Source: Alphaproteobacteria bacterium (lineage in GTDB: Bacteria; Pseudomonadota; Alphaproteobacteria; SHVW01). Taken from it: a DNA stretch of 64,000 nucleotides. Of this stretch, positions 1 to 64,000 are shown one piece after another. Below the pieces are notes generated by a model, which did no database searches, was not told the DNA's origin, and saw only the letters and a program-made list of their open reading frames with translations. Positions within the stretch are counted from its first letter, which is position 1. Each line of letters opens with the position of its first letter. Both the position numbers and the translations under genes were made by a program. The stretch is taken from contig VGDO01000001.1 in NCBI GenBank assembly GCA_016869645.1, positions 3,904-67,903 on the forward strand, in the 5' to 3' direction.

Positions 1-886
1 CGCCCTTCCCCTTCGGCTCGGTCAACGCCGCGCTGATCGCCTCGTCGGGCGCCATGAAGGGCGGGGTCGTCTTGCCGCGCATGCCCCAGAACTCGCGGCC
101 GAGCTCGGCCGCCAGCTTGTCGCCATATTCCTTGCGGTTGTCGGTGACGACCAAAATCTTGGAGCCGACCTCAGGCACGTCGGCATAGGGAAAGCAGTGG
201 GCGACCGAGATCGACAGCACGCCGTTCTTGCCTTCCATGCCCTTGATCTTGTCGACGAAGCCGCGCATCGGCTGAAGCGTCGTCGGGAAGCTGCCGATCA
301 TGCGGCAGTCCCACACCGACATGACCGGCTTGATCTCGCCGCGGATGGCCTTGAGCGTCAGCTCGACGACCTCCTCTGCCCGGTCGACGATGTCGGTGTG
401 CGGAAACTCCTTGTAGCAGATCAGCAGGTTCGACAGCGCCACGCGCTTCTCAGTCAGGTGGCAATGCGGATCGTGCTCAACGCCGATGATCGCCTTGGGA
501 CCGACGATCTCGCGCGCCCGCCCGATGATGTCGCCCTCGCAATCGTCATAACCCTCGGCGACCATGGCGCCGTGCAGGCCGAACAGGATGCCGTCGACCG
601 GCATGGCGGCCTTGAGCTGACCCAGGATCTCGTCGCGCATTTCCTCATAGGCGCGCTTGCCGGTCTTGCCCGAGGGCTCGGCCCAGAAGCAGCTGCCCTC
701 GATCAGGGTCCAGCCCTCGGCCCGCGCGCGGCGACGGCCGACGGCGAGCGGCGCCGTGCACAGCTTGGGCGCGTCCGGATGCTTGCCCGGCGGGTAATAC
801 CCGCCGTCCTCGTAATTCGCGCGCGACGTCGGGATTGGTGCAAACGTGTTGGTTTCCGTCGCGATCGACGCGGTGAACAGTCGCAT
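1..886 (-). CDS. MlrC-family (M81 peptidase-like, DUF1485/MlrC_C) protein, 3' end outside window
   Basis: Minus-strand ORF from ATG (rc of 884-886) running off the window start. Translation begins MRLFTASIATETNTFAPIPTSRANYEDGG..., typical of the MlrC/microcystinase-C-like N-terminus. Not in ORF track because there is no stop inside the window. Confidence 0.55.
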   Translation of the reverse strand, partial: MRLFTASIATETNTFAPIPTSRANYEDGGYYPPGKHPDAPKLCTAPLAVGRRRARAEGWTLIEGSCFWAEPSGKTGKRAYEEMRDEILGQLKAAMPVDGILFGLHGAMVAEGYDDCEGDIIGRAREIVGPKAIIGVEHDPHCHLTEKRVALSNLLICYKEFPHTDIVDRAEEVVELTLKAIRGEIKPVMSVWDCRMIGSFPTTLQPMRGFVDKIKGMEGKNGVLSISVAHCFPYADVPEVGSKILVVTDNRKEYGDKLAAELGREFWGMRGKTTPPFMAPDEAISAALTEPKGKG

Positions 887-985
887 GGGCCTGACCTTTC
901 TTCCCTCCCGGCTTTGTGCCTAGATTAGACGGAAGTGCAGGCTGGCGGCAAAGAGAAGGCTGGCCAAATCGGGGGAGGCAGTGTC

Positions 986-1990
986 ATGGCGGGACCGACC
1001 CGCATCTGGACGGACATCGACTACGAACGCGAAGGCAAGCAGGTCGGCTATCTGCATCTGCATCATTCAGTCACGCGGTCGGCCTATGGCGACATCATGA
1101 TTCCGATCGCCGTGATCAGGAACGGCGAAGGACCGACCGCCTTCCTGATGTCGGGCAATCACGGCGACGAGTACGAAGGCCAGATCGTTCTGTGCAAGAT
1201 GATCCGCAGCCTCGAGGCCAAGGACATCAAGGGCCGCGTCATCATTCTGCCCGCGGCGAACATGCCGGCGGCACTCGACGGCGCGCGGGTCTCGCCGATC
1301 GACCAGGGCAATCTCAACCGCGCTTTCCCCGGCGATCCCGACGGCGGGCCGACGCGTCAGATGGCCTATTACATCGATTCCGTGCTGTTCCCGCTCGCCG
1401 ACGTCTTCCATGACCTGCATTCTGGCGGCTCGTCGCTCGACTACGTGCCCTTCGTCAGCATCCACGAAAGCTACGATGCCTCGATCAACGAGCGCGGCAT
1501 GGCCGCGCTCAAGATCTTCGGTGCCGAGCACGCGATCGTGTGGACCGGCACCAAGGATCTGCGCTACTCGACCAATGCGTCCATGCACCGCGGCGTGGTG
1601 ACGCTCGGCAGCGAATTCGGCGGCGGCGGCTCGGTCTCGGTCAGCGCGCTCAAGATGGTCGAGCGCGGCATGAACAACCTGCTGCGTCATATGGGTATCC
1701 TGCCGGGCAAGCCTGAACCCACGTCGACGCGCACACGCCTCATGTCGGTCGGCGGCAAGGAGGATTTCGTCTACGCGCCCGAGCCGGGGCTGTTCGAGCC
1801 CTTTACCGAGCTTGGCGATAACGTCACCGCCGGCCAGCCCTGCGGCCAGGTTCATTTCGTCGACAATCCCGCCCGCGCGCCAGTCCCCTGCCACTTCAAG
1901 AATGCCGGCATGGTCATCTGCAAGCGCCATTTCGGCCGCGTCGAGCGCGGCGACTGCGTCGCGCACCTCGCCCATGATTTCCGCGGATGA
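986..1990 (+). CDS. succinylglutamate desuccinylase/aspartoacylase (AstE/AspA) family deacylase
   Basis: ORF 935-1990; probable start ATG 986 (MAGPTRIW...) preceded by GGGGGAGG. Zn-carboxypeptidase-like region SGNHGDEYEGQ...HDLHSG. Confidence 0.6.
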   Translation: MAGPTRIWTDIDYEREGKQVGYLHLHHSVTRSAYGDIMIPIAVIRNGEGPTAFLMSGNHGDEYEGQIVLCKMIRSLEAKDIKGRVIILPAANMPAALDGARVSPIDQGNLNRAFPGDPDGGPTRQMAYYIDSVLFPLADVFHDLHSGGSSLDYVPFVSIHESYDASINERGMAALKIFGAEHAIVWTGTKDLRYSTNASMHRGVVTLGSEFGGGGSVSVSALKMVERGMNNLLRHMGILPGKPEPTSTRTRLMSVGGKEDFVYAPEPGLFEPFTELGDNVTAGQPCGQVHFVDNPARAPVPCHFKNAGMVICKRHFGRVERGDCVAHLAHDFRG

Positions 1991-3255
1991 GCGCTAGCCT
2001 GCGGCCGGCCAAAGACGGGACAAGCGCGGTCGCGCGCGTCGAGCACTGCCTTCGCCGTATCGACGAGGTCGAGGGGCGCGTCCATGCCTGGGTGCGCGTC
2101 GACCGCGACGGCGCGCTGGCTGCCGCGCGTCAACGCAATGCCAACCCGTCGGGCGGGCTTCTGCACGGCATTCCCGTCGGCATCAAGGACATCATCGCGA
2201 CCAAGGACCTGCCGACCGAGTGCGGCTCGCCGATCCGCCGCGGCCACATGGCCGGACGCAACGCCGACTGCGTCGAGCGCCTGCTCAGCGCCGGCGCCAT
2301 CCTGCTCGGCAAGACCGTAACTACCGAATTCGCCCACCTCCATCCCGGCCCGACCGGCAATCCGCACGACCCGGGCCGGACGCCGGGCGGCTCGTCGAGC
2401 GGATCGGCCGCCGCGGTGGCCGCCGGCATGGTGCCGCTGGCGCTCGGCAGCCAGACCGGCGGCTCGGTCATGCGCCCCGCCTCGTTCTGCGGCATCTTCG
2501 GCTTCAAGTCGACGGTCGGCCGCACCGATGTCACCGGCGTCGAGGAGCTGGCGCGTTCCTTCGACACGGTCGGCTGGTTCGCGCGCTCCGCCGAGGAGCT
2601 GACCCTGCTGGCCCGCGTGCTGCTGATCAGGCCTGACTACGGCGTGCCGTCTCTGCCGCCTCGTGCACGGATCGGCGTCACCATGACACCCTATGCCGCG
2701 AACGCCAGCGCCGAGACGCAGGACGCCGTCGCGCGTGCTGCCGATGCGCTCGGCACCACAGGCCACAAGGTCGAGCCGGTCAACCTGCCTGCCGGCTTCG
2801 ACGGCTGCAACGCGGCGCATCGCGTCGTCGTGTCGACCGAGATCGGCCGGTCGCTCGCGCGGGAATGGCGCGAACAGCGCGCGCTGTTCAGCACTGAGCT
2901 CGCCAGCTTCATCGAAGAGGCGCTGAAGCTGCCATCCGGCGCCTACGATACGGCGCAGGGCCGGATCGCCGCATGGCGGCGCATGTTCGACGAGCTAATG
3001 GGCAGCTACGACTGCCTGCTCTGTCCGAGTGCGGCCGGCGAGGCGCCGCAGGGTCTCGGCAAGACCGGAGATCCCGTGTTCAACTCGATGTGGTCCCTGC
3101 TCGGCGCACCGTGCATCAGCCTGCCCTTCGCCACGGGGCCGAGCGGCATACCCGTCGGCATCCAGCTCGTCGGCGGCCGCGGCCGCGACGAATTCCTGCT
3201 CGCGCTCGCCGAGCGCGTGACACAGCAGCTAAACATTCAGGCCAATCAACCTTAG
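1987..3255 (+). CDS. amidase (amidase-signature family)
   Basis: GGSSSGSAAAVAAG signature and KD...S...catalytic context. ATGA start/stop overlap with the upstream gene. Confidence 0.8.
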   Translation: MSASLRPAKDGTSAVARVEHCLRRIDEVEGRVHAWVRVDRDGALAAARQRNANPSGGLLHGIPVGIKDIIATKDLPTECGSPIRRGHMAGRNADCVERLLSAGAILLGKTVTTEFAHLHPGPTGNPHDPGRTPGGSSSGSAAAVAAGMVPLALGSQTGGSVMRPASFCGIFGFKSTVGRTDVTGVEELARSFDTVGWFARSAEELTLLARVLLIRPDYGVPSLPPRARIGVTMTPYAANASAETQDAVARAADALGTTGHKVEPVNLPAGFDGCNAAHRVVVSTEIGRSLAREWREQRALFSTELASFIEEALKLPSGAYDTAQGRIAAWRRMFDELMGSYDCLLCPSAAGEAPQGLGKTGDPVFNSMWSLLGAPCISLPFATGPSGIPVGIQLVGGRGRDEFLLALAERVTQQLNIQANQP

Positions 3256-3266
3256 GGGGAAGTACC

Positions 3267-4406
3267 GTGTACGATCTCGTTCTTACCGGCGGCCGGGTGA
3301 TCGATCCGGCGCAAAATCTCGATCGCGTGACGGACGTCGCCTTCGCCGACGGCAAGGTCGCCGCCGTCGGCGCCGGCCTCGCGCGCAGGAAGGCGGGCGA
3401 GGTGCGCAACGTCGCGGGTTCGATCGTCACCCCTGGCCTCATCGACCTGCACACGCATATCTACTGGGGCGGCACCTCGGCCGGCGTCGAGCCTGACGCC
3501 TATGCGCGCCAGTCGGCCTGCACCACGCTGATCGACGCAGGAACGGCAGGCCCCGCCAACATGATGGGCTTCCGCAAACACGTGATCGAGCGGTCGGAAT
3601 GCCGCATCCTGCCCTATCTCAACATCTCCTTTCCCGGCATCTTCGCCTTCAGCCCGACTGTGATGGTCGGCGAGTGCGACGATCTGCGTCTGCTGAGCCC
3701 GGCCGACTGCGTGCGCGTCGGCCGCGAGCATGCCGACCTCGTCGTCGGCGTCAAGGTGCGCGTCGGCCGCGGGGCCAGCGGTGCAAGCGGGCTCGCTCCG
3801 CTCGACATGGCGCTCGAAGCGGCCCAGCAGCTCGGCCTGCCCGTCATGACCCATCTCGATCATCCGCCGCCGCACCGGCCGGACGTGATGGCGCGGCTGC
3901 GCAAGGGTGACGTGCTGACCCACTGCTTCCGCCCCTTCCCCAACAATCCGGCAACCGGCGACGGCGGCGTCTACAAGGACGTCATGGCGGCGCGCCAGCG
4001 CGGCGTCATCTTCGACATCGGCCACGGCAAGGGCTCGTTCGGATACGAGACCGCCAAGACCATGATCAAGAACGGCTTCCTGCCCGACGTGATCTCGAGC
4101 GACGTGCACGTGCTGTCGATCAAGGGGCCGGCCTACGACCTGCTGCACACCATGTCCAAGTTCATCGCCATGGGCATGCCACTCAAGGAGATCATCCGCG
4201 CCAATACGATCAACGCCGCCAAGGCCGTGCGCCGCTCCGACCGCGGCACGCTGAAGCCCGGCACGCTCGGCGACGCCAGCATCATCAACACCAAGAAGGG
4301 CAGCTTCACCTTCGAGGATGTCGTCGGCGAGAAGTTCAAGGGCAAGGAGCATCTGACCTGCCGCGGCATCGTGCTCGGCGGCAAGTGGTGGCACGGGAAG
4401 AGGTAG
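3267..4406 (+). CDS. amidohydrolase-superfamily metallohydrolase (dihydroorotase/D-aminoacylase-like)
   Basis: In-frame GTG at 3267 (VYDLVLTGGRVIDP...) 7 nt after AGGGGGAAG; LIDLHTHIYWGG metal-binding motif. The ORF-track start at 2973 is a GC-rich upstream extension. Confidence 0.6.
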   Translation: MYDLVLTGGRVIDPAQNLDRVTDVAFADGKVAAVGAGLARRKAGEVRNVAGSIVTPGLIDLHTHIYWGGTSAGVEPDAYARQSACTTLIDAGTAGPANMMGFRKHVIERSECRILPYLNISFPGIFAFSPTVMVGECDDLRLLSPADCVRVGREHADLVVGVKVRVGRGASGASGLAPLDMALEAAQQLGLPVMTHLDHPPPHRPDVMARLRKGDVLTHCFRPFPNNPATGDGGVYKDVMAARQRGVIFDIGHGKGSFGYETAKTMIKNGFLPDVISSDVHVLSIKGPAYDLLHTMSKFIAMGMPLKEIIRANTINAAKAVRRSDRGTLKPGTLGDASIINTKKGSFTFEDVVGEKFKGKEHLTCRGIVLGGKWWHGKR

Positions 4407-4422
4407 CCAACTTGTTCGAGAT

Positions 4423-4450
4423 GTAGGGGCGCAGCGTGCTGCGCCCGTAC
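4423..4450. repeat. REP-like imperfect palindrome GTAGGGGCGCAGC-GT-GCTGCGCCCGTAC next to RAYT stop
   Basis: 13-bp arms with one mismatch, read directly. Located 5 nt from the RAYT stop codon. Confidence 0.5.
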
Positions 4451-4455
4451 TGGCG

Positions 4456-5034
4456 CTAGATTTCCCAGGGTTCTGAGCTGCCTTTAGATTGCTTGCACGG
4501 CGCTTGTGGATTTTCGCGGTCCTCAGGCCATTTCGCTGGATTGGCAGCTATGTAATCGCGGATGCGAACGAGCGCAGCATCGTTGCGGATGACGTGTTCG
4601 TAGTAGTTGCGCTGCCATACAGGAGCGCCGGGAGTGCGGCGAAGTTCATTGATCCGTTTGGTCGCAGCCGATTTGAATGAACGAACGATCGTAGCAAGCG
4701 TACCAGATATTGGCTTGGCGAATCCTTGACGCACACTGCTTCGTAGGGGCACGCCATGCCGTGCTCCTACATCACCAATCACCAGAATCCCGTGAACATG
4801 ATTCGGCATGACAACGACGGCATCGACATCTGCGTGTGGAAAATGTTGTGGAATGTCGTCCCAGCACGCTTGGACAATCCGACCAGAGTCCGTCAAGACA
4901 ATGTCGCCCCCGGCTGCCGCTCCGAGCAGGAACTCTCTGCCATGCGTGCAGATCGTGACGAAATATGCGCCGGCCTGCTTGTAGTCATACCCGTCGAGCC
5001 GGAGTGAACGGCGGCGCGGAAGGGGGCGCGGCAT
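4456..5034 (-). CDS. REP-associated tyrosine transposase (RAYT, IS200/IS605 TnpA-like, Y1 transposase)
   Basis: 192 aa; DGYDYKQAGAYFVTICTHGREFLLG ... VMPNHVHGILVI ... WQRNYYEHVIRND (HuH motif and catalytic Y region). The gene has visibly lower G+C than its neighbours. Confidence 0.8.
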   Translation of the reverse strand: MPRPLPRRRSLRLDGYDYKQAGAYFVTICTHGREFLLGAAAGGDIVLTDSGRIVQACWDDIPQHFPHADVDAVVVMPNHVHGILVIGDVGARHGVPLRSSVRQGFAKPISGTLATIVRSFKSAATKRINELRRTPGAPVWQRNYYEHVIRNDAALVRIRDYIAANPAKWPEDRENPQAPCKQSKGSSEPWEI

Positions 5035-5071
5035 GCCGCGCCCCTACAGGTGTCCACGGCGACCCGACACC

Positions 5072-6367
5072 TCAAAAATACGTCCGCACGGCGTCGACCA
5101 CGTTGTAGTCGTCGTCGACCAGGCAGATGACCTGCCAGCGGTCGAAGGCGAGGCAGGGATGCGAGATGCCGAATCCCACCATGTCGCCGACCTTGAGCGG
5201 GGTGTCCTTCGGCACGGTCATGTAGCCGTGCTGGTCGTTGAGCGCGGTCACCATGTGATCGGGCGACAAAGGCTTCGGTGCCTGGCGGTTGGTGCCCGAT
5301 CCGGGCCGGAACCACTTGAGCGCGACCGGCGCGTCGGGGTCGAAGGGAATGTCGCGTTTGCCCATGGTGACGATCGCCTGGTTGGGCTCGGGACGCGATT
5401 GCACATAGGCCCAGACCTCGATCGCCGCGCGGGGCGCTTCGCCGAGCTGGTCGACCTCGGGCGAACGCGCGCGCAACGCCGCAAATCGCTTCTGGTACAT
5501 GTTGGAATCGTGCGTCAGGTAGCAGCCGCTGCGCGTCAGCACGCGCAGCTTGCTGGCAAGTCCGCTCTTCTTGAACGTGTGAGCGACGAGGTCGTAGAAA
5601 GCCGAGCCGCCGGCAGACAGGATCACTTCGCCGGGTGCGAACAGGCTTTCCGCTTCGACGGCGCGCGCAATCGAGACGAGGTAATCGAGGAAGGCCTGCA
5701 CCTTGGCACTCGAATCGGGCCCGAGCAGGCCTTCGAAGCCCTCGACGCCGCGCAGCGCCAGGTACGGCGCGGCCGCCTTGACGGCGCGTGCGACGGTGAG
5801 CGCGCCCGCGACATCGCGGCAGCCCGTGCGGCCGCCGGCCATCCCGCCCTCGAGCAGGAGCTGGAGCGGCCGGCCGGTTCCGACCTTGCGCGCCGCCTCC
5901 GCCAGCAACGACACGTTGTCGACCGAATCGATCAGGCAATAGAAATCGAGTTCGGGTGCGCGCTTGAGCTCCTCGAACACGTAGCGCATGGCCTGCTTGC
6001 CCAGGAGCTGATTGGCCATGACGATCCGGTTGAAGCCGAAGTCGCGCGCCACCTGCATCTGGTGCGTGGTCGCGACCGTGATTGCCCAGGCGCCGGCATC
6101 GATCTGCTTCTGGAAAAGCTGGGGCGCCATGGTCGTCTTGCCGTGCGGCGAAACGACGGCGCCCGACATGCCGAGGAAGCCGCGCATCCACTCGGCATTG
6201 TGGTTGAGCGCGTTCCTGTTGAGCACCATCAGCGGCAGCGGCAAGTCCTCGGCCAGCACGTTCCAGCCTTTCGACTTGATGTCGCCCAATGGAAAGGGCG
6301 CGATGCCGCCGGGCATGCCCTTGGTCTTGTGGTCGACAATCGTGGCGTTGATCTGGTCGAGCTTCAT
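5072..6367 (-). CDS. alanine-racemase-domain PLP enzyme, DSD1 / D-threonine aldolase / D-serine deaminase-like family
   Basis: 431 aa; N-terminal Ala-racemase-fold region with the PHGKT lysine context, C-terminal DSD1-type domain. AAGGAAAG upstream of the start. Confidence 0.6.
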   Translation of the reverse strand: MKLDQINATIVDHKTKGMPGGIAPFPLGDIKSKGWNVLAEDLPLPLMVLNRNALNHNAEWMRGFLGMSGAVVSPHGKTTMAPQLFQKQIDAGAWAITVATTHQMQVARDFGFNRIVMANQLLGKQAMRYVFEELKRAPELDFYCLIDSVDNVSLLAEAARKVGTGRPLQLLLEGGMAGGRTGCRDVAGALTVARAVKAAAPYLALRGVEGFEGLLGPDSSAKVQAFLDYLVSIARAVEAESLFAPGEVILSAGGSAFYDLVAHTFKKSGLASKLRVLTRSGCYLTHDSNMYQKRFAALRARSPEVDQLGEAPRAAIEVWAYVQSRPEPNQAIVTMGKRDIPFDPDAPVALKWFRPGSGTNRQAPKPLSPDHMVTALNDQHGYMTVPKDTPLKVGDMVGFGISHPCLAFDRWQVICLVDDDYNVVDAVRTYF

Positions 6368-6487
6368 GGCGACGTCTTTCCTTTGAGTTGCCGGGGCAGA
6401 TTAGAGCGGTTTTTGCGCGTGGGGAATCAGATGCTATGGTCGCCCGCCGACGCGCCTCGGTGTCAGGCACTTCAGGGAGTAAGCGCG

Positions 6488-7315
6488 ATGGGCGAGCATC
6501 GCTTCACGACCAGCGACGGCATCGCGATCGCCTATGACCTCGACGATTTCACCGATCCGTGGAAATCGGCCAACACGCTGGTGATGCTGCACTCGGCCAT
6601 GGGCAGCGCGCGCCGTTTCTATGCCATGGTGCCGCCGCTCGCGCGCCAGTACCGCGTCGTTCGCATGGATTTGCGCGGCCACGGGCGCTCGACCGTCCCT
6701 CCGGCCGACAAGCCCCTGACCATGGACAGGCTGGTTGCCGATGTGCGCGAGCTGATGGCCGAGCTCGGCTGCGCCAGCGCCCATTTCGTCGGAAATTCGG
6801 CGGGCGGCTATATTTCCCAGCAGCTTGCCATGCATCACGGCGGGCTGACACAGAGCATCGCGATCTTCGGCTCGACACCCGGCCTCAAGCACAGCCAGGC
6901 GCACACCTGGCTGCCGCGCGTCGCCAAGGAGGGACTGCGCAATTTCCTCGCCGATACCATCGCCGACCGCTTCGACCTCGCCGCGACCGATCCGGGACTG
7001 GTGGCCTGGTTCCTCGACCAGTGCGCCGGTAACGATACCGCCTATATCGGCCGCTTCATCGGGCTGATGACCACGCTCGACTGGTCCGACGAGGTTCACC
7101 GCATCGAGTGCCCGATGCTGTGCGTCTACCCCGGCGGCGAGACCGTCGGCTCGGCGCACTCCTATGACGTGTTCCGCGCCAAGGTTCCGGACGTCGAAAT
7201 GGTCAGCTACGATCGCCTGCCGCACAACATCTGCGATGCCGTTCCTGACCGCTGTGCCGGTGACGTGCTACGTTTTCTCAAGAAGCGTTTCGGCGATGGC
7301 GCCGGCCCGAACTAG
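6488..7315 (+). CDS. alpha/beta-fold hydrolase
   Basis: In-frame ATG 6488 after GGGAG; HFVGNSAGG nucleophile elbow (G-x-S-x-G). The upstream part of ORF 5033-7315 is antisense to the DSD1 gene and is rejected. Confidence 0.7.
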   Translation: MGEHRFTTSDGIAIAYDLDDFTDPWKSANTLVMLHSAMGSARRFYAMVPPLARQYRVVRMDLRGHGRSTVPPADKPLTMDRLVADVRELMAELGCASAHFVGNSAGGYISQQLAMHHGGLTQSIAIFGSTPGLKHSQAHTWLPRVAKEGLRNFLADTIADRFDLAATDPGLVAWFLDQCAGNDTAYIGRFIGLMTTLDWSDEVHRIECPMLCVYPGGETVGSAHSYDVFRAKVPDVEMVSYDRLPHNICDAVPDRCAGDVLRFLKKRFGDGAGPN

Positions 7316-7328
7316 GAGGAGGAACACC

Positions 7329-8303
7329 ATGCCCGCGCGCATTCTGTGCTGCCTTTTTGCCATCGCAGCCCTGCTCGCCGGCCCGGCGACGCATGTCTCG
7401 GCCCAGAGTTTCCCCGCCAAGTCGGTCCGCCTCGTCGTGCCCTATGCGCCGGGCGGCGGCACCGACAATCTGGTGCGCATCCTGGCTCCGGTCATCACGG
7501 CCAACAGCGGCCAGCAGATCATTATCGACAACCGTCCCGGGGCCGGCGGGACGATCGGCACCGACATCGTCGCGCGCTCGGCCCCCGATGGCTACACCAT
7601 CCTTGCCGCCGACAGCGCCTTCGTCGTCAATCCCGGCCTGCTCAGGAACATGCCCTACGACACGCTCAAGACGTTCCGCGGCGTCACCATGCTGGCGCAG
7701 GCGCCGGTCATCCTGGTCGCGCATCCTTCCGTGCCGGTCAAGACACTGGGCGAGTTCGTGTCGCTGGCCAAGTCGAAGCCGGGCATGCTGACCTACGCAT
7801 CGGGCGGCAATGGCTCGGCGCCGCACCTGGCGGGTGAATTGCTCAAGCTTGCCGCTGGCATCGACGTGCTGCACGTGCCCTACAAGGGCACGGCGCCGGC
7901 GATGAACGATCTGCTGGCAGGCCAGGTGTCCGTGCAGTTCTCCGGCATCAGTTCCAGCAAGCAGCACATCGATGCCGGCAAGCTGAACGCGCTGGCCGTG
8001 ACGGGCGCCCGGCGCAATCCGGCGGTGGCGAGCGTCCCGACCTTCATCGAGTCAGGCATCGCCGGCATCGACGCCGACAGCTATTGGGGCATCTATGCGC
8101 CGACCGGCACGCCGGACAGCGTTATTGCGGCGCTCAATGACCATTTTGTGCGCGCGATGCGCGCGCCACAGCTGGCCGACCGTCTGACCCAGCTCGGCTT
8201 CGAGCCGATCGCCAACTCGCCGGCCGAGCATGACCGCCAGATGCGCGCGATGATCGCGTCGTGGACCGACCTGATCAAGCGCGCCAACATCACCGCGGAT
8301 TGA
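7329..8303 (+). CDS. TctC/Bug-family tripartite tricarboxylate transporter substrate-binding protein
   Basis: ATG 7329 after AGGAGGAGG; signal peptide MPARILCCLFAIAALLAGPATHVSAQ; Bug-family body (PGGGTD, YASGG). Confidence 0.8.
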   Translation: MPARILCCLFAIAALLAGPATHVSAQSFPAKSVRLVVPYAPGGGTDNLVRILAPVITANSGQQIIIDNRPGAGGTIGTDIVARSAPDGYTILAADSAFVVNPGLLRNMPYDTLKTFRGVTMLAQAPVILVAHPSVPVKTLGEFVSLAKSKPGMLTYASGGNGSAPHLAGELLKLAAGIDVLHVPYKGTAPAMNDLLAGQVSVQFSGISSSKQHIDAGKLNALAVTGARRNPAVASVPTFIESGIAGIDADSYWGIYAPTGTPDSVIAALNDHFVRAMRAPQLADRLTQLGFEPIANSPAEHDRQMRAMIASWTDLIKRANITAD

Positions 8304-8327
8304 AACGACAACAAACGGAATCTCGCC

Positions 8328-9782
8328 ATGACCGCCCTGCACTTCCAATCGGCCAAGCAGCTTGCCCAGGCCGTCCGCCGCAAGAAGATCAGCGCCCGCG
8401 AGCTGCTCGAGCATTTCCTGGCGCGCGTCGAGCGCTACAACCCGTCGCTCAACGCGATCATCCGGCAGGACGCCGAGGGCGCGCGCAAGCGGGCGCGCGC
8501 CGCCGACCAGGCGCTCGCGCGCGGCAAGGCCGTGGGACCGCTGCATGGCGTGCCCATGACGATCAAGGAATCCTTCGACGTCGTGGGCATGCCGACGACC
8601 TGGGGCGTTCCCGAATACAGGGACGCGATCGCGACGCGCAATGCGCTGGCCGTCGAGCGCTATCTCGCCGCCGGGGTCGTGCTCTTCGGCAAGAGCAATG
8701 TGCCGGTGCTGCTGTCCGACTGGCAGACCTTCAATCCGATCTACGGCACGACCAACAACCCGTGGGACGTCCGTCTCGTGCCGGGTGGTTCGTCGGGCGG
8801 TTCGGCGGCGGCGCTCGCGGCAGGGCTGACCGGGATGGAGACCGGCAGCGACATCGGCGCGTCGATCCGCAACCCGGCGCATTATTGCGGCGTCTATGGC
8901 CACAAGCCGACCTACGGCATCTGCCCGACGCGCGGTCAGGCGCTCGCCGGCCGCGTCGCCACGACCGACATCTCCGTGATCGGCCCGATGGGCCGCAGCG
9001 CCGAGGATCTGGAGATCGGCCTCGGCATCATGGCCGGACCCGACGAGATCGACGGCGCCGGCTATTCGCTCAAGCTGCCGGCGCCGCGCCGCAAGACGCT
9101 GGCCGGGCTCAAGGTCGCGGTCATGCTGACCGACGTGAACTCCGAGGTCGATCAGGCGGTCCAGGCGCGCATTCAGGCCGTCGCCGACTTCATGGCGAAG
9201 CGGCGCGCCAAGGTCAGCGACAAGGCGCGGCCCGCCGTCGATACGACGGCTTGCCAGCGCGTCTACATCGAGCTGCTGCGCGCGGCGACATCGGGGCGGC
9301 AGACCGACGAGGTGTTCCGCAAGAACCAGGAGGCCGCGGCAGCGCTCGCCTCCGGCGACGACAGTTACTTCGCGCGCATGACCCGGGCCAACGTCATGCC
9401 TCACCGCAACTGGCTCGGCACCAATGAGACGCGCCACAAGATGCGGCTAGCGTGGGCCGAATTCTTCAAGGAATGGGACGTCCTGATCTGTCCGACCGCG
9501 GCGACCGCCGCCTATCCGCACGACCAGAAGGGCGAGCGTCACAATCGCACGGTGCGCGTCAACGGCCGGGACGTGCCGACCACCGACCAGCTGTTCTGGG
9601 CCGGCTATTCCGGCGTCGTCTACCTGCCATCCACCGTGGCGCCCGCCGGCTTCACGCCCGAGGGACTTCCGGTCGGCGTGCAGATCATCGGGCCGCAATT
9701 TGGCGATCGCACCTGCATCCATGTGGCGCGCCTGCTGGAGAGCGAGTTCCAGGGCTTCGTGCCGCCCAAGGGATATGATTGA
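8328..9782 (+). CDS. amidase (amidase-signature family)
   Basis: 484 aa; GGSSGGSAAALAAG signature. Confidence 0.8.
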   Translation: MTALHFQSAKQLAQAVRRKKISARELLEHFLARVERYNPSLNAIIRQDAEGARKRARAADQALARGKAVGPLHGVPMTIKESFDVVGMPTTWGVPEYRDAIATRNALAVERYLAAGVVLFGKSNVPVLLSDWQTFNPIYGTTNNPWDVRLVPGGSSGGSAAALAAGLTGMETGSDIGASIRNPAHYCGVYGHKPTYGICPTRGQALAGRVATTDISVIGPMGRSAEDLEIGLGIMAGPDEIDGAGYSLKLPAPRRKTLAGLKVAVMLTDVNSEVDQAVQARIQAVADFMAKRRAKVSDKARPAVDTTACQRVYIELLRAATSGRQTDEVFRKNQEAAAALASGDDSYFARMTRANVMPHRNWLGTNETRHKMRLAWAEFFKEWDVLICPTAATAAYPHDQKGERHNRTVRVNGRDVPTTDQLFWAGYSGVVYLPSTVAPAGFTPEGLPVGVQIIGPQFGDRTCIHVARLLESEFQGFVPPKGYD

Positions 9783-9788
9783 CGTCAG

Positions 9789-11237
9789 CTAGCTGGCGTT
9801 TTGCCGGCGCGGCAGGTGCGGATCGGCCGGCAGGTCGGGCGGCGGGATCGGCTCGTGCAACAGGTCGCCGATCGCGATCGGCCGCACCGGAGGCCGCGTC
9901 CGCGGATAGTTGAGGCCGGCGATCGGTGTGCCTGATGCCTCGCTGACGATCGAGGCGAGCGTCGCCATGCAGTTGCGTCCCTGGCAGCGGCCCATGCCGG
10001 CGCGCGTCGTCGATTTGAGCTGAATCATGCTGTCGAGCGCCTCGGCCTGGCGGGCTTGGAGTTCGCCATGGGTCACCTCTTCGCAGCGGCACACCACGGT
10101 GTCGGCCGTCAGCAATCCCAGATAGTGGCTCGGACCGGCAAAGATCGCCTCGATGGCACGACGAAATTTGTCGGTCCGATCGAGCTGATCGCGAAGCGCC
10201 GCCCGGCGCTGCTCGGCGTTCCCGGCGCGACCCAAACGCGCGGCCACCTCCAGTCCAACCAGGCGGCCCTCGAGCAACGCAATCTCCACGCCGCCAATCG
10301 CCGCGCCGTCCCCGGCGGCAAATACGTTGGCGACCGATGTCTCCATGCGGTCGCTGCGCACGGCCAGCCAACCGCCACGACCGCGGTTGTAGCCCAGCTC
10401 GCAACCGATCAGGCGCAGAAGCTCGACCGATGGCGTCAGTCCAAAGCCGACGACAAGCGCGTCACACGCGATGGTTTCGCTCACCGCGCGGTCAACAGAG
10501 CCATCGAGGGCGATCGGCGCGATCGCTGCGTCCTGCACGGCGTCCGCGCCGCGTGCGGCCACGACTGTCATGCCTGTTCGCACCGGAACGCCGGCACGCA
10601 ACAAGCTCAGGCGATAGTCGAGTGCCTGGCGGAGGATTTTCGGCGCTGCCAGCATGCTGGGCCACGCGTGCAACAGACGTCGATTGATCGGCGCCGCCTC
10701 GACCACGGCCGCGACCTCGGCGCCGGCGCGAACCAAGCTCGCCGCGACGACGAAAAGAAGCGGACCGTTGCCGGCGACGACAATGCGCCGTCCCGGCACG
10801 ATGCGGTTGCCCTTGAGCAGATTCTGCGCGCCGCCGGCGCTGATCACACCCGGCAGGGTCCAGCCGGGAAAGGGCACGGGACGATCATGCGCGCCGGCAG
10901 CGATCAGCAACGCGCGGCCGCGCACACGCCCCGATCGCTCGCCGCCGGCGACCGCCAGCGTATCCGGCGCCGGCACGTCCCACACGACCGTGTCGGGAAG
11001 ATAGGTAATGCTCGGGTGGTCGAGCACGCGCAGCAACTCCGCGACGCGCGTCGCCTCCTTGTCGAACCAGGACCCGCCATCGCGGCGGAATTGCGCCGGT
11101 GGCTGCCGGAAGTACTGACCGCCGGCGCGTGGATTGTCGTCGACGACGGCGACCCGGAGGCCATGGGCGACCGCCTCGCCGGCTGCGGCAAGTCCGGCTG
11201 GACCGGCGCCGAGAATGGCAAGGTCGACCTCGATCAC
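9789..11237 (-). CDS. FAD/NAD(P)-binding oxidoreductase, alpha subunit of a heteromeric flavo-iron-sulfur dehydrogenase (HcnC/OoxA/D-hydroxyproline dehydrogenase alpha-like)
   Basis: GTG at 11237 gives a GTGA overlap with the 2Fe-2S gene stop. Dinucleotide-binding LAILGAGPAGLAAA, second Rossmann VVAGNGPLL, and a C-terminal BFD-like Cys cluster (CRCEEVTHG...CQGRNC). Confidence 0.65.
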   Translation of the reverse strand: MIEVDLAILGAGPAGLAAAGEAVAHGLRVAVVDDNPRAGGQYFRQPPAQFRRDGGSWFDKEATRVAELLRVLDHPSITYLPDTVVWDVPAPDTLAVAGGERSGRVRGRALLIAAGAHDRPVPFPGWTLPGVISAGGAQNLLKGNRIVPGRRIVVAGNGPLLFVVAASLVRAGAEVAAVVEAAPINRRLLHAWPSMLAAPKILRQALDYRLSLLRAGVPVRTGMTVVAARGADAVQDAAIAPIALDGSVDRAVSETIACDALVVGFGLTPSVELLRLIGCELGYNRGRGGWLAVRSDRMETSVANVFAAGDGAAIGGVEIALLEGRLVGLEVAARLGRAGNAEQRRAALRDQLDRTDKFRRAIEAIFAGPSHYLGLLTADTVVCRCEEVTHGELQARQAEALDSMIQLKSTTRAGMGRCQGRNCMATLASIVSEASGTPIAGLNYPRTRPPVRPIAIGDLLHEPIPPPDLPADPHLPRRQNAS

Positions 11238-11545
11238 GTCCGCTGCCCGACGCCGTGCTGCGTCTCGACACGCATGCCGGGTTTCGCTTCGGTCCGGCAC
11301 GTCCGCGTGTCGGTGACACCGTCGACCACCATCACACAGTCCCAGCACACGCCCATGCCGCAATGGTAACCGCGCGGCTCGCGGCGCTTCGCCGTGCGCC
11401 GCGCCGCAGCTCGTCCGGCTGCAAGCATCGCGGCGGCGATGCTCTCGCCGGGATAAGCAGTCACGGTTTCGCCATCGACCGAGAACTGAAACGCGCGGCC
11501 GCGATCAAGCCCGTCATCGACGCGTTGCTCTCGCTTGTCGCTCAT
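11234..11545 (-). CDS. (2Fe-2S)-binding small subunit (HcnA/OoxA-N-like gamma subunit)
   Basis: 103 aa; ...GYHCGMGVCWDCVMVVDG... cysteine motif. ATGA overlap with the upstream FAD subunit. Confidence 0.7.
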   Translation of the reverse strand: MSDKREQRVDDGLDRGRAFQFSVDGETVTAYPGESIAAAMLAAGRAAARRTAKRREPRGYHCGMGVCWDCVMVVDGVTDTRTCRTEAKPGMRVETQHGVGQRT

Positions 11546-12657
11546 GCTGCGAACCGCTTCGGAGCGAAGCGCTCCATCGGCAGCGAGGTGCGGCCAGAGG
11601 TGATCAGCTCCGCCATCAGGTGGCCGAGCGCCGGCCCTTGCGAATAGCCGCCGCGTGCGCAGGCATTGACGTAGACGCCGGCGCGACCGGGCAGCGGGCC
11701 GAACAGCGGCAGCGCATCGGGAACGACGCCCTCGAAGCCGGCCCAGCTTCGCACCAGCCTGAGCCGGGCGAGCGCCGGCACCACATTGGCGGCGACGCGC
11801 AGATTGTGCAGCAGATTCTCGTAGCCGATCTCCTTGACGCCGGTTGAGAGGCCGCCGCGCCCTTGCCAGCCGCCGCCGATCAGGCAGGTGCCGTTGGGAT
11901 ACTGTTTGAGCGAGAGAATGCCGCCAATGTGGGTCACGACGCGGTCGAGCAGCGGCGCGGTCGGCTCAGTGACGCTCAGCATGTTGACATCGGCCGACAC
12001 CGGCAGGTCGATGCCAAGCATTCGGGCCGCCTCGCCCGACCATGCGCCGGCCGCGATCACGAGAACGCGCGCCGTGATCGTCCCGGCGCCGGTCGTCACG
12101 CGATAGCCGGGTGAAACTTCGGCGATCGCCGTTGCCGCGGCGGCGCCGAGGATCGCCACGCCGGCGTGACGCGCCCCTTGGATGATCGCATGGCCGGCTT
12201 GCAACGGGCTCGAATAGGCATCCCAGTCGCACAAGGTCGCCGCCGTGACGGTGGGGCCGAGCCAGGGCGCCAGGTCGCGCAGCCGGTTGCCATCGAGCCA
12301 CTCCGTATCGAGACCGAGCTCACGCTGCTCGACCTGAGAGCGCCGGAGCATGTCGATCTCGCGCTCATTGGTCGCGACGCGCAGCCCGCCCGGGCGGCCG
12401 AATCCGACATCGATGCCAAATTCGGCCTTGAAGCCCTGCCAGAGCTCGACGGCGCGGCGCGTGATATTCAGCACCTCTGGCCGCTTGATCTGCACGGAGA
12501 GCGTGCCGGCATTGGCGCCCGACGCATCGCCCCACGGCTCGCCGCGGTCGATGACCGCGACGGTACGCCCGGCACGCGCGAGGTAGAGCGCCGTGCACAG
12601 CCCGGCAATGCCCGCGCCGATGACGAGGACGTCGGTGTCGGTGGGTAAACTACTCAC
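11542..12657 (-). CDS. FAD-dependent oxidoreductase (DAO family), beta subunit of heteromeric dehydrogenase
   Basis: GTG 12657 (VSSLPTDTDVLVIGAGIAGL...) chosen over the ORF-track start at 12831, which overlaps the DapA-like gene. GxGxxG FAD fold; C-terminal HLMAEL-type DAO region. Confidence 0.7.
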   Translation of the reverse strand: MSSLPTDTDVLVIGAGIAGLCTALYLARAGRTVAVIDRGEPWGDASGANAGTLSVQIKRPEVLNITRRAVELWQGFKAEFGIDVGFGRPGGLRVATNEREIDMLRRSQVEQRELGLDTEWLDGNRLRDLAPWLGPTVTAATLCDWDAYSSPLQAGHAIIQGARHAGVAILGAAAATAIAEVSPGYRVTTGAGTITARVLVIAAGAWSGEAARMLGIDLPVSADVNMLSVTEPTAPLLDRVVTHIGGILSLKQYPNGTCLIGGGWQGRGGLSTGVKEIGYENLLHNLRVAANVVPALARLRLVRSWAGFEGVVPDALPLFGPLPGRAGVYVNACARGGYSQGPALGHLMAELITSGRTSLPMERFAPKRFAA

Positions 12658-12672
12658 GAGGACGCTGGAGCT

Positions 12673-12698
12673 ACCCTCGCCCCCATCGGGGCGAGGGT
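12673..12698. repeat. intercistronic hairpin ACCCTCGCCCC-CAT-CGGGGCGAGGGT
   Basis: 11-bp perfect stem read directly, between the DapA-like stop (12704) and the FAD-beta start (12657). Transcribed strand is minus; no T-tract follows. Confidence 0.4.
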
Positions 12699-12703
12699 AA
12701 CGC

Positions 12704-13624
12704 CTACTCCGCTGCCCGGGCCTTACCGTCGAGTGCGCCGATGCCGGCGAGGACTTGGCGGAGCTTGTCGAGGCCGGCGGCGTCGACCGGTAGATGGGGT
12801 CGGCGTGGCAGGCCGCCGGGGCGCCCGGCAAGATTCATGCACGCCTTGATCACAACATAGGCGCCATAGCCGCCGACATAGAACGCTTCGTAGAGCCGAT
12901 CGATCGCAGCCTCGAGCGGCCGCGCCTCGCGATAGCGCCCGGCCAGGAGATGACCGCAGAAATCGACGGCGCGCCGGCCGATGATGTTGGCGGCCATCGA
13001 GACCGTGCCGACGGCGCCGCGGCCGATCATCGCCATGGCGTAAGGCTCTAGGCCGCAGAACACCGCGACGTCTCCGCCGATGCGGTTGAGCGTATCGGCC
13101 AGCGCGTAGAGATCCTTGGAGCTGTCCTTGAGCGCGACGATGGTCGGGAACTTGGCGAGCTTCTCGGCGAATGCCGGCGTGATCGTCACCTGGGTACGGC
13201 CCGGATTGTTGTACGCCATGATCGGCAGGCCGACACCAGCGACCGCCTCGAAGTGACCGAGCAGTTCCCGCTCATTGGGCAACGCATAGGGCGGCGCCAG
13301 CACCATGGCGCCGTCATAGCCGCGGTCGCTAGCGGATTGCGTCAAGGCAACCGTGTCGCGCGTCGAGATGGCCGAAGTACCGGCGATCAGCTTGACGCGC
13401 CCGGCTACCTGGTCCTGAGCCAGTTCGAAGAGACGCAGGCGTTCCGCGTCCGACAGCGTGTACCACTCGCCCGTGCTGCCGGCGACGATGATGCCTTGGA
13501 CGCCGTCGGCGACGAACTGATCCATCAGCCGACGGAATGCCGGCTCGTCGATGTCACCATTGTCGTCGAAAGGCGTCACCGAGACGACGAACACGCCGGT
13601 CCAGTCAGTCCTGCGCTTTGCCAT
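12704..13624 (-). CDS. DapA/dihydrodipicolinate-synthase-family lyase (Pyr4H2C deaminase / KDG-aldolase-like)
   Basis: ATG 13624 (MAKRRTDWTGVFVVSVTPF...); family motifs GSTGE...Y...K. 306 aa. Confidence 0.75.
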   Translation of the reverse strand: MAKRRTDWTGVFVVSVTPFDDNGDIDEPAFRRLMDQFVADGVQGIIVAGSTGEWYTLSDAERLRLFELAQDQVAGRVKLIAGTSAISTRDTVALTQSASDRGYDGAMVLAPPYALPNERELLGHFEAVAGVGLPIMAYNNPGRTQVTITPAFAEKLAKFPTIVALKDSSKDLYALADTLNRIGGDVAVFCGLEPYAMAMIGRGAVGTVSMAANIIGRRAVDFCGHLLAGRYREARPLEAAIDRLYEAFYVGGYGAYVVIKACMNLAGRPGGLPRRPHLPVDAAGLDKLRQVLAGIGALDGKARAAE

Positions 13625-13649
13625 AGCCCGTCCCCATTTGCGCGGCCGG

Positions 13650-14831
13650 TCACGCCTGGTTGCCGATGACCCTGTCGAGAACCCAATTGTTGATGCGATG
13701 GACCAATATCTCAAGCCGTCCGATGCGGCCGGCGCGATGAAACGGCGACATCAATCCGCGCTGCTGCAGCTCACAGGCGGCCGTATCCTCCGGGAAAACG
13801 GCATCCATCCGCTTGTAGTAGCGCTGGATGACGTCGTCGAAATCGGCGCGCGCCGCCGTCCTGCGCGGAAAGCAGAAACCAATCGTGAGCCGCGACTTGT
13901 GGGGGCCGAGCGGATCGGTGCGCACCCACCACATGCCGTCGATGCACATGCCGATGCTCGTGCTCGGGTAGAGGCTGGGATAGAAGGTGCCCTCCGCGGC
14001 GCGGCCGTTGATGCCCTCGATCGGCGGGAAGCCGGTATCGCCCATCAGCAGCATGCGGCTGCCCGGATGCTTCACATAGAGCGCTTCATATTGGCCGTGC
14101 GTGTCTTCGGGCGGATGCATCTGGCGCTTCTGGCGGTTGAGCGAGCCGCCATGCAGATAGGGAATGTGGTACTGCTCGGCGAAATTCTCGAAGAACAGCT
14201 TCCAATTGATCGGCAGCTCGACGGCGTTGCGCCGCACGCAGACGAGATCGTCGAGGTTGTAGGCCTCGGTGTTGTCGACAAGGTCGCCCAGATACTCGCG
14301 AAGGCTGATCGCGTCGTTGTCGAAATTGATGAAGATGAAGCCGCCCCAGGTCTCCAGCCTGATCGGCACGAGGCCGAGCTTCGACTTGTCGAAGCCGAGC
14401 GCGTCCTCCATCTCGGCCGCAACGAGAAGGTTGCCCTCGGTCGCATAGGTCCAGCCGTGATAGGGGCAACGGATCGCTTTGCAGTTGCCCTCGCCCTCGA
14501 CCAGGCGCGAGCCGCGATGGCGGCATGAATTGGAGAAAGCGCGCACCACGCCGTCCTTGCCGCGCATGATGATCACGGGGACGCCGACATAGTCGAAGGT
14601 GAAGTAGTCGCCGGGATTGGGAATGCGATCGACGCGATCGACGAAGTTCCACACCTTCATGAAGATGCGTTCGACTTCGCGCCGGTAGAAGCGCTCCGAG
14701 GTGTAGCACCAATTGGGCAGCGTCCCTGCCTCCATGACCGGCTTGCGTACGGCCACGTAGTGCCGCGGATGGAACATATCCTCCGGGAAGAACGTCTCGA
14801 TCGGCTGCTGCGCGAAGTCCGTAGCGAACAT
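13650..14831 (-). CDS. Rieske [2Fe-2S] non-heme-iron oxygenase alpha subunit (GbcA/Stc2/CntA-like N-demethylase/hydroxylase class)
   Basis: CRHRG...CPYHGW Rieske motif and a downstream mononuclear Fe region (E...H...H). 393 aa. No reductase partner adjacent. Confidence 0.8.
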   Translation of the reverse strand: MFATDFAQQPIETFFPEDMFHPRHYVAVRKPVMEAGTLPNWCYTSERFYRREVERIFMKVWNFVDRVDRIPNPGDYFTFDYVGVPVIIMRGKDGVVRAFSNSCRHRGSRLVEGEGNCKAIRCPYHGWTYATEGNLLVAAEMEDALGFDKSKLGLVPIRLETWGGFIFINFDNDAISLREYLGDLVDNTEAYNLDDLVCVRRNAVELPINWKLFFENFAEQYHIPYLHGGSLNRQKRQMHPPEDTHGQYEALYVKHPGSRMLLMGDTGFPPIEGINGRAAEGTFYPSLYPSTSIGMCIDGMWWVRTDPLGPHKSRLTIGFCFPRRTAARADFDDVIQRYYKRMDAVFPEDTAACELQQRGLMSPFHRAGRIGRLEILVHRINNWVLDRVIGNQA

Positions 14832-14836
14832 TGCAC

Positions 14837-15424
14837 CTATCTCGAGGCCAGGCTGAACGGCTTGCGCGCGAAGATCCGCTCCACGGCCGGCAGGAACGCC
14901 TGCAGCGGCATGGTGTCGTAGTTCGGATCGAACGCGGCCTGGTCCCAGCGGTCGCAGAATCGGATCGTGCGCTCATAGGCAGGATGGCCGCGATACTTGT
15001 CGCGTTCGTTGCGGTCCTGCCCCATGAAATGGAAGAAGTGGTAGCCTTGGAATGTGCGGTGATGCTGCAGCAGCCAATGATTCTCCGCCGTCACATAGGG
15101 CCTCAGAATCGCGGCAGCGTAGTCGCCGTGGCTGTGCGGCGCCAGATCGTCGCCGATGTCGTGCAGCAATGCGCACACGACGGTCTCTTCGTCCGCTCCC
15201 TCGCGCGAGGCGCGCGTGGCCGTCTGCAGGCAGTGCTCGAAGCGGTCGACCTGATAGCCGTAGCGATAGCCCTTGAGTCTGTGCAGCTGCTCGATGACGC
15301 GCTGGGCCAGCCCGGCTGTCTCATCCCGGTAGGCGCGCGCAACGATCGCCCAGTCCTCGGCGTCGCCATCGGCCATGGCGGTGCTCTTGACCGCGACGAC
15401 GTTCTGCTTCTCGGTGACCAGCAT
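14837..15424 (-). CDS. HD-domain protein, PhnZ/MIOX/TmpB-like putative mixed-valent diiron oxygenase (alternatively an HD phosphohydrolase)
   Basis: 195 aa; H...LLHDIGD...HSHGD...LLQHH...D ligand-like spacing comparable to PhnZ-type HD oxygenases. Stop is 3 nt before the Rieske start. Confidence 0.55.
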   Translation of the reverse strand: MLVTEKQNVVAVKSTAMADGDAEDWAIVARAYRDETAGLAQRVIEQLHRLKGYRYGYQVDRFEHCLQTATRASREGADEETVVCALLHDIGDDLAPHSHGDYAAAILRPYVTAENHWLLQHHRTFQGYHFFHFMGQDRNERDKYRGHPAYERTIRFCDRWDQAAFDPNYDTMPLQAFLPAVERIFARKPFSLASR

Positions 15425-15827
15425 GGCTGCGGTCTCCTTTTCTGGTCCCGCGCTCCGCGCGCGGGTGCATGTTCGTCATCTTAATCAGACGCGCTGTCGC
15501 TGACCATATGCTGACAACGCGCGAATATCGCAATTTCGTACGCACCGTCCGGCGCCATTGCTCAATATGCGCAACTGACGGGTTGCCCGTTGACACTCTT
15601 CCGGTGCCGCGGAAAAATGCCTGAAATTCTTGGCCCGATCGAGCAGCACGGCGGACAGATTTGGCGGCGACGGGTCTTGCACTTGACACCGACGGCTTCC
15701 TCGCTCGATCGTCGGGCGGCGACCAGCTGACACTGGATATCGCATCGCAATTGAGGCCAACCGAGCGCCGGCGATGGGCATGGCGCCGTCTTGACCGGTA
15801 GGATTCCGCGGGGGCAAGCTTTCGGAC

Positions 15828-16607
15828 ATGGCAAAGACAATCCTTACCCGCGTCGAACGCGGCGTCGGCATCGCTACGCTTAACAAGCCGGAGAAGCTCA
15901 ACGCCTGGGACGGCGCTATGCGCGCCGAGCTCAAGAAGGCGATCGAGGCCTTCGACCGCGACAAGTCGGTGCGCGCCATCATCCTGACCGGTGCTGGCGA
16001 CCGGGCCTTCTCGGCTGGCCAGGATCTCGACGAGACCAAGAAGTTCAAGGGCGGCAAGGAAGGCGCCGCCTGGTTCAAATCGTGGCGCGATTTCTACGAC
16101 TGCCTGCGCAAGCTCACGAAGCCGTGCATTGCCGCGCTCAACGGCGTGGCTGCCGGCTCGGCCTTTCAGTTCGCCATGCTGTGCGACATTCGCATCGGAC
16201 ATTCCGGCGTCACGATGGGCCAGCCCGAGATCAATGCGGGCATCCCAAGCGTGCTGGGGCCCCTGCTCATGATCGAGCGGCTCGGGCTGTCGCGCACGAT
16301 CGAGCTGACGCTCACGGGTCGCATGATGGGCGCCGAAGAGTGCCGGCACATCGGACTGATCCATCACCTCGTGCCCAAGGAGCAGGTGATGGCCAAGGCG
16401 ATCGAGGTGGCGGAGCTGCTCGCATCCAAGCCGTCGATCGCCATGCGCCTCAACCGCAAGCGCTTCCGGCAGGTGACCCAGGCGGCGTTCAACGAGGCGT
16501 TCAAATCAGGTCTGGCCATCCAACGCGAGGCCTATGCCTCGGGCGAACCCCAGGCCGCCATGGCGAAATTCTTCGCTGAGCGTGCCGCGCGCAAGTCCAA
16601 AGGATAG
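15828..16607 (+). CDS. enoyl-CoA hydratase/isomerase (crotonase family)
   Basis: 259 aa; crotonase fold motifs (ILTGAGDRAFSAGQDL, oxyanion-hole region). Confidence 0.8.
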   Translation: MAKTILTRVERGVGIATLNKPEKLNAWDGAMRAELKKAIEAFDRDKSVRAIILTGAGDRAFSAGQDLDETKKFKGGKEGAAWFKSWRDFYDCLRKLTKPCIAALNGVAAGSAFQFAMLCDIRIGHSGVTMGQPEINAGIPSVLGPLLMIERLGLSRTIELTLTGRMMGAEECRHIGLIHHLVPKEQVMAKAIEVAELLASKPSIAMRLNRKRFRQVTQAAFNEAFKSGLAIQREAYASGEPQAAMAKFFAERAARKSKG

Positions 16608-16770
16608 GGCGGCCCATCCTGCTCCCTCGGGGGCGTTGGGCTGTTGCGAGGTCCGGCAAACCTGCGTACGATGACGGCCAATAATACTCGGTGAATGCAG
16701 ACGCTACCCGCGGCAACCAGACCCGAAGGGGCAACGCGGCGAACCCGAAACTGAGAGACAGGTGGAGGCA

Positions 16771-17862
16771 ATGATGACGGAAAAGCTCACACGCATCGGC
16801 AAACTCGTGATCGGGCGTCGCCGCGTCCTCAAGATCGCCGGCGGCGCCACCCTTGTTCTGGCCGCGCCGGCCTACTGGAAAAAGCTGAGCGCGCAGGAGA
16901 AACGCATTGTCGTGCGCGATCCGGGCGGCCCCTACACGGCCGGCTTCAATGAAGCCTTCCATGAGCCGTTCAAGAAGGCGACGGGCATCGAGTCCGTCGG
17001 CGTCGCCGGCCAGCACGAGCCGACCAGCCTGATCAAGGGCATGGTCGACACCAAGACCTACACCTGGGACATGGCGCTGCTGTCCCAGGCGGCCCATGAC
17101 CAGCTCGTCTCCGAGGGCAACTATCTCGAAGATCTCAAGATCGACACGCCGGGCCTGCGCTCCACGCCGGACCACTTCAAGTCGGCCAAGTATGCCGGCA
17201 ATGACGTGTTCACGGCGATGTTCGCGATCCGCACGGACCATTTCAAAGGCAATGAGCCGAAGTCTTGGGCGGACATCTGGAACGTCAAGGACTTCCCCGG
17301 CCGGCGCAGCCTGCGCAAGCATCCGTTCGACACGATCGAGGAAGCCCTGCTGGCCGACGGCGTGCCCGGGGACAAGCTCTATCCGTGCGACATTCCGCGC
17401 GCGCTCAAGAAGCTCGACGCCATCAAGAAGGACGTTGCGGTGTGGTGGACGGGCGGCGCCCAGACCTCGCAGATGCTCAAGACTGGCGAGGTTCACATCT
17501 GCACGACCTGGAACGCCCGCGCGCAGGCCGCGATCGACGAAGGCGCTCCCGTCAAGATCGTGTGGAACCAGAACCTCTGGAGCTCCGAGGGCTGGTGCAT
17601 CATCAGGGGCACGCCCAAGGCCGACATGTGCCGCGAGTTCATCAAGTTCGCGGTCGATGGCGCGCGCCAGGCGGCCTGGACCAAGCATGTTGCTTACGGT
17701 CCGACGCATCCGGACGCCTTCAAGCACATTCCCGAGGCGCGGGCGAAGCAGTTGCCGACCTATCCGGACAACTTCAAGACGGCCATCCGCGCCGATCCGG
17801 TCTACTGGGCAAAGCACAAGGACAAGGTGACCGAGCAGTTCGAGGCTTGGCTCCTCACCTAG
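16771..17862 (+). CDS. ABC transporter substrate-binding protein, PotD/PotF-like (polyamine/amine)
   Basis: ORF-track start 16762 is GTG; ATG 16771 or 16774 follows GGTGGAGG. Tat-like signal RRRVLKIAGGATLVLAAPA. Confidence 0.75.
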   Translation: MMTEKLTRIGKLVIGRRRVLKIAGGATLVLAAPAYWKKLSAQEKRIVVRDPGGPYTAGFNEAFHEPFKKATGIESVGVAGQHEPTSLIKGMVDTKTYTWDMALLSQAAHDQLVSEGNYLEDLKIDTPGLRSTPDHFKSAKYAGNDVFTAMFAIRTDHFKGNEPKSWADIWNVKDFPGRRSLRKHPFDTIEEALLADGVPGDKLYPCDIPRALKKLDAIKKDVAVWWTGGAQTSQMLKTGEVHICTTWNARAQAAIDEGAPVKIVWNQNLWSSEGWCIIRGTPKADMCREFIKFAVDGARQAAWTKHVAYGPTHPDAFKHIPEARAKQLPTYPDNFKTAIRADPVYWAKHKDKVTEQFEAWLLT

Positions 17863-17878
17863 CAGCGTTACGCATTCC

Positions 17879-17911
17879 GGGCGGGGCCGCGTCGTCGATG
17901 CGGTCCCGCCC
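17879..17911 (+). terminator. GC-rich hairpin GGGCGGGGCCGC-N9-GCGGTCCCGCCC after the SBP gene (candidate intra-operon attenuator/terminator)
   Basis: Read directly; followed by ACTTCATTC (weak T-tract). Confidence 0.3.
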
Positions 17912-17980
17912 ACTTCATTCAGCAAGGCGATTCAACCCATATGACTCGGCTGTGATAGCCGCAGGCCGGGCTATTGGCTC

Positions 17981-19066
17981 ATGACCGGAACCACTGAAAA
18001 GCTGCGCGTGAGGGACCTACGCAAGACCTACGGCCAGGTCGTGGCGCTGACCGACGCTCAATTCGATCTCGCCGAGGGCGAATTCCTGACGCTGCTTGGG
18101 CCTTCGGGTTCGGGCAAGACCACCATGCTGATGATCATCGCCGGGCTGATTCAGCCCGACAAGGGCGAGGTCTGGATCGACGGCAAGCTTGCGACTTTCG
18201 CACCAAGCTACAAGCGCGACATCGGCATGGTGTTCCAGAACTATGCGCTGTTCCCGCACATGACCGTGCATGAGAACATCGCCTTTCCGCTGCGCATGCG
18301 CCGCATGGCGGAGAGCAAGATCCGCGACGAGGTTCAGCGCGTGCTCGACATCGTCCGCCTGCCGCATGTCGCTGACCGCCTGCCTCGCGCGCTGTCGGGC
18401 GGCCAGCAGCAGCGCATCGCGCTCGCGCGCTGCATGGTCTACCGGCCATCGATCATCCTCATGGACGAGCCGCTGGGCGCGCTCGACAAGAAGCTGCGCG
18501 ACCAGATGCAGCTCGAGATCAAGCAGCTCCACACCGAACTCGGCATCACCATCCTCTACGTCACGCACGACCAAGAGGAAGCGATGATCATGTCCGACCG
18601 GATCTGCCTGATGAACGACGCGCGAATCGAGCAGCTGGGCACCCCCGCCGATCTCTATTTCAAACCGCGCACGGTGTTCGCCGCCGACTTTCTCGGTGAA
18701 TCGAACCTGCTGGATGGGGTGGTGCAGAGCGCCGGCCACGGCCGTGCCACGGTCAAGTCGGCCGGTGACGCCGTGATCAAGGCGCCGGCAGCCGACGTCT
18801 TCGCAGTCGGCCAGGCTGTCAAATTCATGGTCCGGCCCGAACGTCTGCGGCTGCTCGATCCGGTCGAGAGCGCCGATAACGTGATCGAGGGCACGCTCGA
18901 CCAGATCATCATGGTCGGCGGCGTGACCAAGTACTACGTCCGCCTGCCGACCGGCCCGGTGGTCTCGGCGACCCGCCTGACCCGCGGGCCCGTGACCGGA
19001 CTGGAGCGCGGCACGCGCGTGCGCCTGGGCTGGCCGGCCGATAGCACCGTCCTGCTGCCGACATGA
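17981..19066 (+). CDS. ABC transporter ATP-binding protein, PotA/PotG-like
   Basis: Walker A GPSGSGKTT, signature LSGGQQQR, Walker B ILLMDEP; C-terminal TOBE-like domain. Confidence 0.85.
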   Translation: MTGTTEKLRVRDLRKTYGQVVALTDAQFDLAEGEFLTLLGPSGSGKTTMLMIIAGLIQPDKGEVWIDGKLATFAPSYKRDIGMVFQNYALFPHMTVHENIAFPLRMRRMAESKIRDEVQRVLDIVRLPHVADRLPRALSGGQQQRIALARCMVYRPSIILMDEPLGALDKKLRDQMQLEIKQLHTELGITILYVTHDQEEAMIMSDRICLMNDARIEQLGTPADLYFKPRTVFAADFLGESNLLDGVVQSAGHGRATVKSAGDAVIKAPAADVFAVGQAVKFMVRPERLRLLDPVESADNVIEGTLDQIIMVGGVTKYYVRLPTGPVVSATRLTRGPVTGLERGTRVRLGWPADSTVLLPT

Positions 19067-20880
19067 CGGCCGCCGGCCGCCGCTTCGGCGCCTGGCGCGC
19101 CGCATGGCCGCTGCTGCCGGTCCTGATCTTCCTGGGCTTCTTCTTCCTCTACCCGGTCGGCCAGTTGCTCTGGCTCAGCGTCGAGATCAAGGGTACTGGC
19201 GCCTTGACCGCGATGCACTATCAGCGGCTGTTCGCCTCGACGCTCTACGTGAAGGTCCTGCAGATCACGCTGGAGACCTCGGCGTGGTGCACCTTCTTCT
19301 CGATCGTCGGCGGCTATCCGGTCGCCTATCTCCTGGCGACGACCAGCGAGCGCCGACGCAACAATCTGATGCTGTGGATCCTGCTGCCGTTCTGGACCAG
19401 CTTTCTCGTTCGTACTTTCGCGTGGATCGTCCTGCTCGGACGCAATGGCGCAATCAACGGCTGGTTACAGGCGCTCGGCCTGACCGACGAGCCGCTGTCG
19501 CTGATCTACAACTTCACCGGCGTCATGATCGGCATGACACACGCGCTCATGCCGCTCGCCATCCTCACGATGGTCTCCGTGATGGAGCAGATCGACGCCA
19601 ACCTGCCGAAGGCGGCCTCGACCCTGGGCGCGCGCGGCGGCCAGGCGTTCTGGCGCATTTACTTCCCGCTGTCGCTGCCGGGCGTGGCGGCCGGCGGCCT
19701 GCTCGTCTTCATCACGGCGATCGGCTTCTTCATCACGCCGGCGCTGCTCGGCGGCCGACTGCAGACCATGATTGCCCAAGTGATCATCACGCAAGTCCAG
19801 GATCTGATGAACTGGGCATTTGCCGGCGCTGTGTCCGTGCTGCTCCTTGTCACGGCGTTGGTCGTCTTCTATCTCTACGACCGCGCGCTCGGCATGTCGA
19901 CGCTGGCGGGCGAGACGCCGTCGACCCAGGGCGGCGGCGGACGCAACCCGATTGCGCGGCTTTCCGCATGGATCGGCGGCCACCTGCTGGGCGCCATCGG
20001 CCGCCTGTGCGACATCGTGTCGGAAGCCTATGAGCGCCTGGTGCCGCGGCCAGCTAGCCGGCCGACACGGGAATGGTCGCGCGGCGTGCTGGCCTTCCTC
20101 GTGTTCCTGATCATCTTCTTCCTGGCGGCGCCGACCTTCTTCATCGTCCCCGTCTCGTTCACGACCGACGCCTTCATCGAATGGCCGCCCAAATTCTTCA
20201 GTCTGCGGTGGTATGACACCGTGTTCGTCTCGCCGCTCTGGCGCGAAGCGATCGTCCGCTCGTTGCTGGTCGGGGTCTTGTCGGCTTCTCTCGCCATGGT
20301 GGTCGGCGCGCCGGCCGCTTTCGTGCTCGTGCGACAGCGCATCATGGGCAAGACAGCCCTGCTCGCTCTCGTGTTGTCGCCGCTGATCATCCCACGCATC
20401 ATCATTGCCGTGGCGCTGTTCTACTTCTATGCGCGGTTCGGCGCCCTGATCAACGTCCGGTTCATCGGCACCTCGCTTGGCCTGGTCCTGGGCCACGCCG
20501 TTCTGGCCATTCCCTATGTCGTCGTCACGGTCATGGCCGTGCTCAAGAACTACGACGAGCGACTCGACCAGGCAGCCGGCAGCCTTGGCGCCAATCCGGT
20601 TCGAACGCTGTGGCACGTGACCATCCCGCTGATCCGCTCCGGGCTGATCGCGGCATTTCTTTTCGCCTTCATCACTTCGTTCGACGAGCTGACCATCGCG
20701 CTCTTCGTCTCGGGCGGCTTGGCGACCACCTTGCCGAAGCAGATGTGGGACGATGCGCTGCTCAAGGTCAATCCGACGCTCGCCGCGGTGTCGACGATCC
20801 TGCTGGTCTTCATCACCGGCATGATCCTCGCCGCCGAATATCTGCGCCGGCGCGCGCTGGGCCGGAGCTCGGCCGCATGA
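19063..20880 (+). CDS. fused ABC permease (PotB-like + PotC-like domains in one 605-aa polypeptide)
   Basis: Two successive permease halves, each with an EAA-like loop (first half ...AASTLGARGGQAFWRIYFPL..., second half ...AAGSLGANPVRTLWHVTIPL...). ATGA overlaps at both ends. Confidence 0.75.
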   Translation: MTAAGRRFGAWRAAWPLLPVLIFLGFFFLYPVGQLLWLSVEIKGTGALTAMHYQRLFASTLYVKVLQITLETSAWCTFFSIVGGYPVAYLLATTSERRRNNLMLWILLPFWTSFLVRTFAWIVLLGRNGAINGWLQALGLTDEPLSLIYNFTGVMIGMTHALMPLAILTMVSVMEQIDANLPKAASTLGARGGQAFWRIYFPLSLPGVAAGGLLVFITAIGFFITPALLGGRLQTMIAQVIITQVQDLMNWAFAGAVSVLLLVTALVVFYLYDRALGMSTLAGETPSTQGGGGRNPIARLSAWIGGHLLGAIGRLCDIVSEAYERLVPRPASRPTREWSRGVLAFLVFLIIFFLAAPTFFIVPVSFTTDAFIEWPPKFFSLRWYDTVFVSPLWREAIVRSLLVGVLSASLAMVVGAPAAFVLVRQRIMGKTALLALVLSPLIIPRIIIAVALFYFYARFGALINVRFIGTSLGLVLGHAVLAIPYVVVTVMAVLKNYDERLDQAAGSLGANPVRTLWHVTIPLIRSGLIAAFLFAFITSFDELTIALFVSGGLATTLPKQMWDDALLKVNPTLAAVSTILLVFITGMILAAEYLRRRALGRSSAA

Positions 20881-22109
20881 AGGTCACCGTCATCGGCGCC
20901 GGCATCGTCGGCATGTGCTGCGCCAGCTACCTGCAACGCGACGGCCACGACGTCACGGTGATCGACGCGGTTGACCCTGGCGAGAGCTGCTCGTTCGGCA
21001 ATGCCGGCGGGCTCTCGCCCGGCTCGATCATGCCCGTGGCGACGCCGGGCATGCTGAGTCAGGTGCCGAAATGGCTGGCCGATCCGCTCGGGCCGCTCGC
21101 CATCCGTTGGGGCTACCTGCTGCCGGTGCTGCCCTGGCTCGTCAAGTTCGTGCACGCCGGGCGCATGGAGCGGGTCATCGAGGTCGCCGCCGCGCTGCGC
21201 AGCCTGCTCAAGCCGGTCTTCGAGTCCTATGACCCGATCGCCAAGGCGGCGGGCGCCCAAGGTCTCATTCACCGCAGCGGCCAGATGCATGTCTACCGCT
21301 CGGAAGCGGCCTTCCGCGGCGATGCGCTTGGCTGGAAGATCCGGCGCGACCATGGCTGCGAGATCGAAGAAATCGACGCCCACCAAATTCGCCAGATCGA
21401 ACCGGCGCTGGCGCCGATCTTTGCGCGCGGCATCCATTTTCCGACCCATGGCCATTGCTCGAACCCGTTCCGCCTCGTGCAAATGTTGGCCGAGCAGCTG
21501 GTGCGCAATGGCGGCACGATCATGCGCCGCCGCGTCCAAGGCTTCCGGCTCGATGCACGCGGCCCGACCGCGCTAAAGACCGATGGCGGCGATGTCGAGA
21601 TCGACCGGCTGGTGATCGCGGCCGGCGCGTGGTCGCACAAATTGTCGCGCGAGCTGGGCAGCGCCGTGCCGCTCGAGAGCCAGCGCGGCTACCATGTCAC
21701 CGTCGCCGAGCCCGGCGTGGCGCCGCGCATCAACGTCATGTGGGCAGACGCCAAGTTCATGGCGACGCCGATGGACGTCGGGCTGCGCTTCGCGGGCACT
21801 GTCGAACTCGCCGGCCTCAACGCGCCGCCAGACTACCGCCGCGCAGAGGTCCTGCTTCAGCGCGGCAAGCAGATGTATCCCGGTGTGAAGGACGCAAGAG
21901 TCTCGGAGTGGATGGGCCACCGTCCATGCACGCCGGATACGATACCCGTGATCTCGCGCTCGCCGCACTGGTCTCAGGTCTTTTACGCCTTCGGCCACGG
22001 CCATACGGGCCTAAGCGGCGCGTCGACCACCGGGCGCGTCATTGCCGACCTCGTTGCCGGCCGGCCCCCCGTCATCGATGTCAGCCCGTTCCGGATCGAT
22101 CGCTTCTAG
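20877..22109 (+). CDS. FAD-dependent oxidoreductase, D-amino-acid dehydrogenase (DadA)-like
   Basis: MKVTVIGAGIVGMCCASYL FAD fold; ATGA overlap with the permease stop. Confidence 0.7.
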   Translation: MKVTVIGAGIVGMCCASYLQRDGHDVTVIDAVDPGESCSFGNAGGLSPGSIMPVATPGMLSQVPKWLADPLGPLAIRWGYLLPVLPWLVKFVHAGRMERVIEVAAALRSLLKPVFESYDPIAKAAGAQGLIHRSGQMHVYRSEAAFRGDALGWKIRRDHGCEIEEIDAHQIRQIEPALAPIFARGIHFPTHGHCSNPFRLVQMLAEQLVRNGGTIMRRRVQGFRLDARGPTALKTDGGDVEIDRLVIAAGAWSHKLSRELGSAVPLESQRGYHVTVAEPGVAPRINVMWADAKFMATPMDVGLRFAGTVELAGLNAPPDYRRAEVLLQRGKQMYPGVKDARVSEWMGHRPCTPDTIPVISRSPHWSQVFYAFGHGHTGLSGASTTGRVIADLVAGRPPVIDVSPFRIDRF

Positions 22110-23007
22110 CAGCCTCAGCGCGAAGCCGATGGAGCTGCGCCTCGCGCCGCACGACGTAGACCGCCGTGCTGGCGATGACGATGGCGCCGGTCCATGTCCA
22201 CATGTCCGGCGCCTCGCTGAACACCAGAATGCCGAATACCACGGCGGCGATCAGCTGCGAGAAATCGTAGGGCGCGAGCTCGGAAGCCTCCGATGTGCGC
22301 AAGGCCATGGTCAGGCAGATGTGGCCCGACGTGGCGAGCCCGCCCATCAGGCACAGCCAGAGCCACTGCGTGGGCTCAGGCCATTGCCACACCGTCAGGG
22401 CCGGAATGAGGGTGGCGGGGATCGTGAACAGCCCGATGGCCGCGACGATCACGGCGGGATTCTCGGTCGGCGCAAGCACGCGGCCCGACACGCGCGAGGC
22501 GGCCGAGAAGAAGGCCGAGCCGATCGCCAGCAGCGCGGCGAAGCTCAGCTCATTGATTCCCGGCCGGACGATCAGTGCCGCGCCGCCCATGCCGACGGCA
22601 ATTGCGATGCCGCGGCGCAGGCGTATGCGCTCGCCCAGGAAGAGAACGGCCAGCAGGGTGGCGAACAGCGGCGTGGTGAAGCCGAGCGCCACGACGTCCG
22701 CCACCGGGATAAGCGACAGCGCCGTGAACCAGCACAGCATGGCCGCCACCTCGACCCCGCCGCGCAGCGTATAGACGCCGCGCAGACGCTGCGGGATCGG
22801 GTTGAGCCGCAAGCGGATCAACCAGGGCACGAGGACAAGATTGCCGAGCAGGGCGCGGAAGAAAATGATCTCGAAGGTCGGAAGTTCGGCCGAGAGATAG
22901 CGGGCGATCCCGCCCATGTTCGCCCAGAATACGCCGGCGGCGATGTACCACATCGCGCCCTTGATCGGATCAGGCAACGCCGCCCAAACGTGTGCCGGCG
23001 CGCTCAC
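22081..23007 (-). CDS. DMT-superfamily (EamA-like) transporter
   Basis: About 10 TM helices, duplicated EamA halves. Convergent with the DadA-like gene, 29-nt 3' overlap. Confidence 0.7.
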   Translation of the reverse strand: MSAPAHVWAALPDPIKGAMWYIAAGVFWANMGGIARYLSAELPTFEIIFFRALLGNLVLVPWLIRLRLNPIPQRLRGVYTLRGGVEVAAMLCWFTALSLIPVADVVALGFTTPLFATLLAVLFLGERIRLRRGIAIAVGMGGAALIVRPGINELSFAALLAIGSAFFSAASRVSGRVLAPTENPAVIVAAIGLFTIPATLIPALTVWQWPEPTQWLWLCLMGGLATSGHICLTMALRTSEASELAPYDFSQLIAAVVFGILVFSEAPDMWTWTGAIVIASTAVYVVRREAQLHRLRAEAARSDRSGTG

Positions 23008-23064
23008 GGCGCGCGCAGAATCGACGCCGGCTCCGCCTCCGCCATGGCGGCCGGCCCGACGCGC

Positions 23065-23832
23065 TCAGGAAGCGTATTCCGGCTGGGTCCGGTCGAACTC
23101 GTCCTTGAACGCCTGCAGCAGGAGCATGGCGTTGTAGTGTCGGTTGGAGTAGCTGTCGCGCGTGGCGCGGCTCAGCTCATCGGGGATGATGCGCAGCGGC
23201 CGACCGGTCGACATGGCCAGCACCTGGACCTGGCAAGCACGCTCCAGGTAGTAGAGATCGTCAAGGGCGTCGGCGACCGTCGGGCCGACCACGACGACAC
23301 CGTGATTGCCGAGGAACAGCACGGTCCTGTCGCCCATGATGCTGGCCATCCGGTCGCCTTCCTCGGTGCCGAAGGCGAAGCCATTGAAGTCCTCGTCATA
23401 GGCGACGCGCTCGAAGAAGCGCGTGGCGTTCTGATGCATCATCTCCAGCCGGCCGCCCTGGATGGCGGTCAACGCCGTGGCATAGGGCATGTGGGTGTGC
23501 AGCACCACGGCCGCGTTGGGATGATGCAGGTGGATTCGCGTGTGGATGCAGTAGCCGGTGATCGAGACGTCGCCCTCGCCTTCCACGACTTTGCCGTGGT
23601 CGTCCATGACCAGCAGTTTGCTGGCCGTGGCGTCCTGCCAATGCATGCCTTTCGCACCGATCAGGAACCGGTCGCGCCGGCCGGCCAGCATCAAGGTCAT
23701 GTGGTTGCAGATGCCCTCGTGGAACCCAAGCTTGGCCGCGGCCCGGTGCGCGCAGGCGAGGTCGATGCGCGCCTCGACATCCTCGCGCCGGTTGCCGTGC
23801 AACGCCGTGACTTTGCCCCTCTCGATCGCCAT
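23065..23832 (-). CDS. class II aldolase/adducin-family protein
   Basis: ATG 23832 (MAIERGKVTALHG...) after GGAGGGG. Metal-binding His pattern H..HxH (HLHHPNAAVVLHTHMPY). The ORF-track start at 24018 is rejected. Confidence 0.7.
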   Translation of the reverse strand: MAIERGKVTALHGNRREDVEARIDLACAHRAAAKLGFHEGICNHMTLMLAGRRDRFLIGAKGMHWQDATASKLLVMDDHGKVVEGEGDVSITGYCIHTRIHLHHPNAAVVLHTHMPYATALTAIQGGRLEMMHQNATRFFERVAYDEDFNGFAFGTEEGDRMASIMGDRTVLFLGNHGVVVVGPTVADALDDLYYLERACQVQVLAMSTGRPLRIIPDELSRATRDSYSNRHYNAMLLLQAFKDEFDRTQPEYAS

Positions 23833-23926
23833 GATGCTGACCCCTCCGGTGAACGACGTCCGACATGATCCTAGCGCCATCGAAGCTCGCCGTCTCGCCC
23901 GGTCGCGGCATGCCTGACCCGCTCGT

Positions 23927-26026
23927 ATGACAGCTTCATCCACCGTCGCCAGCCTGCTGAGACCGCGCTCGATCGCCATCGTCGGCGCTTCGCCGCGAGA
24001 GGGCACATTCGGCAACATGATGGTGAGGGCAGTGGCGGGCTGGGGCTATGGCGGGGCCATCCACCCGATCAACCCGCGCTACGAACAGGTCGAAGGCATC
24101 GCATGCGCAGCCCGGATCGCCGACCTGCCGATGCCGCCGGATCTAGTCCTGATGGCGGTTGCCGACGATCGGCTGGAGCCGCTCCTGAGTGAAGCGGCGG
24201 CGGCGGGGGCCAAATCGGCGGCAATCTTCGGGCGCTGCTATGAAGCCGTCACAAGCGGCCGGCCGCCGATGACGGCCAGGCTCGGCGCCATCGCGCGCGA
24301 CGCCGGCATGTCGCTGCTGGGCGGCAATTGCATGGGCTTCATCAACTGCGTCGACCGGCTCAAGGTCGTGGCGCTCGCTCCGCCCGTGCCCGATCGGCCG
24401 GGATCGATCGGCCTGATCTCCCATTCCGGATCGACCTGGTCGGCTCTGATCGCCAACCAGCGGCAGCTCACCTTCAACTACGTGATCTCCGCCGGTCAGG
24501 AGATCGTGACCTCGCTGTCGGACTATCTGGCCTTCCTGGTCGCCCAGTCGGAAACGCGCGTGGTCGGCATGGTGATCGAGACGATCCGCGATCCCGGGGG
24601 CTTTACCGCGGCACTCGAGGCCGCAGCCCGATGCGGCATTCCCGTGATCGTGCTCAAGCTCGGGCGCTCCGAGCGCGGACGTCAGTTCGCGCTCGCCCAC
24701 AGCGGCGCGCTCGCCGGCTCGGACGCGGCCTTCGATGCCGTGTGCCGGCATCACAACGTGGTGCGCGTGCGCGCGCTTGACGAGCTTATGGACACGCTCG
24801 AGCTGTTCTCGCGCGGGCGCACGCCACCGACGCCGGGGCTTGCCATCGTCACCGACTCCGGGGGCGAACGGCAGCTCATCGTCGACGTCGCGGCCGATCG
24901 CGGCGTGCCGCTGACGACGCTCGCCCCCTCGACCAAGACGCGCCTCGAGCAGGTGCTCGATCCGGGCTTTGAAGGCACCAATCCGCTCGATGCCTGGGGT
25001 GACGGCGGCTACATCTACGAGGACTGCCTCAAGATCCTCGCAGACGATCCCGCGGTCGGCGCCATTGCGCTCGCCAGCAACATGGTGCCGGCGCGCGCCT
25101 ATCTTCATCGGGTCGCCGATTCGATCGTCGCGGCTGCCGGCGCCACGGCCAAGCCAATCGTCGCCTTCGGCAACATTCACAGCACGATCTGCCGGGACAA
25201 GGCGGCCGAATTGCGTGGCCTCGGCATTCCCGTGCTGATGGGCACGGAGACGGCGCTTGGCGCGCTGGGCCATTTCCTCGCCTGGCACGAAACGCGGCGC
25301 GCCGAACCGGAGACCAGACCGCCGCCAGCGCCGGCCGACGCGCTTGCCCGCTGGCGCGCCAAGCTCTCCGCCGCTTCCGCGCCGTTGTCCGCCGTCGATA
25401 GCCTTGCGCTTCTTGCCGATTTCGGCGTTGCCACCGTCGCATCGCGTCGCGTCGCAAATGCCGCCGACGCGGTGGCGGCTGCCGCAGCGCTCGGCTTGCC
25501 CGTCGTGATGAAGACCGCCAACCCTGCCATCCTGCACAAGACCGAAGCGGGCGGCGTTGCGCTCGGCCTCGGCAGCGAGGCCGATGTGCGGACGGCCTAT
25601 GGCCGCATCAGCGCGGCGTGCGGCCCGTCGGTCGAAGTCCAGGCGACTGCGCCGGACGGCGTCGAGATCCTGCTCGGCATGGTCAACGACGCGCAATTCG
25701 GCCCGGTCGTCACGATCGGCGCCGGCGGCGTGCTGGTCGAGCTGCTCGGAGATGCTGTGACCGTCATGCCGCCGATCGGCGTCGACCGGGCCGCGGCGCT
25801 GCTGCAGCGGCTCAAGGTTTCGCGCCTGTTGACGGGCTATCGCGGCAAACCGCCGGCCGACGTCAGAGCGCTCGCCCATGCAATCGAACGTTTTAGCGTG
25901 ATGGCGGCATCGCTCGGCGACCTGCTCGCCGAATTCGACGCCAATCCTCTGTTGGCCGGACCGTCGGGCGCCGTCGCCGTCGACGCTCTTGCCGTCCCGC
26001 TGTCCGCCAAGACAAACTCGCACTGA
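23927..26026 (+). CDS. ADP-forming (NDP-forming) acyl-CoA synthetase, fused CoA-binding/ligase-CoA and ATP-grasp domains
   Basis: 699 aa; N-terminal IAIVGAS...CoA-binding Rossmann, C-terminal ATP-grasp (PVVMKTANPAILHKTEAGGV). Confidence 0.7.
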   Translation: MTASSTVASLLRPRSIAIVGASPREGTFGNMMVRAVAGWGYGGAIHPINPRYEQVEGIACAARIADLPMPPDLVLMAVADDRLEPLLSEAAAAGAKSAAIFGRCYEAVTSGRPPMTARLGAIARDAGMSLLGGNCMGFINCVDRLKVVALAPPVPDRPGSIGLISHSGSTWSALIANQRQLTFNYVISAGQEIVTSLSDYLAFLVAQSETRVVGMVIETIRDPGGFTAALEAAARCGIPVIVLKLGRSERGRQFALAHSGALAGSDAAFDAVCRHHNVVRVRALDELMDTLELFSRGRTPPTPGLAIVTDSGGERQLIVDVAADRGVPLTTLAPSTKTRLEQVLDPGFEGTNPLDAWGDGGYIYEDCLKILADDPAVGAIALASNMVPARAYLHRVADSIVAAAGATAKPIVAFGNIHSTICRDKAAELRGLGIPVLMGTETALGALGHFLAWHETRRAEPETRPPPAPADALARWRAKLSAASAPLSAVDSLALLADFGVATVASRRVANAADAVAAAAALGLPVVMKTANPAILHKTEAGGVALGLGSEADVRTAYGRISAACGPSVEVQATAPDGVEILLGMVNDAQFGPVVTIGAGGVLVELLGDAVTVMPPIGVDRAAALLQRLKVSRLLTGYRGKPPADVRALAHAIERFSVMAASLGDLLAEFDANPLLAGPSGAVAVDALAVPLSAKTNSH

Positions 26027-26047
26027 CGTAAGGGAGGGTACTTCGCC

Positions 26048-27292
26048 ATGGCTTCAGCAAGAGATCAACTTCTCGCCTGGATCGATCAGGACAAGGACGT
26101 GCTGCTCGACTTCTTCAGCAAGTTCGTCCAGGCGAAATCGCCCAATCCGCCGGGCGACACGCTCGTCGCCGTCGCGCACATCACGGGCTTCCTCGACAAG
26201 GAGAAGCTGACCCATCGCGTGATCGCGCCCAACAAGATCATGCCCAACATCGTCGCCAGCTTCGACAGCGGCAAGCCGGGCAAGCATCTCGTGCTGAACG
26301 GCCATATCGATGTGTTCCCGGTCGCCGACGAGGAGCGCTGGAAGAACGGTGCGTGGAGCGGCAAGGTCGTCGACGGCAAGCTCTACGGCCGCGGCTCCTC
26401 CGATATGAAGTGCGGCACGACCGCGTCGATCTTCACCTACCGCTACCTCCATCGCATCAAGGATCAGCTCAAGGGCAAGCTGACTCTGACCTGCGTGTCC
26501 GATGAGGAGACGTTCGGCCCGTGGGGCGCGCGCTACCTCATGGAGCACCACCCCGAGGTACATGGCGATTGCTGCCTCAACGGTGAGCCTTCGAGCCCGC
26601 ACACGCTGCGCTTCGGCGAGAAGGGATTGCTCTGGCTCGAATTCTCGATCGCGACCAGGGGCTCGCACGGCGCCTATCCGCATGCCAGCGAGAGCGCGTC
26701 CAAGATCGGCGCCAAGCTGACCGCCGATCTCGAGAAGCTGACGGACATTCCGATCAAGGCGCCCGACAACGTGATGGGTGCCTTGCGCGCCGCGCGCACG
26801 GAGATCGAGATCGCCCAGGGCGTCGGCTCGGCCGATATCGTGCCCAAGGTGACGGTCAACATCGGCGTGGTCGAGGCGGGCATCAAGGTCAATATGACGC
26901 CGTCCAAGGCGCGCATGGAGGTCGACATCCGCCTGCCCGTCGGCATCACGGCCGACGTCGTGCTGGCCGAGGTCAACAAGATCCTCGCGCGCTATCCCCA
27001 GGTGACCATGAAGCAGATCAACAACAATCCACCGAGCTGGTGCGATCCCGGCCATGAGATGGTCGAGATCATCAGGGCGAACGTCCGCAATCTGAAAGGC
27101 TTCGAACCGAAGCCGGTGATCAGCCTCGGGGGCACCGACGCGCGGCTGTGGCGCTACATCAACGTGCCCGCCTATGTCTATGGTCCCCCGCCGACCGGCA
27201 TGGGTTCATACGACGAGCATGTCGAGCTCGACACCTTCTATCACATCGTGCGCACGCATGTTCTGTCGGCCTATGACTATTTGACGCGCTGA
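26048..27292 (+). CDS. M20-family metallopeptidase/deacylase (ArgE/DapE/acetylornithine-deacetylase-like)
   Basis: AAGGGAGGG RBS; HIDVFPV...GRGSSDMKCG...E-E/H metal ligands typical of M20. Confidence 0.75.
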   Translation: MASARDQLLAWIDQDKDVLLDFFSKFVQAKSPNPPGDTLVAVAHITGFLDKEKLTHRVIAPNKIMPNIVASFDSGKPGKHLVLNGHIDVFPVADEERWKNGAWSGKVVDGKLYGRGSSDMKCGTTASIFTYRYLHRIKDQLKGKLTLTCVSDEETFGPWGARYLMEHHPEVHGDCCLNGEPSSPHTLRFGEKGLLWLEFSIATRGSHGAYPHASESASKIGAKLTADLEKLTDIPIKAPDNVMGALRAARTEIEIAQGVGSADIVPKVTVNIGVVEAGIKVNMTPSKARMEVDIRLPVGITADVVLAEVNKILARYPQVTMKQINNNPPSWCDPGHEMVEIIRANVRNLKGFEPKPVISLGGTDARLWRYINVPAYVYGPPPTGMGSYDEHVELDTFYHIVRTHVLSAYDYLTR

Positions 27293-27415
27293 GCGATGCC
27301 ATGCCGTCGCCCCGGCGCCGGTCACACCGGTGCCGGGGCGATTGCCCTTCGCGGTACCGTCGAACAGGGTAGCAAGTCATTGCCGGCAATGCAGACGTCG
27401 GCGGGGGTCGCAAGA

Positions 27416-28597
27416 ATGAATTTCAGTCTGAGCCCCGAGCAGATCCAGCTTCAGGAGCTTGCGCGCACCTTCGCCCGGAAGGAGATGGGCGACGTCGCGC
27501 GCAAGATCGAGGCGACCAACGAGCCGCCCGCTCGGGAAATCCTCCACAGGTTTGGCCGGCTCGGTTTCCTCGGCATCAACCTCGATCCCGAATTCGGCGG
27601 CCATGGGCTCGGCGATCTCGAAGCACTCCTCGTGCTGGAGGAATTCGCCCGCGTCCATCCGGCGATTGCCTTTCCGATCTTCGAAAGTACGGTCGGTCCG
27701 ATCAAGGCGATCGAGCGCTTTGCCGGCGCCGCGCTCAAGCACCGGCTGATGCCGCCGGTATGCCGGGGCGATTTGACCGTTGCGGTCGCCATGTCGGAGC
27801 CCGACGCCGGCACTGCTTTGACAGATCTCAAGACCCGGGCCGAGCTCAAGGACGGCAAGGTCGTCATCAACGGCATGAAGCGGTGGTGCAGTGGCGGCGG
27901 TCACGCCGGCGGCTATCTCGTCTATTGCCGCATGTCGCGCGACGCCGGCGCCAAGGGCATCGGCGCGGTCTATGTCGACAATGGCGCGCCCGGTCTTTCC
28001 TTCGGCCAGCGCGAGCAGCTCATGGGTTTCCGCGGCATCTGCAGCGCCGACATCTTCTTCGATAACGTAACGGTGCCGAGCGAGAACGTCGTCGTGCCGG
28101 CTGGCTCGTTCGGCAAGCTGATGGAGGCGTTCGATCTCGAGCGCTGCGGCAACGCCACGATGTGTCTCGGCCTCGCCGCCGGCGCCCTCGATGACGCACT
28201 CGCCTATGTGCAGGAGCGCAAGCAGTTCGGCCGGCCGATCGTCGACTTCCAGGCCGTCCAGCTCAAGCTCGCGGAGATGGCCATGCAGGTCGAGGCGGCG
28301 CGCCTGCTCATCCACAAGGCCGTGTCGGCCAAGACGTCGGCCTTCCCGTCGGTCCTGTCGAGCAGTATGGCCAAGTGCTTCGCCAACGAGATGTGCCGCG
28401 ACGTCTGCGGCAAGGCCGTTCAGCTCATGGGCGGCTACGGCTACGCCAAATCTGCGCCGGCGGAGCAGCGCCTGCGCGACGCCTGGGGCTGGGGCATTGC
28501 CGGCGGGACGATCGACGTTCAGAAGGTCAACATCGCATCCGCATTGATCGGCCGGCGCTTCAACCAGCGCGGCCAGTCGGCCGCGGCCGGAAACTAA
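27416..28597 (+). CDS. acyl-CoA dehydrogenase
   Basis: ATG 27416 (MNFSLSPEQ...); ACAD N/M/C domains, catalytic-base region ...MGGYGYAKS.. at the C-terminus. Confidence 0.8.
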   Translation: MNFSLSPEQIQLQELARTFARKEMGDVARKIEATNEPPAREILHRFGRLGFLGINLDPEFGGHGLGDLEALLVLEEFARVHPAIAFPIFESTVGPIKAIERFAGAALKHRLMPPVCRGDLTVAVAMSEPDAGTALTDLKTRAELKDGKVVINGMKRWCSGGGHAGGYLVYCRMSRDAGAKGIGAVYVDNGAPGLSFGQREQLMGFRGICSADIFFDNVTVPSENVVVPAGSFGKLMEAFDLERCGNATMCLGLAAGALDDALAYVQERKQFGRPIVDFQAVQLKLAEMAMQVEAARLLIHKAVSAKTSAFPSVLSSSMAKCFANEMCRDVCGKAVQLMGGYGYAKSAPAEQRLRDAWGWGIAGGTIDVQKVNIASALIGRRFNQRGQSAAAGN

Positions 28598-28607
28598 CGG
28601 CGGCCCC

Positions 28608-29834
28608 ATGACAGCAGCGCTTAGCAAACTCCGCGTCGTCGAGCTAGCGCGTGTCCTCGCCGGGCCATGGGCGGCACAGACGCTGGCCGATCTCGGCGCC
28701 GACGTCGTCAAGATCGAGCATCCCAAGCGCGGCGACGATACGCGCGCCTGGGGCCCGCCCTATCTCGGCGGCAGCACCGAGTCCGCTTATTTTCTCTGCA
28801 CCAACCGCAACAAGCGATCGGTCGCCCTCGACTTCGCCAAGCCCGACGGACGCGACGTCCTGCTACGCCTTCTCAAGGACGCCGATGTGCTGATCGAGAA
28901 CTTTCGTCCCGGCGCCCTTGGCAAATACGGGCTGGACTATGATAGCCTTCACCGCCTGAACCCGCGCCTTATCTACTGCTCGATCACGGCATTCGGTCAG
29001 ACCGGACCCGCCAGCCACCGCCCCGGTTACGACTTTGCGATCCAGGGTCAGGGCGGGCTGATGAGTATCACCGGCCAACCCGATGGCAGCCCTGGTGGTG
29101 GTCCCATGAAAGTCGGCGTGGCGGTGACCGACCTGTTCAGCGGCCTCTACGCGACGATCGGCATCCTCGCCGCCGTCGAAGCACGGCGCGAGACCCAGCG
29201 CGGCCAGCGCATCGACCTCGGGTTGTTCGATGCGCAGGTGGCCGTGCTGGCCAATCAGGCATCCAACTATCTGGTGTCCGGCGCCGTTCCCGAGCGGCTC
29301 GGCAACAGCCATCCCAATGTCGTGCCCTATCAGAGCTTCGCCACCAAGGACGGCCATCTGATCCTGGCGGTCGGTAACGACGAGCAGTTCAAGCGCTGCT
29401 GCCGTCAGCTCGGTCGCGATGATCTTGCTGCTGACGAGCGGTTCGATACGAATAGCAACCGCATCAAGCACCGCAGCGCGCTGATCGACGAAATGGCGCG
29501 CAGCTTTGCATTGCGCACCACGGCCGAATGGCTTGCTGCGCTGGAAGCGGGCGACGTCCCCAGCGCGCCGATCAATCGCATCGACCAGGTGTTTGCCGAG
29601 CCGCAGGCGCTGGCGCGTCAGCTTCGCGTCGACCTGCCCCATCCATGCGGCATGGCGCCCTCGGTTGCCAACCCGATCCGGCTGTCGGAGACGCCGCCGA
29701 CCTATCGGCGGGCGCCACCATTGCTCGGCCAGCACAGCCGCGAGATCCTTGTGACGGAACTCGGTGTCGATCCCGCGCACTTCGATCGACTGGTGGCGGC
29801 GGGCGTGCTGAGCTGCCCTCCGGAAAGCGGATAG
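28608..29834 (+). CDS. family III CoA-transferase (CaiB/BaiF)
   Basis: LRVVELARVLAGPWAAQTLADLGADVVKIE N-terminus and catalytic Asp region characteristic of CaiB-type transferases. Confidence 0.85.
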   Translation: MTAALSKLRVVELARVLAGPWAAQTLADLGADVVKIEHPKRGDDTRAWGPPYLGGSTESAYFLCTNRNKRSVALDFAKPDGRDVLLRLLKDADVLIENFRPGALGKYGLDYDSLHRLNPRLIYCSITAFGQTGPASHRPGYDFAIQGQGGLMSITGQPDGSPGGGPMKVGVAVTDLFSGLYATIGILAAVEARRETQRGQRIDLGLFDAQVAVLANQASNYLVSGAVPERLGNSHPNVVPYQSFATKDGHLILAVGNDEQFKRCCRQLGRDDLAADERFDTNSNRIKHRSALIDEMARSFALRTTAEWLAALEAGDVPSAPINRIDQVFAEPQALARQLRVDLPHPCGMAPSVANPIRLSETPPTYRRAPPLLGQHSREILVTELGVDPAHFDRLVAAGVLSCPPESG

Positions 29835-29854
29835 CCGCCTTGACCGCGCGGCGT

Positions 29855-30820
29855 ATGCTCTATCTGAATGCTGGCGACTTGGCGTCGCTCGGTCTTGCCT
29901 TCGAAGACATGTTCGAGCCGATCGCCGGGGCGTTCCGTGAGCGGGCGCGTGACGCGGTCGTCATGCCCTCGATGGTATGGTTTCCGCGGCGACCGCAGCA
30001 GTGGTTTCATCTCGTCATGAGTTGGATTCCGTCGCTGAAGTACGCGGCAGCCAAGTTCCAGAGCGGCGACTTTACCAAGACGCGCACGCTGCCCTCGGTC
30101 AAGGGGCTGGTCGTGCTGTGCGACGATGCGACTGGCGATATTGTCGCGATCATGGATGCCGGTTGGATCACCGGCATGCGCACGGCGGCAGCCTCCGCAC
30201 TGGTCGCGCGCGAGCAAGCGCGTCGCGATTCCAGCACGCTGGCAATCTTCGGCTGCGGCCTGCAGGCACGGACCCACCTGCCCGCCTTCAAAGCGGCGGT
30301 GCCAGGCCTCGAGCGCGTTCGCATCTTCGATCGCAAGCCTGAGGGAATGGCAGACTACATCGCGGAGATGGGCGGCAGACATGGTGTCGAGATTGTGGCT
30401 GCCCACAACGTTGAGGAATTGGTGCGCGACGCAGACATCGTCCTGAGTTCGGCCACCATCATGGAGCGCGACCGGCGGCCCGTGATACATGCTGACTGGC
30501 TCAAGCCCGGCAGTCTCACCGTGACGATCGACTGGGATTCCTGGATCACCGACGATGCGATCCGGGCTATGGACATCGTCATGACCGATGATCGCACGCA
30601 GTTCGATGGCAAGCGCTCGGCCATCGGCGTCTTTCCTGCCGTTGATCGGATCGACGCCGATCTGGGCGAGCTGCTTCTCAGCGGCAAGGCGCGGCGCACG
30701 CGCGACGATCAGCGCATCATGGCATTCATGCTCGGTGTGGCAATCGAGGATCTGGCGACTGGCGTCGTGCTGTTCGAGCGCGCGCGCACACGCGGGGTCG
30801 GAACGTGGTTGCCGCTGTAG
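29855..30820 (+). CDS. ornithine cyclodeaminase/mu-crystallin-family protein
   Basis: ATG 29855 (MLYLNAGDLASLGL...); OCD_Mu_crystall Rossmann (LAIFGCGLQA). The ORF-track start at 29528 is rejected. Confidence 0.7.
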   Translation: MLYLNAGDLASLGLAFEDMFEPIAGAFRERARDAVVMPSMVWFPRRPQQWFHLVMSWIPSLKYAAAKFQSGDFTKTRTLPSVKGLVVLCDDATGDIVAIMDAGWITGMRTAAASALVAREQARRDSSTLAIFGCGLQARTHLPAFKAAVPGLERVRIFDRKPEGMADYIAEMGGRHGVEIVAAHNVEELVRDADIVLSSATIMERDRRPVIHADWLKPGSLTVTIDWDSWITDDAIRAMDIVMTDDRTQFDGKRSAIGVFPAVDRIDADLGELLLSGKARRTRDDQRIMAFMLGVAIEDLATGVVLFERARTRGVGTWLPL

Positions 30821-30870
30821 CGCAGGCAATACACTTCCGCTCCACGCGCTCAACTGGCAGACTTCCGCCC

Positions 30871-32664
30871 ATGAAGGCACCACTCGACCGGCGGCAGATT
30901 TTCCCTGAAGCAGCGCTCCCCGACGCGGCGGCGCTGCTCGACGAGGGCCGTGCCATGGCCCGCACCGTCTCGGTCGGCCGCTCGCCCTTCCTCGAGAAGT
31001 TCGGCGTCGCCTCCGAGGCTGAATACAAGCGCAGATGCATGATCGATGGGCGCATCATGATGCACGCCCAGACCGGTTTCCGCGATCTCGACAAGAGTCG
31101 CCGCGCCTGGGCGGATATCTGGGAAGCGCTCGACAAGGCGGGCTATCGCGTCGACCGCTTCGGCGTCAGCCTCGACTGGAACATGGGCTATCCGCGACAC
31201 ATGCGGAAGGGCATGACCCGCGGCACCGGCTTGATCATGGATGGCCTCGAGGATTGGATCAAGTTGACCAGCATGGCCCCGGCGGCGGCTCACTTCGGCG
31301 ATTTCGTCATTGGCTTTCCCGCCGCCTTCGAGAACACCATCGCAGCGCTCCAGGCCGGTTCGACCTCGATCGGCAATCTTGGCCAGTACTTCACCTTCCG
31401 CCAGCCGCATTGGGACGATGACGTGACGACCACGGCCGAGTCCCTCAAGGCCATCGCTCTGACCGCAGCGCAGCCGGTCGAGGTCATGGTTCATTCCAAC
31501 GTCGACGATGGGTTCGCGTCGATGTTCACCGATCTCGCCTGCTCGCTCGGCGCCATCCTGATCGAGCAGTACGTCGTCGACGAACTGTGCGGCGGCCATT
31601 CGACCTATTGCTTCGGCAACACCTATGCAAAGCCCCTCATGCGGCTCGCCTTCCAGCGCGCGGCCCACCAGGTCACGCGCGCACCCGGCAGCATGATCTA
31701 TGGCGCCACCACCATGTATGGCGCCAATCACGCCGCGAACTACGCTGCGCTTGCCACCTATCTCCGGGTCGATATCTACGCGGAAAAGACCAAGCCGACC
31801 GGTCATGCCGTCAATCCGATCCCGGTCACCGAGGCAGAGCGCATTCCCGACATCGACGAGATCATCGACGTTCACATGTTCGCCAATCGGCTGGTCGAGC
31901 TGGATGAGCCGCTGCACGGCCTGCAGAACGACGAGGAGATCGACCGCATCGCCGCAACCATCGTGGCGGGCGGCCGGCAGTTTCGCGACAACCTTCTGGC
32001 GGGCTTCGCTGAAGCCGGGATCGACGTGCGCAATCCGTTCGAGATGCTGCTGGCGATCCGCCGCGTCGGCTCCAAGCGGCTGGAGGAGCTGTTCGGTCCT
32101 GGCGCATCGACGCCGGGGCGGTTGCGCGGCCGCACGCCCTTGGTGCGCTCCCACTCGATTGAGCAGGTCGAACGCGACGGCGAAGTCCTGGTCGGTCGCT
32201 TGCCGGGGGCCGATCGTGCTGCCATCACCGGCGCCGGTCTGCGTGCCTGCATCGCCACCACCGACGTGCACGAATACGGCAAGATCCTGATCGAAACCGT
32301 GCTGCGCGAGCTTGGCATCGACATCGTCGATGGCGGCACCTCGACCGACCCGAACGATCTCGCTGCCATGGTTGCGGATGATCGTGTCGATTTCATCGCG
32401 CTCTCGTCCTACAACGGCGTGGCGCTCGATTTCGTCGCCGAGTTGAAGGACGAGATGAAACAGCGCGCCATCGAGCTGCCGGTCTTCGTCGGCGGCAAAC
32501 TCAACCGCGTGCCCGACGGCAGCAATTCGAGCCTGCCGGTCGACATCCGAGCCGAGCTTGCCGAGGCCGGCGCCATCGTGTGCACCAACGTCGAGACCAT
32601 GCTCGCCAAGCTCACGGAATTGGCCTCACGGCGCGCCCAACGTCGCGACAAATCAACTGGTTAG
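30871..32664 (+). CDS. cobalamin-binding mutase-like protein: glutamate-mutase-E (methylaspartate-mutase E)-like N-terminal barrel fused to a C-terminal B12-binding domain (2-methyleneglutarate-mutase-like architecture)
   Basis: C-terminal DVHEYG (DxHxxG) + ...SSYNG... + VFVGG B12-binding Rossmann motifs read directly. N-terminal ~440 aa shows GlmE-like pattern by eye. Start could instead be GTG 30805. Confidence 0.5.
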   Translation: MKAPLDRRQIFPEAALPDAAALLDEGRAMARTVSVGRSPFLEKFGVASEAEYKRRCMIDGRIMMHAQTGFRDLDKSRRAWADIWEALDKAGYRVDRFGVSLDWNMGYPRHMRKGMTRGTGLIMDGLEDWIKLTSMAPAAAHFGDFVIGFPAAFENTIAALQAGSTSIGNLGQYFTFRQPHWDDDVTTTAESLKAIALTAAQPVEVMVHSNVDDGFASMFTDLACSLGAILIEQYVVDELCGGHSTYCFGNTYAKPLMRLAFQRAAHQVTRAPGSMIYGATTMYGANHAANYAALATYLRVDIYAEKTKPTGHAVNPIPVTEAERIPDIDEIIDVHMFANRLVELDEPLHGLQNDEEIDRIAATIVAGGRQFRDNLLAGFAEAGIDVRNPFEMLLAIRRVGSKRLEELFGPGASTPGRLRGRTPLVRSHSIEQVERDGEVLVGRLPGADRAAITGAGLRACIATTDVHEYGKILIETVLRELGIDIVDGGTSTDPNDLAAMVADDRVDFIALSSYNGVALDFVAELKDEMKQRAIELPVFVGGKLNRVPDGSNSSLPVDIRAELAEAGAIVCTNVETMLAKLTELASRRAQRRDKSTG

Positions 32665-32683
32665 CGGGCCGCATGGAGGGCAA

Positions 32684-33454
32684 ATGCCGTTCCAGTATGT
32701 CAGCGTCGAGGACGCGATCGCGCGCGACGGCCTGCGCATGGTGGTCGTCGGCAATGTCCCCAGCCCCTGGGGCGAGGCCTCCAAAGGCATCCTCCACATC
32801 AAGCGCATCCGCTGGGTTGCCGTGCGGCTCGTCTATGACAGCGAGGCGTTGAACAACTGGAGCGGCCAGCGCAATGCGCCGGTCGCGGTCTACAACGACG
32901 AACGCCCCCGCCCCGGCTGGAACGAAATCCTGCTCCTCGCCGAGCGCCTGGCGCCCACGCCGGCCTTGCTGCCCAAGGATCCATCCGACCGCGCCCTGGT
33001 CTTCGGCCTCGGTCACGAGATGCTGGGCGAAGAGGGACTTGCCTGGTCCCGCCGCCTGCAGCTGATCCATGTCGGGCTCGAGAATGCCGGCGGCTTCCCG
33101 CAGCGCATCGCCAGGTATCTGGCGCGCAAATACGGCCACAGTGCCGCCTCGGGCGCGGCATCAGCTTCGCGTGTCGCCGAGCTCCTGCGCATGCTGGCGG
33201 CACGCCTCAAAGCGCAGCGCGCGGCCGGCAGCCGGTACTATGTGGGCCAGGCGTTGACCGCCGCCGACATCTACAGTGCGACAGTCACCGCGCTGTTCGT
33301 TCCGCTTCCGGCTGAGCATTGTGCGATGGACGCCGGCATGAGAGCGGCGTTCGAGACGCGCGATGCTGAAACGGACGCGGCGCTCGACCCGATTGTGATC
33401 GAGCACCGGGACATGATGTACGCGCAGCATCTCGAGCTGCCGCTCTCCCTCTGA
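32684..33454 (+). CDS. glutathione S-transferase-like protein
   Basis: ATG 32684 after GGAGGG; thioredoxin-like N-terminal half + helical C-terminal half; weak family signal. Confidence 0.5.
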   Translation: MPFQYVSVEDAIARDGLRMVVVGNVPSPWGEASKGILHIKRIRWVAVRLVYDSEALNNWSGQRNAPVAVYNDERPRPGWNEILLLAERLAPTPALLPKDPSDRALVFGLGHEMLGEEGLAWSRRLQLIHVGLENAGGFPQRIARYLARKYGHSAASGAASASRVAELLRMLAARLKAQRAAGSRYYVGQALTAADIYSATVTALFVPLPAEHCAMDAGMRAAFETRDAETDAALDPIVIEHRDMMYAQHLELPLSL

Positions 33455-33464
33455 CGAAGCCTCG

Positions 33465-34229
33465 TCAGGTCCGTCCGCCGCACACGGCCAGCGTCTGGCC
33501 GGTGACGAAATCGGCGCCCGCGCACAAGAACAGGATCGCATCGGCGATGTCGTCGGTCGTGGCCATGCGCCTGAGCGGCGTACTCTCGACCGACAGTCGT
33601 TTGCGATCTTCGGGCCAGGGACGCGTCCAGGGGGTGTCGACCAGGCCAGGCGCCACGGCATTGACGCGCACGTCGGGCGCCAGCGCACGCGCCAGGTTGC
33701 GCGTCAGATTGACAACGCCGGCCTTGCTCGCACCGTAGGGGATGCTGCTGCCCTGCATGGTCAAGCCCGCGACCGAGGCGAGGTTGACGATGGCACCCTT
33801 GCTCTTCTTCAGGTGCGGTGCGGCGGCGCGCGAGCAGCGGAAGGTGCCGACGAGGTTGGTCGACAACACCCTGTCCCAGGCTTCGTCGGTCAGCGCGTCG
33901 AGATCGGCGAACGGCACCGGGTCGCGCGCGATCGGCGTGCCGGCATTGTTGACCAGCCAGTGCATTTGGCCGAACGCTGCGATCGCCGCCTCGACGATCG
34001 CCTCGCCGCCGCCCGGCTTCGACACGTCGCCCGGCACAGCGGCAACATCATGGCCGGCCGACCGCAGGCGATTCGCCTCGCGCGGGCCGGCCGGATCGTC
34101 CGGTAGGTGATTGAGCGCCACGCGCGCGCCGCTGCGCGCGAATGTCTCGCAGGTTGCGAGACCGATTCCCGAGGCGCCGCCAGTGACAAGAACGACGCGG
34201 CCATCGAGCTGCGCTGACATCAAGCTCAT
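33465..34229 (-). CDS. SDR-family oxidoreductase
   Basis: ATG 34229 after GGGGGAAG; TGGASGIG cofactor motif, NNAG, S...YxxxK catalytic (YGASK). Confidence 0.8.
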   Translation of the reverse strand: MSLMSAQLDGRVVLVTGGASGIGLATCETFARSGARVALNHLPDDPAGPREANRLRSAGHDVAAVPGDVSKPGGGEAIVEAAIAAFGQMHWLVNNAGTPIARDPVPFADLDALTDEAWDRVLSTNLVGTFRCSRAAAPHLKKSKGAIVNLASVAGLTMQGSSIPYGASKAGVVNLTRNLARALAPDVRVNAVAPGLVDTPWTRPWPEDRKRLSVESTPLRRMATTDDIADAILFLCAGADFVTGQTLAVCGGRT

Positions 34230-34254
34230 TTGCTGCTTCCCCCTGCCCTGGACA

Positions 34255-35139
34255 TCATGGATTGCCACGCAGCCCCAGCTCCTTGCGCACCTCTTCGGGG
34301 CTGGCGATCTCGGCGCCGAGCAGGCGCACGATCCTGACCGCCTTCTCGACGAGGGCTGCGTTGTTCTTCGCGTAGACACCCTTGTCGATGTAGAGGTTGT
34401 CCTCCAGGCCGACGCGTACATGGCCGCCGAGCAGCACGGTCTGCGCCACCATCGGAAACTGCATGCGCGATATGCCGAAGGCGGCCCAATGCGCGCCCTT
34501 GGGAATCTGCTGGCTCATATACATCATCGCCTCGGATGTCGCAGGCATGCCCCAGGCGACGCCGAGCACCACCTGATAGAGCGCCGGGGATTCCAGCAGC
34601 CCCTCCTCGACCATGCGGTTGGCGAGGCGCACATGCCCGCCGTCGAACACTTCGAGCTCCGGCTTGGTGCCGACCGAGCGGATGAGCTGGGCCATCTCGC
34701 GCAGATGTCCGGGCGTGTTCATGAACACGTGCTCGCCCATGTTCATGGTCGCGACGTCGAGACTGCACACCTCGGGTTTGAGCTCCAGCACGTGAGAAAC
34801 CCGGTCGGCCGGCGTGGTGATCGTCGTGCCGGCGGCACCTTGCTTGGGATCATTCTTGTCGGGCAGATAGCGGCCACCGGCGCCGCAGGTGAGGTTGATG
34901 ACGATCCGGCTGCCGCTCTCGCGGATGCGCTCGACCACTTCGCGGTAATAACGGATGTCGCGGCTCGGCTTGCCGGTCGCCGGGTCGCGCACATGGATGT
35001 GCGCGATCGCCGCCCCGGCCTCGCCGGCCTCGATGGCCGCCGTCGCGATCTCCTCCGGCGTGACCGGAATCGCCGGGTGCTTGCCGACCGTGTCGGCAGC
35101 ACCCGTTACGGCGCAGGTGACGAAGACTTTTTCGCGCAT
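34255..35139 (-). CDS. BKACE-family (3-keto-5-aminohexanoate cleavage enzyme-like, DUF849) beta-keto-acid cleavage enzyme
   Basis: ATG 35139 after GGAGGGAG; MREKVFVTCAVTGA...HIHVRD...TIM-barrel Zn-site pattern typical of Kce/BKACE. Confidence 0.8.
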   Translation of the reverse strand: MREKVFVTCAVTGAADTVGKHPAIPVTPEEIATAAIEAGEAGAAIAHIHVRDPATGKPSRDIRYYREVVERIRESGSRIVINLTCGAGGRYLPDKNDPKQGAAGTTITTPADRVSHVLELKPEVCSLDVATMNMGEHVFMNTPGHLREMAQLIRSVGTKPELEVFDGGHVRLANRMVEEGLLESPALYQVVLGVAWGMPATSEAMMYMSQQIPKGAHWAAFGISRMQFPMVAQTVLLGGHVRVGLEDNLYIDKGVYAKNNAALVEKAVRIVRLLGAEIASPEEVRKELGLRGNP

Positions 35140-35180
35140 GCTTTCTCCCTCCGCCGCAGTCTTTAATCGCCAGGATAGAG

Positions 35181-35289
35181 CCTCGTGGTCAGCCTGTCGA
35201 ACCACGAGGACGCGAAATCACATCAGAAGCTTGCAATCATGCGCCTGCCAGTGGCAGCGTCCTCATGCTTCGACAAGCTCAGCATGAGG
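35181..35289. repeat. dual-hairpin intergenic element, copy A (CCTCGTGGT-N11-ACCACGAGG ... CTGCCAGTGGCAG ... CCTCATGCT-N11-AGCATGAGG)
   Basis: Read directly; second copy at 40660-40755. Lies between the divergent BKACE and thioesterase starts. Confidence 0.6.
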
Positions 35290-35295
35290 CCCTAA

Positions 35296-35778
35296 GTGCC
35301 AGACCAGCTCCCCAGGACCTTCGAAGCCGTGGTCAAGCCCGAGTGGGTCGACCACTACGGTCATCTCAACGTGGTCCACTACGCCAGGATCTTCAACGAG
35401 GCCGTCGTCGGCTTCATGAAGCAGGTCGGCCTCGGCCCGGCCTACCGGGAGCGCACGCCCAACGGCTTCTTCGCCGTCGAATCCCACACGACCTATGTGC
35501 GCGAAGTCAGGCTGGGCGAGCCGATCGTGGTCACGACGCAGTTCCTCGAACGGGACCTCAAGCGCATCCGGCTCATCAACATGATGCGCCATGGCGAGCA
35601 AGGCCATCTGATCGCGACCTTCGAGGAGATGATGCTGCACATCAACCGGGTCGAGCGCCGCGCGGCGGAGCTGCCGGAGGATTTGAAAAGGCTGTTCGAC
35701 GATCTGATTTCGGCTCATGCGCATCACCCGGTGCCTGCGCAGGCCGGGCGCGGCATCGCGATCCCGAAGAAGAATTGA
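35296..35778 (+). CDS. hotdog-fold acyl-CoA thioesterase (4HBT-like)
   Basis: GTG 35296; 160 aa, YGHLNVVHYARIFNEA...hotdog motif. Confidence 0.65.
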   Translation: MPDQLPRTFEAVVKPEWVDHYGHLNVVHYARIFNEAVVGFMKQVGLGPAYRERTPNGFFAVESHTTYVREVRLGEPIVVTTQFLERDLKRIRLINMMRHGEQGHLIATFEEMMLHINRVERRAAELPEDLKRLFDDLISAHAHHPVPAQAGRGIAIPKKN

Positions 35779-35781
35779 TCC

Positions 35782-36606
35782 TCAGGCCACCGGACGCGCG
35801 CCGGAACCGAAGCGCGCGGCGAGCATCAGCACGACCGTCACCAGGACGATCTGCAGCACGGAGACCGCCGCCACCGTCGGCTCGATCTCGAGCTGGATGT
35901 TGTCGAACATCTTCTTCGGCAATGTGACGTTGGCGCCGCCCAGGAACATGGCGATGACGAGCTCGTCGAAAGACGAGATGAAGGCGAGGAAGGCCGCCGA
36001 GATCAGCGCCGGTCGGATCTGCGGCAGGGTGACGCGCCGGATCGCAGTCAGTCGCGACGCGCCCAGCCCCTCGGCCGCCTGCTCCTGCGCCATGTCGAAG
36101 GTGCGCAGCGCAGCGCCGACGATCAGTACGACGAAGGGCAAGGCGTGCACGGTGTGCCCCAGCACGATGCCCTGCCAGTTGCCGATCACCTTGAGGCCGG
36201 CAAACAGGCCATAGACCGCGATCGAGTAGATGATCGTCGGCACGATCAGCGGCGCGGTCGCGACCTGGTTGACCAGCCCCTTGCCCGGATAGCGGCCGCG
36301 CACGATGCTGAAGGCGAGCAGCGTGCCCAGCACCGTCGACAGCACCGTCGTCCACAGCGCGATGTGCAGGCTGCGCCAGGTCGCCGCCATCCAGACCGGA
36401 TCGTTGACGTAGACCTTGTACCAGCGCAGCGAATAGCCGGGCGGCGGGAACTGCAGCGACTGCGCGGAGCTGAATGAGATCGGGAAGACCACGATCAGCG
36501 GCAGCATGAGGAATACGAAGACGAGCGTACAATAGACGATGAGCGCCCAGCGGGCCGGGCTCGGCCGCCGCCCGGCGCCCATGGGTCGGCGGCGTATCAC
36601 GTCCAT
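35782..36606 (-). CDS. ABC transporter permease, PotC-like
   Basis: Start ATG 36606 (10-nt overlap with upstream permease) or 36582; 6 TM helices; EAA-like ...AAEGLGASRLTAIRRVTLPQI. Confidence 0.7.
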   Translation of the reverse strand: MDVIRRRPMGAGRRPSPARWALIVYCTLVFVFLMLPLIVVFPISFSSAQSLQFPPPGYSLRWYKVYVNDPVWMAATWRSLHIALWTTVLSTVLGTLLAFSIVRGRYPGKGLVNQVATAPLIVPTIIYSIAVYGLFAGLKVIGNWQGIVLGHTVHALPFVVLIVGAALRTFDMAQEQAAEGLGASRLTAIRRVTLPQIRPALISAAFLAFISSFDELVIAMFLGGANVTLPKKMFDNIQLEIEPTVAAVSVLQIVLVTVVLMLAARFGSGARPVA

Positions 36607-37448
36607 GTCAGGTCGCCCTTGAGGACGCGGCGGAAGAACGCGGCGACGCCGAGGGCGACCGCCAGCAGGATCACGGCGACCGCCGCGGCGAGGCTCCAGT
36701 CGAGGTACTGGCGCACCAGGCGCTCGACCTGCACGCCGATCATCATGACGCGGCCGCCGCCGAGCAGCGCGGGCGTGATGAAGAAGCCGAGCGAGATGAT
36801 GAAGACCAGCGTCATGCCGGCGAACACGCCGGGCAGCGTGAGCGGCAGGTAGATGCGCCGGAAGGCCTGGGCCGACGAGGCGCCGAGTCCTTCGGCGGCG
36901 CTGAGCAACTGCATGTCGACCCGCTTCATGATGCTGTAGATCGGGAAGACCATGTAGGGCAGCAGCACATGCACCATGCCGATCAGCACGCCGGTCGTGT
37001 TGTGCAGGAGTGCCAGCGGCTGGTCGACGATGCCGAGCTCGAGCAAGGTTCGATTGAAGATGCCGTTGCGGCCGAGGATGATCATCCAAGCATAGGTGCG
37101 CACCAGAACGCTGGTCCAGAACGGCAGCAGCAGCAGGGCAAAGCCGAAGCCGGCCCAGAAGGGCGAGGCGGTCGCCAGCAGGTAGGCAACCGGATAGCCC
37201 AGCAGCAGGCATATGACGGCGACAACGATCGCGATCTCGAAGGTGGCGAGAAGCACCTGAACGTAGAGGCCGTCGGTGAGCGCCTTCTCGAAATGGGCGA
37301 GGCTGCCGTTCTCGACGCTGAACAGCAGCAGGCGCAGGACCGGGTAGACGAACAGCACGAGCAGGAAAGCGATCGGCAGGATGCCGAGCGCCAGCGCCGG
37401 ACCGTGGCGCCCGGCACGGCGTCCGAGCACTCCCGTCAGCACGCTCAC
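36597..37448 (-). CDS. ABC transporter permease, PotB-like
   Basis: 283 aa; EAA-like ...AAEGLGASSAQAFRRIYLPL; ATGA overlap with the ATPase gene. Confidence 0.75.
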   Translation of the reverse strand: MSVLTGVLGRRAGRHGPALALGILPIAFLLVLFVYPVLRLLLFSVENGSLAHFEKALTDGLYVQVLLATFEIAIVVAVICLLLGYPVAYLLATASPFWAGFGFALLLLPFWTSVLVRTYAWMIILGRNGIFNRTLLELGIVDQPLALLHNTTGVLIGMVHVLLPYMVFPIYSIMKRVDMQLLSAAEGLGASSAQAFRRIYLPLTLPGVFAGMTLVFIISLGFFITPALLGGGRVMMIGVQVERLVRQYLDWSLAAAVAVILLAVALGVAAFFRRVLKGDLTWT

Positions 37449-38566
37449 GACCAGGGAACCGCGTGCATGTCCCGGGCGTCCCAGCCGACGCGCAGGCGCG
37501 CGCCGCCGCCGAGCATTTCTCCGCCGGCGCGGAACGGCCAGCGCACCAGGAGCTCGGCGCCGCTCGACAACCGCAGCCGGTACTTGATCGACTCGCCGAC
37601 ATAGACCGCCTCGACGAGCTCGCCCTCGACGGCGTTGTCGGCGGCCTCGCCTGAGCCTAGCCGGCGCGGCCGCTCGGGTCGGACGACGGCGCCGATCTCG
37701 GCACCGGCGCGCATGCCCGCCATAGCCACCAGGCGCAGGACGAGATCGGACGCAACTGCGACGACCGCGATACCGCCTTCGATCGCGGTCACGCGACCGT
37801 GGAACAGGTTCGATTCGCCGATGAAATCCGCGACGAAGCGATTGCGCGGATGGGCATAGATGTCTTGGGGCGTGCCAAGTTGCTCGAGCCGGCCCTCGTT
37901 CATGACTGCGATGCGGTCCGACAGGACCAGCGCCTCTTCCTGATCGTGGGTGACGAACAGTGTGGTGAGGCCGAGGCGGCGCTGCAGGCGCTTGACCTCG
38001 AGCTGCATCTGCTCGCGCAGCTTGCGATCAAGCGCGCCGAACGGCTCGTCGAGCAGCAGCAAACCCGGATCGAACACGATGGCGCGGGCGAGCGCCACGC
38101 GCTGCTGCTGACCGCCCGACAGCTGGCTCGGCATGCGCCGGTCGTATCCGGTCAAACCAACGGTCTGCAGAGCCCAGGCGACCTTGTCGGCGATCATAGG
38201 CGGCGCCATGCGCCGCATCTCCAAGGGAAATGCGATGTTCGCCGCCACGTTCATGTGCGGGAACAGGGCATAGTTCTGGAAGACCATGCCGATGTTGCGC
38301 CGCGCCGGCGATGCCACCGTGATGTCGTGGACACCCAGCCGCACGCTGCCCTCGTCCGGCAGCTCGAAGCCGGCCACGACCTTCAGCATCGTCGTCTTGC
38401 CCGAACCGCTGGGCCCGAGGATGGTCAGCAGCTCGCCGGCGCGCACGGTGAGATCGACGCCGGCGAGCGCCGTCACGGCGCCGAAGCGCCGCACGACGTT
38501 CGACAACTCCAGGCCAGTCACGTTCAGATTTGCCGCGGTCGCGCCGGCGGCCGCGGTGTCAGTCAC
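37445..38566 (-). CDS. ABC transporter ATP-binding protein, PotA-like
   Basis: Walker A GPSGSGKTT, LSGGQQQR, Walker B LLLLDEP; TOBE C-terminus. Confidence 0.85.
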   Translation of the reverse strand: MTDTAAAGATAANLNVTGLELSNVVRRFGAVTALAGVDLTVRAGELLTILGPSGSGKTTMLKVVAGFELPDEGSVRLGVHDITVASPARRNIGMVFQNYALFPHMNVAANIAFPLEMRRMAPPMIADKVAWALQTVGLTGYDRRMPSQLSGGQQQRVALARAIVFDPGLLLLDEPFGALDRKLREQMQLEVKRLQRRLGLTTLFVTHDQEEALVLSDRIAVMNEGRLEQLGTPQDIYAHPRNRFVADFIGESNLFHGRVTAIEGGIAVVAVASDLVLRLVAMAGMRAGAEIGAVVRPERPRRLGSGEAADNAVEGELVEAVYVGESIKYRLRLSSGAELLVRWPFRAGGEMLGGGARLRVGWDARDMHAVPWS

Positions 38567-38605
38567 CAGGCCCGAACCTTCGGCTGGCGATTCCCGCGCC
38601 GACCG

Positions 38606-39670
38606 CTATTTCGCAATGACCCAGCGGCTCCAGCGATCCTGCACGTCCTTGCCGTTCTTGACCCACCAGTTCACGTCCTGCCACCACTGCTTGGACAGGT
38701 TGTCCGGATGGGTCGGCAGGTGCGGCGCGATCTTTGGATCGGTGTACTGGGTCGCATCGAGGTTGAGGCCGGGATAGGTCACGATGTTGGCGTAGATCGC
38801 CTGCAGCTTGGCGTCGCTCATGACGGCCAGCATCTGCTGTCCCCAGTGGGCATCCTTGGCGCCCTTCGGAATGACGAAGGCGCTTTCCTTGATGCCGCCC
38901 TGGTTCCATTCGATCGCGATCGGCGCGCCCTGCTGGATCGCCGCATAGTAACGGCCGTTCCACGCCGTGCCGAGCACGACCTCCTTGTCGATCAGGAGTT
39001 GGGCCGACTGCGCGCCCGTGGTCCACCAGACCGCGACGTTCTTCTTGATCTGGTCGAGCTTGCGGAAGGCGCGGTCGACGTCGATGGGGTAGAGCTTGTC
39101 GGGCGCCACGCCGTCGGCGATGAGCGCGAATTCGAGATTGTCGATCGGCGAATTCTGCATCGAGCGCGGGCCCGGAAAGGCCTGCACGTTCCAGAAATCG
39201 GCGAAGCTCTTCGGCCGCTTGCCCTCGGGGAATGCGTCGGTGCGGTAGCCGATCACGGTCGAGTAGGCGCTGCGCGTGTAGATATGCGTGCGGGTCTGCA
39301 GATTGGCCGGGAAGCGCGAACGGTCGACGATCTTGGCGTCGATCGGCTCGAGCAGGCCCATCTCCTGGGCGCGGACAGCGTCCTCCATGTTGAGCTCGGT
39401 CACCGCCCATTCGATGTTGCCGGTCGTGACCATCGCGCGCAGCTTGCCGAGATCCGCCGGGCTCGAATCGACGACGCGAACGCCGAAGCGCTTCTCGTAT
39501 TCCTCGAAGAACGCCTTGCGCAGCGCGGCCGCCTGGGCGCCGCCCGAGGCATTGACCACGATTTGCGCCGGCTTGGCCGGTTGGGTTTGAGCCGAGGCCG
39601 GAGCCTGCATGCTCGCCGCCGCGGCCGCAAAGGCCAGACCCGAGACCAAAGCGTTGATCGGTCTCACCAT
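38606..39670 (-). CDS. ABC transporter substrate-binding protein, PotD/PotF-like
   Basis: Signal peptide MVRPINALVSGLAFAAAAASMQAPASA; clear paralogy to the 16771-17862 SBP (shared ...VAVWWTGGAQ/VAVWWTTGAQ). Confidence 0.75.
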   Translation of the reverse strand: MVRPINALVSGLAFAAAAASMQAPASAQTQPAKPAQIVVNASGGAQAAALRKAFFEEYEKRFGVRVVDSSPADLGKLRAMVTTGNIEWAVTELNMEDAVRAQEMGLLEPIDAKIVDRSRFPANLQTRTHIYTRSAYSTVIGYRTDAFPEGKRPKSFADFWNVQAFPGPRSMQNSPIDNLEFALIADGVAPDKLYPIDVDRAFRKLDQIKKNVAVWWTTGAQSAQLLIDKEVVLGTAWNGRYYAAIQQGAPIAIEWNQGGIKESAFVIPKGAKDAHWGQQMLAVMSDAKLQAIYANIVTYPGLNLDATQYTDPKIAPHLPTHPDNLSKQWWQDVNWWVKNGKDVQDRWSRWVIAK

Positions 39671-39746
39671 AGTCGCCCCCCCTGTTGGTCTAACTCCGGT
39701 GGATTTGATGCGCCATCGTCCCCATAAGCCCTTGCGCCGTCAAGGA

Positions 39747-40616
39747 CTACGGCGCCGCAGGCGGGAGTCCGAGAAAGCGCGCCGCATTGTCATAAAGCCA
39801 CTTTCGGCGCACCTCGGGCTTGAGCCCCAGGGCATCGATCTCAGCAACCGCGCGGTCGACCGGCTGCATCGGATAGGCCGACCCGAAGATGAACCGGTCC
39901 TGCAGGATCGTGTTGCCGTATTGCAGCAGCGGCTCGTAGCCGGAATTGGCGATGGCCAGCACGCGCGGCCGGATCGCGACGATGCCGATCGAGACGTTGG
40001 CATGGCGCCAGGCGACGCCGATCAGCTCCTGCACCCAGGGCCAGCCCGGTGGCGAGGCGCAGACGCGCAGCTCGGGGAAATGCACCATCACCTCGTCGAG
40101 CAGGCGCGGATGGCCGAATTCCATCAGCGTGTCGGTCGAGAAGTTGATGCTGGCGTGGATGTTGACGGGTATGTCGAGCTCGATGCACTTGGCATAGAGC
40201 GGGTACATCTTCTTGTCGTTGATCGCGAGCTTGTGCTCGAAGCATTGCAGGTTGAGTCCGCGCAATCCCAGCACCTTGACCGCATGCTCGAGCTCGCGGA
40301 TCGCCGTGATGCCCTTGTGCGGGTCGACGCCGGCGAAGCCGAGAAAACGCGGCCCCTGCGCGCGGCAGAAGGCGGCGACATCCTCGTTCAGAATGCGGAA
40401 GCCGAAGGTGGTCTCCAGATCGCGCGCCTTGACCACGACGTGACGGGCGCCGATCCGGTCGTACATGGCGAGATACTTGGCAAGCGCCTCGGGGCCGACG
40501 CCGAGATAATCGACGTCCTTCTCGCTGGCGCTGTAGACCCGGCGGTAATTGGCCAGGTGCGGCCCGGTCTTCTTGAATTCGGGGATCGGCGGCGTGCTGC
40601 CGTAGTCGATGAGCAT
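39747..40616 (-). CDS. amidohydrolase-2-family (ACMSD-like TIM-barrel metal-dependent hydrolase/decarboxylase)
   Basis: 289 aa; pattern of His/Asp ligands (..H..H...H...D) of the amidohydrolase_2 family. Confidence 0.6.
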   Translation of the reverse strand: MLIDYGSTPPIPEFKKTGPHLANYRRVYSASEKDVDYLGVGPEALAKYLAMYDRIGARHVVVKARDLETTFGFRILNEDVAAFCRAQGPRFLGFAGVDPHKGITAIRELEHAVKVLGLRGLNLQCFEHKLAINDKKMYPLYAKCIELDIPVNIHASINFSTDTLMEFGHPRLLDEVMVHFPELRVCASPPGWPWVQELIGVAWRHANVSIGIVAIRPRVLAIANSGYEPLLQYGNTILQDRFIFGSAYPMQPVDRAVAEIDALGLKPEVRRKWLYDNAARFLGLPPAAP

Positions 40617-40659
40617 GGGTGGATTTCAACCAGAATTGACGAACTGACGCACCATATTA

Positions 40660-40755
40660 CCTCGTGGTGAGCCTGTCGAACCACGAGGACGGTGCCGTTT
40701 GACAAGCGGCGGAGACACGGCAACGTCCTCACGCTTCGACAAGCTCAGCATGAGG
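40660..40755. repeat. dual-hairpin intergenic element, copy B (CCTCGTGGT-N11-ACCACGAGG ... CCTCACGCT-N11-AGCATGAGG)
   Basis: Same arms and loops (GAGCCTGTCGA; TCGACAAGCTC) as copy A, one stem mismatch. Lies between the divergent amidohydrolase-2 and AMP-ligase starts. Confidence 0.6.
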
Positions 40756-40782
40756 CGATAAATTTGGCAGCGACCCTGCCGA

Positions 40783-42429
40783 ATGGATCCGTTGATGTCA
40801 CGCCAAGAAATCCTGAAACACGCCGCACCGCCGGTCGCCGAGCGCCGACGCATCATCGAGGCGATGCCCCTGCCCGCCAATATCGGCGCGCTGCTCGATG
40901 CGGCCGCGGCGGAGGTGCCCGACCACGCAGCCTGGAATTTCTTCGAGAGCGGCGAGGCGATCAGCTATGCGGCGCTGCGCCGGAGCGTCAATCGGCTGGC
41001 CAACGGCCTTGCCGCCCTCGGCATCCGGAAGGGCAGCCATGTCGCGGTCATGCTGCCCAATGTGGCGGCGATGCCGATGACCTGGCTGGCGCTGGCCCGA
41101 CTCGGCGCCGTCATGGTGCCGATGAACATCGGCTACACCGGCCGCGAGATGAACTACGTGATCGACACGGGCGCGGTCGACTGGGTGGTGATCGACGAGG
41201 CCTGCCTGCCGACGCTCGACGCGCTGCCCGCGCGGCCGGAGCGCCTGACCGATGATCGCGTGATCGTGCTGGGCGCCCCGCGCCAGCACCAAAGACGCTG
41301 GTTGGACCTGCTGGATGGGCGCGACGACATTGCCGGACTGCCCGCGCCCGCGCTCGACGATCTGATGAACATTCAGTTCACCTCGGGCACGACGGGCTTC
41401 CCCAAGGGCTGCATGCTCAGCCACCGCTACTGGCTGACCATCGGCCTCATCAATGCGCGCCGCGATTTCCGGCGCTACGAGCGCATCCTGGCGGCGACGC
41501 CTTTCTTCTACATGGACCCGCAATGGATGCTGATGATGACGTTCTACCAGCGCGGCACGCTGTTCGCCGCACGGCGGCAGAGCGCATCCCGCTTCATGGA
41601 CTGGGTGCGCACGCATCGCATCAATTTCACGCTGTTTCCCGAGGTGGTGATCAAGCAGCCACCCAGCCCTTATGACCGCGACAACGCCATCGTGCGCGTC
41701 AACTGCTACGGCCTGTCGAAGGACGCGCATGTGGCGCTCGAGGAGCGCTTCGACTTCATCGCACGCGAGGCCTTCGGCATGACCGAGATCGGGTCGGGCA
41801 TGTTCGTGCCGATCGAGGCGACAGACATGGTCGGCTCGGGCACCTGCGGCACCGCCGTGCCGTTCCGCGAGGTGCGCGTCGCCGACGAGCAGGGCAACAC
41901 GGTGCCGTCGGGGAATATCGGCGAGCTGGTCGTGCGCGGCCCCGGCATTCTCCAGGGCTACTACAACAACGAGGCGGCGACCCGCCAGGCCTTCCACGGC
42001 GACTGGTTCCGCACCGGCGACCTGTTCCGCCAGGACGAGCGCGGCTTCTTCTACATCGTCGGCCGGGTCAAGGACATGATAAGGCGCGCCGGCGAGAACA
42101 TCGCGGCGCGCGAGGTCGAGGCTGTGCTGCGCGGTCTGCCGGAAATCGCCGAGGCCGCCGCCGTGCCCGTGCCCGATCCGCAACGCGGCCAGGAGGTAAA
42201 GGTCTATCTCGTGCTGCAGCCGGGTCTCGACAAGGACGCGCTGCCCTTCGAGCGCGTCATCGCCCATTGCGAGGCGAACCTCGCGCGCTTCAAGGTGCCG
42301 CGCTATCTTGCCTACATCGACAAGCTGCCCAAGACGCCATCCGAGAAGATCGCCAAGCAGGTGCTGATCCAGGGCGCTGCCGATCTGCGCGCCGATGCCT
42401 TCGACCGCGTCGACGGCGTCTGGCGGTAA
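40783..42429 (+). CDS. AMP-dependent synthetase/ligase (acyl-CoA synthetase family)
   Basis: TSGTTGFPKG AMP-binding motif, ...GELVVRGP..., K at the C-terminal region. Confidence 0.8.
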   Translation: MDPLMSRQEILKHAAPPVAERRRIIEAMPLPANIGALLDAAAAEVPDHAAWNFFESGEAISYAALRRSVNRLANGLAALGIRKGSHVAVMLPNVAAMPMTWLALARLGAVMVPMNIGYTGREMNYVIDTGAVDWVVIDEACLPTLDALPARPERLTDDRVIVLGAPRQHQRRWLDLLDGRDDIAGLPAPALDDLMNIQFTSGTTGFPKGCMLSHRYWLTIGLINARRDFRRYERILAATPFFYMDPQWMLMMTFYQRGTLFAARRQSASRFMDWVRTHRINFTLFPEVVIKQPPSPYDRDNAIVRVNCYGLSKDAHVALEERFDFIAREAFGMTEIGSGMFVPIEATDMVGSGTCGTAVPFREVRVADEQGNTVPSGNIGELVVRGPGILQGYYNNEAATRQAFHGDWFRTGDLFRQDERGFFYIVGRVKDMIRRAGENIAAREVEAVLRGLPEIAEAAAVPVPDPQRGQEVKVYLVLQPGLDKDALPFERVIAHCEANLARFKVPRYLAYIDKLPKTPSEKIAKQVLIQGAADLRADAFDRVDGVWR

Positions 42430-42565
42430 CGGATCGTAATACGAGGTTCGCGGCCCCGGTCGCGTTGCACGGCGATTTTGCCGGTGCCACACTGACCCCG
42501 GTCTGGCGCGCGGTTTGCCGTCGCATCGGCGCAGCGCCGACCTCAGGTGAAGAGGGAGACAAGAC

Positions 42566-43567
42566 ATGTTCAGTCGCCGCGACGTCCTCAATGGAATGAT
42601 GGTGACCGGTGCCGGCCTGCTGGCCAACCCGATGTTCGAACTGGCAAGCCCGGGCCAGGCTCTCGCTCAAGCAGCAGCGACCTTGACCTACGGCGCGCAT
42701 CCCGACGTGTCGCCGATGGTGCTCGCGGGGCGCGACTGGACGTCGAAATATGGCCTCAACATCAAGTGGGAATGGTTCCCGTCGGCCGGGCCGGCCGATA
42801 AGGCGCTGGTCGAAGGCAGCATCGATTTCGACGCGCCAGGCGGCGGTCGTGCCGTGTCGCTGCAGGCCGCGACCAAGCCGGGAGAGTTCCCGATGTTCAT
42901 GGGCTGGGCCTATGGCGACTACGCCGCGACGCTGGCGCGCCATGACTCGCCGGCGAAGTCGATCCAGGATCTCAAGGGCAAGAAGATCGGCACCGTGGTC
43001 GGCAGCGGCTCCTACATGGCCTGGCTGATCTGGCTCGATTCCCAGGGCATGTCAGTCAACGATTTCCAGGTCGTCAACATGCAGGGCGGCGAGGTCGCAG
43101 GCGCGCTCGCGAGCGGCGCGATCGACGGCGCAACCATCTGGGAGCCCTACCCCGCGCTGATGGAGCACCGCAAGATCGGCAAGATCGTCGCGCTGTTCGC
43201 CAACGTGGTCTACGACGCGGTCGTCATCCAGACGCGCCGCGAAGTGATCGAGAAGAAGCGCGATGCGCTGGTGCGCTTCGCCGCGGCGGCGATGGACGTC
43301 CAGGAATGGATCAAGGCCAACCCGACCGAGACGGCGAAGCTGGTCGCCAAGGGCATGACCGAGCGCGGCGCCGGCGACACGCCGTGGGAGGCCTTCGACG
43401 CGATGATCAGGCGGCTGATCTTCGCCCCGGATCTCGATCCGGTCCTGCCAAGCCTGAACAAGATCGCCGACGTGTCGGTCAAGCTAGGCGTGATCCGGAA
43501 CCGGCCGGACCTGGTCGTCAATCGCGACATCCTGGCCGATGCCAAGAAGCTCCGCACCAAAGCATAG
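42566..43567 (+). CDS. ABC substrate-binding protein, NitT/TauT (NMT1/SsuA-like) family
   Basis: GAGGGAG RBS; Tat-like signal MFSRRDVLNGMMVTGAGLLA. Confidence 0.65.
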   Translation: MFSRRDVLNGMMVTGAGLLANPMFELASPGQALAQAAATLTYGAHPDVSPMVLAGRDWTSKYGLNIKWEWFPSAGPADKALVEGSIDFDAPGGGRAVSLQAATKPGEFPMFMGWAYGDYAATLARHDSPAKSIQDLKGKKIGTVVGSGSYMAWLIWLDSQGMSVNDFQVVNMQGGEVAGALASGAIDGATIWEPYPALMEHRKIGKIVALFANVVYDAVVIQTRREVIEKKRDALVRFAAAAMDVQEWIKANPTETAKLVAKGMTERGAGDTPWEAFDAMIRRLIFAPDLDPVLPSLNKIADVSVKLGVIRNRPDLVVNRDILADAKKLRTKA

Positions 43568-44399
43568 CGACGATCTGCCAGCTGAAAGCGGCAAGAAGGC
43601 AGGCAAGAAGGACACGGCCGAGCGCCTCGCGCCTTACGTAGTTTTTGCGGCGCTGTTGGCGGCATGGGAAGCGGCGAGCCGTGGTGGCTTGGTCTCGCCG
43701 CTGATCCTGCCGCCGCCGTCGCTCGTGCTGGAAACCTGCCTGCTCGGCCTCGTCGGCAAGGCGGGCCTCGCCTATCACATCGGCATGCACGCGATGCACA
43801 GCCTGGTGCTGCTGTTCGCTGGCTTCATCGCGGGCTCGGTGCTGGGCATCGTCGGCGGCATCGCGCTGGGCCTCAGCCCCACCCTCTATCGCGCGATCAA
43901 TCCGCTGCTCGGCTTCCTGATGCCGATTCCGGCGATTGCTTGGGCACCGGTGGCGATGATCTGGATCGGACTCGGCTGGCCTGCCGTTCTCGCCATTGTC
44001 ACTTATGCCTGCGTCGCCGAGATGATCTTCAACATCACCGCAGGCATCCGCGCCGTGCCGCAGCGCATGGTCTGGCAGGTGCAGACCTTCGGCGCCGATC
44101 GCGCCTTCATCATCTGGCGCGTCATCCTGCCGGCGGCCTTTCCTTACATCTTCTCCGGCCTGAAGCTCGGTCTGGCGGCGAGCTGGCGCGCGCTGATCGG
44201 CGCGGAGATGTTCGCCGGCGTCGCGCGCGGCCTCGGCGTCATGCTCTTCCAGGCCCAGGATTTCTACGCGACTGACGTGGTGTTCTCGGCGCTGCTGATC
44301 ATCGCCGTAGTCAGTCTCGCCCTTGAGCAGATTGGCTTTGCCGCCATCGAGAAGCGCACGCTCGAGCGCTGGGGCCTCGCACGCACGGCCGAGGTCTGA
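43539..44399 (+). CDS. ABC permease, NitT/TauT family (SsuC-like)
   Basis: 6 TM; EAA-like ...QTFGADRAFIIWRVILPAA; 29-nt overlap with the SBP gene. Confidence 0.7.
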   Translation: MPRSSAPKHSDDLPAESGKKAGKKDTAERLAPYVVFAALLAAWEAASRGGLVSPLILPPPSLVLETCLLGLVGKAGLAYHIGMHAMHSLVLLFAGFIAGSVLGIVGGIALGLSPTLYRAINPLLGFLMPIPAIAWAPVAMIWIGLGWPAVLAIVTYACVAEMIFNITAGIRAVPQRMVWQVQTFGADRAFIIWRVILPAAFPYIFSGLKLGLAASWRALIGAEMFAGVARGLGVMLFQAQDFYATDVVFSALLIIAVVSLALEQIGFAAIEKRTLERWGLARTAEV

Positions 44400-44402
44400 G
44401 CG

Positions 44403-45191
44403 GTGACCTGGCAACGCTTCGCGCTTCCGACGGCCGCGCTGGTCCTGCTGTTCGCGGCATGGGAAGCGCTGTTTCGTGCGTCCGGCTTCAATCTCGAACT
44501 GTTCCCACCGCCCTCTCGGATTGTCGCGACTATTTTCCGATTGCTTGAGCCGACCGAGGCGCGGCCGGTTCCGATCCTGCTGATCCACATCGGTGTCAGT
44601 GTCGGACGCCTCCTCGCGGCGATGCTCATTGCCCTCGTGGTCGGCGTCGGCATCGGCCTGCTCATGGGTATGAACCGCTATGTCTATGCCGCATTCCAGC
44701 CTCTGGTGAACGCGCTGATCCCCATTCCCGCCTATGCCTACATCCCCATCCTGCTGCTGTGGGCCGGTCGCGGCGATCTCAGCATCGTGATCGTCACGGC
44801 GATCTCCGCCTGCCTGCCGCTGATTTACAACACCACGGCCGGCGTGCGCGGTGTCGAGCGCGGCCAGATCCGCGCGCTGCGCACATTCGGGGCCAGCAGG
44901 ATCGACGTCATGCGCCTCGTGCTGCTACCGGCGACACTGACCTCTATCGTTGCCGGGCTGCGCCTTGCCTTCGGCCAGGCTTGGCGCACCCTGGTCGGCG
45001 CCGAGTTCATCGCCACGCCCAAGGCCGGGCTCGGTTATATGATATTCAATGCCCGCAACCTGCTGCAGGTCGAAGTCATGTTTGTCGGGCTGTTCGCCTT
45101 GGGTGTGTTTGGTTTTCTCTTCATCTACGTCCTGGTCGGTCGCCTCGAGGATAGGACGGTCGTGCGCTGGGGAATGTTGTCGCGCCAATGA
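44403..45191 (+). CDS. ABC permease, NitT/TauT family (second permease)
   Basis: GTG 44403; EAA-like ...RTFGASRIDVMRLVLLPAT. Confidence 0.7.
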   Translation: MTWQRFALPTAALVLLFAAWEALFRASGFNLELFPPPSRIVATIFRLLEPTEARPVPILLIHIGVSVGRLLAAMLIALVVGVGIGLLMGMNRYVYAAFQPLVNALIPIPAYAYIPILLLWAGRGDLSIVIVTAISACLPLIYNTTAGVRGVERGQIRALRTFGASRIDVMRLVLLPATLTSIVAGLRLAFGQAWRTLVGAEFIATPKAGLGYMIFNARNLLQVEVMFVGLFALGVFGFLFIYVLVGRLEDRTVVRWGMLSRQ

Positions 45192-45976
45192 CGCCAAAGA
45201 TCCGCATCGCCAATCTGCGCAAGACGTTCACCGATCCCGAGGGCGGCGCCGAGGTCGAGGCGATCCGCGAGGTCATGTTCGACATCGAGCCGGGGCGCTT
45301 CGTCATCCTGTTCGGGCCGAGCGGATGCGGCAAGTCGACGCTGCTCAACATCATCGCCGGCTTCGAGGCGCCGAGCGCCGGCGAGGTGCTGCTCGAGGGA
45401 AAGCCGATCACCGGCCCGGGGCCGGAACGCGGCTTCGTGTTCCAGGAATTCGTCATGTATCCCTGGCGCACCGTCCTGGGCAATGTCGCGATCGGGCTCG
45501 ACGTGCAGAAGAAACTCGACAAGCCGGCGCGCGATGCGCGCGCGCGCGAGCTGGTCAAACTCGTCGGCCTCGCTGGCTTCGAAGACCGCTACACCCATGT
45601 GCTGTCCGGCGGCATGAAGCAGCGGGTCGCCATCGCCCGCGCGCTCGCAACCGATCCCGAGATCCTGCTGATGGATGAGCCGTTCGGCGCGCTCGACGCC
45701 CAGACAAGGCGCTCGCTGCAGGACGACCTGCTGCGCATCTGGCAGCAGATGTCCAAGACCATCGTGTTCGTCACCCATTCCGTGCAGGAGGCCGTGCTGC
45801 TCGGCGATCGGGTGATCTCGCTGAGTCCCCGCCCGTCGACCATCAACGGCGTTTTCGACATCGACCTGAAGCGACCACGCGACACGACCAGCCGGGACTT
45901 CGCGGAGATCGAGCGAAAGCTCATGGCGCTGCTCGCTGGAACCGGCGGGCAGCGCGCCACTCTCGTTCACGACTGA
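45188..45976 (+). CDS. ABC ATP-binding protein, NitT/TauT family (SsuB-like)
   Basis: GPSGCGKST, LSGGMKQR, LLMDEPFGALD; ATGA overlap. Confidence 0.85.
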   Translation: MTPKIRIANLRKTFTDPEGGAEVEAIREVMFDIEPGRFVILFGPSGCGKSTLLNIIAGFEAPSAGEVLLEGKPITGPGPERGFVFQEFVMYPWRTVLGNVAIGLDVQKKLDKPARDARARELVKLVGLAGFEDRYTHVLSGGMKQRVAIARALATDPEILLMDEPFGALDAQTRRSLQDDLLRIWQQMSKTIVFVTHSVQEAVLLGDRVISLSPRPSTINGVFDIDLKRPRDTTSRDFAEIERKLMALLAGTGGQRATLVHD

Positions 45977-46989
45977 TGCCGATGAATCTCGCCTTTTCCT
46001 TCCCACCTGCCATCGATCCGCGCCGCTTTGCCGAGGTCATCGCGCGCGCCGAGGGCTGGGGCTTCGACATGGCCTATACGCCGGATCAGGGGTTCTTCCG
46101 CGACCCCTTCGTGGCACTGACCTATGCCGCCGCGCGCACCAGTCGAATCGCGCTCGGCCTCGGCGTCGTCAATCCCTATACGCGCCACCCCGTGCAGATC
46201 GCGCGCGCCGCGGCAACATTGTCCGAGGCGTGTGACGGGCGGTTCGTGCTCGGTCTTGGCGCCGGAGAGCGCGCCAACCTGCGCGACAAGCTGGGCGCAC
46301 CGCAGGGTCCCTTCCTCGCGGCCCTGCGCGACACCATCACAGTCATCCGCGACCTCTTCGCCGGCAAGGAGATCTCGCTCGAAACGCCGGTCTTCTCGCT
46401 CAAGGGCGTGAAGCTGGATTTCCCGGTGGCTCGGCCCATGCCGCTCTACATCGCGACAACCGACCCGCAGGGCTATCGGCTCGTTGGCGAGCTGGCTGAC
46501 GGCATCATCCTCGGCGACATGGGCGACCCGCAGGCCGTGCGCTGGGCGCTCGGCCTGGTGGCTGAAGGGGCACGCGCGGCGGGACGAAAGCCCGAGGATA
46601 TCGCCGTGGTCGGCTGGATCACCACGATTGTCACCGAGAATATGGTGCCCGTGAAGGACAAGCTGCGCCGGATCATCGCGATGGCCGCGCGCGGCATGCA
46701 CAAGGAGACGCGGCGCGCGCTCGCGATCGACGAGGCGACGGTCGCCAAGATCCGCCTGCTGCTCGATGGCGGCGCCACAGTCGGCAGCGATGTGCTGGCC
46801 GATGCCATGCTCGACCGCATGGCGATCGTCGGCCCCCCCGGCCTGTGCCTGGAGCGCATCCATGTCCTGCGCGAGGCCGGCGTCACCCAACTCGGCGTGC
46901 GCATGCCGGCGGCAGTGGCGGCAAACATGGACTTCGAAGGAAATCTCCGCGCGCTCGCGACGGAGATCCTACCCAAGCTCAAGGCCTGA
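45976..46989 (+). CDS. LLM-class (luciferase-like) flavin-dependent oxidoreductase
   Basis: 337 aa TIM-barrel LLM pattern; TGATG 1-nt overlap with the upstream ATPase. Confidence 0.7.
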   Translation: MPMNLAFSFPPAIDPRRFAEVIARAEGWGFDMAYTPDQGFFRDPFVALTYAAARTSRIALGLGVVNPYTRHPVQIARAAATLSEACDGRFVLGLGAGERANLRDKLGAPQGPFLAALRDTITVIRDLFAGKEISLETPVFSLKGVKLDFPVARPMPLYIATTDPQGYRLVGELADGIILGDMGDPQAVRWALGLVAEGARAAGRKPEDIAVVGWITTIVTENMVPVKDKLRRIIAMAARGMHKETRRALAIDEATVAKIRLLLDGGATVGSDVLADAMLDRMAIVGPPGLCLERIHVLREAGVTQLGVRMPAAVAANMDFEGNLRALATEILPKLKA

Positions 46990-47020
46990 TCGGCCCGGAG
47001 CGCATCGTGCCAAGGAGAGA

Positions 47021-47404
47021 ATGATGGCCAGACCCAATCCCCTCAAGCCCGGCGAGCGAATGGTTCACAGCGTCCGCGGCGCCAAATGGCAGCCCTATCT
47101 CAAGGACGGCAAGCCGTTCCCGAAGTTCTTCTGGGCGCCGTTCAGCGAGAACTCCGAGCTGCGCCGCGGCGGTCGCTACCTGCTCAAGCTCGAGCCCGGC
47201 GCGGTCGGCCCGTTGCACAGCCATGGCGGCGGTGACGAGTTCTTCGTCATCGAGGGCAGCATTCATGACAGCGACGGCACCGTGCTCAAGGCCGGCGACT
47301 ATGCGATCTACAAGAAGGGATCGACGCATTGGACGGATGCGCCCGACGGCTGCGTGCTGCTCGTGACGTTCGTCGAGAACAGCATCCTGCTCGACGAAAA
47401 ATAG
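47021..47404 (+). CDS. cupin-domain protein
   Basis: ATG 47021/47024 after GGAGA; HSHGGGDEFFVIEG...H cupin motifs. Confidence 0.5.
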   Translation: MMARPNPLKPGERMVHSVRGAKWQPYLKDGKPFPKFFWAPFSENSELRRGGRYLLKLEPGAVGPLHSHGGGDEFFVIEGSIHDSDGTVLKAGDYAIYKKGSTHWTDAPDGCVLLVTFVENSILLDEK

Positions 47405-47413
47405 GCGCGGACG

Positions 47414-47965
47414 CTACAACATCTCCGGCTTGAAGCGCCGGCGGTAGCGATGGGTGTTCTCACCTGAGATCATGAACACGCCGTCACCGCGGTAATGGAT
47501 AATGCGTGGATATATCGGCGATCGCGCGACATGGCCTTTGACGACCTCGAAAACGAAGAGGCTGTATTTCCGGATCAGGCCTGAATCGACCAGCTTGCAT
47601 TCGAAGTTGGCGAAGCACTCGCCGATGAGCGGGGCCTTCACCTTCACACCCGGCACCGCGGTCAACCCATAGGTGGCGAACTTGTCGATGTCGCGCCCCG
47701 AGCTGTTGCCGATGTCGACGACCTTGGCAGCGAGGTCGACGGTCGGGATGTTGACGACGCATTCCCGGCTGCAGCGAATCAGGCCGAAGCTGTGATTCTC
47801 CGTCCACACGTAACAGCCGACCAGCGACGGCGCGAATTCGAGGATCATGTGCCAGCCCATGATCATGATGTTGGTTTGGCCCTGCCAGGCCGAGCCTCTC
47901 AAGCGTGCCAGGCTCGAGAAAGCGGCGCACCTCGCTGACAGGAAGGCCGCGTTTCGCTTGTCCAT
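47414..47965 (-). CDS. flavin-reductase-like (FMN-binding split-barrel) family protein
   Basis: 183 aa; core ...GWHMILEFAPSLVG...PLIGECFANFECKL...FVFEVVKGHV aligns by eye with flavin_reduct family; lower G+C than surroundings. Confidence 0.5.
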   Translation of the reverse strand: MDKRNAAFLSARCAAFSSLARLRGSAWQGQTNIMIMGWHMILEFAPSLVGCYVWTENHSFGLIRCSRECVVNIPTVDLAAKVVDIGNSSGRDIDKFATYGLTAVPGVKVKAPLIGECFANFECKLVDSGLIRKYSLFVFEVVKGHVARSPIYPRIIHYRGDGVFMISGENTHRYRRRFKPEML

Positions 47966-48079
47966 TCATGGGGCTCATCCCTTGTTGCCAGCCTGTGCCG
48001 CCCGGCCGGTCAAGCCCGCCGTCGGACCCGCATTTGGCTCGTTTGCGATCCTGACGTCAGCCTGCTAGACCGTTGCCGC

Positions 48080-48646
48080 ATGTCAATGAAGGACACAGGG
48101 ACAAGCTCCCGTACCGCATCGTGCGCGTGGCCGCAGGTCGAGAATTCGCGGATGCTCATGTTCCTGCGGCATTGGGCGGAGGCGCGGCGCGGCGCGATCG
48201 TGCCCGCGCGCAGCGCGATCGATCCGGCCGCGATCGCGCCATGCCTGTCGAACGTGTTCATCTACCGCTACCTGGCGGAGACCTGCGACTTCGCCTTGTC
48301 GCTTGCCGGCGAGGAGATCAAGTCGTTCTGGCGCGTGCCGCTCGAAGGGCGCTCCATGCGCGAGATCCTCGGCGGCGAGGAGGGCGAGCTGGCGATCGCG
48401 CGCGGCCTGACGGTCGTCGATACGCCCGCACTGATCTAAGCGCGGTCGAGTCGGATTACGCGGCCAGACGCCACCTTCGCGGTCTCCCGGTTGACGGCGC
48501 CGCTGCTCAAGGATGACGGCGCGATCTTCGGGACGATCGGTATCACGATCTACACGCCGGTGCCGGCGGGTGGCGATCCGACCGGACGCACGGGCGAGAC
48601 CATATCGGTGCACGACTGTCGAACGTTGCCAAGTACGCTGCCCTAG
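48080..48646 (+). pseudogene. alphaproteobacterial PAS-like (PAS_5/DUF1457-type) domain ORF interrupted by in-frame TAA at 48437-48439
   Basis: ORF 48080-48439 (LMFLRHWAEARRGAIVPARSAIDPAAIAPCL...) continues in the SAME frame after TAA as ...RLTAPLLKDDGAIFGTIGITIYTPVPAGG... to TAG 48644-48646. Confidence 0.4.
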
Positions 48647-48834
48647 CTGCCTATCTTCGAGGCCGCGCGTGCCGACATGCGCGGCAATGTGCCCAGACAA
48701 TTGTCTGCGTTTCCCGCATTGGTGGCTTGCAACATTGGCCCGGGAATTCCGGCCATACCTCCCTATATCGAGTCCCAACATCACCGAGATTCAGGGAGGG
48801 CGCCAAACCATCGGGCTCGGAAAAGGAGCTTGTC

Positions 48835-49065
48835 ATGCGGCATCGCCACGAACGGATTCAGGCATTGATCCGCGACATCGCCGAGGGCACCGGCGCGACG
48901 CGCGACGTTGCGGCAGCCGAGCTCGAACGCCTGGCACGCGCTGAACGCGCTTATGTCATGGCCGAGTTTCTTGCCGACGGCATTCTCTGGCTGGCGCGCC
49001 TGCCCCACCGCATTTTCGAATGGTTGCTGGCGCATCCGACCAGGCGACGGAGCCGGCACCTGTAG
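48835..49065 (+). CDS. small hypothetical protein (76 aa)
   Basis: ATG 48835 after strong AAAAGGAGC; helical sequence MRHRHERIQALIRDIAEG...; no family recognised. Confidence 0.35.
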   Translation: MRHRHERIQALIRDIAEGTGATRDVAAAELERLARAERAYVMAEFLADGILWLARLPHRIFEWLLAHPTRRRSRHL

Positions 49066-49150
49066 CGGCGCAGCATTCGGGCGCGATTTCGCGCCCTGCC
49101 GACAGGTCGAGCTCCGCTCGGCCGAAGGGTGGGCATTCGCGCACGCGTCC

Positions 49151-50131
49151 CTATGCGCTCCTGAGCGAATCGAGCTCCGCGAAATGACAGGCCGCGTGCT
49201 GAGCGCCGATCAGGCGCAGTTCCGGCTCGGTCTCCGCGCAGAGCGCTTCGGCGCGCGGGCAGCGCGTACGGAAGCGGCAGCCCGACGGCAGCTTGCCCGG
49301 ATCGGGTGGTTCGCCCTTGAGCCAGAAGTCGCGCGTGATGCGCTTGCCGCCGATCTGCGGAATGGCCGCCAGAAGCGACTGCGTGTAGGGGTGGCGCGGC
49401 CGCTCGAAGATGTCCGCGGTCGGGCCGATCTCGACGATCTTCCCCAGATACATGACGGCGACGCGCTGGCACATCATGCGCACGACGGCGAGGTCGTGGC
49501 TGATCAGCATATAGGTGAGATTGAAGGCAGCGCGAAGCTCGCGGAACAACGTCAGCACGGTTGCCTGCACCGAGACGTCGAGACCCGAGGTCGGCTCGTC
49601 GAGAATGACGACGCGCGGCTGCAGCGTGAGGATGCGTGCGAGGCCGACGCGGCGCTGCTGGCCGCCGCTGATCTCGTGCGGATAGAGGTCCAGATGGCCC
49701 TCGGGCAGACCGACCGCGCGCAGGATCTCGCGCACCCGCACCTCGCGCTCGGCCGTCGACAGGTTGGTATGGATGATCAGCGGCTCATGCAGCGATCGGC
49801 CGATCTTCCAGCGCGGATCGAGCGAGGCACCGGGGTCCTGATAGGCGTATTGCAGATGGCGGCGCACCGAGCGATGGGCGCGCGGCTCCAGCCCCGCGAT
49901 GTTGATTCCCTCGAAGTGGATCGCGCCGGCATCGGGTCGGTGAATGCCCATGATCGTCTTGCCGAGCGTCGACTTGCCGCAGCCGCTCTCGCCGACCAAG
50001 CCGAGGATCTCGCCCTGAATCAGGTCGAAGGACACGCCGTCGAGCGCGCGGATCCAGCCGAGCTGGCGATTGAACGCACCGCGGATCGGAAAATGGCGCT
50101 GCAGGTCGCGAACCTGGAGGATCGCGTTCAT
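49151..50131 (-). CDS. peptide ABC transporter ATP-binding protein (DppF/OppF-like)
   Basis: GESGCGKST, ISGGQQRR, ILDEPTSGLD; C-terminal oligopeptide-ATPase extension. Confidence 0.85.
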   Translation of the reverse strand: MNAILQVRDLQRHFPIRGAFNRQLGWIRALDGVSFDLIQGEILGLVGESGCGKSTLGKTIMGIHRPDAGAIHFEGINIAGLEPRAHRSVRRHLQYAYQDPGASLDPRWKIGRSLHEPLIIHTNLSTAEREVRVREILRAVGLPEGHLDLYPHEISGGQQRRVGLARILTLQPRVVILDEPTSGLDVSVQATVLTLFRELRAAFNLTYMLISHDLAVVRMMCQRVAVMYLGKIVEIGPTADIFERPRHPYTQSLLAAIPQIGGKRITRDFWLKGEPPDPGKLPSGCRFRTRCPRAEALCAETEPELRLIGAQHAACHFAELDSLRSA

Positions 50132-51174
50132 GCCGCCGCTCGCACCCGGGGATGAAAGCAGCGGACACGATGCCCGGCCCCGGAAGCAGTCTCGGGCGGC
50201 CGCGCGGCGCGACAGTCGGCGGCGGCGGAATCGCAGCGCGGATGAAACCTACAGCCGGGCGGCGGTGTCACCAGGCTCGGCACCTCACCCGGTATGCCCG
50301 CGACCTTGCCGTCCGGCCGCGGCAGGCTGGCGAGCAGGCGGTCCGTATAGGGATGGACGCAGCGGGTGAAGAAGACGTCGGTCGGCGCCGACTCGACGTC
50401 CTGTCCCGCATACATCACGGTCACCGCGTCGCAGATCTCGTATGCCGTGCCGAGATCGTGAGTCGTGAACAGCACGGCGACGCCACGCTCGGTCGCCAGG
50501 CGCCGGATCAATCCGAGGATCTGCGCCTGGATCGTCACGTCGAGCGCGGTCGTCGGCTCGTCGGCGATCACCAGGTCCGGCTCCGGCAACAGCGCCATGG
50601 CGATCATCAGGCGCTGGCGCTGACCGCCGGAGAGCTCGTGCGGGTACTTGCGCAGGATCTGCTCTGGCTGCGGCAGCTGCACGGCATCGAGCAGCTTGAG
50701 GACAGCGTCGCGGTCGGCACGGCGGCGCTCGGCGGGATAGGTCTGCAGCAGCGCCGGCATGCCCGCCTGCCAGCCAATCGCCTCGCGGCGCGGCGACTTC
50801 CACTTCATGATCTCCATGATCTGCGTGCCGACCGTGAAGACCGGGTTGAACGAACCGTAGGGGTCCTGCGGGATGAAGGTGATGGCGCGGCCGCACACCT
50901 CGCGGCTCAGCACGTCGGGCGCGAGCGCCAGCAGGTCGCGCCCTTTGAAGCGGATCGAGCCGCCACTGATGTCGGTCACGTGGCGCGGCAGCACGCCCAG
51001 CACGGCACGCGCCAAGGTCGTCTTGCCGCAACCGCTCTCGCCGACCAGGCCCATGACCTGGCCGCGGTCAATGGTGAGGTTCACGCCGTCGAGGACGCGC
51101 GCCAGTCCGGCGTCGGTGTGGAAGCCAAGGGTCAGGTCGCGGACGGCAAGCAGCTCAGCCATCGCCGCCATCAC
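50128..51174 (-). CDS. peptide ABC transporter ATP-binding protein (DppD/OppD-like)
   Basis: [31 protein letters not shown] overlap. Confidence 0.85.
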
Positions 51175-52037
51175 TCCTCACGGCTCGCCGCGCGGCGGAT
51201 GCGCGGATCGAGGATGTCGCGCAGCCCGTCGCCCAGTAGGTTGAAGCCCATGACGACGAGGAAGATGGCGAGACCCGGCGCCGTCGCGTACCACCAGGCT
51301 TCGGGCAGGAATTCGCGGGACTCCGCGATCATACGGCCCCATTCGGGCGCCGGCGGCGGCGCGCCGAGCCCGAGAAAGCCTAGAATGGCCGCCGTCAGGA
51401 TCGTGTTGCCCATGCCGATCGAGGTGCGCACGATGATGGCGGACGCGATGTTCGGCAGTACGTGCAGAAGCATGACGCGCCAGGGCGGCGCGCCCAACGC
51501 GATCGCCGATTCGATGAAGATCTCGTTCTTGACCGAGCGTGTCTCGGCATAGACCAGGCGCGCCCAGAACGGCCAGTAAGTGGCGCTGAGCGCCAGGATC
51601 ACGTTTTCGATCGAAGGGCCGAGCGTCTGTGCGATCGCGATCGCCAGCACGACCTGAGGAATAGCGAGGAAAATGTCGGAGACGCGCATCAGCGCATCGC
51701 TCGGCCATTTGCCGTAATAGCCGGCGATCAGGCCGATCGGCACACCGATCGCAACCGTGATGCTGATGGCGATCACGGCGATCATGATGGTGATGCGTGC
51801 GCCGAACAGGATGCGGCTCAGCACGTCGCTGCCCATTCGGTCCGTGCCGAAATAATGCACCCCGTCGGGCGCGCGCAATCGATTGGACGTGTGGAACTCG
51901 TAGACGTCGTCCGGGAAGGGCGCCAGGTAGGGCGCGAAGATCGCGCAGAGGATGAGGCCCAGAATGATCACCGAGCCGATCAGCGCCGCGCGGTCGCGTA
52001 CGAATTTGCTGAGCGCCTGGCGCCAGCCGGTCTTCAC
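51171..52037 (-). CDS. peptide ABC transporter permease (DppC/OppC-like)
   Basis: GTG 52037 in GTGA overlap with the DppB stop; 288 aa; ...SAIALGAPPWRVMLLHVLPN EAA-like. Confidence 0.75.
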   Translation of the reverse strand: MKTGWRQALSKFVRDRAALIGSVIILGLILCAIFAPYLAPFPDDVYEFHTSNRLRAPDGVHYFGTDRMGSDVLSRILFGARITIMIAVIAISITVAIGVPIGLIAGYYGKWPSDALMRVSDIFLAIPQVVLAIAIAQTLGPSIENVILALSATYWPFWARLVYAETRSVKNEIFIESAIALGAPPWRVMLLHVLPNIASAIIVRTSIGMGNTILTAAILGFLGLGAPPPAPEWGRMIAESREFLPEAWWYATAPGLAIFLVVMGFNLLGDGLRDILDPRIRRAASREE

Positions 52038-53041
52038 TGGCTGCTCCGCGGATCGATCAGCGTGTGCGCAATGTCGGTGATCAGATTGACGATCAAGAAG
52101 ATGGCGCCGGTCCAGATCGTGAAGCCCATGATGGCCTTGTAGTCGGACTGCAGGATCGAATTGACCGCATAGGCGCCGATGCCCGGCCAATCGAACACGG
52201 TCTCGACCACCACGGCGCCGGACAGGAACACGCCGAAGATCAGGCCGATCTGGGTCACCGTCGAGATCAGCGCGTTGCGCAGCACGTACTTCCACACGAT
52301 CAGCGGCCAGGGAATGCCCATGGCGCGCTCGTAGAGCACGAAGTTGCTGTTGATCACCTCGAGCACGCCCGCGCGCGTGAAGCGCACGATGGTGGCGGCC
52401 GCCGGCAGCGCCAGCGTGATCGCCGGCAGAATCATGTGGGAGAGCGCGCTGCGCAGGGATTCCATGTCCCAGATCAGCAGGGAGTCGATAACGAAGAAAC
52501 CGGTGATCGGGTCCGGCCCGAAGCCGGAAATCCGGCCGTTGAGCGGTGCCACGGCCAGGTTCATCGAGAACAGGAACTGCAACTCCATGGCGAGCCAAAA
52601 GCTGGCGACCGCAAGGCCCGACACGGTGATGACGCGCAACACGTGATCGAACAGACTGTTGCGCTTGAGCGCGGACAGCACGCCCAAAGGAATGCCGAAC
52701 AGGACCGAGAGGAACACCGCGGCGAAGGTCAGCTCCAGCGTCGCCGGCAAGCGGTGCCACATGGTCTCGGAGATCGGCCGCTTGGTGAAAATGCTGATCC
52801 CGAGGTTGCCGGTCGCGACGTCCTTCAGATAGTTGATGAACTGGATCGGCAGCGGCTTGTCGTAGCCGTATTCCTTGCGTAGCGCGTCCAGCTGCTCCTG
52901 TGTCGCGTTGTCGCCCGCCAGCACCCGCACCGGATCGGTCGGGATGATGTGCGAGATCGTGAAGATGATGATCAGCAGCCCGACAATGGTCGGCACGAAC
53001 CAGGCAAGCCGGGAGACGATGATTTCGAGGCGGCGCATCAA
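52034..53041 (-). CDS. peptide ABC transporter permease (DppB/OppB-like)
   Basis: 335 aa; BPD_transp_1 with N-terminal OppB-type region. Confidence 0.8.
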   Translation of the reverse strand: MMRRLEIIVSRLAWFVPTIVGLLIIIFTISHIIPTDPVRVLAGDNATQEQLDALRKEYGYDKPLPIQFINYLKDVATGNLGISIFTKRPISETMWHRLPATLELTFAAVFLSVLFGIPLGVLSALKRNSLFDHVLRVITVSGLAVASFWLAMELQFLFSMNLAVAPLNGRISGFGPDPITGFFVIDSLLIWDMESLRSALSHMILPAITLALPAAATIVRFTRAGVLEVINSNFVLYERAMGIPWPLIVWKYVLRNALISTVTQIGLIFGVFLSGAVVVETVFDWPGIGAYAVNSILQSDYKAIMGFTIWTGAIFLIVNLITDIAHTLIDPRSSQ

Positions 53042-53057
53042 GAATGCTCAAGCGTCT

Positions 53058-53171
53058 TTCCCTCCCCCGCGCGCAGCGTGGGGGAGGGTTGGGGTGGGGG
53101 CCCGAAGGGTTGAGTGCCTCCGCTGAAGGGCCCCCACCCTAACCCTCCCCCGCCTGCGGCAGGGGAGGGAA
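53058..53171. repeat. G/C-rich triple-hairpin intergenic element between dppA and dppB
   Basis: CCCTCCCCC-N11-GGGGGAGGG; GGGTGGGGGCCC-N27-GGGCCCCCACCC; CCCTCCCC-N11-GGGGAGGG, all read directly. Confidence 0.55.
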
Positions 53172-53180
53172 GTCTCGACG

Positions 53181-54731
53181 CTACTTGAAATACGCCCAGC
53201 GCATGTCCTGGGCATTGCCGATCGGGCAGAAGCGGATGCCGCCGATGTTGGCGGCATAGGGCCCGAACCACTTGGTGTTGTAGACAAAGATGCCTGCGGC
53301 ATCGTCGACCACGATGCGTCCCGCCTCCTGGTAGAGCCGGTCGCGCGTCGACTGGTCGGTGACCTTGAGTGCCTGCTCCAGGCGCTTGTCGACCTCGGGG
53401 TTGCGGTAATAGGAGTTGTTGCGCAGCGGCAGATAGCGCATGCCGTACATCTCGCCGATCCAGTTGTTGGGATCGACGTAGTACGTGCTCTTCCACAGGG
53501 GGACCATGTCGTACATCTGGTCCTCCTTCTGCATGCGGCTCTGCACGACCGGCCAGGGCGCCGATTCGACCTTGATCTCGATGCCGATCTTGCGCGCAGC
53601 GTTCTGCAGCAGGGTCGCCGCCTGCTCGGTCTCGCTGAAGCCCGCGAGCGTGCCGATCACGATCGGACGCATAGGCTCCTTGACCTTGGCGAGCTCGGCC
53701 TTGGCCTTTTCCAGGTCGTAGGTATAGCCCTTGACGTCCTTAGGCACGCCCCAGAGGTTGTTGGGCACCGGGCCGGCATTTCGCGACACCGCGCCCTTGA
53801 GCAGGTCATTGTTGAAACCGTCATAGTCGAAGGCGTAGCTCAGCGCGCGACGGAGATGCACGTCGTTGAGCGGTGGCCGACTGTTGTGGACGGCGAAGTA
53901 GAACACGCGCATCGATTCCTGCTCGATGATCTGCACGTTCGACGCCTGGCGCAGCCGGGCGATCTGGTCCTGCGGCAGATAGCCATCGGTTCCATGGATG
54001 TCGCCCTTGAGCAGGCCGAGCACGCGCGTGTTGGTCTCGAGCACGGTGCGGAACTCGATCTCGTCGAACGATTTCGCGCCCCAGCCGGCGAAGTGATCCT
54101 TGAAGCGCGCGCCGACGAAGCCGACCGCGGGATCGTACCGGCGCAGCGTGTAGGAGCCAGTGCTCGCCACGTTCTTCGACAGCCAGGCCTGGCCCCAGTC
54201 ACCGTCCTTTTCGTTCTGCTTCACGAGCTTGGAATTGACGATCAGGATCTCCGGCACGGTCGAATGGAAGACCGCCGAGGGCTCCTTGAGGTTGAAGACG
54301 ACGGTGTGCCTGTCCTTGGCCTTGGTCGTGCCCGGATCGATGATCGCCATGAACAGCGTCGCCGGACCCTTCTTCATGGCCAGCATGCGCTCCATGCTGT
54401 AGACCACGTCGTCCGCCGTCATCTCCGTGCCGTCGTGGAACTTGACGCCCTGGCGCAGCTTGAAGGTCCAGCTCAGCCCATCCTCGGTCACCGTGTGGCT
54501 CTCGGCGAGCCAGGGGATCATCTTCGGCGGGTTGTCGACCCAGCGGTAGAGCCCGTCATAGAAGTTGATGCGCGAGGCGGCGCGGCCGACGTCGAACACG
54601 GCGTGCGGGTCGAGATTGTCGTAGCCGCTGTTGTTGGCGTGAACGTACTTGCCCTGCGCGAGCGCGGCGCCGGACAAGCCGAGCGCTGCCACGGCTGCCA
54701 AGGCGATCAGGCGGAACGGATGCTTTGTCAT
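53181..54731 (-). CDS. ABC substrate-binding protein, family 5 (DppA/OppA-like)
   Basis: ATG 54731 after GGGGAGGGG; signal MTKHPFRLIALAAVAALGLSGAALA; SBP_bac_5 body. The ORF-track start at 54938 is rejected. Confidence 0.8.
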   Translation of the reverse strand: MTKHPFRLIALAAVAALGLSGAALAQGKYVHANNSGYDNLDPHAVFDVGRAASRINFYDGLYRWVDNPPKMIPWLAESHTVTEDGLSWTFKLRQGVKFHDGTEMTADDVVYSMERMLAMKKGPATLFMAIIDPGTTKAKDRHTVVFNLKEPSAVFHSTVPEILIVNSKLVKQNEKDGDWGQAWLSKNVASTGSYTLRRYDPAVGFVGARFKDHFAGWGAKSFDEIEFRTVLETNTRVLGLLKGDIHGTDGYLPQDQIARLRQASNVQIIEQESMRVFYFAVHNSRPPLNDVHLRRALSYAFDYDGFNNDLLKGAVSRNAGPVPNNLWGVPKDVKGYTYDLEKAKAELAKVKEPMRPIVIGTLAGFSETEQAATLLQNAARKIGIEIKVESAPWPVVQSRMQKEDQMYDMVPLWKSTYYVDPNNWIGEMYGMRYLPLRNNSYYRNPEVDKRLEQALKVTDQSTRDRLYQEAGRIVVDDAAGIFVYNTKWFGPYAANIGGIRFCPIGNAQDMRWAYFK

Positions 54732-54952
54732 GGGCGACCCCTCCCCGATGCGGGATATTGCGATGTACCGGCCTGTGGGCGACCGAGTGGGATAGCCTAG
54801 GCCAGGGCGATGGCGGGCGGCAAGCCGGCTGGACCGGCTGGACCGCGCCCAAAGGACCGGTTGATTGACGGCCCGCTTGGCACTCTTCGATAATCGCGCT
54901 CCCGCCGCCGGGCCCGGATGTGCCCGATGCGCCCCCACTCCGGAGAACCGTC

Positions 54953-55738
54953 ATGGCCGAGCCTGCCCGCCCCAAACCTGCCCGCAAGGTTGCGATCGTC
55001 ACCGGCGGCGCGCGCGGCATTGGCCGCGGCTGCGCCCTGGCGCTCGCCGACAAAGGCTTCGACGTGGCGCTCGTCGACCTGCTGGCGCCCGAGATGGAGC
55101 GCACGGCGGGCGAACTGCGCGCCAAGGGTCGTCAGGCCCTGATCTTCGAGGCGGACGTCGCCGGCCATCTGCGCGCGCGCGAGATCGTGACCGCGGTCAA
55201 AGCGGAATGGGGCCGCATCGATTTCCTGCTCAACAATGCCGGCAAGTCGATGCCCAAGGGCATTCTCGAATGCTCCGAGGAGGAGTTCGACCGCACGATC
55301 GATATCAACCTGAAAAGCTGCTTCAACTACATCCAGGCCGTGGCACCGATCATGCTGGCGCAGGGCTCGGAGCCCGGCACGGGTGGGCGGATCGCCAGCA
55401 TGTCCTCGCTCAACGCTTTCACCGGTGGCGTGACCAGCGCGGTCAGCAAGTTTGCCTATGCCGCGGCCAAGGCCGGCATCCTCGGCCTGACGCGCGCGCT
55501 CGCCAAGGAGCTCGGACCCTCCATCGCCATCAACGCGATCTGCCCCGGCGTGATCAAGACCGAGCTCGGCAATGCGCTGACGCGCGCGCGCGAGCCGGAG
55601 CTGATCAAGGGCATCGCGCTCGGCCGGCTCGGCAGCCCGGCCGATGTCGGCCAGCTCGTCGCCTTCCTTGCGACGGTCGAGCCCAACTTCATCACCGGCC
55701 AGGCCTTCCAGATCGACGGCTTCCAGTGGGTGATCTGA
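54953..55738 (+). CDS. SDR-family oxidoreductase
   Basis: ATG 54953 after GGAG; TGGARGIG, NNAG, YAAAK catalytic. Confidence 0.8.
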   Translation: MAEPARPKPARKVAIVTGGARGIGRGCALALADKGFDVALVDLLAPEMERTAGELRAKGRQALIFEADVAGHLRAREIVTAVKAEWGRIDFLLNNAGKSMPKGILECSEEEFDRTIDINLKSCFNYIQAVAPIMLAQGSEPGTGGRIASMSSLNAFTGGVTSAVSKFAYAAAKAGILGLTRALAKELGPSIAINAICPGVIKTELGNALTRAREPELIKGIALGRLGSPADVGQLVAFLATVEPNFITGQAFQIDGFQWVI

Positions 55739-55763
55739 ACGGCGCTGCGCCTGGCCCTCGGCC

Positions 55764-56975
55764 ATGAGCATCACCACGCGCCATCCCTGGTTCTGGCCGC
55801 TGGTCGTCACCGCGTTGATGCAGACGGAGTCGGCCTATCTGTCGCGCGCCATTCCCGTGGTCGGCCCGGTCATTACCGAGGCTGCCGGCGTCGGCCCGGA
55901 ATACATCGGCTACCTCACCTCGATGATCTCGCTCGGCACCATGTGGTTCCTGATGGCGGGCGGGCCGATGCTGCGCCGCCTGGGTCCGACGCGCCTGCTG
56001 CAATGCGGCGCCATCACCGGTGCCCTCGCCACCCTCGCCATCACCACGGGCAACATGCCCATGCTGCTGCTGGGTGCCCTTTTCATCGGCGTCGGCTACG
56101 GCCCCTCGCCGCCGGCCGGCAGCGATATCCTGTCGCGCAACTCGCCGCCCGGCGCGCGCAGCCTGATCTTCTCGATCAAGCAATCGGCCGTGCCGCTCGG
56201 CGGCGCGCTTGCCGGCCTCATCGTGCCGACGCTGACCATCGCCTATGACTGGCGCATCGCCATGGTCGTGTCGGCGCTGCTTGCCTTCGCCTGCGCGCTG
56301 GCCGTGCAGCCGCTGCGCGCCGGTATCGACGTCACGCGCAATTCCGAGGGCTCGCTCGGCCTCGCCGGCTTTCTGTCGCCGCGCAGCCTGGCCGCTCCTT
56401 TCCGTGCCATGCGCCTCTCGCCACTGCTCTGGCCGCTGAGCTATGTCGGCAGTTGCTTCGCCGTGGTGCAGGGCTGCCTGTTCGCCTTCCACGTCACCTA
56501 TCTCACGACCGAGCTCGGTTTCAGCCTTGCCGTCGCGGGCTTCGTGTTCGCGACCATGCAGATCATCGGCGTCTTCGCCCGTGTCATCATGGGCTGGGTC
56601 GCCGACCGTCTCGGCTCGGCCCTGCGCGCGCTGCTGCTGCTGTCGGGTGCATCGGCGACGATGGCGCTAGCGACCGCCGCCATCGGATCCGCCTGGCCGG
56701 TCTGGCTGGTGACGGCGGTCGCGGCCGTCACCGGCTTCGCTGCGGCGAGCTGGAACGGCGTCTATCTCTCCGAGGTGGCGCACGTGGTCGGCTCCGAGCA
56801 TGTCGGCGACGCCACCTCGGGGTCGACCTTCTTCACCTTCATCGGCTACGTGGTCGGCACTTCGGCCTTCGCCACCGCCGTTGCAGTCAACGGCAGCTAT
56901 GCGCTGACCTTTGCGATCATCGCGGCCATGCCGGTCAGTGCTGGCTTCGTCCTGCTGCGCCTCGTGCGGCGCTAG
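55764..56975 (+). CDS. MFS transporter
   Basis: 403 aa, about 12 TM helices. Confidence 0.7.
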   Translation: MSITTRHPWFWPLVVTALMQTESAYLSRAIPVVGPVITEAAGVGPEYIGYLTSMISLGTMWFLMAGGPMLRRLGPTRLLQCGAITGALATLAITTGNMPMLLLGALFIGVGYGPSPPAGSDILSRNSPPGARSLIFSIKQSAVPLGGALAGLIVPTLTIAYDWRIAMVVSALLAFACALAVQPLRAGIDVTRNSEGSLGLAGFLSPRSLAAPFRAMRLSPLLWPLSYVGSCFAVVQGCLFAFHVTYLTTELGFSLAVAGFVFATMQIIGVFARVIMGWVADRLGSALRALLLLSGASATMALATAAIGSAWPVWLVTAVAAVTGFAAASWNGVYLSEVAHVVGSEHVGDATSGSTFFTFIGYVVGTSAFATAVAVNGSYALTFAIIAAMPVSAGFVLLRLVRR

Positions 56976-57030
56976 CGCGAATGCGCACCCAATCCACAAC
57001 TATGCATCAACTCAGGAGCTTGACGTCATC

Positions 57031-57441
57031 ATGAAGATCACTGAACAGCAAACACGCGCCATCATCGACGCCGCCACCGCCGAGGCCCGTCGCATGGGCA
57101 AGTCGATCAGCGTCGCCGTGGTCGACGCCGGCGGCTACATGCTCGGCCTGCTTCGCATGGAGGGATGCGGCTTCCTGTCGCCGCAAATCGCCGAGGCGAA
57201 AGCGTTCAGCGCCGCGGCCATGCGCCGTTCCATCGCCGACATCGCCGAGCGCGCGCGCCAGCGTCCGGAAACCTGGAATGCATTCACGAATATCGGCCGG
57301 ACCAAGCTGATCCCCGGCCTGGGCGGCCTGCCGATCCGGGTCAACGACGAAGTGGTCGGCGCGGTCGGTGTCAGCGGTGCCACCGCCGAGGAGGACGAGG
57401 CGATCTGCCAGGCCGCGATCGTCACCGTGACGAAGAGCTGA
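57031..57441 (+). CDS. GlcG/HbpS-like (DUF336) heme-binding-type protein
   Basis: ATG 57031; 136 aa; ...AVVDAGGYMLGLLRMEG...VGAVGVSGAT... pattern. Confidence 0.55.
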   Translation: MKITEQQTRAIIDAATAEARRMGKSISVAVVDAGGYMLGLLRMEGCGFLSPQIAEAKAFSAAAMRRSIADIAERARQRPETWNAFTNIGRTKLIPGLGGLPIRVNDEVVGAVGVSGATAEEDEAICQAAIVTVTKS

Positions 57442-57448
57442 GCGCTGC

Positions 57449-58696
57449 TCAATAGGTCGCCTTGATCGTCGCCTTGGTCTTGGGCTCCTGACGCACCACG
57501 CCGACCGCCGCGCGCAGGTCGGCGAGATAGGCTTCGCGCCCGACCTCGTGGAACATCGACATCATTTGGTGCATGGCTGGCGGCTTGCGCACCAGGCCGG
57601 GAACCCAGCCCTTGCCGGACATCACCTCGGCGACGCGGAAGATATCAACCTCCTCCGAGCCGAAGGTGAGGATCGAGACATGCGGCTTGCCCCAGACGTG
57701 CAGACCCTCGATCTCGTTGATGCCTTTGACATAGTTGTCGCGCATCGTCATCAAGTTGCGCGCGATCTCGCAGTAACCGGAGACGCCGAGGAACTGCATG
57801 GTCGCCCAGGCGGCCGCGACGGCGCCGCCCGGCCGCGTGCCGGTCAAGGTCGGCGTCGAGAACAGCCCGTTCGGCCAATCATCGATGTTGAAGACCTGGT
57901 ACTTCGCCTGCTCGGGATCGCGGTAGAACACGGTCGAGGCCGGCTTCGGGCAGAACCCGAACTTGTGCAGATCGGCCGAGATCGAGCTGACGCCGGGCAC
58001 CACGAAGTCGAAGTCCGGCACGGGGTAACCGATCATGCGCACGAAGGGTGCCACATAGCCGCCGACGCAGGCGTCGACGTGGAGCCAGATGCCCAGGCGC
58101 TGCGCGATCTCGCCGATCTCCGCAATGGGATCGATCACGCCATGGGGAAAGCAGGGAGCCGAGCCGACCAGCAGGATGGTGTCGTCATCGACGGCCGCCG
58201 CCATGGCCGCCGGGTCGGCACGCAGATCGGCCGCCAGCGGGATACGCCGGACCTCGATGTCCATCGTCCGGGCCGCCTTGGTGAACGCCGGATGCGCCGA
58301 GAATGGAATCACCATGTTGCCGGTGTGGCGCGCGCTTTTGCGCCGCGCGCGATTCCACTCGCGGCAGGCGCGCACGGCCATGAAGATGCTTTCCGAGCCG
58401 CCGGTCGTCATGTTGCCGACCGCGCCTTCGGGTCCGTGGAACAGGTCGAGCGCCATGGCGACAACCTCGTCCTCCATGCGCTTCAGGCTGCCGAAGGCGC
58501 GCTTGGCGCCGAGCGCATTCTCCGCGAAAAACTCGAAGAACGCGTCGCGCCCGACCGCGGTCACATCGTCATTGGCCTTGAACACATAAAGCGGCACCCG
58601 GCCGTGACGCCAGTCGGCATCGCTCTTGGCCATGTCGCGCATCTGATCGAACACGGCCTGACGGCCTCGGCCCTGCTCCGGCAGCTTGGTGCGCAT
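57449..58696 (-). CDS. PLP-dependent decarboxylase (group II / glutamate-decarboxylase-SPL-like fold-type I)
   Basis: 415 aa; ...SADLHKFGFCPKPAS... PLP-lysine region. Confidence 0.65.
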   Translation of the reverse strand: MRTKLPEQGRGRQAVFDQMRDMAKSDADWRHGRVPLYVFKANDDVTAVGRDAFFEFFAENALGAKRAFGSLKRMEDEVVAMALDLFHGPEGAVGNMTTGGSESIFMAVRACREWNRARRKSARHTGNMVIPFSAHPAFTKAARTMDIEVRRIPLAADLRADPAAMAAAVDDDTILLVGSAPCFPHGVIDPIAEIGEIAQRLGIWLHVDACVGGYVAPFVRMIGYPVPDFDFVVPGVSSISADLHKFGFCPKPASTVFYRDPEQAKYQVFNIDDWPNGLFSTPTLTGTRPGGAVAAAWATMQFLGVSGYCEIARNLMTMRDNYVKGINEIEGLHVWGKPHVSILTFGSEEVDIFRVAEVMSGKGWVPGLVRKPPAMHQMMSMFHEVGREAYLADLRAAVGVVRQEPKTKATIKATY

Positions 58697-58767
58697 GCGC
58701 GACTCTCCCTTGCCTCGTATCGCTTCGTGACAAACGCTATCCTAACCAGCCCGGCTTGACGACGCAA

Positions 58768-59610
58768 ATGGCGCCTGCCTATGGTTTGTGCATGCGAAGA
58801 ACGGCGTTCTCCAGAGGCGAACGGGGATTGAGCGGCCTCGGCCACGGTCTCGACGCCCTGGAATTGCTGGCCACGCGCCGCGGCGACATGCCGCTCGGCG
58901 ACATCGCCCGGGCGTTGCGCATGTCCAAGCCCGGGACCCATCGCGTGCTGGCGACGCTTCGGCAGCGCGGCTATGTCGAGCATGAAGAGGGCGGCATCTA
59001 CCGTCTCGGCCTCAAGGCGTGGGAAGTCGGTTGCGCCGTGCCGGCGCTGGGCCTCGTCCAGACCGCGACGCCGGTCATGGAGCGGCTCACCCGAACCATC
59101 GAGGAAGGCACGATCCTCGGCGCGCTCGACGGCTTCGAAGTCGTCTATCTCCATCGCGTCGACGGCCCGGGCGCCATCCGCGTCCATGCCGAGATCGGCG
59201 CGCGCATCGCCGCGCACTGTACCTCCACGGGCCTGGCGCTGCTGGCGCACCTGCCGCCCGAGCGCCTCGAAGCGATCCTGCCGGAGCAGCTGCCGGCCAT
59301 CAGCGAGCAGACGATCACCTCGACCGAGACGCTCAAGCGCGAGCTGGTGCGCACACGGGCGCGCGGCTATGGCGTCAACCAGGGTGGCTGGCGCGCCGAT
59401 GTCGGCGGCGTTGCCGCGCCGATCTTCGGCACCGATGGTGTGGCCTTCGCCGCACTCTGCGTCGCTGCACCCCGCTTCCGCATGAACCGCGCGTGGTTCC
59501 GCCGCGTGCCGCCGGCGGTCGTCGCCGCAGCCGACCAGATCACGGCGCTGATCATGCGGGGTTCCTCCACCGCGCCGCGCCGCCGACGCAACGGAACCGA
59601 CCGTGCCTGA
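58768..59610 (+). CDS. IclR-family transcriptional regulator
   Basis: N-terminal wHTH (LGDIARALRMSKPGTHRVLATL), C-terminal IclR effector domain. ORF-track start 58756 is TTG; first ATG is 58768. Confidence 0.75.
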   Translation: MAPAYGLCMRRTAFSRGERGLSGLGHGLDALELLATRRGDMPLGDIARALRMSKPGTHRVLATLRQRGYVEHEEGGIYRLGLKAWEVGCAVPALGLVQTATPVMERLTRTIEEGTILGALDGFEVVYLHRVDGPGAIRVHAEIGARIAAHCTSTGLALLAHLPPERLEAILPEQLPAISEQTITSTETLKRELVRTRARGYGVNQGGWRADVGGVAAPIFGTDGVAFAALCVAAPRFRMNRAWFRRVPPAVVAAADQITALIMRGSSTAPRRRRNGTDRA

Positions 59611-61711
59611 CGCCGGCAGTCCCGCATCGTCGGGCGCGCGGGCCGCGAGCGGCTGGCGCATCGGCGTCGATATCGGCGGCACCTTCACCGATCTGGTTGC
59701 CGTCGATCCCTACGGCACGATTCACGTCTTCAAGGTGCCGTCCGTTCCCGCCGACCCGGCCGAAGGCGTGCTCGATGCGCTGGCGCGCGCCGCGCCTGCC
59801 GTCGGTCTCGGCGTGTCCGACCTGCTGCGCTCCTCGGCACTGGTCGCCCACGGCTCGACCATCGCCACCAACACGCTGCTGGAAAAGAAGGGTGCGCGGG
59901 TCGGCTGCCTGACCACCGACGGCTTCCGCGATAGTCTGGAGATTCGGCGCGGCATCCGCGAGAATCCGTGGGAGCATCGCGTTCCCTATCCCCCGGTCCT
60001 GGTGCCGCGCTATCTGCGCCGGCCGGTCGCGGGCCGCATCGATGCCGATGGCAGTGAGCTGGCGCCGCTGGCACTCGGCGATGTCGCCGACGCCGCCCGC
60101 CGCTTTCGCGACGAAGGCGTCGAGGCCGTCGCCATCTGCCTCTTCAACAGCTTCCTCGACCCCGAGCACGAGCAAAAGGCCGCCGACGAACTCGCCCGCC
60201 TGTGGGGCGGCGAGTGGATCACGCTGTCGAGCCGGCTGGCGCCGATCATGGGCGAGTACGAGCGCAGCTCGACGGCGGTGATGAACGCCTATGTCGCGCC
60301 ACGCACGGTCGGCTATTTGCGCGGGCTGAACGAGCGGCTGGCGGCGCTTGGTCTCAAGCGGCCGATCCTGCTGATCCAGAACAATGGCGGTGCCGTTTCG
60401 GTCGAGCAGGTCGCCGAGCGGCCGGTGACGCTGCTGCTGTCGGGACCTGCGGCCGGCGTCGGGGCGCTCGGCTACTACGCGCGCGCCATTGGCTCCGAGG
60501 ATCTGATCTCCATGGAGATCGGCGGCACGAGCTGCGATGTCATCCTGATGGCCGGCGGCAAGGTCGCGTTTACCGACCAGCTCGAGATCGACCGCTATCA
60601 TGTCGTCATCCCCTCGGTTGAGGTGCACACGATCGGCGCGGGCGGCGGCACGATCGCCGGCGTCGACGCGGCGGGGCTGCTGTTCGTCGGCCCGGGCGGC
60701 GCCGGCGCCGTGCCGGGACCGGCCTGCTATGGACGCGGCGGGTCAGCACCGACCATCACCGACGCTCAGCTCGTGCTCGGCCGGCTCAAGCCCGAGACCT
60801 ATGCCGGCGGCGCGATCAGGATCGATGCGGCGCTGGCCGAGCGCGCCGTCGACGAGGTCGTGGCAAAGCCGCTGAAGCTCAGCCGCGAAGCCGCCGCCGC
60901 GGGCATGATCCGCCTGATGGAGCAGAAGCTGCTCCATGCCGTGCAGCGCATCAGCATCGAGCGCGGCCATGACCCGCGGCGCTTCACGCTGGTCGCCTGC
61001 GGCGGCGCCGGCCCGCTCCACGGCGCCGAGGTCGGCCGCCGCCTCGGCTGCCGGCGCGTCTACGTGCCACGGCTCTCCGGTGCCTTCTGCGCGCTCGGCA
61101 TGCTGCACGCCGATGTGCGCCACGACTATGTCCGGGTCTGGCTCGACCGGCTCGACGGCGCCGATGTCGCGGGCATGTCGACGATCTTCGCCGAACTCAA
61201 GCAGCAGGCTACCGCGACGCTCGCGCGCGAAGGCTTCACGGGGGCCGAAACCCGCCTGACGCGCGCGCTCGACCTGCGCTACATCGGCCAGCAATGGGAC
61301 ATCACGGTTCCGATCGCCGCCGATAGTCATGATCCGCGCGCCATCCGCCGCGCCTTCGAGGCCGAGCATGACCGGCTGTTCGGCCACACGCAGCCCGACG
61401 GCACCATCGAGATCACCAAGCTGCGCGTGACCGGCATCGGCGCGCTGGCGCCCCTCGGCCTGCCGAAACCGGCGCGCGCGACCGGGGCACCGCAGCCGAT
61501 CGAGCGTCGGCGCGTCTGGCTCGACGACCGCACGGGCTGGGCCGAGACGCCCGTCTATGACGGCGCGCGCCTGGCTCCCGACCACGCCATCGATGGCCCC
61601 GCCGTCATCAACGAGGCGACCATGACCGTGCTGATCGGCACGGGCGACCGCCTCGACGTCGACGCGGCCGGCAATTTCATGATCACTCTGCGCCCGGAGC
61701 GTCCTCTATGA
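59603..61711 (+). CDS. hydantoinase/oxoprolinase A subunit (HyuA-like)
   Basis: RIGVDIGGTFTDLV N-terminus; start GTG 59603 or slightly downstream. Confidence 0.8.
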   Translation: MPDAGSPASSGARAASGWRIGVDIGGTFTDLVAVDPYGTIHVFKVPSVPADPAEGVLDALARAAPAVGLGVSDLLRSSALVAHGSTIATNTLLEKKGARVGCLTTDGFRDSLEIRRGIRENPWEHRVPYPPVLVPRYLRRPVAGRIDADGSELAPLALGDVADAARRFRDEGVEAVAICLFNSFLDPEHEQKAADELARLWGGEWITLSSRLAPIMGEYERSSTAVMNAYVAPRTVGYLRGLNERLAALGLKRPILLIQNNGGAVSVEQVAERPVTLLLSGPAAGVGALGYYARAIGSEDLISMEIGGTSCDVILMAGGKVAFTDQLEIDRYHVVIPSVEVHTIGAGGGTIAGVDAAGLLFVGPGGAGAVPGPACYGRGGSAPTITDAQLVLGRLKPETYAGGAIRIDAALAERAVDEVVAKPLKLSREAAAAGMIRLMEQKLLHAVQRISIERGHDPRRFTLVACGGAGPLHGAEVGRRLGCRRVYVPRLSGAFCALGMLHADVRHDYVRVWLDRLDGADVAGMSTIFAELKQQATATLAREGFTGAETRLTRALDLRYIGQQWDITVPIAADSHDPRAIRRAFEAEHDRLFGHTQPDGTIEITKLRVTGIGALAPLGLPKPARATGAPQPIERRRVWLDDRTGWAETPVYDGARLAPDHAIDGPAVINEATMTVLIGTGDRLDVDAAGNFMITLRPERPL

Positions 61712-63501
61712 GTCTCGACCCGGTCACTCTGGCGCTCGTGCAGAACCGCCTCGATCACGTGGCGCGCCAGATGGGCTGGGTGATGATCCGCACCTCGCGC
61801 AGCCCGATCTTCAATCAAAGCCACGACTTCTCCTGCTTCGTCACCGACGCCAACGGAACGCTGGTCTCCCAGGCTGACGGCATTCCGATCCACACCGGAG
61901 GCGGCGGCTTCGCCGTGCGCGCGCTGCTCAAGGCCTTCGCCGGCCGCATCGGTCGCGACGATGCCTTCCTGCTCAACGACCCCTACGTCGCCGGCGGCAA
62001 CCACCTGCCCGACTGGGTGATCGCGCGACCGGTTTTCGCGCGCGGAAGCCTGTTCGGCTTTTGCTGCAATCGCGCGCATCAGTCCGACATCGGCGGCGGC
62101 GCTGCCGGCACCTACAACCCGACGGCGACCGAGATCTTCCACGAGGGGATTCGCCTGCCGCCGCTCAAGCTGGTCGAGGGCGGTACGACGCGCGACGATC
62201 TCTGGCAGCTTCTGATGATCAACACGCGCTGCCCCGATCTGCTCGACGGCGATCTTCGCGCCATGCTCGGCTCGACCCGCATCGGCGCCGAGCAGGTCGC
62301 CGAGCTGGTCGAGGATCTCGGCCCCGAGCAGGCGAGCCGCTATTTCGAGGGCATTCTCGATCATGGCGACCGGCGCCTGCGCGCGATCCTCGCCGACCTG
62401 CCCGACGGCACGTACCGCGCCGAAGAGAAGTTCGACAATGACTGCTTCGACCCGGCAGACATTCGCATCAAGGTGATGCTGACCATTGCAGGCGATCGCC
62501 TGAAGGTCGACTTCACCGGCACGGGCGGGCAGATCAAGGGCTTCAAGAACAGCTCGCTCGCCAACACCTATTCGGCGGTCTACGCGGCGATCGCATCGTT
62601 CTTCGACACGGATGTGCCGCGCAACGAAGGCACGTTCCGTGCGGTCGAGATCGTGGCGCCCGAAGGGTCGCTGGTCAACGCGAAGCCGCCGGCGCCGCTC
62701 ACCATGTGCACGGTCTTCCCTGCGCACGAAATCATGCATTGCTGCTGGTGGGCGCTCGGGCAGGCCAACCCGCGGCGCAATTGCGCGGGCTGGGGCAAGA
62801 ACACCTTCCCGGTCACAGCCGGCACGGCGCCCGACGGGCGCACCTGGGTCATGTACAACTGGGGCGGAAATTCGGGCGCCGGCGCAGTCCACGGGCGCGA
62901 CGGTTTCAACCAGATGGGCCCGATGATCACATTGGGCGGTCTGGTCATCCCCAATGCCGAGACCTATGAGCAGCTCTATCCCGTGCGCGTCCATCGTCAC
63001 GAGTTGCGCGGCGACGCGGCCGGTGCCGGCAAGTGGCGCGGGGGCACCGGCGTCGATTATGACGTGGAGGTCAAGTCGCCGGCCGAGCATTCCTTCCGCG
63101 GCGAAGGCATGAGCCGGCCGACCGGCATCGGTGTCGAGGGCGGCAGCGACGGCCTCGCCGCCACGGTCACGGTCGCCACCCAGGGCGGCGAGTCGCGTAC
63201 GCCGCCGCCCTACGGTATCTGGCGCATCGGACCGTCGCGCCTGCGCATCTCCTCCCCTGCCGGCGGCGGCTACGGCGATCCGCTGGAACGCGCCCCTGAG
63301 CAGGTGCTGCGCGACGTGCGTGACGAGCTGGTCAGCGCCCATCTCGCCCGCGAGATCTACGGTGTGGTTGTCGCCGCGGATGGCCGCAGCATCGACGCTG
63401 CCGCGACCGAGGCGGCGCGTCGCGCCCTGCGCCAGTCCCGCGAGCAATCGGCGCGGACGGCACCGGCGGGCGCGCGCGTTCCTGCGGGCGTACCGGCATG
63501 A
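61708..63501 (+). CDS. hydantoinase B/oxoprolinase subunit (HyuB-like)
   Basis: 597 aa; ATGA overlap with HyuA. Confidence 0.8.
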   Translation: MSLDPVTLALVQNRLDHVARQMGWVMIRTSRSPIFNQSHDFSCFVTDANGTLVSQADGIPIHTGGGGFAVRALLKAFAGRIGRDDAFLLNDPYVAGGNHLPDWVIARPVFARGSLFGFCCNRAHQSDIGGGAAGTYNPTATEIFHEGIRLPPLKLVEGGTTRDDLWQLLMINTRCPDLLDGDLRAMLGSTRIGAEQVAELVEDLGPEQASRYFEGILDHGDRRLRAILADLPDGTYRAEEKFDNDCFDPADIRIKVMLTIAGDRLKVDFTGTGGQIKGFKNSSLANTYSAVYAAIASFFDTDVPRNEGTFRAVEIVAPEGSLVNAKPPAPLTMCTVFPAHEIMHCCWWALGQANPRRNCAGWGKNTFPVTAGTAPDGRTWVMYNWGGNSGAGAVHGRDGFNQMGPMITLGGLVIPNAETYEQLYPVRVHRHELRGDAAGAGKWRGGTGVDYDVEVKSPAEHSFRGEGMSRPTGIGVEGGSDGLAATVTVATQGGESRTPPPYGIWRIGPSRLRISSPAGGGYGDPLERAPEQVLRDVRDELVSAHLAREIYGVVVAADGRSIDAAATEAARRALRQSREQSARTAPAGARVPAGVPA

Positions 63502-64000
63502 GCGCAAACGGCAGCACGAGCCGGGCCGCGCGCTTGGGCGAGATCGGCTGGCGTCTGCTGGTACCGGCCGGCCTGATTGCGCTGTGGTACGTCTTCACCG
63601 AGATCGTGCCGCTCTTCCATCACGTCATGCTGCCTTCGCCGCTGGCCGTCATCCGCATGCTTCAGCGCCTGGTTTCGAACGGTGAGCTGGCGCGGCACAT
63701 CGTTGCCAGCCTGGAGCGCATCCTCTACGCCAATCTCGGCGCGTTGGCGCTGGGCGTGCCGTTGGGCCTCGCGATGGGCCTCTATCGGCCGATCGACCGG
63801 CTGCTCGACGGCATCATCAGCATGTTCCGGCCGATCCCGCCGCTCGCCTGGGTGCCGCTGTCGATCCTCTGGCTCGGCATCGGCACGCTGTCCGTCGTGT
63901 TCATCACCTTCCTTGCCGCCTTCTTCGCGGTCCTGATCAACACGATCGCGGGCGCGCGCTCGGTCGAACGCCTGCATGTCCGTGCGGCGCTGTCCTTGGG
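63498..64000 (+). CDS. ABC permease, NitT/TauT family, 3' end outside window
   Basis: ATG 63498 in ATGA overlap with HyuB stop; translation MSANGSTSRAARLGEIGWRLLVPAGLIALWY... with TM helices; no stop before the window end. Confidence 0.6.
   Translation, partial: MSANGSTSRAARLGEIGWRLLVPAGLIALWYVFTEIVPLFHHVMLPSPLAVIRMLQRLVSNGELARHIVASLERILYANLGALALGVPLGLAMGLYRPIDRLLDGIISMFRPIPPLAWVPLSILWLGIGTLSVVFITFLAAFFAVLINTIAGARSVERLHVRAALSL

Follow-up and report, generated by a model that had tools for sequence, protein, structure and literature searches.

The 64,000-nucleotide stretch of DNA that we analysed (the window) carries six consecutive minus-strand genes encoding, in order, an HD-domain protein, a Rieske oxygenase, a DapA-family protein and subunits beta, gamma and alpha of a flavin and iron-sulfur dehydrogenase (Table 1); the host is an uncultured freshwater alphaproteobacterium. 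The six genes are real, and public gene calls made independently on identical contigs yield the same models, confirming the order and coordinates of an operon first predicted from the sequence, except that the beta subunit, predicted at 372 aa, is 371 aa long with a GTG start. The junctions had been described as nearly all coupled (a 3-nt gap, ATGA and GTGA). Both 4-nt overlaps are present, ATGA at beta/gamma and GTGA at gamma/alpha, and are the sole overlapping junctions, but the gaps measure 5 nt (HD/Rieske), 25 nt (Rieske/DapA) and 46 nt (DapA/beta). The last of these contains a hairpin with a predicted RNA folding energy of -39.5 kcal/mol (z = -5.2), which occurs once in the window and is apparently missing in the Baikal orthologue, where the spacer is about 27 nt as estimated from tblastn match ends. 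Between the six genes we found no promoter- or terminator-like site other than a weak sigma-70-like match at 13714-13686, and the two longer gaps, together with the hairpin, leave room for the operon halves to be regulated separately. The HD gene has a ribosome binding site, AAGGAG, 8 nt upstream of its ATG, and the alpha stop codon is 6 nt from the stop of a convergent amidase gene. The amidase and TctC genes, whose membership had at first been left open, do not belong to the cluster: they are not conserved with it, even in the 75-86% identical Baikal relative.

Table 1. Features of the operon and of its neighbourhood in the window.
Feature	Position	Strand	Remarks
HD-domain protein, 195 aa	14837..15424	-	Probable PhnZ/TmpB-type mixed-valent diiron oxygenase; first operon gene
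Rieske non-haem-iron oxygenase alpha subunit, 393 aa	13650..14831	-	Group V-like (quaternary-ammonium type)
DapA/DHDPS-family Schiff-base lyase, 306 aa	12704..13624	-	Own clade
Hairpin, DapA/beta spacer	12672..12699	-	Perfect 12-bp stem, no T-run
Beta (catalytic FAD) subunit, heterotrimeric amine dehydrogenase, 371 aa	11542..12657	-	Pfam DAO
Gamma [2Fe-2S] subunit, 103 aa	11234..11545	-	Pfam Fer2_4
Alpha FAD/NAD-fold subunit with BFD-like [2Fe-2S] domain, 482 aa	9789..11237	-	Pfam Pyr_redox_2, Fer2_BFD and SO_alpha_A3
Divergent intergenic region HD/ECH, 403 bp	15425..15827	.	Presumed site of two promoters
Enoyl-CoA hydratase/crotonase (ECH), 259 aa	15828..16607	+	Pfam ECH_1
ABC substrate-binding protein, 362 aa	16774..17862	+	SBP_bac_8
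PotA-type ATPase (17981-19066) and fused double permease (19063-20880)	17981..20880	+	HMM
DadA/HypO-type FAD dehydrogenase, 410 aa	20877..22109	+	Last gene of transporter unit
Class II aldolase-family protein, 255 aa	23065..23832	-	Possible accessory gene; NCBIfam PRK06486, 283 bits versus 269-bit cutoff

The beta subunit matches a soxB-family HMM, carries GxGxxG and RxW motifs and has the beta chain of Pyrococcus horikoshii L-proline dehydrogenase (1y56_B) as its best PDB match; its identity is 34% to the beta subunit of a Ti-plasmid opine dehydrogenase and 39% to those of DHDPS-linked plasmid clusters. The gamma subunit has a Cx4Cx2Cx12C motif at residue 62, and the alpha subunit matches 1y56_A and SoxA, with GxGxxG and CxC..Cx4C motifs. 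The original prediction of a D-hydroxyproline dehydrogenase (D-HypDH) trimer architecture was thus right at the level of the D-HypDH/opine dehydrogenase family, all of whose motifs and gene order are present (PMC4575208), but gene order does not separate the two enzymes because both are arranged beta-gamma-alpha with overlaps.

The DapA-like protein scores 213 bits against Pfam DHDPS and 196.3 bits against the dapA equivalog, which has a cutoff of 206.15, and retains the DapA residues T45, Y107, Y133, R138 and K161. Its identity to DapA, HypD, LhpC and other gamma-alpha-beta-linked DHDPS proteins is 23-31%. Predicted to be a Pyr4H2C deaminase, it is indeed a DapA-family lyase tightly linked to beta-gamma-alpha genes, but its identity to deaminases from verified hydroxyproline clusters (23% to Sinorhizobium meliloti HypD and 27% to the LhpC-type protein of Burkholderia multivorans) is below the 29% seen with Escherichia coli DapA. 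By sequence comparison it forms a separate clade within the DHDPS family; two other DHDPS clades are likewise coupled to beta-gamma-alpha-type trimers, on plasmids.

The Rieske protein matches Pfam Rieske and Ring_hydroxyl_A and scores 153 bits against the GbcA HMM, compared to a 670-bit cutoff. It carries CxH..CxxH at residue 103 and E219-x2-H222-x4-H227, and its best Foldseek matches are CntA (27-28% identity) and Stc2 (25%), with TM-scores of 0.74-0.85 and E about 1e-32. These matches bear out part of the proposal of a betaine N-demethylase, in that the nearest folds are Group V quaternary-ammonium Rieske monooxygenases, but not the suggested match to Stc2/HpbB1, since the protein is equally far from CntA and is not an Stc2 orthologue. 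In place of the Cys206/Cys209 pair of CntA the protein has Gln and Ile, and Phe stands where CntA has Tyr203, so specificity for quaternary amines is not assured. The scanned window ORFs yielded no HpbC/Stc-type reductase gene, and no gene for a Rieske beta subunit lies nearby.

The HD protein, at first described only generically, matches Pfam HD and can be placed more specifically through its PhnZ/TmpB-like fold. Matches to the NCBIfam Phn-HD/TmpB models are weak and far under cutoff (48 versus 214.6 for PhnZ, 37 versus 300 for TmpB), but the only significant PDB fold matches of its AF2 model (pLDDT 91) are PhnZ and TmpB, and residues H64, H88-D89, H99, H122 and D161 are invariant among 25 homologues. 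The protein is probably an oxygenase, not a phosphatase, bearing in mind a review's warning that HD chemistry is not inferable from sequence alone (PMC8177086). Relatives with 52-58% identity adjoin GBBH-like TauD, DMGDH-like, MttB and OpuAC genes, and a separate HD-Rieske neighbour pair occurs in locus L121; such neighbours, hydroxylase and methylamine genes, suggest that HD and Rieske act as a pair of oxygenases. The family also occurs in many unrelated contexts, its largest group of metagenome homologues lying with GATase and GCS2 genes, not hydroxylases.

Upstream of the operon, the divergent intergenic region contains one sigma-70-like site (plus strand, 15590-15618) and no Rfam match, and no regulator gene adjoins it. 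Orthologues of the ECH gene beyond it (61-86% identity) adjoin the cluster in L009, L010, L011, L013, L095, L096 and L099. The binding protein, conserved at 49-84% identity in related loci, has as its best PDB matches 4i1d, 3rpw, the GABA-binding Atu4243, the iGABASnFR parent, the agropine-binding AgtB and the mannopine-binding MotA/AttC. The ATPase scores 355.5 bits against the potA subfamily HMM (cutoff 355.6), the permease matches both PotB and PotC in its two halves, and these proteins are conserved at 62-84% identity. The 410-aa dehydrogenase, with orthologues (64-81%) in all Rieske-bearing loci, is 38% identical to S. meliloti HypO, 40% to the dehydrogenase of the B. multivorans hydroxyproline cluster and 28% to E. 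coli DadA; it and the first two are mutually about as similar (38-41%), each being 28-29% identical to DadA, and plasmid homologues closer to it (45-47%) have neighbourhoods with no relation to hydroxyproline. Farther away, the class II aldolase gene has orthologues in L013 (80%) and L009 (60%), and its family often directly adjoins HD homologues elsewhere.

Four further lineages keep the order Rieske-DHDPS-beta-gamma-alpha (63-86% identity) and another three keep DHDPS-beta-gamma-alpha, indicating that the operon order is not due to chance. Direct coupling of DHDPS to the trimer genes is seen in seven related loci, and the Rieske and DHDPS genes stay adjacent in five lineages, at identities as low as 63%. 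L096, L097 and L099 keep the DapA-like and beta-gamma-alpha genes but have no Rieske gene, and the HD gene is present in only two of the five Rieske-bearing lineages and absent from L009, L011 and L095; given this patchiness, neither is needed by the core. On these comparisons, the conserved core is the DapA-like protein, beta-gamma-alpha, ECH and the polyamine-type ABC transporter, and the Rieske and HD genes are add-ons in some lineages only. A CoA ligase is also a conserved partner, often joined by an acyl-CoA dehydrogenase or an OCD-family gene; OCD/mu-crystallin genes adjoin the cluster in L011, L095, L096 and L099, and L096 and L099 also have arginase and M20 deacylase genes. As originally noted, a hydroxyproline epimerase and a KGSA dehydrogenase are missing from the operon: no Pro_racemase, HpbD-type or Aldedh match was found in the window ORFs scanned or in the seven related loci.

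The general scheme, in which an oxygenase is followed by an amine dehydrogenase and then by a DapA-type lyase, holds. We give about an even chance to the operon serving the catabolism of an N-alkylated amino or imino acid, probably an N-methylated or quaternary one. The compound would be taken up by the divergently transcribed PotA-type ABC transporter, and two O2-dependent iron enzymes, judging from fold and family, would act on its ammonium end. The Group V-type Rieske oxygenase would hydroxylate the carbon beside the nitrogen, leading to N-dealkylation or C-N cleavage, and the HD diiron oxygenase would perform a PhnZ/TmpB-like oxidative cleavage of the hydroxylated intermediate. Beta-gamma-alpha, whose family chemistry is known and whose substrate is predicted here, would oxidise the alpha C-N bond to give a 2-imino or 2-oxo acid, passing electrons through FAD, FMN and [2Fe-2S] clusters to the respiratory chain. 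The DapA-family lysine may then bind the dehydrogenase product for deamination and dehydration, as in Pyr4H2C deaminase, or alternatively for retro-aldol cleavage to pyruvate and an aldehyde, and the DadA/HypO-type dehydrogenase, ECH and CoA-activating enzymes could process the leftover carbon skeleton. The core would be old; this lineage would have gained first the Rieske gene and later the HD gene, giving access to alkylated substrates.

The original prediction was narrower, assigning the operon to hydroxyproline-betaine or proline-betaine catabolism, which we now consider unlikely. The initial N-demethylation would fall to the Rieske enzyme. N-methyl-imino-acid demethylase and D-hydroxyproline dehydrogenase would both be roles of beta-gamma-alpha or, alternatively, of the DadA/HypO-type enzyme; the DapA-like protein would be the Pyr4H2C deaminase, and an OCD-family enzyme would reduce Pyr2C in the non-hydroxylated branch. 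The Stc2-like Rieske fold, the D-HypDH architecture (PMC4575208) and the equal mutual similarity of the 410-aa dehydrogenase, HypO and the B. multivorans enzyme are consistent with this pathway, as are the OCD/mu-crystallin genes by related clusters and in the window at about 29900-30820, the family to which the Pyr2C reductase LhpI belongs (PMC3958920). However, the Rieske protein is as close to CntA as to Stc2 and has no HpbC1-like reductive partner (PMC3950512), the DapA-like protein is distant from both hydroxyproline-cluster deaminases, the epimerase and KGSA dehydrogenase are absent, the closer homologues of the 410-aa dehydrogenase lie in other contexts, and the binding protein is of GABA/opine type, not betaine (OpuAC/ProX) type. 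ECH, the GABA/mannopine-type transporter, CoA ligase and acyl-CoA dehydrogenase/OCD are foreign to the known hydroxyproline- and proline-betaine pathways, which offer no function for the conserved ECH and CoA genes, leaving the specific reading unsupported. It is improbable, too, that the locus holds two unrelated adjacent modules sharing no intermediate, with HD and Rieske acting on a methylated amine or a phosphonate, and DapA-like and beta-gamma-alpha on a D-amino or imino acid. The patchy presence of the Rieske and HD genes beside a persistent core, the 25-nt gap after the Rieske gene, the hairpin-bearing 46-nt gap before beta and the varied contexts of the HD family all fit such a division, but the six genes lie on one strand with short gaps and a single weak promoter-like match between them, the Rieske and DHDPS genes stay side by side across five lineages, and loci with a Rieske gene also have the divergent unit's 410-aa dehydrogenase.

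Opine-type catabolism seems rather improbable. Here beta-gamma-alpha would be a flavin opine dehydrogenase, its substrate a secondary-amine dicarboxylate (for instance a basic or omega-amino acid carrying an N-(carboxyalkyl) group) and its products an amino acid and a 2-oxo acid, the latter passing to the DapA-like lyase; Rieske and HD would tailor a modified form of the substrate. A Ti-plasmid trimer whose genes neighbour an ABC transporter and a gene of the octopine/nopaline dehydrogenase family shares 33-34% identity with beta and alpha, although 34% is no higher than the identity to non-opine trimers (36-40%). The binding protein is related to the mannopine/agropine-binding MotA, AttC and AgtB, but octopine and nopaline transporters typically have SBP_bac_3-type binding proteins, in contrast to SBP_bac_8 here. 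Classic occ/noc operons are in general not known to have a DapA-family gene, and none was seen in one Ti-plasmid opine region that we examined. Arginase and OCD genes, classic followers of octopine and nopaline cleavage (PMC4575208), occur with M20 deacylase in L096 and L099, but the window cluster has no arginase, and the Group V-like Rieske and HD genes would be left unexplained. Far less probable still is an HcnABC-like synthase making cyanide from glycine, or a housekeeping DapA of lysine biosynthesis. The order of hcnABC is gamma-alpha-beta, opposite to the beta-gamma-alpha order here, and the catabolic context with a transporter argues against both proposals. Beta, gamma and alpha are nonetheless homologous to HcnC, HcnA and HcnB (PMC4575208). 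The DapA-like protein keeps the catalytic DapA residues and reaches 196 bits on the dapA HMM, but this score is under the curated cutoff, and no dapB gene lies nearby. L096 has a true DapA-like gene, 47% identical to E. coli DapA where the window protein reaches 29-31%, and the clade of the window protein is separate from both.

Compared to known systems, our preferred reading of a catabolic operon for an N-alkylated amino or imino acid shares with HpbA-G of Paracoccus denitrificans and Rhodobacter sphaeroides and with S. meliloti stc the sequence of Rieske demethylase, flavin demethylase/dehydrogenase and DapA-type step. It differs in having no HpbD racemase, HpbC reductase or KGSA dehydrogenase, in its transporter type and in the added ECH and CoA genes, and no component is orthologous. 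Like LhpC/HypD, the DapA-like protein belongs to the DHDPS/NAL family, has a Schiff-base lysine and is encoded next to an imino-acid dehydrogenase, but it has the DapA Arg138 in a 'PGRT' motif, an Arg found in neither deaminase, forms its separate clade and has no epimerase or KGSA dehydrogenase nearby. The trimer resembles LhpB/E/F (Pseudomonas aeruginosa, Azospirillum brasilense), OdhABC/Oox/Nox and HcnABC in its DAO beta, small Fer2_4 gamma and Pyr_redox_2/BFD alpha subunits, and in the beta-gamma-alpha order, 4-nt overlaps, GxGxxG, RxW and both [2Fe-2S] motifs (PMC4575208). It differs from these trimers in its low beta identities (34% to the Ti-plasmid opine enzyme, 36-40% to others) and in sharing one operon with Rieske and HD oxygenases.

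With CntA, Stc2/HpbB1 and GbcA/BmoA, the Rieske protein shares an alpha-only form, the Rieske and 2-His motifs and the bridging Glu, but at 25-28% identity it lacks the Cys-x-x-Cys pair by the iron, and no CntB/GbcB/HpbC-type reductase gene accompanies it. For the HD protein the closest parallels are PhnY/PhnZ and TmpA/TmpB. Its partner is a Rieske oxygenase instead of an Fe/2-oxoglutarate enzyme, the Glu of the YxxE loop is Tyr, and phosphonate genes are absent, so the bond that it cleaves may not be C-P. Shared with both pairs are the H..HD..H..H..D ligand set, a fold that only PhnZ and TmpB match, a position 5 nt from an iron hydroxylase gene and, among its homologues, coupling to GBBH-like TauD enzymes.

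We found that the six-gene operon proposed in the original prediction is real, with an ORF listing, Pfam and independent public gene calls all agreeing on six co-directional gene models whose order is conserved (see the table below). The window has a G+C content of 63-71%, and its proteins are 100% identical to those on freshwater metagenome contigs (JGI 3300020197 and 3300020214) and in an NCBI MAG labelled Alphaproteobacteria bacterium (MBM3596574-87). Exact-match look-ups of the operon proteins returned generic product names only, from the Alphaproteobacteria MAG. Start sites in the GenBank MAG annotation differ from the JGI, ENA and Logan calls, giving an alpha subunit of 524 aa (9789-11363), a beta subunit of 430 aa (11542-12831) and an HD protein of 179 aa; the shorter alpha model begins at an overlapping GTGA junction, and the longer HD model is preceded by an AAGGAG site 8 nt 5' of its ATG.

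Coordinates of the operon genes and neighbouring features in the window
Feature	Coordinates	Strand	Product or support
HD gene	14837-15424	minus	195 aa; Pfam HD
Rieske/Ring_hydroxyl_A gene	13650-14831	minus	393 aa; Pfam
DHDPS-family (DapA-like) gene	12704-13624	minus	306 aa; Pfam
Hairpin in DapA-like/beta spacer	12672-12699		
DAO-type beta gene	11542-12657	minus	371 aa; Pfam
Fer2_4 gamma gene	11234-11545	minus	103 aa; Pfam
Pyr_redox_2 + Fer2_BFD + SO_alpha_A3 alpha gene	9789-11237	minus	482 aa; Pfam
Amidase and TctC genes	7329-9782		
NDP-forming CoA ligase, M20 deacylase, ACAD, family-III CoA transferase and OCD/mu-crystallin genes, in a row	24017-30820		
OCD/mu-crystallin gene	~29900-30820		
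Gene for protein with C-terminal B12-binding domain	30805-32664		619 aa
SDR, BKACE and 4HBT_2 thioesterase genes	33465-35778		

The description of nearly all junctions as coupled was overstated: 4-nt overlaps link beta to gamma (ATGA) and gamma to alpha (GTGA), and HD/Rieske are 5 nt apart, but gaps of 25 nt and 46 nt separate Rieske from DapA-like and DapA-like from beta. The 46-nt spacer contains a perfect 12-bp inverted repeat, TACCCTCGCCCC-N4-GGGGCGAGGGTA, forming a hairpin (-39.5 kcal/mol, z = -5.2) that is without a T-run and is single-copy in the window. By tblastn match ends, the corresponding spacer in a Baikal MAG (locus L013), which was not folded, is only about 27 nt, and the hairpin appears absent there. 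One possible role for this hairpin is in mRNA processing or stability, tuning how much of each operon half is made relative to the other. Rfam gave no match to a riboswitch or any further known RNA, within the 403-bp leader or outside it, and a search of the leader for operator-like inverted repeats found one weak palindrome only.

Relatives were identified by a Rieske-protein scan of GTDB, each species represented by a single genome, and by exact-protein look-ups. The order Rieske-DHDPS-beta-gamma-alpha is kept in the Baikal MAG at 68-86% identity, with HD present as well, and without HD in two more MAG lineages (L009/L010 and L011/L012/L095) at 53-77% identity. Across the GTDB-species scan the full cluster was found in MAGs only and in no cultured organism, and Rieske homologues at or below 59% identity are paralogues in unrelated contexts. 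DapA-like orthologues at 50-65% identity occur in L096 (Chromatiales), L097 and L099, which keep DHDPS-beta-gamma-alpha with neither Rieske nor HD. Five of six lineages retain a divergently transcribed ECH gene (61-86% identity) together with a PotA-type ABC transporter, an SBP_bac_8 protein and a fused permease; the exception is L097, which gave no detectable ECH orthologue and whose ABC genes have diverged much further. A 410-aa DadA-like dehydrogenase closes the transporter unit at all Rieske-bearing loci, and L009, L011/L012/L095, L096 and L097 each have an AMP-binding CoA ligase gene close by, while acyl-CoA dehydrogenase, OCD/mu-crystallin, IclR, M20 deacylase and class II aldolase genes each adjoin only some loci. 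This conservation pattern indicates a core of DapA-like protein, beta-gamma-alpha trimer, ECH and transporter, to which Rieske and HD are lineage-specific additions. The convergent amidase and TctC genes, mooted earlier as possible members, adjoin the cluster in none of the relatives examined (L009, L011, L095 and L013) and are therefore not part of it. In L096 (13881-20918), a Beta_elim_lyase gene, a true DapA-like gene, and M20 and arginase genes adjoin the core; this locus also holds a second, divergent beta-gamma-alpha set (29-44% identity), which suggests subunit or module duplication for related substrates.

We then compared the Rieske protein with oxygenases of quaternary-ammonium compounds. 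Its best solved relative by sequence is the carnitine monooxygenase CntA (2e-42, over the N-terminal 200 residues only), its sequence alignment to the stachydrine demethylase Stc2 is limited to the N-terminal half, and the NCBIfam GbcA model scores 153 bits versus a cutoff of 670. With an AF2 model (pLDDT 91), the top 18 Foldseek matches are all CntA (27-28% identity), Stc2 (25%; 3vca/4qup) or 3n0q, and terephthalate dioxygenase trails them by four orders of magnitude in E-value. The CxH..CxxH motif, 2-His iron site and bridging Glu are all present and a small-subunit gene is absent (alpha-only), so that motifs, alpha-only build and nearest structural neighbours all match Group V (quaternary-ammonium) enzymes. 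The Cys-x-x-Cys pair by the mononuclear iron, described for CntA, Stc2 and "some" Group V members (PMC10952381), is missing, with E-Q-Y-H-I (Gln/Ile) in the window versus E-C-Y-H-C in CntA, and the position of CntA Tyr203 is Phe. As judged from sequence and model, the protein is a Group V-like oxygenase and no orthologue of Stc2/HpbB1, CntA or GbcA; its casting as the Stc2/HpbB1 counterpart does not survive, given a likeness to CntA equal to or greater than that to Stc2. For an Hpb/Stc pathway a cognate reductase gene would be expected next to the oxygenase gene; scanned ORFs from across the 64-kb window included no HpbC/CntB/GbcB-type reductase (FNR-type, Fer2/FAD_binding_6), and L009, L011, L013 and L095 showed no reductase gene either. 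Rieske paralogues (52-57% identity) occur in two copies per cluster in L007 (Oceanibaculum indicum), L008 and L016, alongside LysR, an M20 peptidase, a 2-hydroxyacid dehydrogenase, an amino-acid ABC transporter and two proteins of DUF1989, the family of carboxyguanidine deiminase, again with no reductase gene.

The DapA-like protein was measured against two reference clusters verified as hydroxyproline clusters, S. meliloti pSymB (DHDPS, Aldedh, ABC, DAO, Pro_racemase and AcnX, Pfam-confirmed) and a B. multivorans replicon (FAD oxidoreductase, DHDPS, Aldedh, ABC and 4-Hyp epimerase). It is 23% identical to S. meliloti HypD, 27% to the B. multivorans deaminase, 29% to E. coli DapA and 26-29% to DHDPS proteins fused to plasmid trimers, and a neighbour-joining tree places it with its 40-82% relatives in a clade of their own, apart from the LhpC/HypD references. 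Such identities and the separate clade speak against orthology to the Pyr4H2C deaminase LhpC/HypD. The two reference deaminases are themselves only 27% alike, and deaminase activity may therefore have arisen more than once. The protein retains T45, Y107, Y133, R138 and K161. An assignment as true lysine-biosynthetic DapA was rejected because of the distance from E. coli DapA, the separate clade and a score of 196.3 bits on the dapA equivalog HMM, below the 206.15-bit cutoff; E. coli DapA is 47% identical to the true DapA-like gene in L096. The closest homologue in a cultured organism (44-45%), in L093 (S. meliloti GR4 pRmeGR4b), is divergent from a dapB-like reductase gene and surrounded by amidohydrolase, Liv-type ABC transporter and nfe1/nfe2/OCD (nodulation efficiency) genes.

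In three separate DHDPS clades the DHDPS gene is coupled to a trimer of beta-gamma-alpha type, and no cluster from them contains an epimerase. One pairs DHDPS and gamma-alpha-beta with dihydropyrimidinase/hydantoinase, GntR and an amino-acid ABC transporter (L094, Acidisoma; L103, Burkholderia pBTU; L104, Pantoea), and another with IclR, BKACE, aminotransferase, CoA transferase, SMP-30 and SDR (L101, R. leguminosarum p3; L102, Sulfitobacter). The DHDPS clades of these two sets are mutually unrelated; hydroxyproline epimerase genes are present in none of the five loci, and only at the R. leguminosarum locus does a gene of the aldehyde dehydrogenase family lie nearby, some 3 kb downstream of SDR. 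The recurring logic, in which a dehydrogenase makes a 2-imino or 2-oxo acid and a Schiff-base lyase consumes it, is not hydroxyproline-specific, and "DHDPS + HcnABC-like" modules, found in at least three independent clades, do not warrant an automatic hydroxyproline reading. The R. leguminosarum pRL8 homoserine cluster was discarded as a precedent for the DHDPS-plus-trimer module, as it holds neither gene.

Watanabe et al. (PMC4575208) give a set of motifs shared by D-HypDH, opine dehydrogenase and archaeal L-proline dehydrogenase. Of these the trimer has the ADP-binding motifs of alpha and beta, the RxW of beta and the Cx4Cx2Cx11-12C of gamma. Alpha departs from the set: it has CxC...Cx4C, but with a spacer of 32 residues versus 15-20 in the published CxC-X15~20-Cx4C; its Pfam Fer2_BFD match is still significant. 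Among solved structures, P. horikoshii L-proline dehydrogenase (1y56, A/B) is nearest. The beta-gamma-alpha order with overlaps is that of heterotrimeric amine dehydrogenases; it is common to D-HypDH and OdhB-C-A (PMC4575208), and gene order therefore cannot tell D-HypDH from opine dehydrogenase. The earlier D-HypDH-type assignment agrees with gene order and, apart from the alpha spacer, with the family motifs, but the order is not diagnostic. In a comparison confined to the Ti-plasmid opine trimer and plasmid trimers, beta is 34% identical to the Ti-plasmid trimer adjoining an octopine/nopaline dehydrogenase-family gene and 36-40% to uncharacterised trimers on Acidisoma, Burkholderia, Pantoea, R. 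leguminosarum and Sulfitobacter plasmids. B. multivorans was dropped as a heterotrimeric D-HypDH reference, its Hyp cluster carrying a homomeric enzyme.

Substrate hints come from the neighbouring genes. The closest solved relatives of the binding protein (16774-17862) are 4i1d, 3rpw, GABA-binding Atu4243, the iGABASnFR parent and the mannityl-opine binders AgtB, AttC and MotA; its ATPase and permease partners resemble PotA, PotB and PotC. The 410-aa dehydrogenase shows 38-41% identity to the D-Hyp dehydrogenase-type enzymes of both Hyp clusters (S. meliloti HypO and its B. multivorans counterpart), no less than these two show to one another, whereas each of the three has 28-29% identity to DadA; this similarity is the best single point for an imino-acid substrate. 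Its nearer plasmid homologues, at 45-47% identity, come from creatinine/hydantoin, TctABC and beta-hydroxyaspartate contexts; likeness to the Hyp-cluster enzymes is therefore not diagnostic for D-Hyp chemistry and was rejected as proof of it. OCD genes, of a family that includes Pyr2C reductase and cyclodeaminase types (PMC3958920), together with arginase in Rieske-less relatives, suggest proline-, ornithine- or lysine-derived, or opine-like, substrates. BKACE, family-III CoA transferase and SDR genes accompany the DHDPS-trimer module on the R. leguminosarum and Sulfitobacter plasmids and also in the window, where the SDR/BKACE/4HBT_2 set resembles, by analogy, dehydrocarnitine/3-keto-5-aminohexanoate cleavage logic and may belong to the same pathway. 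Cai-type carnitine/gamma-butyrobetaine genes were rejected, since ECH and ACAD are not CaiD- or CaiA-like by NCBIfam ranking. The flanks (1-9782 and 35782-64000) hold two amidases, an AstE/AspA-type deacylase, amidohydrolases, an M81 peptidase, a D-serine-dehydratase-like/BhcC-like protein, hydantoinase A/B with IclR, a PLP decarboxylase and at least four more ABC sets (SBP_bac_8, NMT1-type and SBP_bac_5/oligo_HPY). The whole window is a catabolic island.

We give an even chance to a generic mechanism, all of which beyond family membership we infer. In this mechanism, a substrate would be taken up via the divergent ABC system, the Rieske and HD oxygenases would carry out oxidative dealkylation or cleavage, beta-gamma-alpha would oxidize an alpha C-N bond, the DapA-like enzyme would contribute Schiff-base lyase chemistry, and later steps would be CoA-dependent. 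Catabolism of Hyp- or Pro-betaine specifically, as originally proposed, fits the Group V-like Rieske protein, the trimer motifs and the 410-aa dehydrogenase, and we consider it improbable: domains of an HpbD-type betaine racemase/2-epimerase or 4-Hyp epimerase and of KGSA dehydrogenase (Pro_racemase, MR_MLE and Aldedh) are found neither in the window nor in the seven related loci by a method that did recover such domains in the Hyp clusters of S. meliloti and B. multivorans, extending the earlier report that epimerase and KGSA dehydrogenase are missing from the operon, and the DapA-like protein falls in a clade apart from the LhpC/HypD references. Opine-type catabolism, to which the mannityl-opine binders and the arginase and OCD genes of related loci point, is very improbable in our estimate, the 34% identity of beta to the Ti-plasmid trimer being no higher than that to the other plasmid trimers. 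That the cluster comprises two independent modules, merely juxtaposed, is distinctly improbable; the core does occur without Rieske and HD, and Rieske stays beside it in the Baikal MAG and two further lineages.

Every component of the generic mechanism comes from a known enzyme family, and the combination has not been described: as predicted from sequence and models, a PhnZ/TmpB-like HD protein, a Group V-like Rieske protein, a distinct DapA clade and a trimer of the D-HypDH/opine-DH type, with a GABA/opine-type ABC transporter and CoA-dependent enzymes encoded on the flanks. A literature search returned nothing on Rieske + DHDPS + HcnABC-like clusters. If worked out, the cluster would define a new route by which abundant uncultured freshwater Alphaproteobacteria break down a small, nitrogen-rich molecule (a betaine, N-methyl amino acid or opine-like compound), and would provide a function for a DapA clade routinely mis-annotated as a lysine-biosynthetic enzyme. 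It would also extend HD-domain oxygenase chemistry beyond phosphonates.

Sequence searches matched the HD protein to PhnZ and TmpB weakly and N-terminally only. Aligning 25 homologues (53-85% identity) showed no variation at H64, H88, D89, H99, H122 or D161, and H..HD..H..H..D is the dinuclear ligand set of a superfamily whose chemistry cannot be read from sequence (PMC8177086). The AF2 model (pLDDT 91) matches only PhnZ and TmpB in the PDB at E <1e-3 (TM 0.62-0.71), compared to E >0.1 and TM <=0.37 for HD hydrolases and a TM of 0.52 for MIOX; modelling thus places the predicted fold closer to diiron oxygenases than to HD hydrolases. An identity as PhnZ or TmpB itself was rejected, with scores below both equivalog cutoffs (TIGR03276, 48 versus 214.6 bits; NF049941, 37 versus 300) and with PhnZ Glu27 of the YxxE loop aligned to Tyr57; Tyr55 is not conserved in the family. 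That family, COG4341, is large and well conserved (5,521 hits; >5,000 homologues at ~45-60% identity, in Halomonas, Dongia, cyanobacteria and marine metagenomes), and its members are currently annotated as phosphohydrolases.

Among the immediate neighbours of HD genes at 80 metagenome loci are TauD (6 loci, 4 with a GBBH-like N domain), PhyH (2), Rieske (1, L121, 37% identical to the window protein), DMGDH-like DAO+GCV_T (4-5), class II aldolase (4), RACo (3) and MttB contexts (3), with GATase upstream at 16-20 loci and GCS2 downstream at 13 in a more distant marine subgroup. In Dongia deserti an HD homologue lies near an MttB-family methyltransferase gene, and in Halomonas garicola (L106, 5889-12147) a 54% homologue overlaps a GBBH-like TauD dioxygenase gene by 4 nt. 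These neighbours embed the closest relatives of HD in methylated-amine metabolism, often beside an iron hydroxylase. The operon of L106 and L109 (AraC, GBBH-like TauD, HD, TPP enzyme, OpuAC binding protein, class II aldolase and aminotransferase) looks, by analogy, like a TmpA/TmpB-style pathway for a quaternary amine in a culturable organism. Cultured carriers of a GBBH-like/HD/TPP/OpuAC operon are H. garicola and H. smyrnensis. At 16-20 of 72 loci, mostly marine (L118, L128, L131, L134-L136, L144-L146, L151, L152, L163, L165, L173 and others), a class-II glutamine amidotransferase/PRTase-like gene (~493 aa), HD (45-50%) and a GCS2 ligase gene (~431 aa) form, in that order, a conserved unit of three genes on one strand.

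The possible Rieske/HD two-oxygenase pair, with the large, unstudied HD-oxygenase-like family behind it, is the most interesting element of the cluster. Our tentative and rather unlikely reading is that HD is a PhnZ/TmpB-type diiron oxygenase paired with a Rieske hydroxylase rather than an Fe/2-oxoglutarate one, in a new two-oxygenase route that would cleave a C-C, C-N or C-P bond of a quaternary-ammonium compound and feed the lyase/flavo-Fe-S module. If this is true, COG4341 would by extension be a large uncharacterised oxygenase clade tied to methylated-amine metabolism. PhnY/PhnZ and TmpA/TmpB are likewise pairs of a hydroxylase with an HD protein, an arrangement mirrored by the HD relatives encoded next to iron hydroxylases.

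Follow-up and report, generated by a model that had tools for sequence, protein, structure and literature searches.

Paired hairpin repeats in two divergent intergenic regions of an alphaproteobacterial catabolic cluster probably belong to a widespread REP/BIME-like family

Introduction

Why should two near-identical hairpin elements stand in two divergent intergenic regions of one catabolic cluster? The elements in question (copy A, 35181–35289; copy B, 40660–40755) lie 5.5 kb apart in a 64-kb stretch of alphaproteobacterial DNA, which was analysed as a whole and is referred to here as the window. A preliminary description of copy A, drawn from the letters of the window, had considered three possibilities: an operator through which a dimeric regulator serves both regions, a small, structured leader RNA, or a mobile repeat of MITE type.

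Results

Architecture of the two copies

Each copy comprises two inverted hairpin units of 29 nt, in which a 9-bp stem encloses an 11-nt loop, GAGCYTGTCGA; the consensus over the four units of the window is CCTCRTGST-sAGCYTGTCGA-ASCAYGAGG (Table 1). Both hairpins that had been described for copy A, with their 9-bp stems and 11-nt loops, are present, and the near-identical second pair of arms was recovered in copy B, each of whose units departs by a single base from its counterpart in copy A. The preliminary description was silent on the fact that the arms within one copy are inverted versions of one unit type: two stem positions distinguish the left unit from the right, and both changes are compensated on the opposite side of the stem (GTGG/CCAC versus ATGC/GCAT). 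The two copies share the left-to-right order of the unit types and their orientation, and their flanks are partly similar (ATA at the left, C..TAA.T at the right). The ends bearing GAGGACG point toward each other in both. All four units of the window have ACG after GAGG; family-wide this trinucleotide is unconserved, and elsewhere it is often a mere extension of the stem.

The spacers of the two copies are dissimilar, both in length (51 versus 38 nt) and in sequence, which is unrelated. The central CTGCCA-G-TGGCAG palindrome that had been reported for copy A was confirmed at 35245–35257, within the spacer, and the spacer of copy B carries TTGACA at 40699–40704, the other strand of which reads TGTCAAACG. 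An IHF-like site, CATCAGAAGCTTG, was also seen in the spacer of copy A, with no equivalent in copy B.

A degenerate unit pattern gave 4 matches in the 64-kb window against 0.00 expected (100 shuffles), and a covariance model run with filters off recovered exactly four units in the window, at 39–50 bits, with the next best hits at 19–20 bits. Folded as single strands, the whole elements were more stable than shuffled sequences (z = -3.6 for A and -6.7 for B); in both copies the whole element can also fold as one long imperfect hairpin. Direct repeats of the kind left by target-site duplication were absent from the flanks of both A and B.

Table 1. Coordinates of the hairpin units, spacers, promoter-like hexamers and flanking genes in the window
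Feature	Position	Strand	Description
BKACE gene	34255–35139	-	ATG at 35139; 41 nt from A1
-10-like TATCCT	35172–35177	-	17 nt downstream of the TCGACA of the A1 loop; faces BKACE; consensus match only
Unit A1	35181–35209	+	CCTCGTGGT-cagcctgtcga-ACCACGAGG; stem CCTCGTGGT/ACCACGAGG, loop CAGCCTGTCGA; covariance model 39.2 bits; loop gives TCGACA when read on the - strand (35200–35195)
Copy A spacer	35210–35260		51 nt; ends ACGC...GCGT lengthen the arm-to-arm pairing
Unit A2	35261–35289	-	CCTCATGCT-tcgacaagctc-AGCATGAGG; A1-type unit inverted; 49.8 bits
4HBT_2 thioesterase gene	35296–35778	+	GTG at 35296; 6 nt from A2
Amidohydro_2 gene	39747–40616	-	ATG at 40616; first in transporter operon; 43 nt from B1
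-10-like TATGGT	40651–40656	-	17 nt downstream of the TCGACA of the B1 loop; faces the amidohydrolase gene; consensus match only
Unit B1	40660–40688	+	one loop base different from A1; D9, 97%
Copy B spacer	40689–40726		38 nt; ends ACGGTGCCG...CGGCAACGT pair mutually
Unit B2	40727–40755	-	one stem base different from A2, giving a G.T pair; D5, 91% over 43 nt
-10-like TAAATT	40759–40764	+	17 nt downstream of the TCGACA of the B2 loop; faces the AMP-binding ligase gene; consensus match only
AMP-binding ligase gene	40783–42429	+	ATG at 40783; 27 nt from B2

Setting of the copies in the cluster

The gene calls bear out the position of copy A between the divergent starts of the BKACE and thioesterase genes, and copy B likewise occupies a divergent region. 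Such a location is found for 7% of the elements of the family described below, and for a passive repeat the divergent location of both copies is unexpected. The elements account for much of the available space, 109 of the 156 nt of the intergenic region in A and 96 of the 166 nt in B (58–70%). The 3' stem half of A2, GAGG (35286–35289), ends 6 nt before the GTG of the thioesterase gene and is its likely ribosome-binding site. No regulator gene was found within ~10 kb on either side. Short-read contigs of the freshwater population of the window stop exactly at unit edges (35289, 35287 and 35211), as assemblers break in this way at repeats.

A family of hairpin units in Alphaproteobacteria

A scan of genome contigs, with a pattern that has N5 on the 3' side (N4 in the window units) and so samples a bulged variant together with partner units, returned at least 120 stretches, almost all of them alphaproteobacterial among the matches listed. 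The hosts among the matches listed include Hyphomicrobiales, Rhizobiaceae, Rhodospirillales, Hyphomonadaceae, Rhizomicrobium and others, and individual MAGs supplied 4–15 of the stretches. The strict pattern recovered another 80 stretches in metagenome contigs from soil, peat, rhizosphere and freshwater; this collection did not return the contig of the window itself, and absences from it are uninformative about the source genome. A blastn search against the PLSDB plasmids gave one 25-nt match only, the units being too short for such a search. Our literature search found no published description of the motif or the family, which is not proof that it is undescribed.

Over ~390 units, the loop GAGCYTGTCGA was conserved at 97–100% per position, with the Y position varying between C and T, and the stems were variable (ATCCT/AGGAT, ACCCT/AGGGT, ATGCT/AGCAT, ATGGT/ACCAT, GTCCT/AGGAC and others). 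We then considered 142 distinct units that had not been selected by the search patterns: 86% of their stem cells were paired, versus 76% after shuffling, and double-change cells numbered 125 versus 37, a value reached in 0 of 500 shuffles. When the partner columns were slid, pairing fell to 39–51%. Unit detection required a stem of at least 4–5 bp beside the loop; because the loop-adjacent stem was thus a detection criterion, the inner pairs are partly forced and their pairing measures are inflated. No base outside the 29-nt unit is conserved in the family on either side. The covarying stems and the near-invariant loop show that the units are kept as individual hairpins.

Neighbouring units in the genome loci were predominantly inverted (79 pairs, versus 6 direct pairs), and 70 of the 80 metagenome loci held at least two units. 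Both relative arrangements of inverted units were seen, with spacers of 3–105 nt. Pairs of unlike units outnumbered pairs of like units (135 versus 20), and the window copies conform to this pattern. Stem positions were kept in 15.9 of 18 cases within a unit versus 14.2 of 18 between paired units; the within-unit hairpins are therefore better kept than the long hairpin formed across a pair, because paired units usually differ. A conserved composite of ~190 nt does exist in another lineage (the L165 group).

For the genes around the units we used a codon log-odds caller that had been trained on gene calls from JGI and that reproduces the JGI annotation. Among 150 intergenic elements, 92 had same-direction neighbours, 47 convergent ones and 11 divergent ones; the corresponding numbers for background intergenic regions were 640, 174 and 156. 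A further 16 elements overlapped a called gene, mostly at gene edges. The family is thus located mainly in same-direction and convergent regions, at the 3' ends of genes, and both copies of the window are exceptions. The 361 flanking proteins included no recurrent family save SDRs and ABC ATPases, both of which are very large families. Elements additional to the one that triggered the retrieval of a locus occurred about once per 20–70 kb, in agreement with the two elements in the 64 kb of the window.

In ~1.6 Mb of loci, around ~390 units, we saw neither a RAYT nor any other recurrent transposase, and a regex search for ORFs with the HUH...Y..NP motif gave none in ~1 Mb of loci. No Y1-transposase-like gene lay between close element pairs. 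A RAYT gene would be single-copy, so that these searches have little power to detect one. As neither a transposase nor target-site duplications were seen, mobility of the units is a property that we infer.

Comparison with known repeats

The closest likeness is to the REP/BIME repeats of enterobacteria and pseudomonads, which are also short palindromes (29 nt here), intergenic and dispersed, and in which two slightly different types of unit form inverted pairs, with spacers of variable length and an enrichment at 3' ends. The many copies per genome that mark such repeats were seen for the family in other genomes, against two elements in the 64 kb of the window. The window family has the 20–40-nt imperfect stem-loop palindrome of such repeats (29 nt, 9-bp stems with covariation) and their inverted pairs and clusters with variable spacers. 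It differs from them in its large 11-nt loop, which is the most conserved part of the unit, in having no unpaired GTAG tag, and in its alphaproteobacterial host range. REPINs, of the REPIN-RAYT system (Bertels and Rainey 2011, PMC3116915), similarly consist of two inverted REPs and a spacer that can be folded into a long hairpin, but no RAYT was seen near the ~390 units, and paired units usually differ. Copies A and B have unrelated spacers of different length, so that a pair and its spacer do not obviously make up a single replicating unit; in this they depart from the REPIN-RAYT system, where pair and spacer together are the conserved replicating unit.

Among alphaproteobacterial repeats, the CGTC-tagged REPs (Di Nocera et al. 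2013, PMC3733652) share with the window family the host group, the stems of 8–9 bp and the predominance of facing tagged ends and of pairs of unlike units. The GAGGACG at the end of the window units, moreover, reads CGTCCTC on the opposite strand. Neither group has a known dedicated transposase; in that study none was found for the alphaproteobacterial CGTC repeats (PMC3733652). In CGTC families 1–4 the loop is 4–5 nt long, the stem opens with A-T pairs, the tag is unpaired and the tail is CCA (PMC3733652); the units here have an 11-nt loop and a stem that starts with CCTC, the would-be tag has a paired C and ACG is unconserved, and we therefore rejected these families. The GTAG-tagged super-family, which has an unpaired tag and, in many of its families, loops of 2–3 bp (PMC3733652), was rejected as well, as nothing beyond the 29 nt of the unit is conserved. 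Br-REP1 and Br-REP2 of Bradyrhizobium (Hahn et al. 2016, PMC5082802) are also alphaproteobacterial intergenic palindromic repeats, located in 3'-UTRs and transcribed, but their consensus sequences are unrelated to that of the window units (CCGGAATCTCGAGATTCCGG for Br-REP1 and a second unrelated one for Br-REP2; PMC5082802), and both were rejected.

The preliminary suggestion of a MITE-like mobile repeat is supported, in that the copies belong to a dispersed family of hairpin repeats found beside unrelated genes. They are not MITEs in the strict sense, as they show no target-site duplication and, in place of terminal inverted repeats, have inverted arms that are themselves hairpins. The Correia elements of Neisseria are palindromic intergenic repeats of ~100–150 bp, the ends of which can create outward promoters and the transcripts of which form hairpins. 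Their terminal inverted repeats are defined and they are flanked by a TA target duplication; neither feature is seen here, so the likeness is functional only.

Absence of the units from relatives

The BKACE orthologues at other loci (L131–L139; 80–86% amino-acid identity) have different genes directly upstream and no unit; in one of the MAGs concerned, JADLEG01, the family is present elsewhere, at locus L080. The divergent AMP-ligase/amidohydrolase pair, followed by the ABC-transporter genes, is kept in L220 (90% identity), L221 (88%) and L222/L223 (82%), and the AMP-ligase/amidohydrolase intergenic regions of these four loci (84–146 nt) contain no unit. The absence of the element from orthologous intergenic regions at 80–90% identity therefore points to a lineage-specific insertion and not to a conserved operator. 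As judged from these comparisons, the insertion is recent relative to the divergence from the relatives at 82–90% identity.

In L220, the closest relative, BKACE and an SDR gene directly follow the transporter genes on the same strand and there is no thioesterase gene. Upstream of BKACE, the window and L220 are homologous over no more than the last ~25 nt ahead of the ATG, and L220 has no unit there. Because BKACE directly follows the transporter genes in L220, the lineage of the window appears to have gained a new BKACE upstream region, which is mostly repeat. We also considered the spacer sequence TGTCAAACG of copy B as a relic of an ancestral GGTCAAACC site; alignments of region B to its orthologues were unstable across methods, and GGTCAAACC had no intergenic match elsewhere in the window.

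Promoter-like geometry at the element edges

The occurrence of TCGACA in the loops, to which the preliminary description had drawn attention, proved a useful remark. A simple sigma-70-type scan of 61 kb of the window gave 8 promoter-like sites, 3 of which lie inside the two elements, while the number in the rest of the window equals the shuffle expectation. All three sites use the loop TCGACA as an outward-reading -35 box with a 17-nt spacer, and the hexamers face the neighbouring genes in three of the four units (Table 1). Start codons follow 18–34 nt past the -10-like hexamers, with implied 5' leaders of ~12–28 nt. No -10-like hexamer was found on the thioesterase side of A2. Family-wide, 7 of 214 outward-facing units (3.3%) had a -10-like hexamer, against which 3 of 4 in the window corresponds to P ~1.4e-4. 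Because the elements fill so much of these short divergent regions, the promoters there most probably overlap them. It is plausible, if well short of an even chance on this sequence evidence, that the repeat has been co-opted as part of the neighbouring promoters.

Similarity to an Rfam small RNA

No Rfam family reached its gathering score anywhere in the window. At permissive thresholds both copies matched RF02901 (Aggregatibacter sRNA 41, AaHKsRNA41), at 34.7 and 34.3 bits (E ~1e-6), below the gathering score of 97 bits for membership of that family. Positions 7–96 of the model form a long hairpin with arms GCUGAgCUUGcCGAAGCAU / AUGgUUCGgCAAGcUCAgC, which is almost the sequence of the window units. 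There are differences: the 3' half of the model aligns weakly to copy A and not at all to copy B, the structure of RF02901 pairs arm with arm and not each arm with itself, and its host, Aggregatibacter actinomycetemcomitans, is a gammaproteobacterium. In that species sRNA 41 was detected by RNA-seq, in a study in which 35 of the sRNAs had almost the same sequence elsewhere as well (Oogai et al. 2017, PMC5909427). Given the match and the RNA-seq detection of this sRNA, the motif may extend past Alphaproteobacteria and may be transcribed.

Discussion

Palindromes so nearly identical, in a pair of divergent promoter regions that belong to one cluster, would naturally suggest a shared operator, at which a dimeric transcription factor co-regulates both regions. 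We now regard this reading as very improbable, the least credible of those considered. The parts conserved between A and B are exactly the units of a family that adjoins unrelated genes in many taxa, and no unit occurs in orthologous intergenic regions at 82–90% identity; many copies in unrelated contexts and absence from the orthologous promoters of relatives are both observations that the preliminary description had named in advance as telling against an operator. The arms are, in addition, unequally spaced (51 versus 38 nt) across unrelated spacers, the neighbourhood of ~10 kb on either side lacks a regulator gene, and a fixed loop on covarying stems suits a hairpin and not a duplex operator. 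Hardly more credible is the idea that the direct copies, which bracket a 5.4-kb cassette of thioesterase, ABC-transporter and amidohydrolase genes, are recombination scars or boundaries of a mobile module. The identical order and orientation of unit types in A and B would fit such an event, as would the absence from L220 of the thioesterase gene that stands beside copy A. Yet relatives free of units have the amidohydrolase-transporter block at the same place, from the AMP-ligase to BKACE; the block was therefore not delivered between repeats, and the thioesterase gene is the sole new gene.

Two further readings assign the hairpins a role in the expression of the adjacent genes. They might be transcribed, as 5' leaders or small RNAs, and act in cis or trans on translation, processing or stability, which we consider improbable. 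The match of both copies to RF02901 at 34–35 bits, with its nearly identical arm motif, speaks for such an RNA, and so do G.U-compatible stem pairs (for example 29 U.G at pair 3/27), the GAGG of the thioesterase ribosome-binding site as the 3' half of the A2 stem, and the location of most family members 3' of genes, a position for which transcription of REPs is known (Di Nocera et al. 2013, PMC3733652). However, the scores lie far under 97 bits and only the hairpin part of the model matches, A.C mismatches, which are G.U on the opposite strand, are also common so that neither strand is favoured, and orthologous leaders do not contain the element; should the predicted promoters prove real, transcription would begin downstream of three of the four units. 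A better candidate, though still a doubtful one, is a portable bidirectional promoter cassette. It would be a sub-family made of the units, their outer 3 nt and a -10-like hexamer, kept for driving divergent transcription, with the loops as outward -35 boxes. The concentration of 3 of the 8 promoter-like sites of 61 kb in the elements, each aimed at a start codon, argues for it, as do their excess over the family background rate, the partly similar flanks of A and B, the new and mostly repeat-derived upstream region of BKACE in comparison with L220, and the fact that both intergenic regions, largely filled by the elements, must contain promoters. Against it, there is no conserved -10 box family-wide (A at hexamer position 2 in only 22–25%), a -10-like hexamer accompanies just 1 of the 39 outward units facing a gene start, and the thioesterase side fails, its likely ribosome-binding site lying within the A2 stem. 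TCGACA also differs from TTGACA at the strongly conserved second position, and the flanks of A and B may be common by descent, which would leave fewer independent events than the P value assumes.

Copies A and B are, in our judgement with high probability, dispersed REP/BIME-like intergenic hairpin repeats of a kind widespread in Alphaproteobacteria, and represent lineage-specific insertions and not a conserved regulatory site of the cluster. How such repeats come about may be indicated by their loop. A fixed 11-nt loop on variable stems, found across many alphaproteobacterial orders and again in the Aggregatibacter sRNA family, suggests a trans-acting factor that recognises the loop in single-stranded DNA or RNA, and the units would then be spread or maintained by a trans-acting activity that recognises hairpin and loop together. 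Inserted elements would at the same time supply an outward -35-like TCGACA to adjacent promoters. Joined together, these steps form a speculative proposal, to which we give only a minor chance: that the near-invariant loop is the recognition site of a conserved single-stranded DNA- or RNA-binding protein that makes or maintains the repeats without a RAYT, and that insertions oriented as in the window deliver outward -35 boxes and can rewire promoters.

For the window, the tempting inference of a shared operator and regulon is removed; what happened in its lineage is, in all likelihood, the remodelling of both promoter regions by repeat insertion, and the resulting promoter geometry offers a testable case of a repeat that donates a -35 box. 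The family itself cleanly illustrates a REP-like repeat in which the loop is fixed and the stems covary, with no tag and no visible transposase. If the loop is indeed a protein recognition site, it would provide a handle on the origin of the alphaproteobacterial REPs that lack a RAYT.

Repetition of the unit and neighbouring genes

Logan short-read contigs from the same population as the window stop precisely at the boundaries of units A2 and A1, the two hairpins of copy A (Table); such breaks point indirectly to repetition of the unit in those samples. In a comparison with positions 10985-11988 of the relative L220, only the window lineage has the thioesterase gene beside copy A (window 35296-35778), placed between the transporter operon and BKACE and on the opposite strand. 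The amidohydrolase, transporter, BKACE and SDR genes of L220 all have the same orientation, and its intergenic region contains a GC-rich hairpin as well, GGGCAAGGGGCCGGCGATCGGCCCCTTGC.

The orthologous AMP-ligase/amidohydrolase intergenic regions of three relatives (L220, L221 and L222) have in common the GGT-N3-ACC palindrome GGTCAAACC, found in tandem in L220, and the spacer of copy B contains TGTCAAACG. Judged from these intergenic alignments, which are unstable, the palindrome GGTCAAACC/TGTCAAACG may be the true ancestral site of regulation. The P0122 contig has a GntR/FCD regulator gene near BKACE.

Spacers of pairs in the opposite arrangement

Pairs arranged opposite to the window copies had spacers that were typically 12-14 nt long and AT-rich in metagenome loci (e.g. 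L155, L180, L182, L149 and L191), often of the form GAGG-N3-TAAG..., and the genomes carrying them were GC-rich elsewhere. Among 166 inward-facing units, 9 had a -10-like hexamer at the same 17-nt distance from the loop TCGACA as in the window copies; the expected share was about 1%.

Related inverted repeats and other elements

Both window copies matched Rfam RF02901 (Aggregatibacter sRNA 41) at window 35123-35295 and 40660-40755, below threshold but not at random, and their arm sequence is almost identical to that of the Rfam family; this likeness suggests that Pasteurellaceae have related inverted repeats, and that these are transcribed.

We also found a perfect GC-rich hairpin elsewhere in the window, preceded just 5' by two occurrences of ACGAGGACG (window 12623 and 12657). 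Its loop is unrelated to that of the hairpin family; the structure could be a terminator or belong to a different kind of repeat. In two tropical-soil contigs (L181 and L216), a small conserved protein (MIEA[KR]RI.DGE...RHHVT.DRKTCERLSGGGHTPE...) was located within dense arrays of hairpin units; a Pfam search of this protein gave no match.

Coordinates of the features described in this section
Feature	Location	Remarks
Logan contig starts	window 35289	L124, L127, L128, L130
Logan contig break	window 35287	L129
Logan contig break	window 35211	L125
Orthologous intergenic regions	L220 6855-7000; L221 6868-7000; L222 5880-5963	
TGTCAAACG in copy B spacer	window 40697-40705	- strand
Hairpin CCCTCGCCCC-atcg-GGGGCGAGGG	window 12675-12696	46-nt gap between two same-strand genes
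Small conserved protein	L181 817-1164; L216 549-824	~91-115 aa
IS110-family transposase gene	L219 397-1329	Pfam DEDD_Tnp_IS110, Transposase_20
Hairpin units around this gene	L219 115-143, 1344-1372, 1424-1452	
Composite repeat	L165 ~7570-7800; L192 ~1210-1440; L203 ~11720-11950; L207 ~1710-1940; L210 ~4640-4870	

Possible links to mobile elements

One metagenome lineage carries a composite repeat of ~190 nt, the core of which is an inverted pair of hairpin units. Its spacer is conserved, and it has terminal inverted repeats (TACCAAAGG...CCTTTGGTA). Found at differing loci within that lineage, it resembles a MITE assembled around the inverted pair. Finally, units of the hairpin family lie on both sides of an IS110-family transposase gene in a single case, the locus L219. 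REP-like hairpins are known targets of IS110-type insertion sequences, and this one arrangement fits such targeting.
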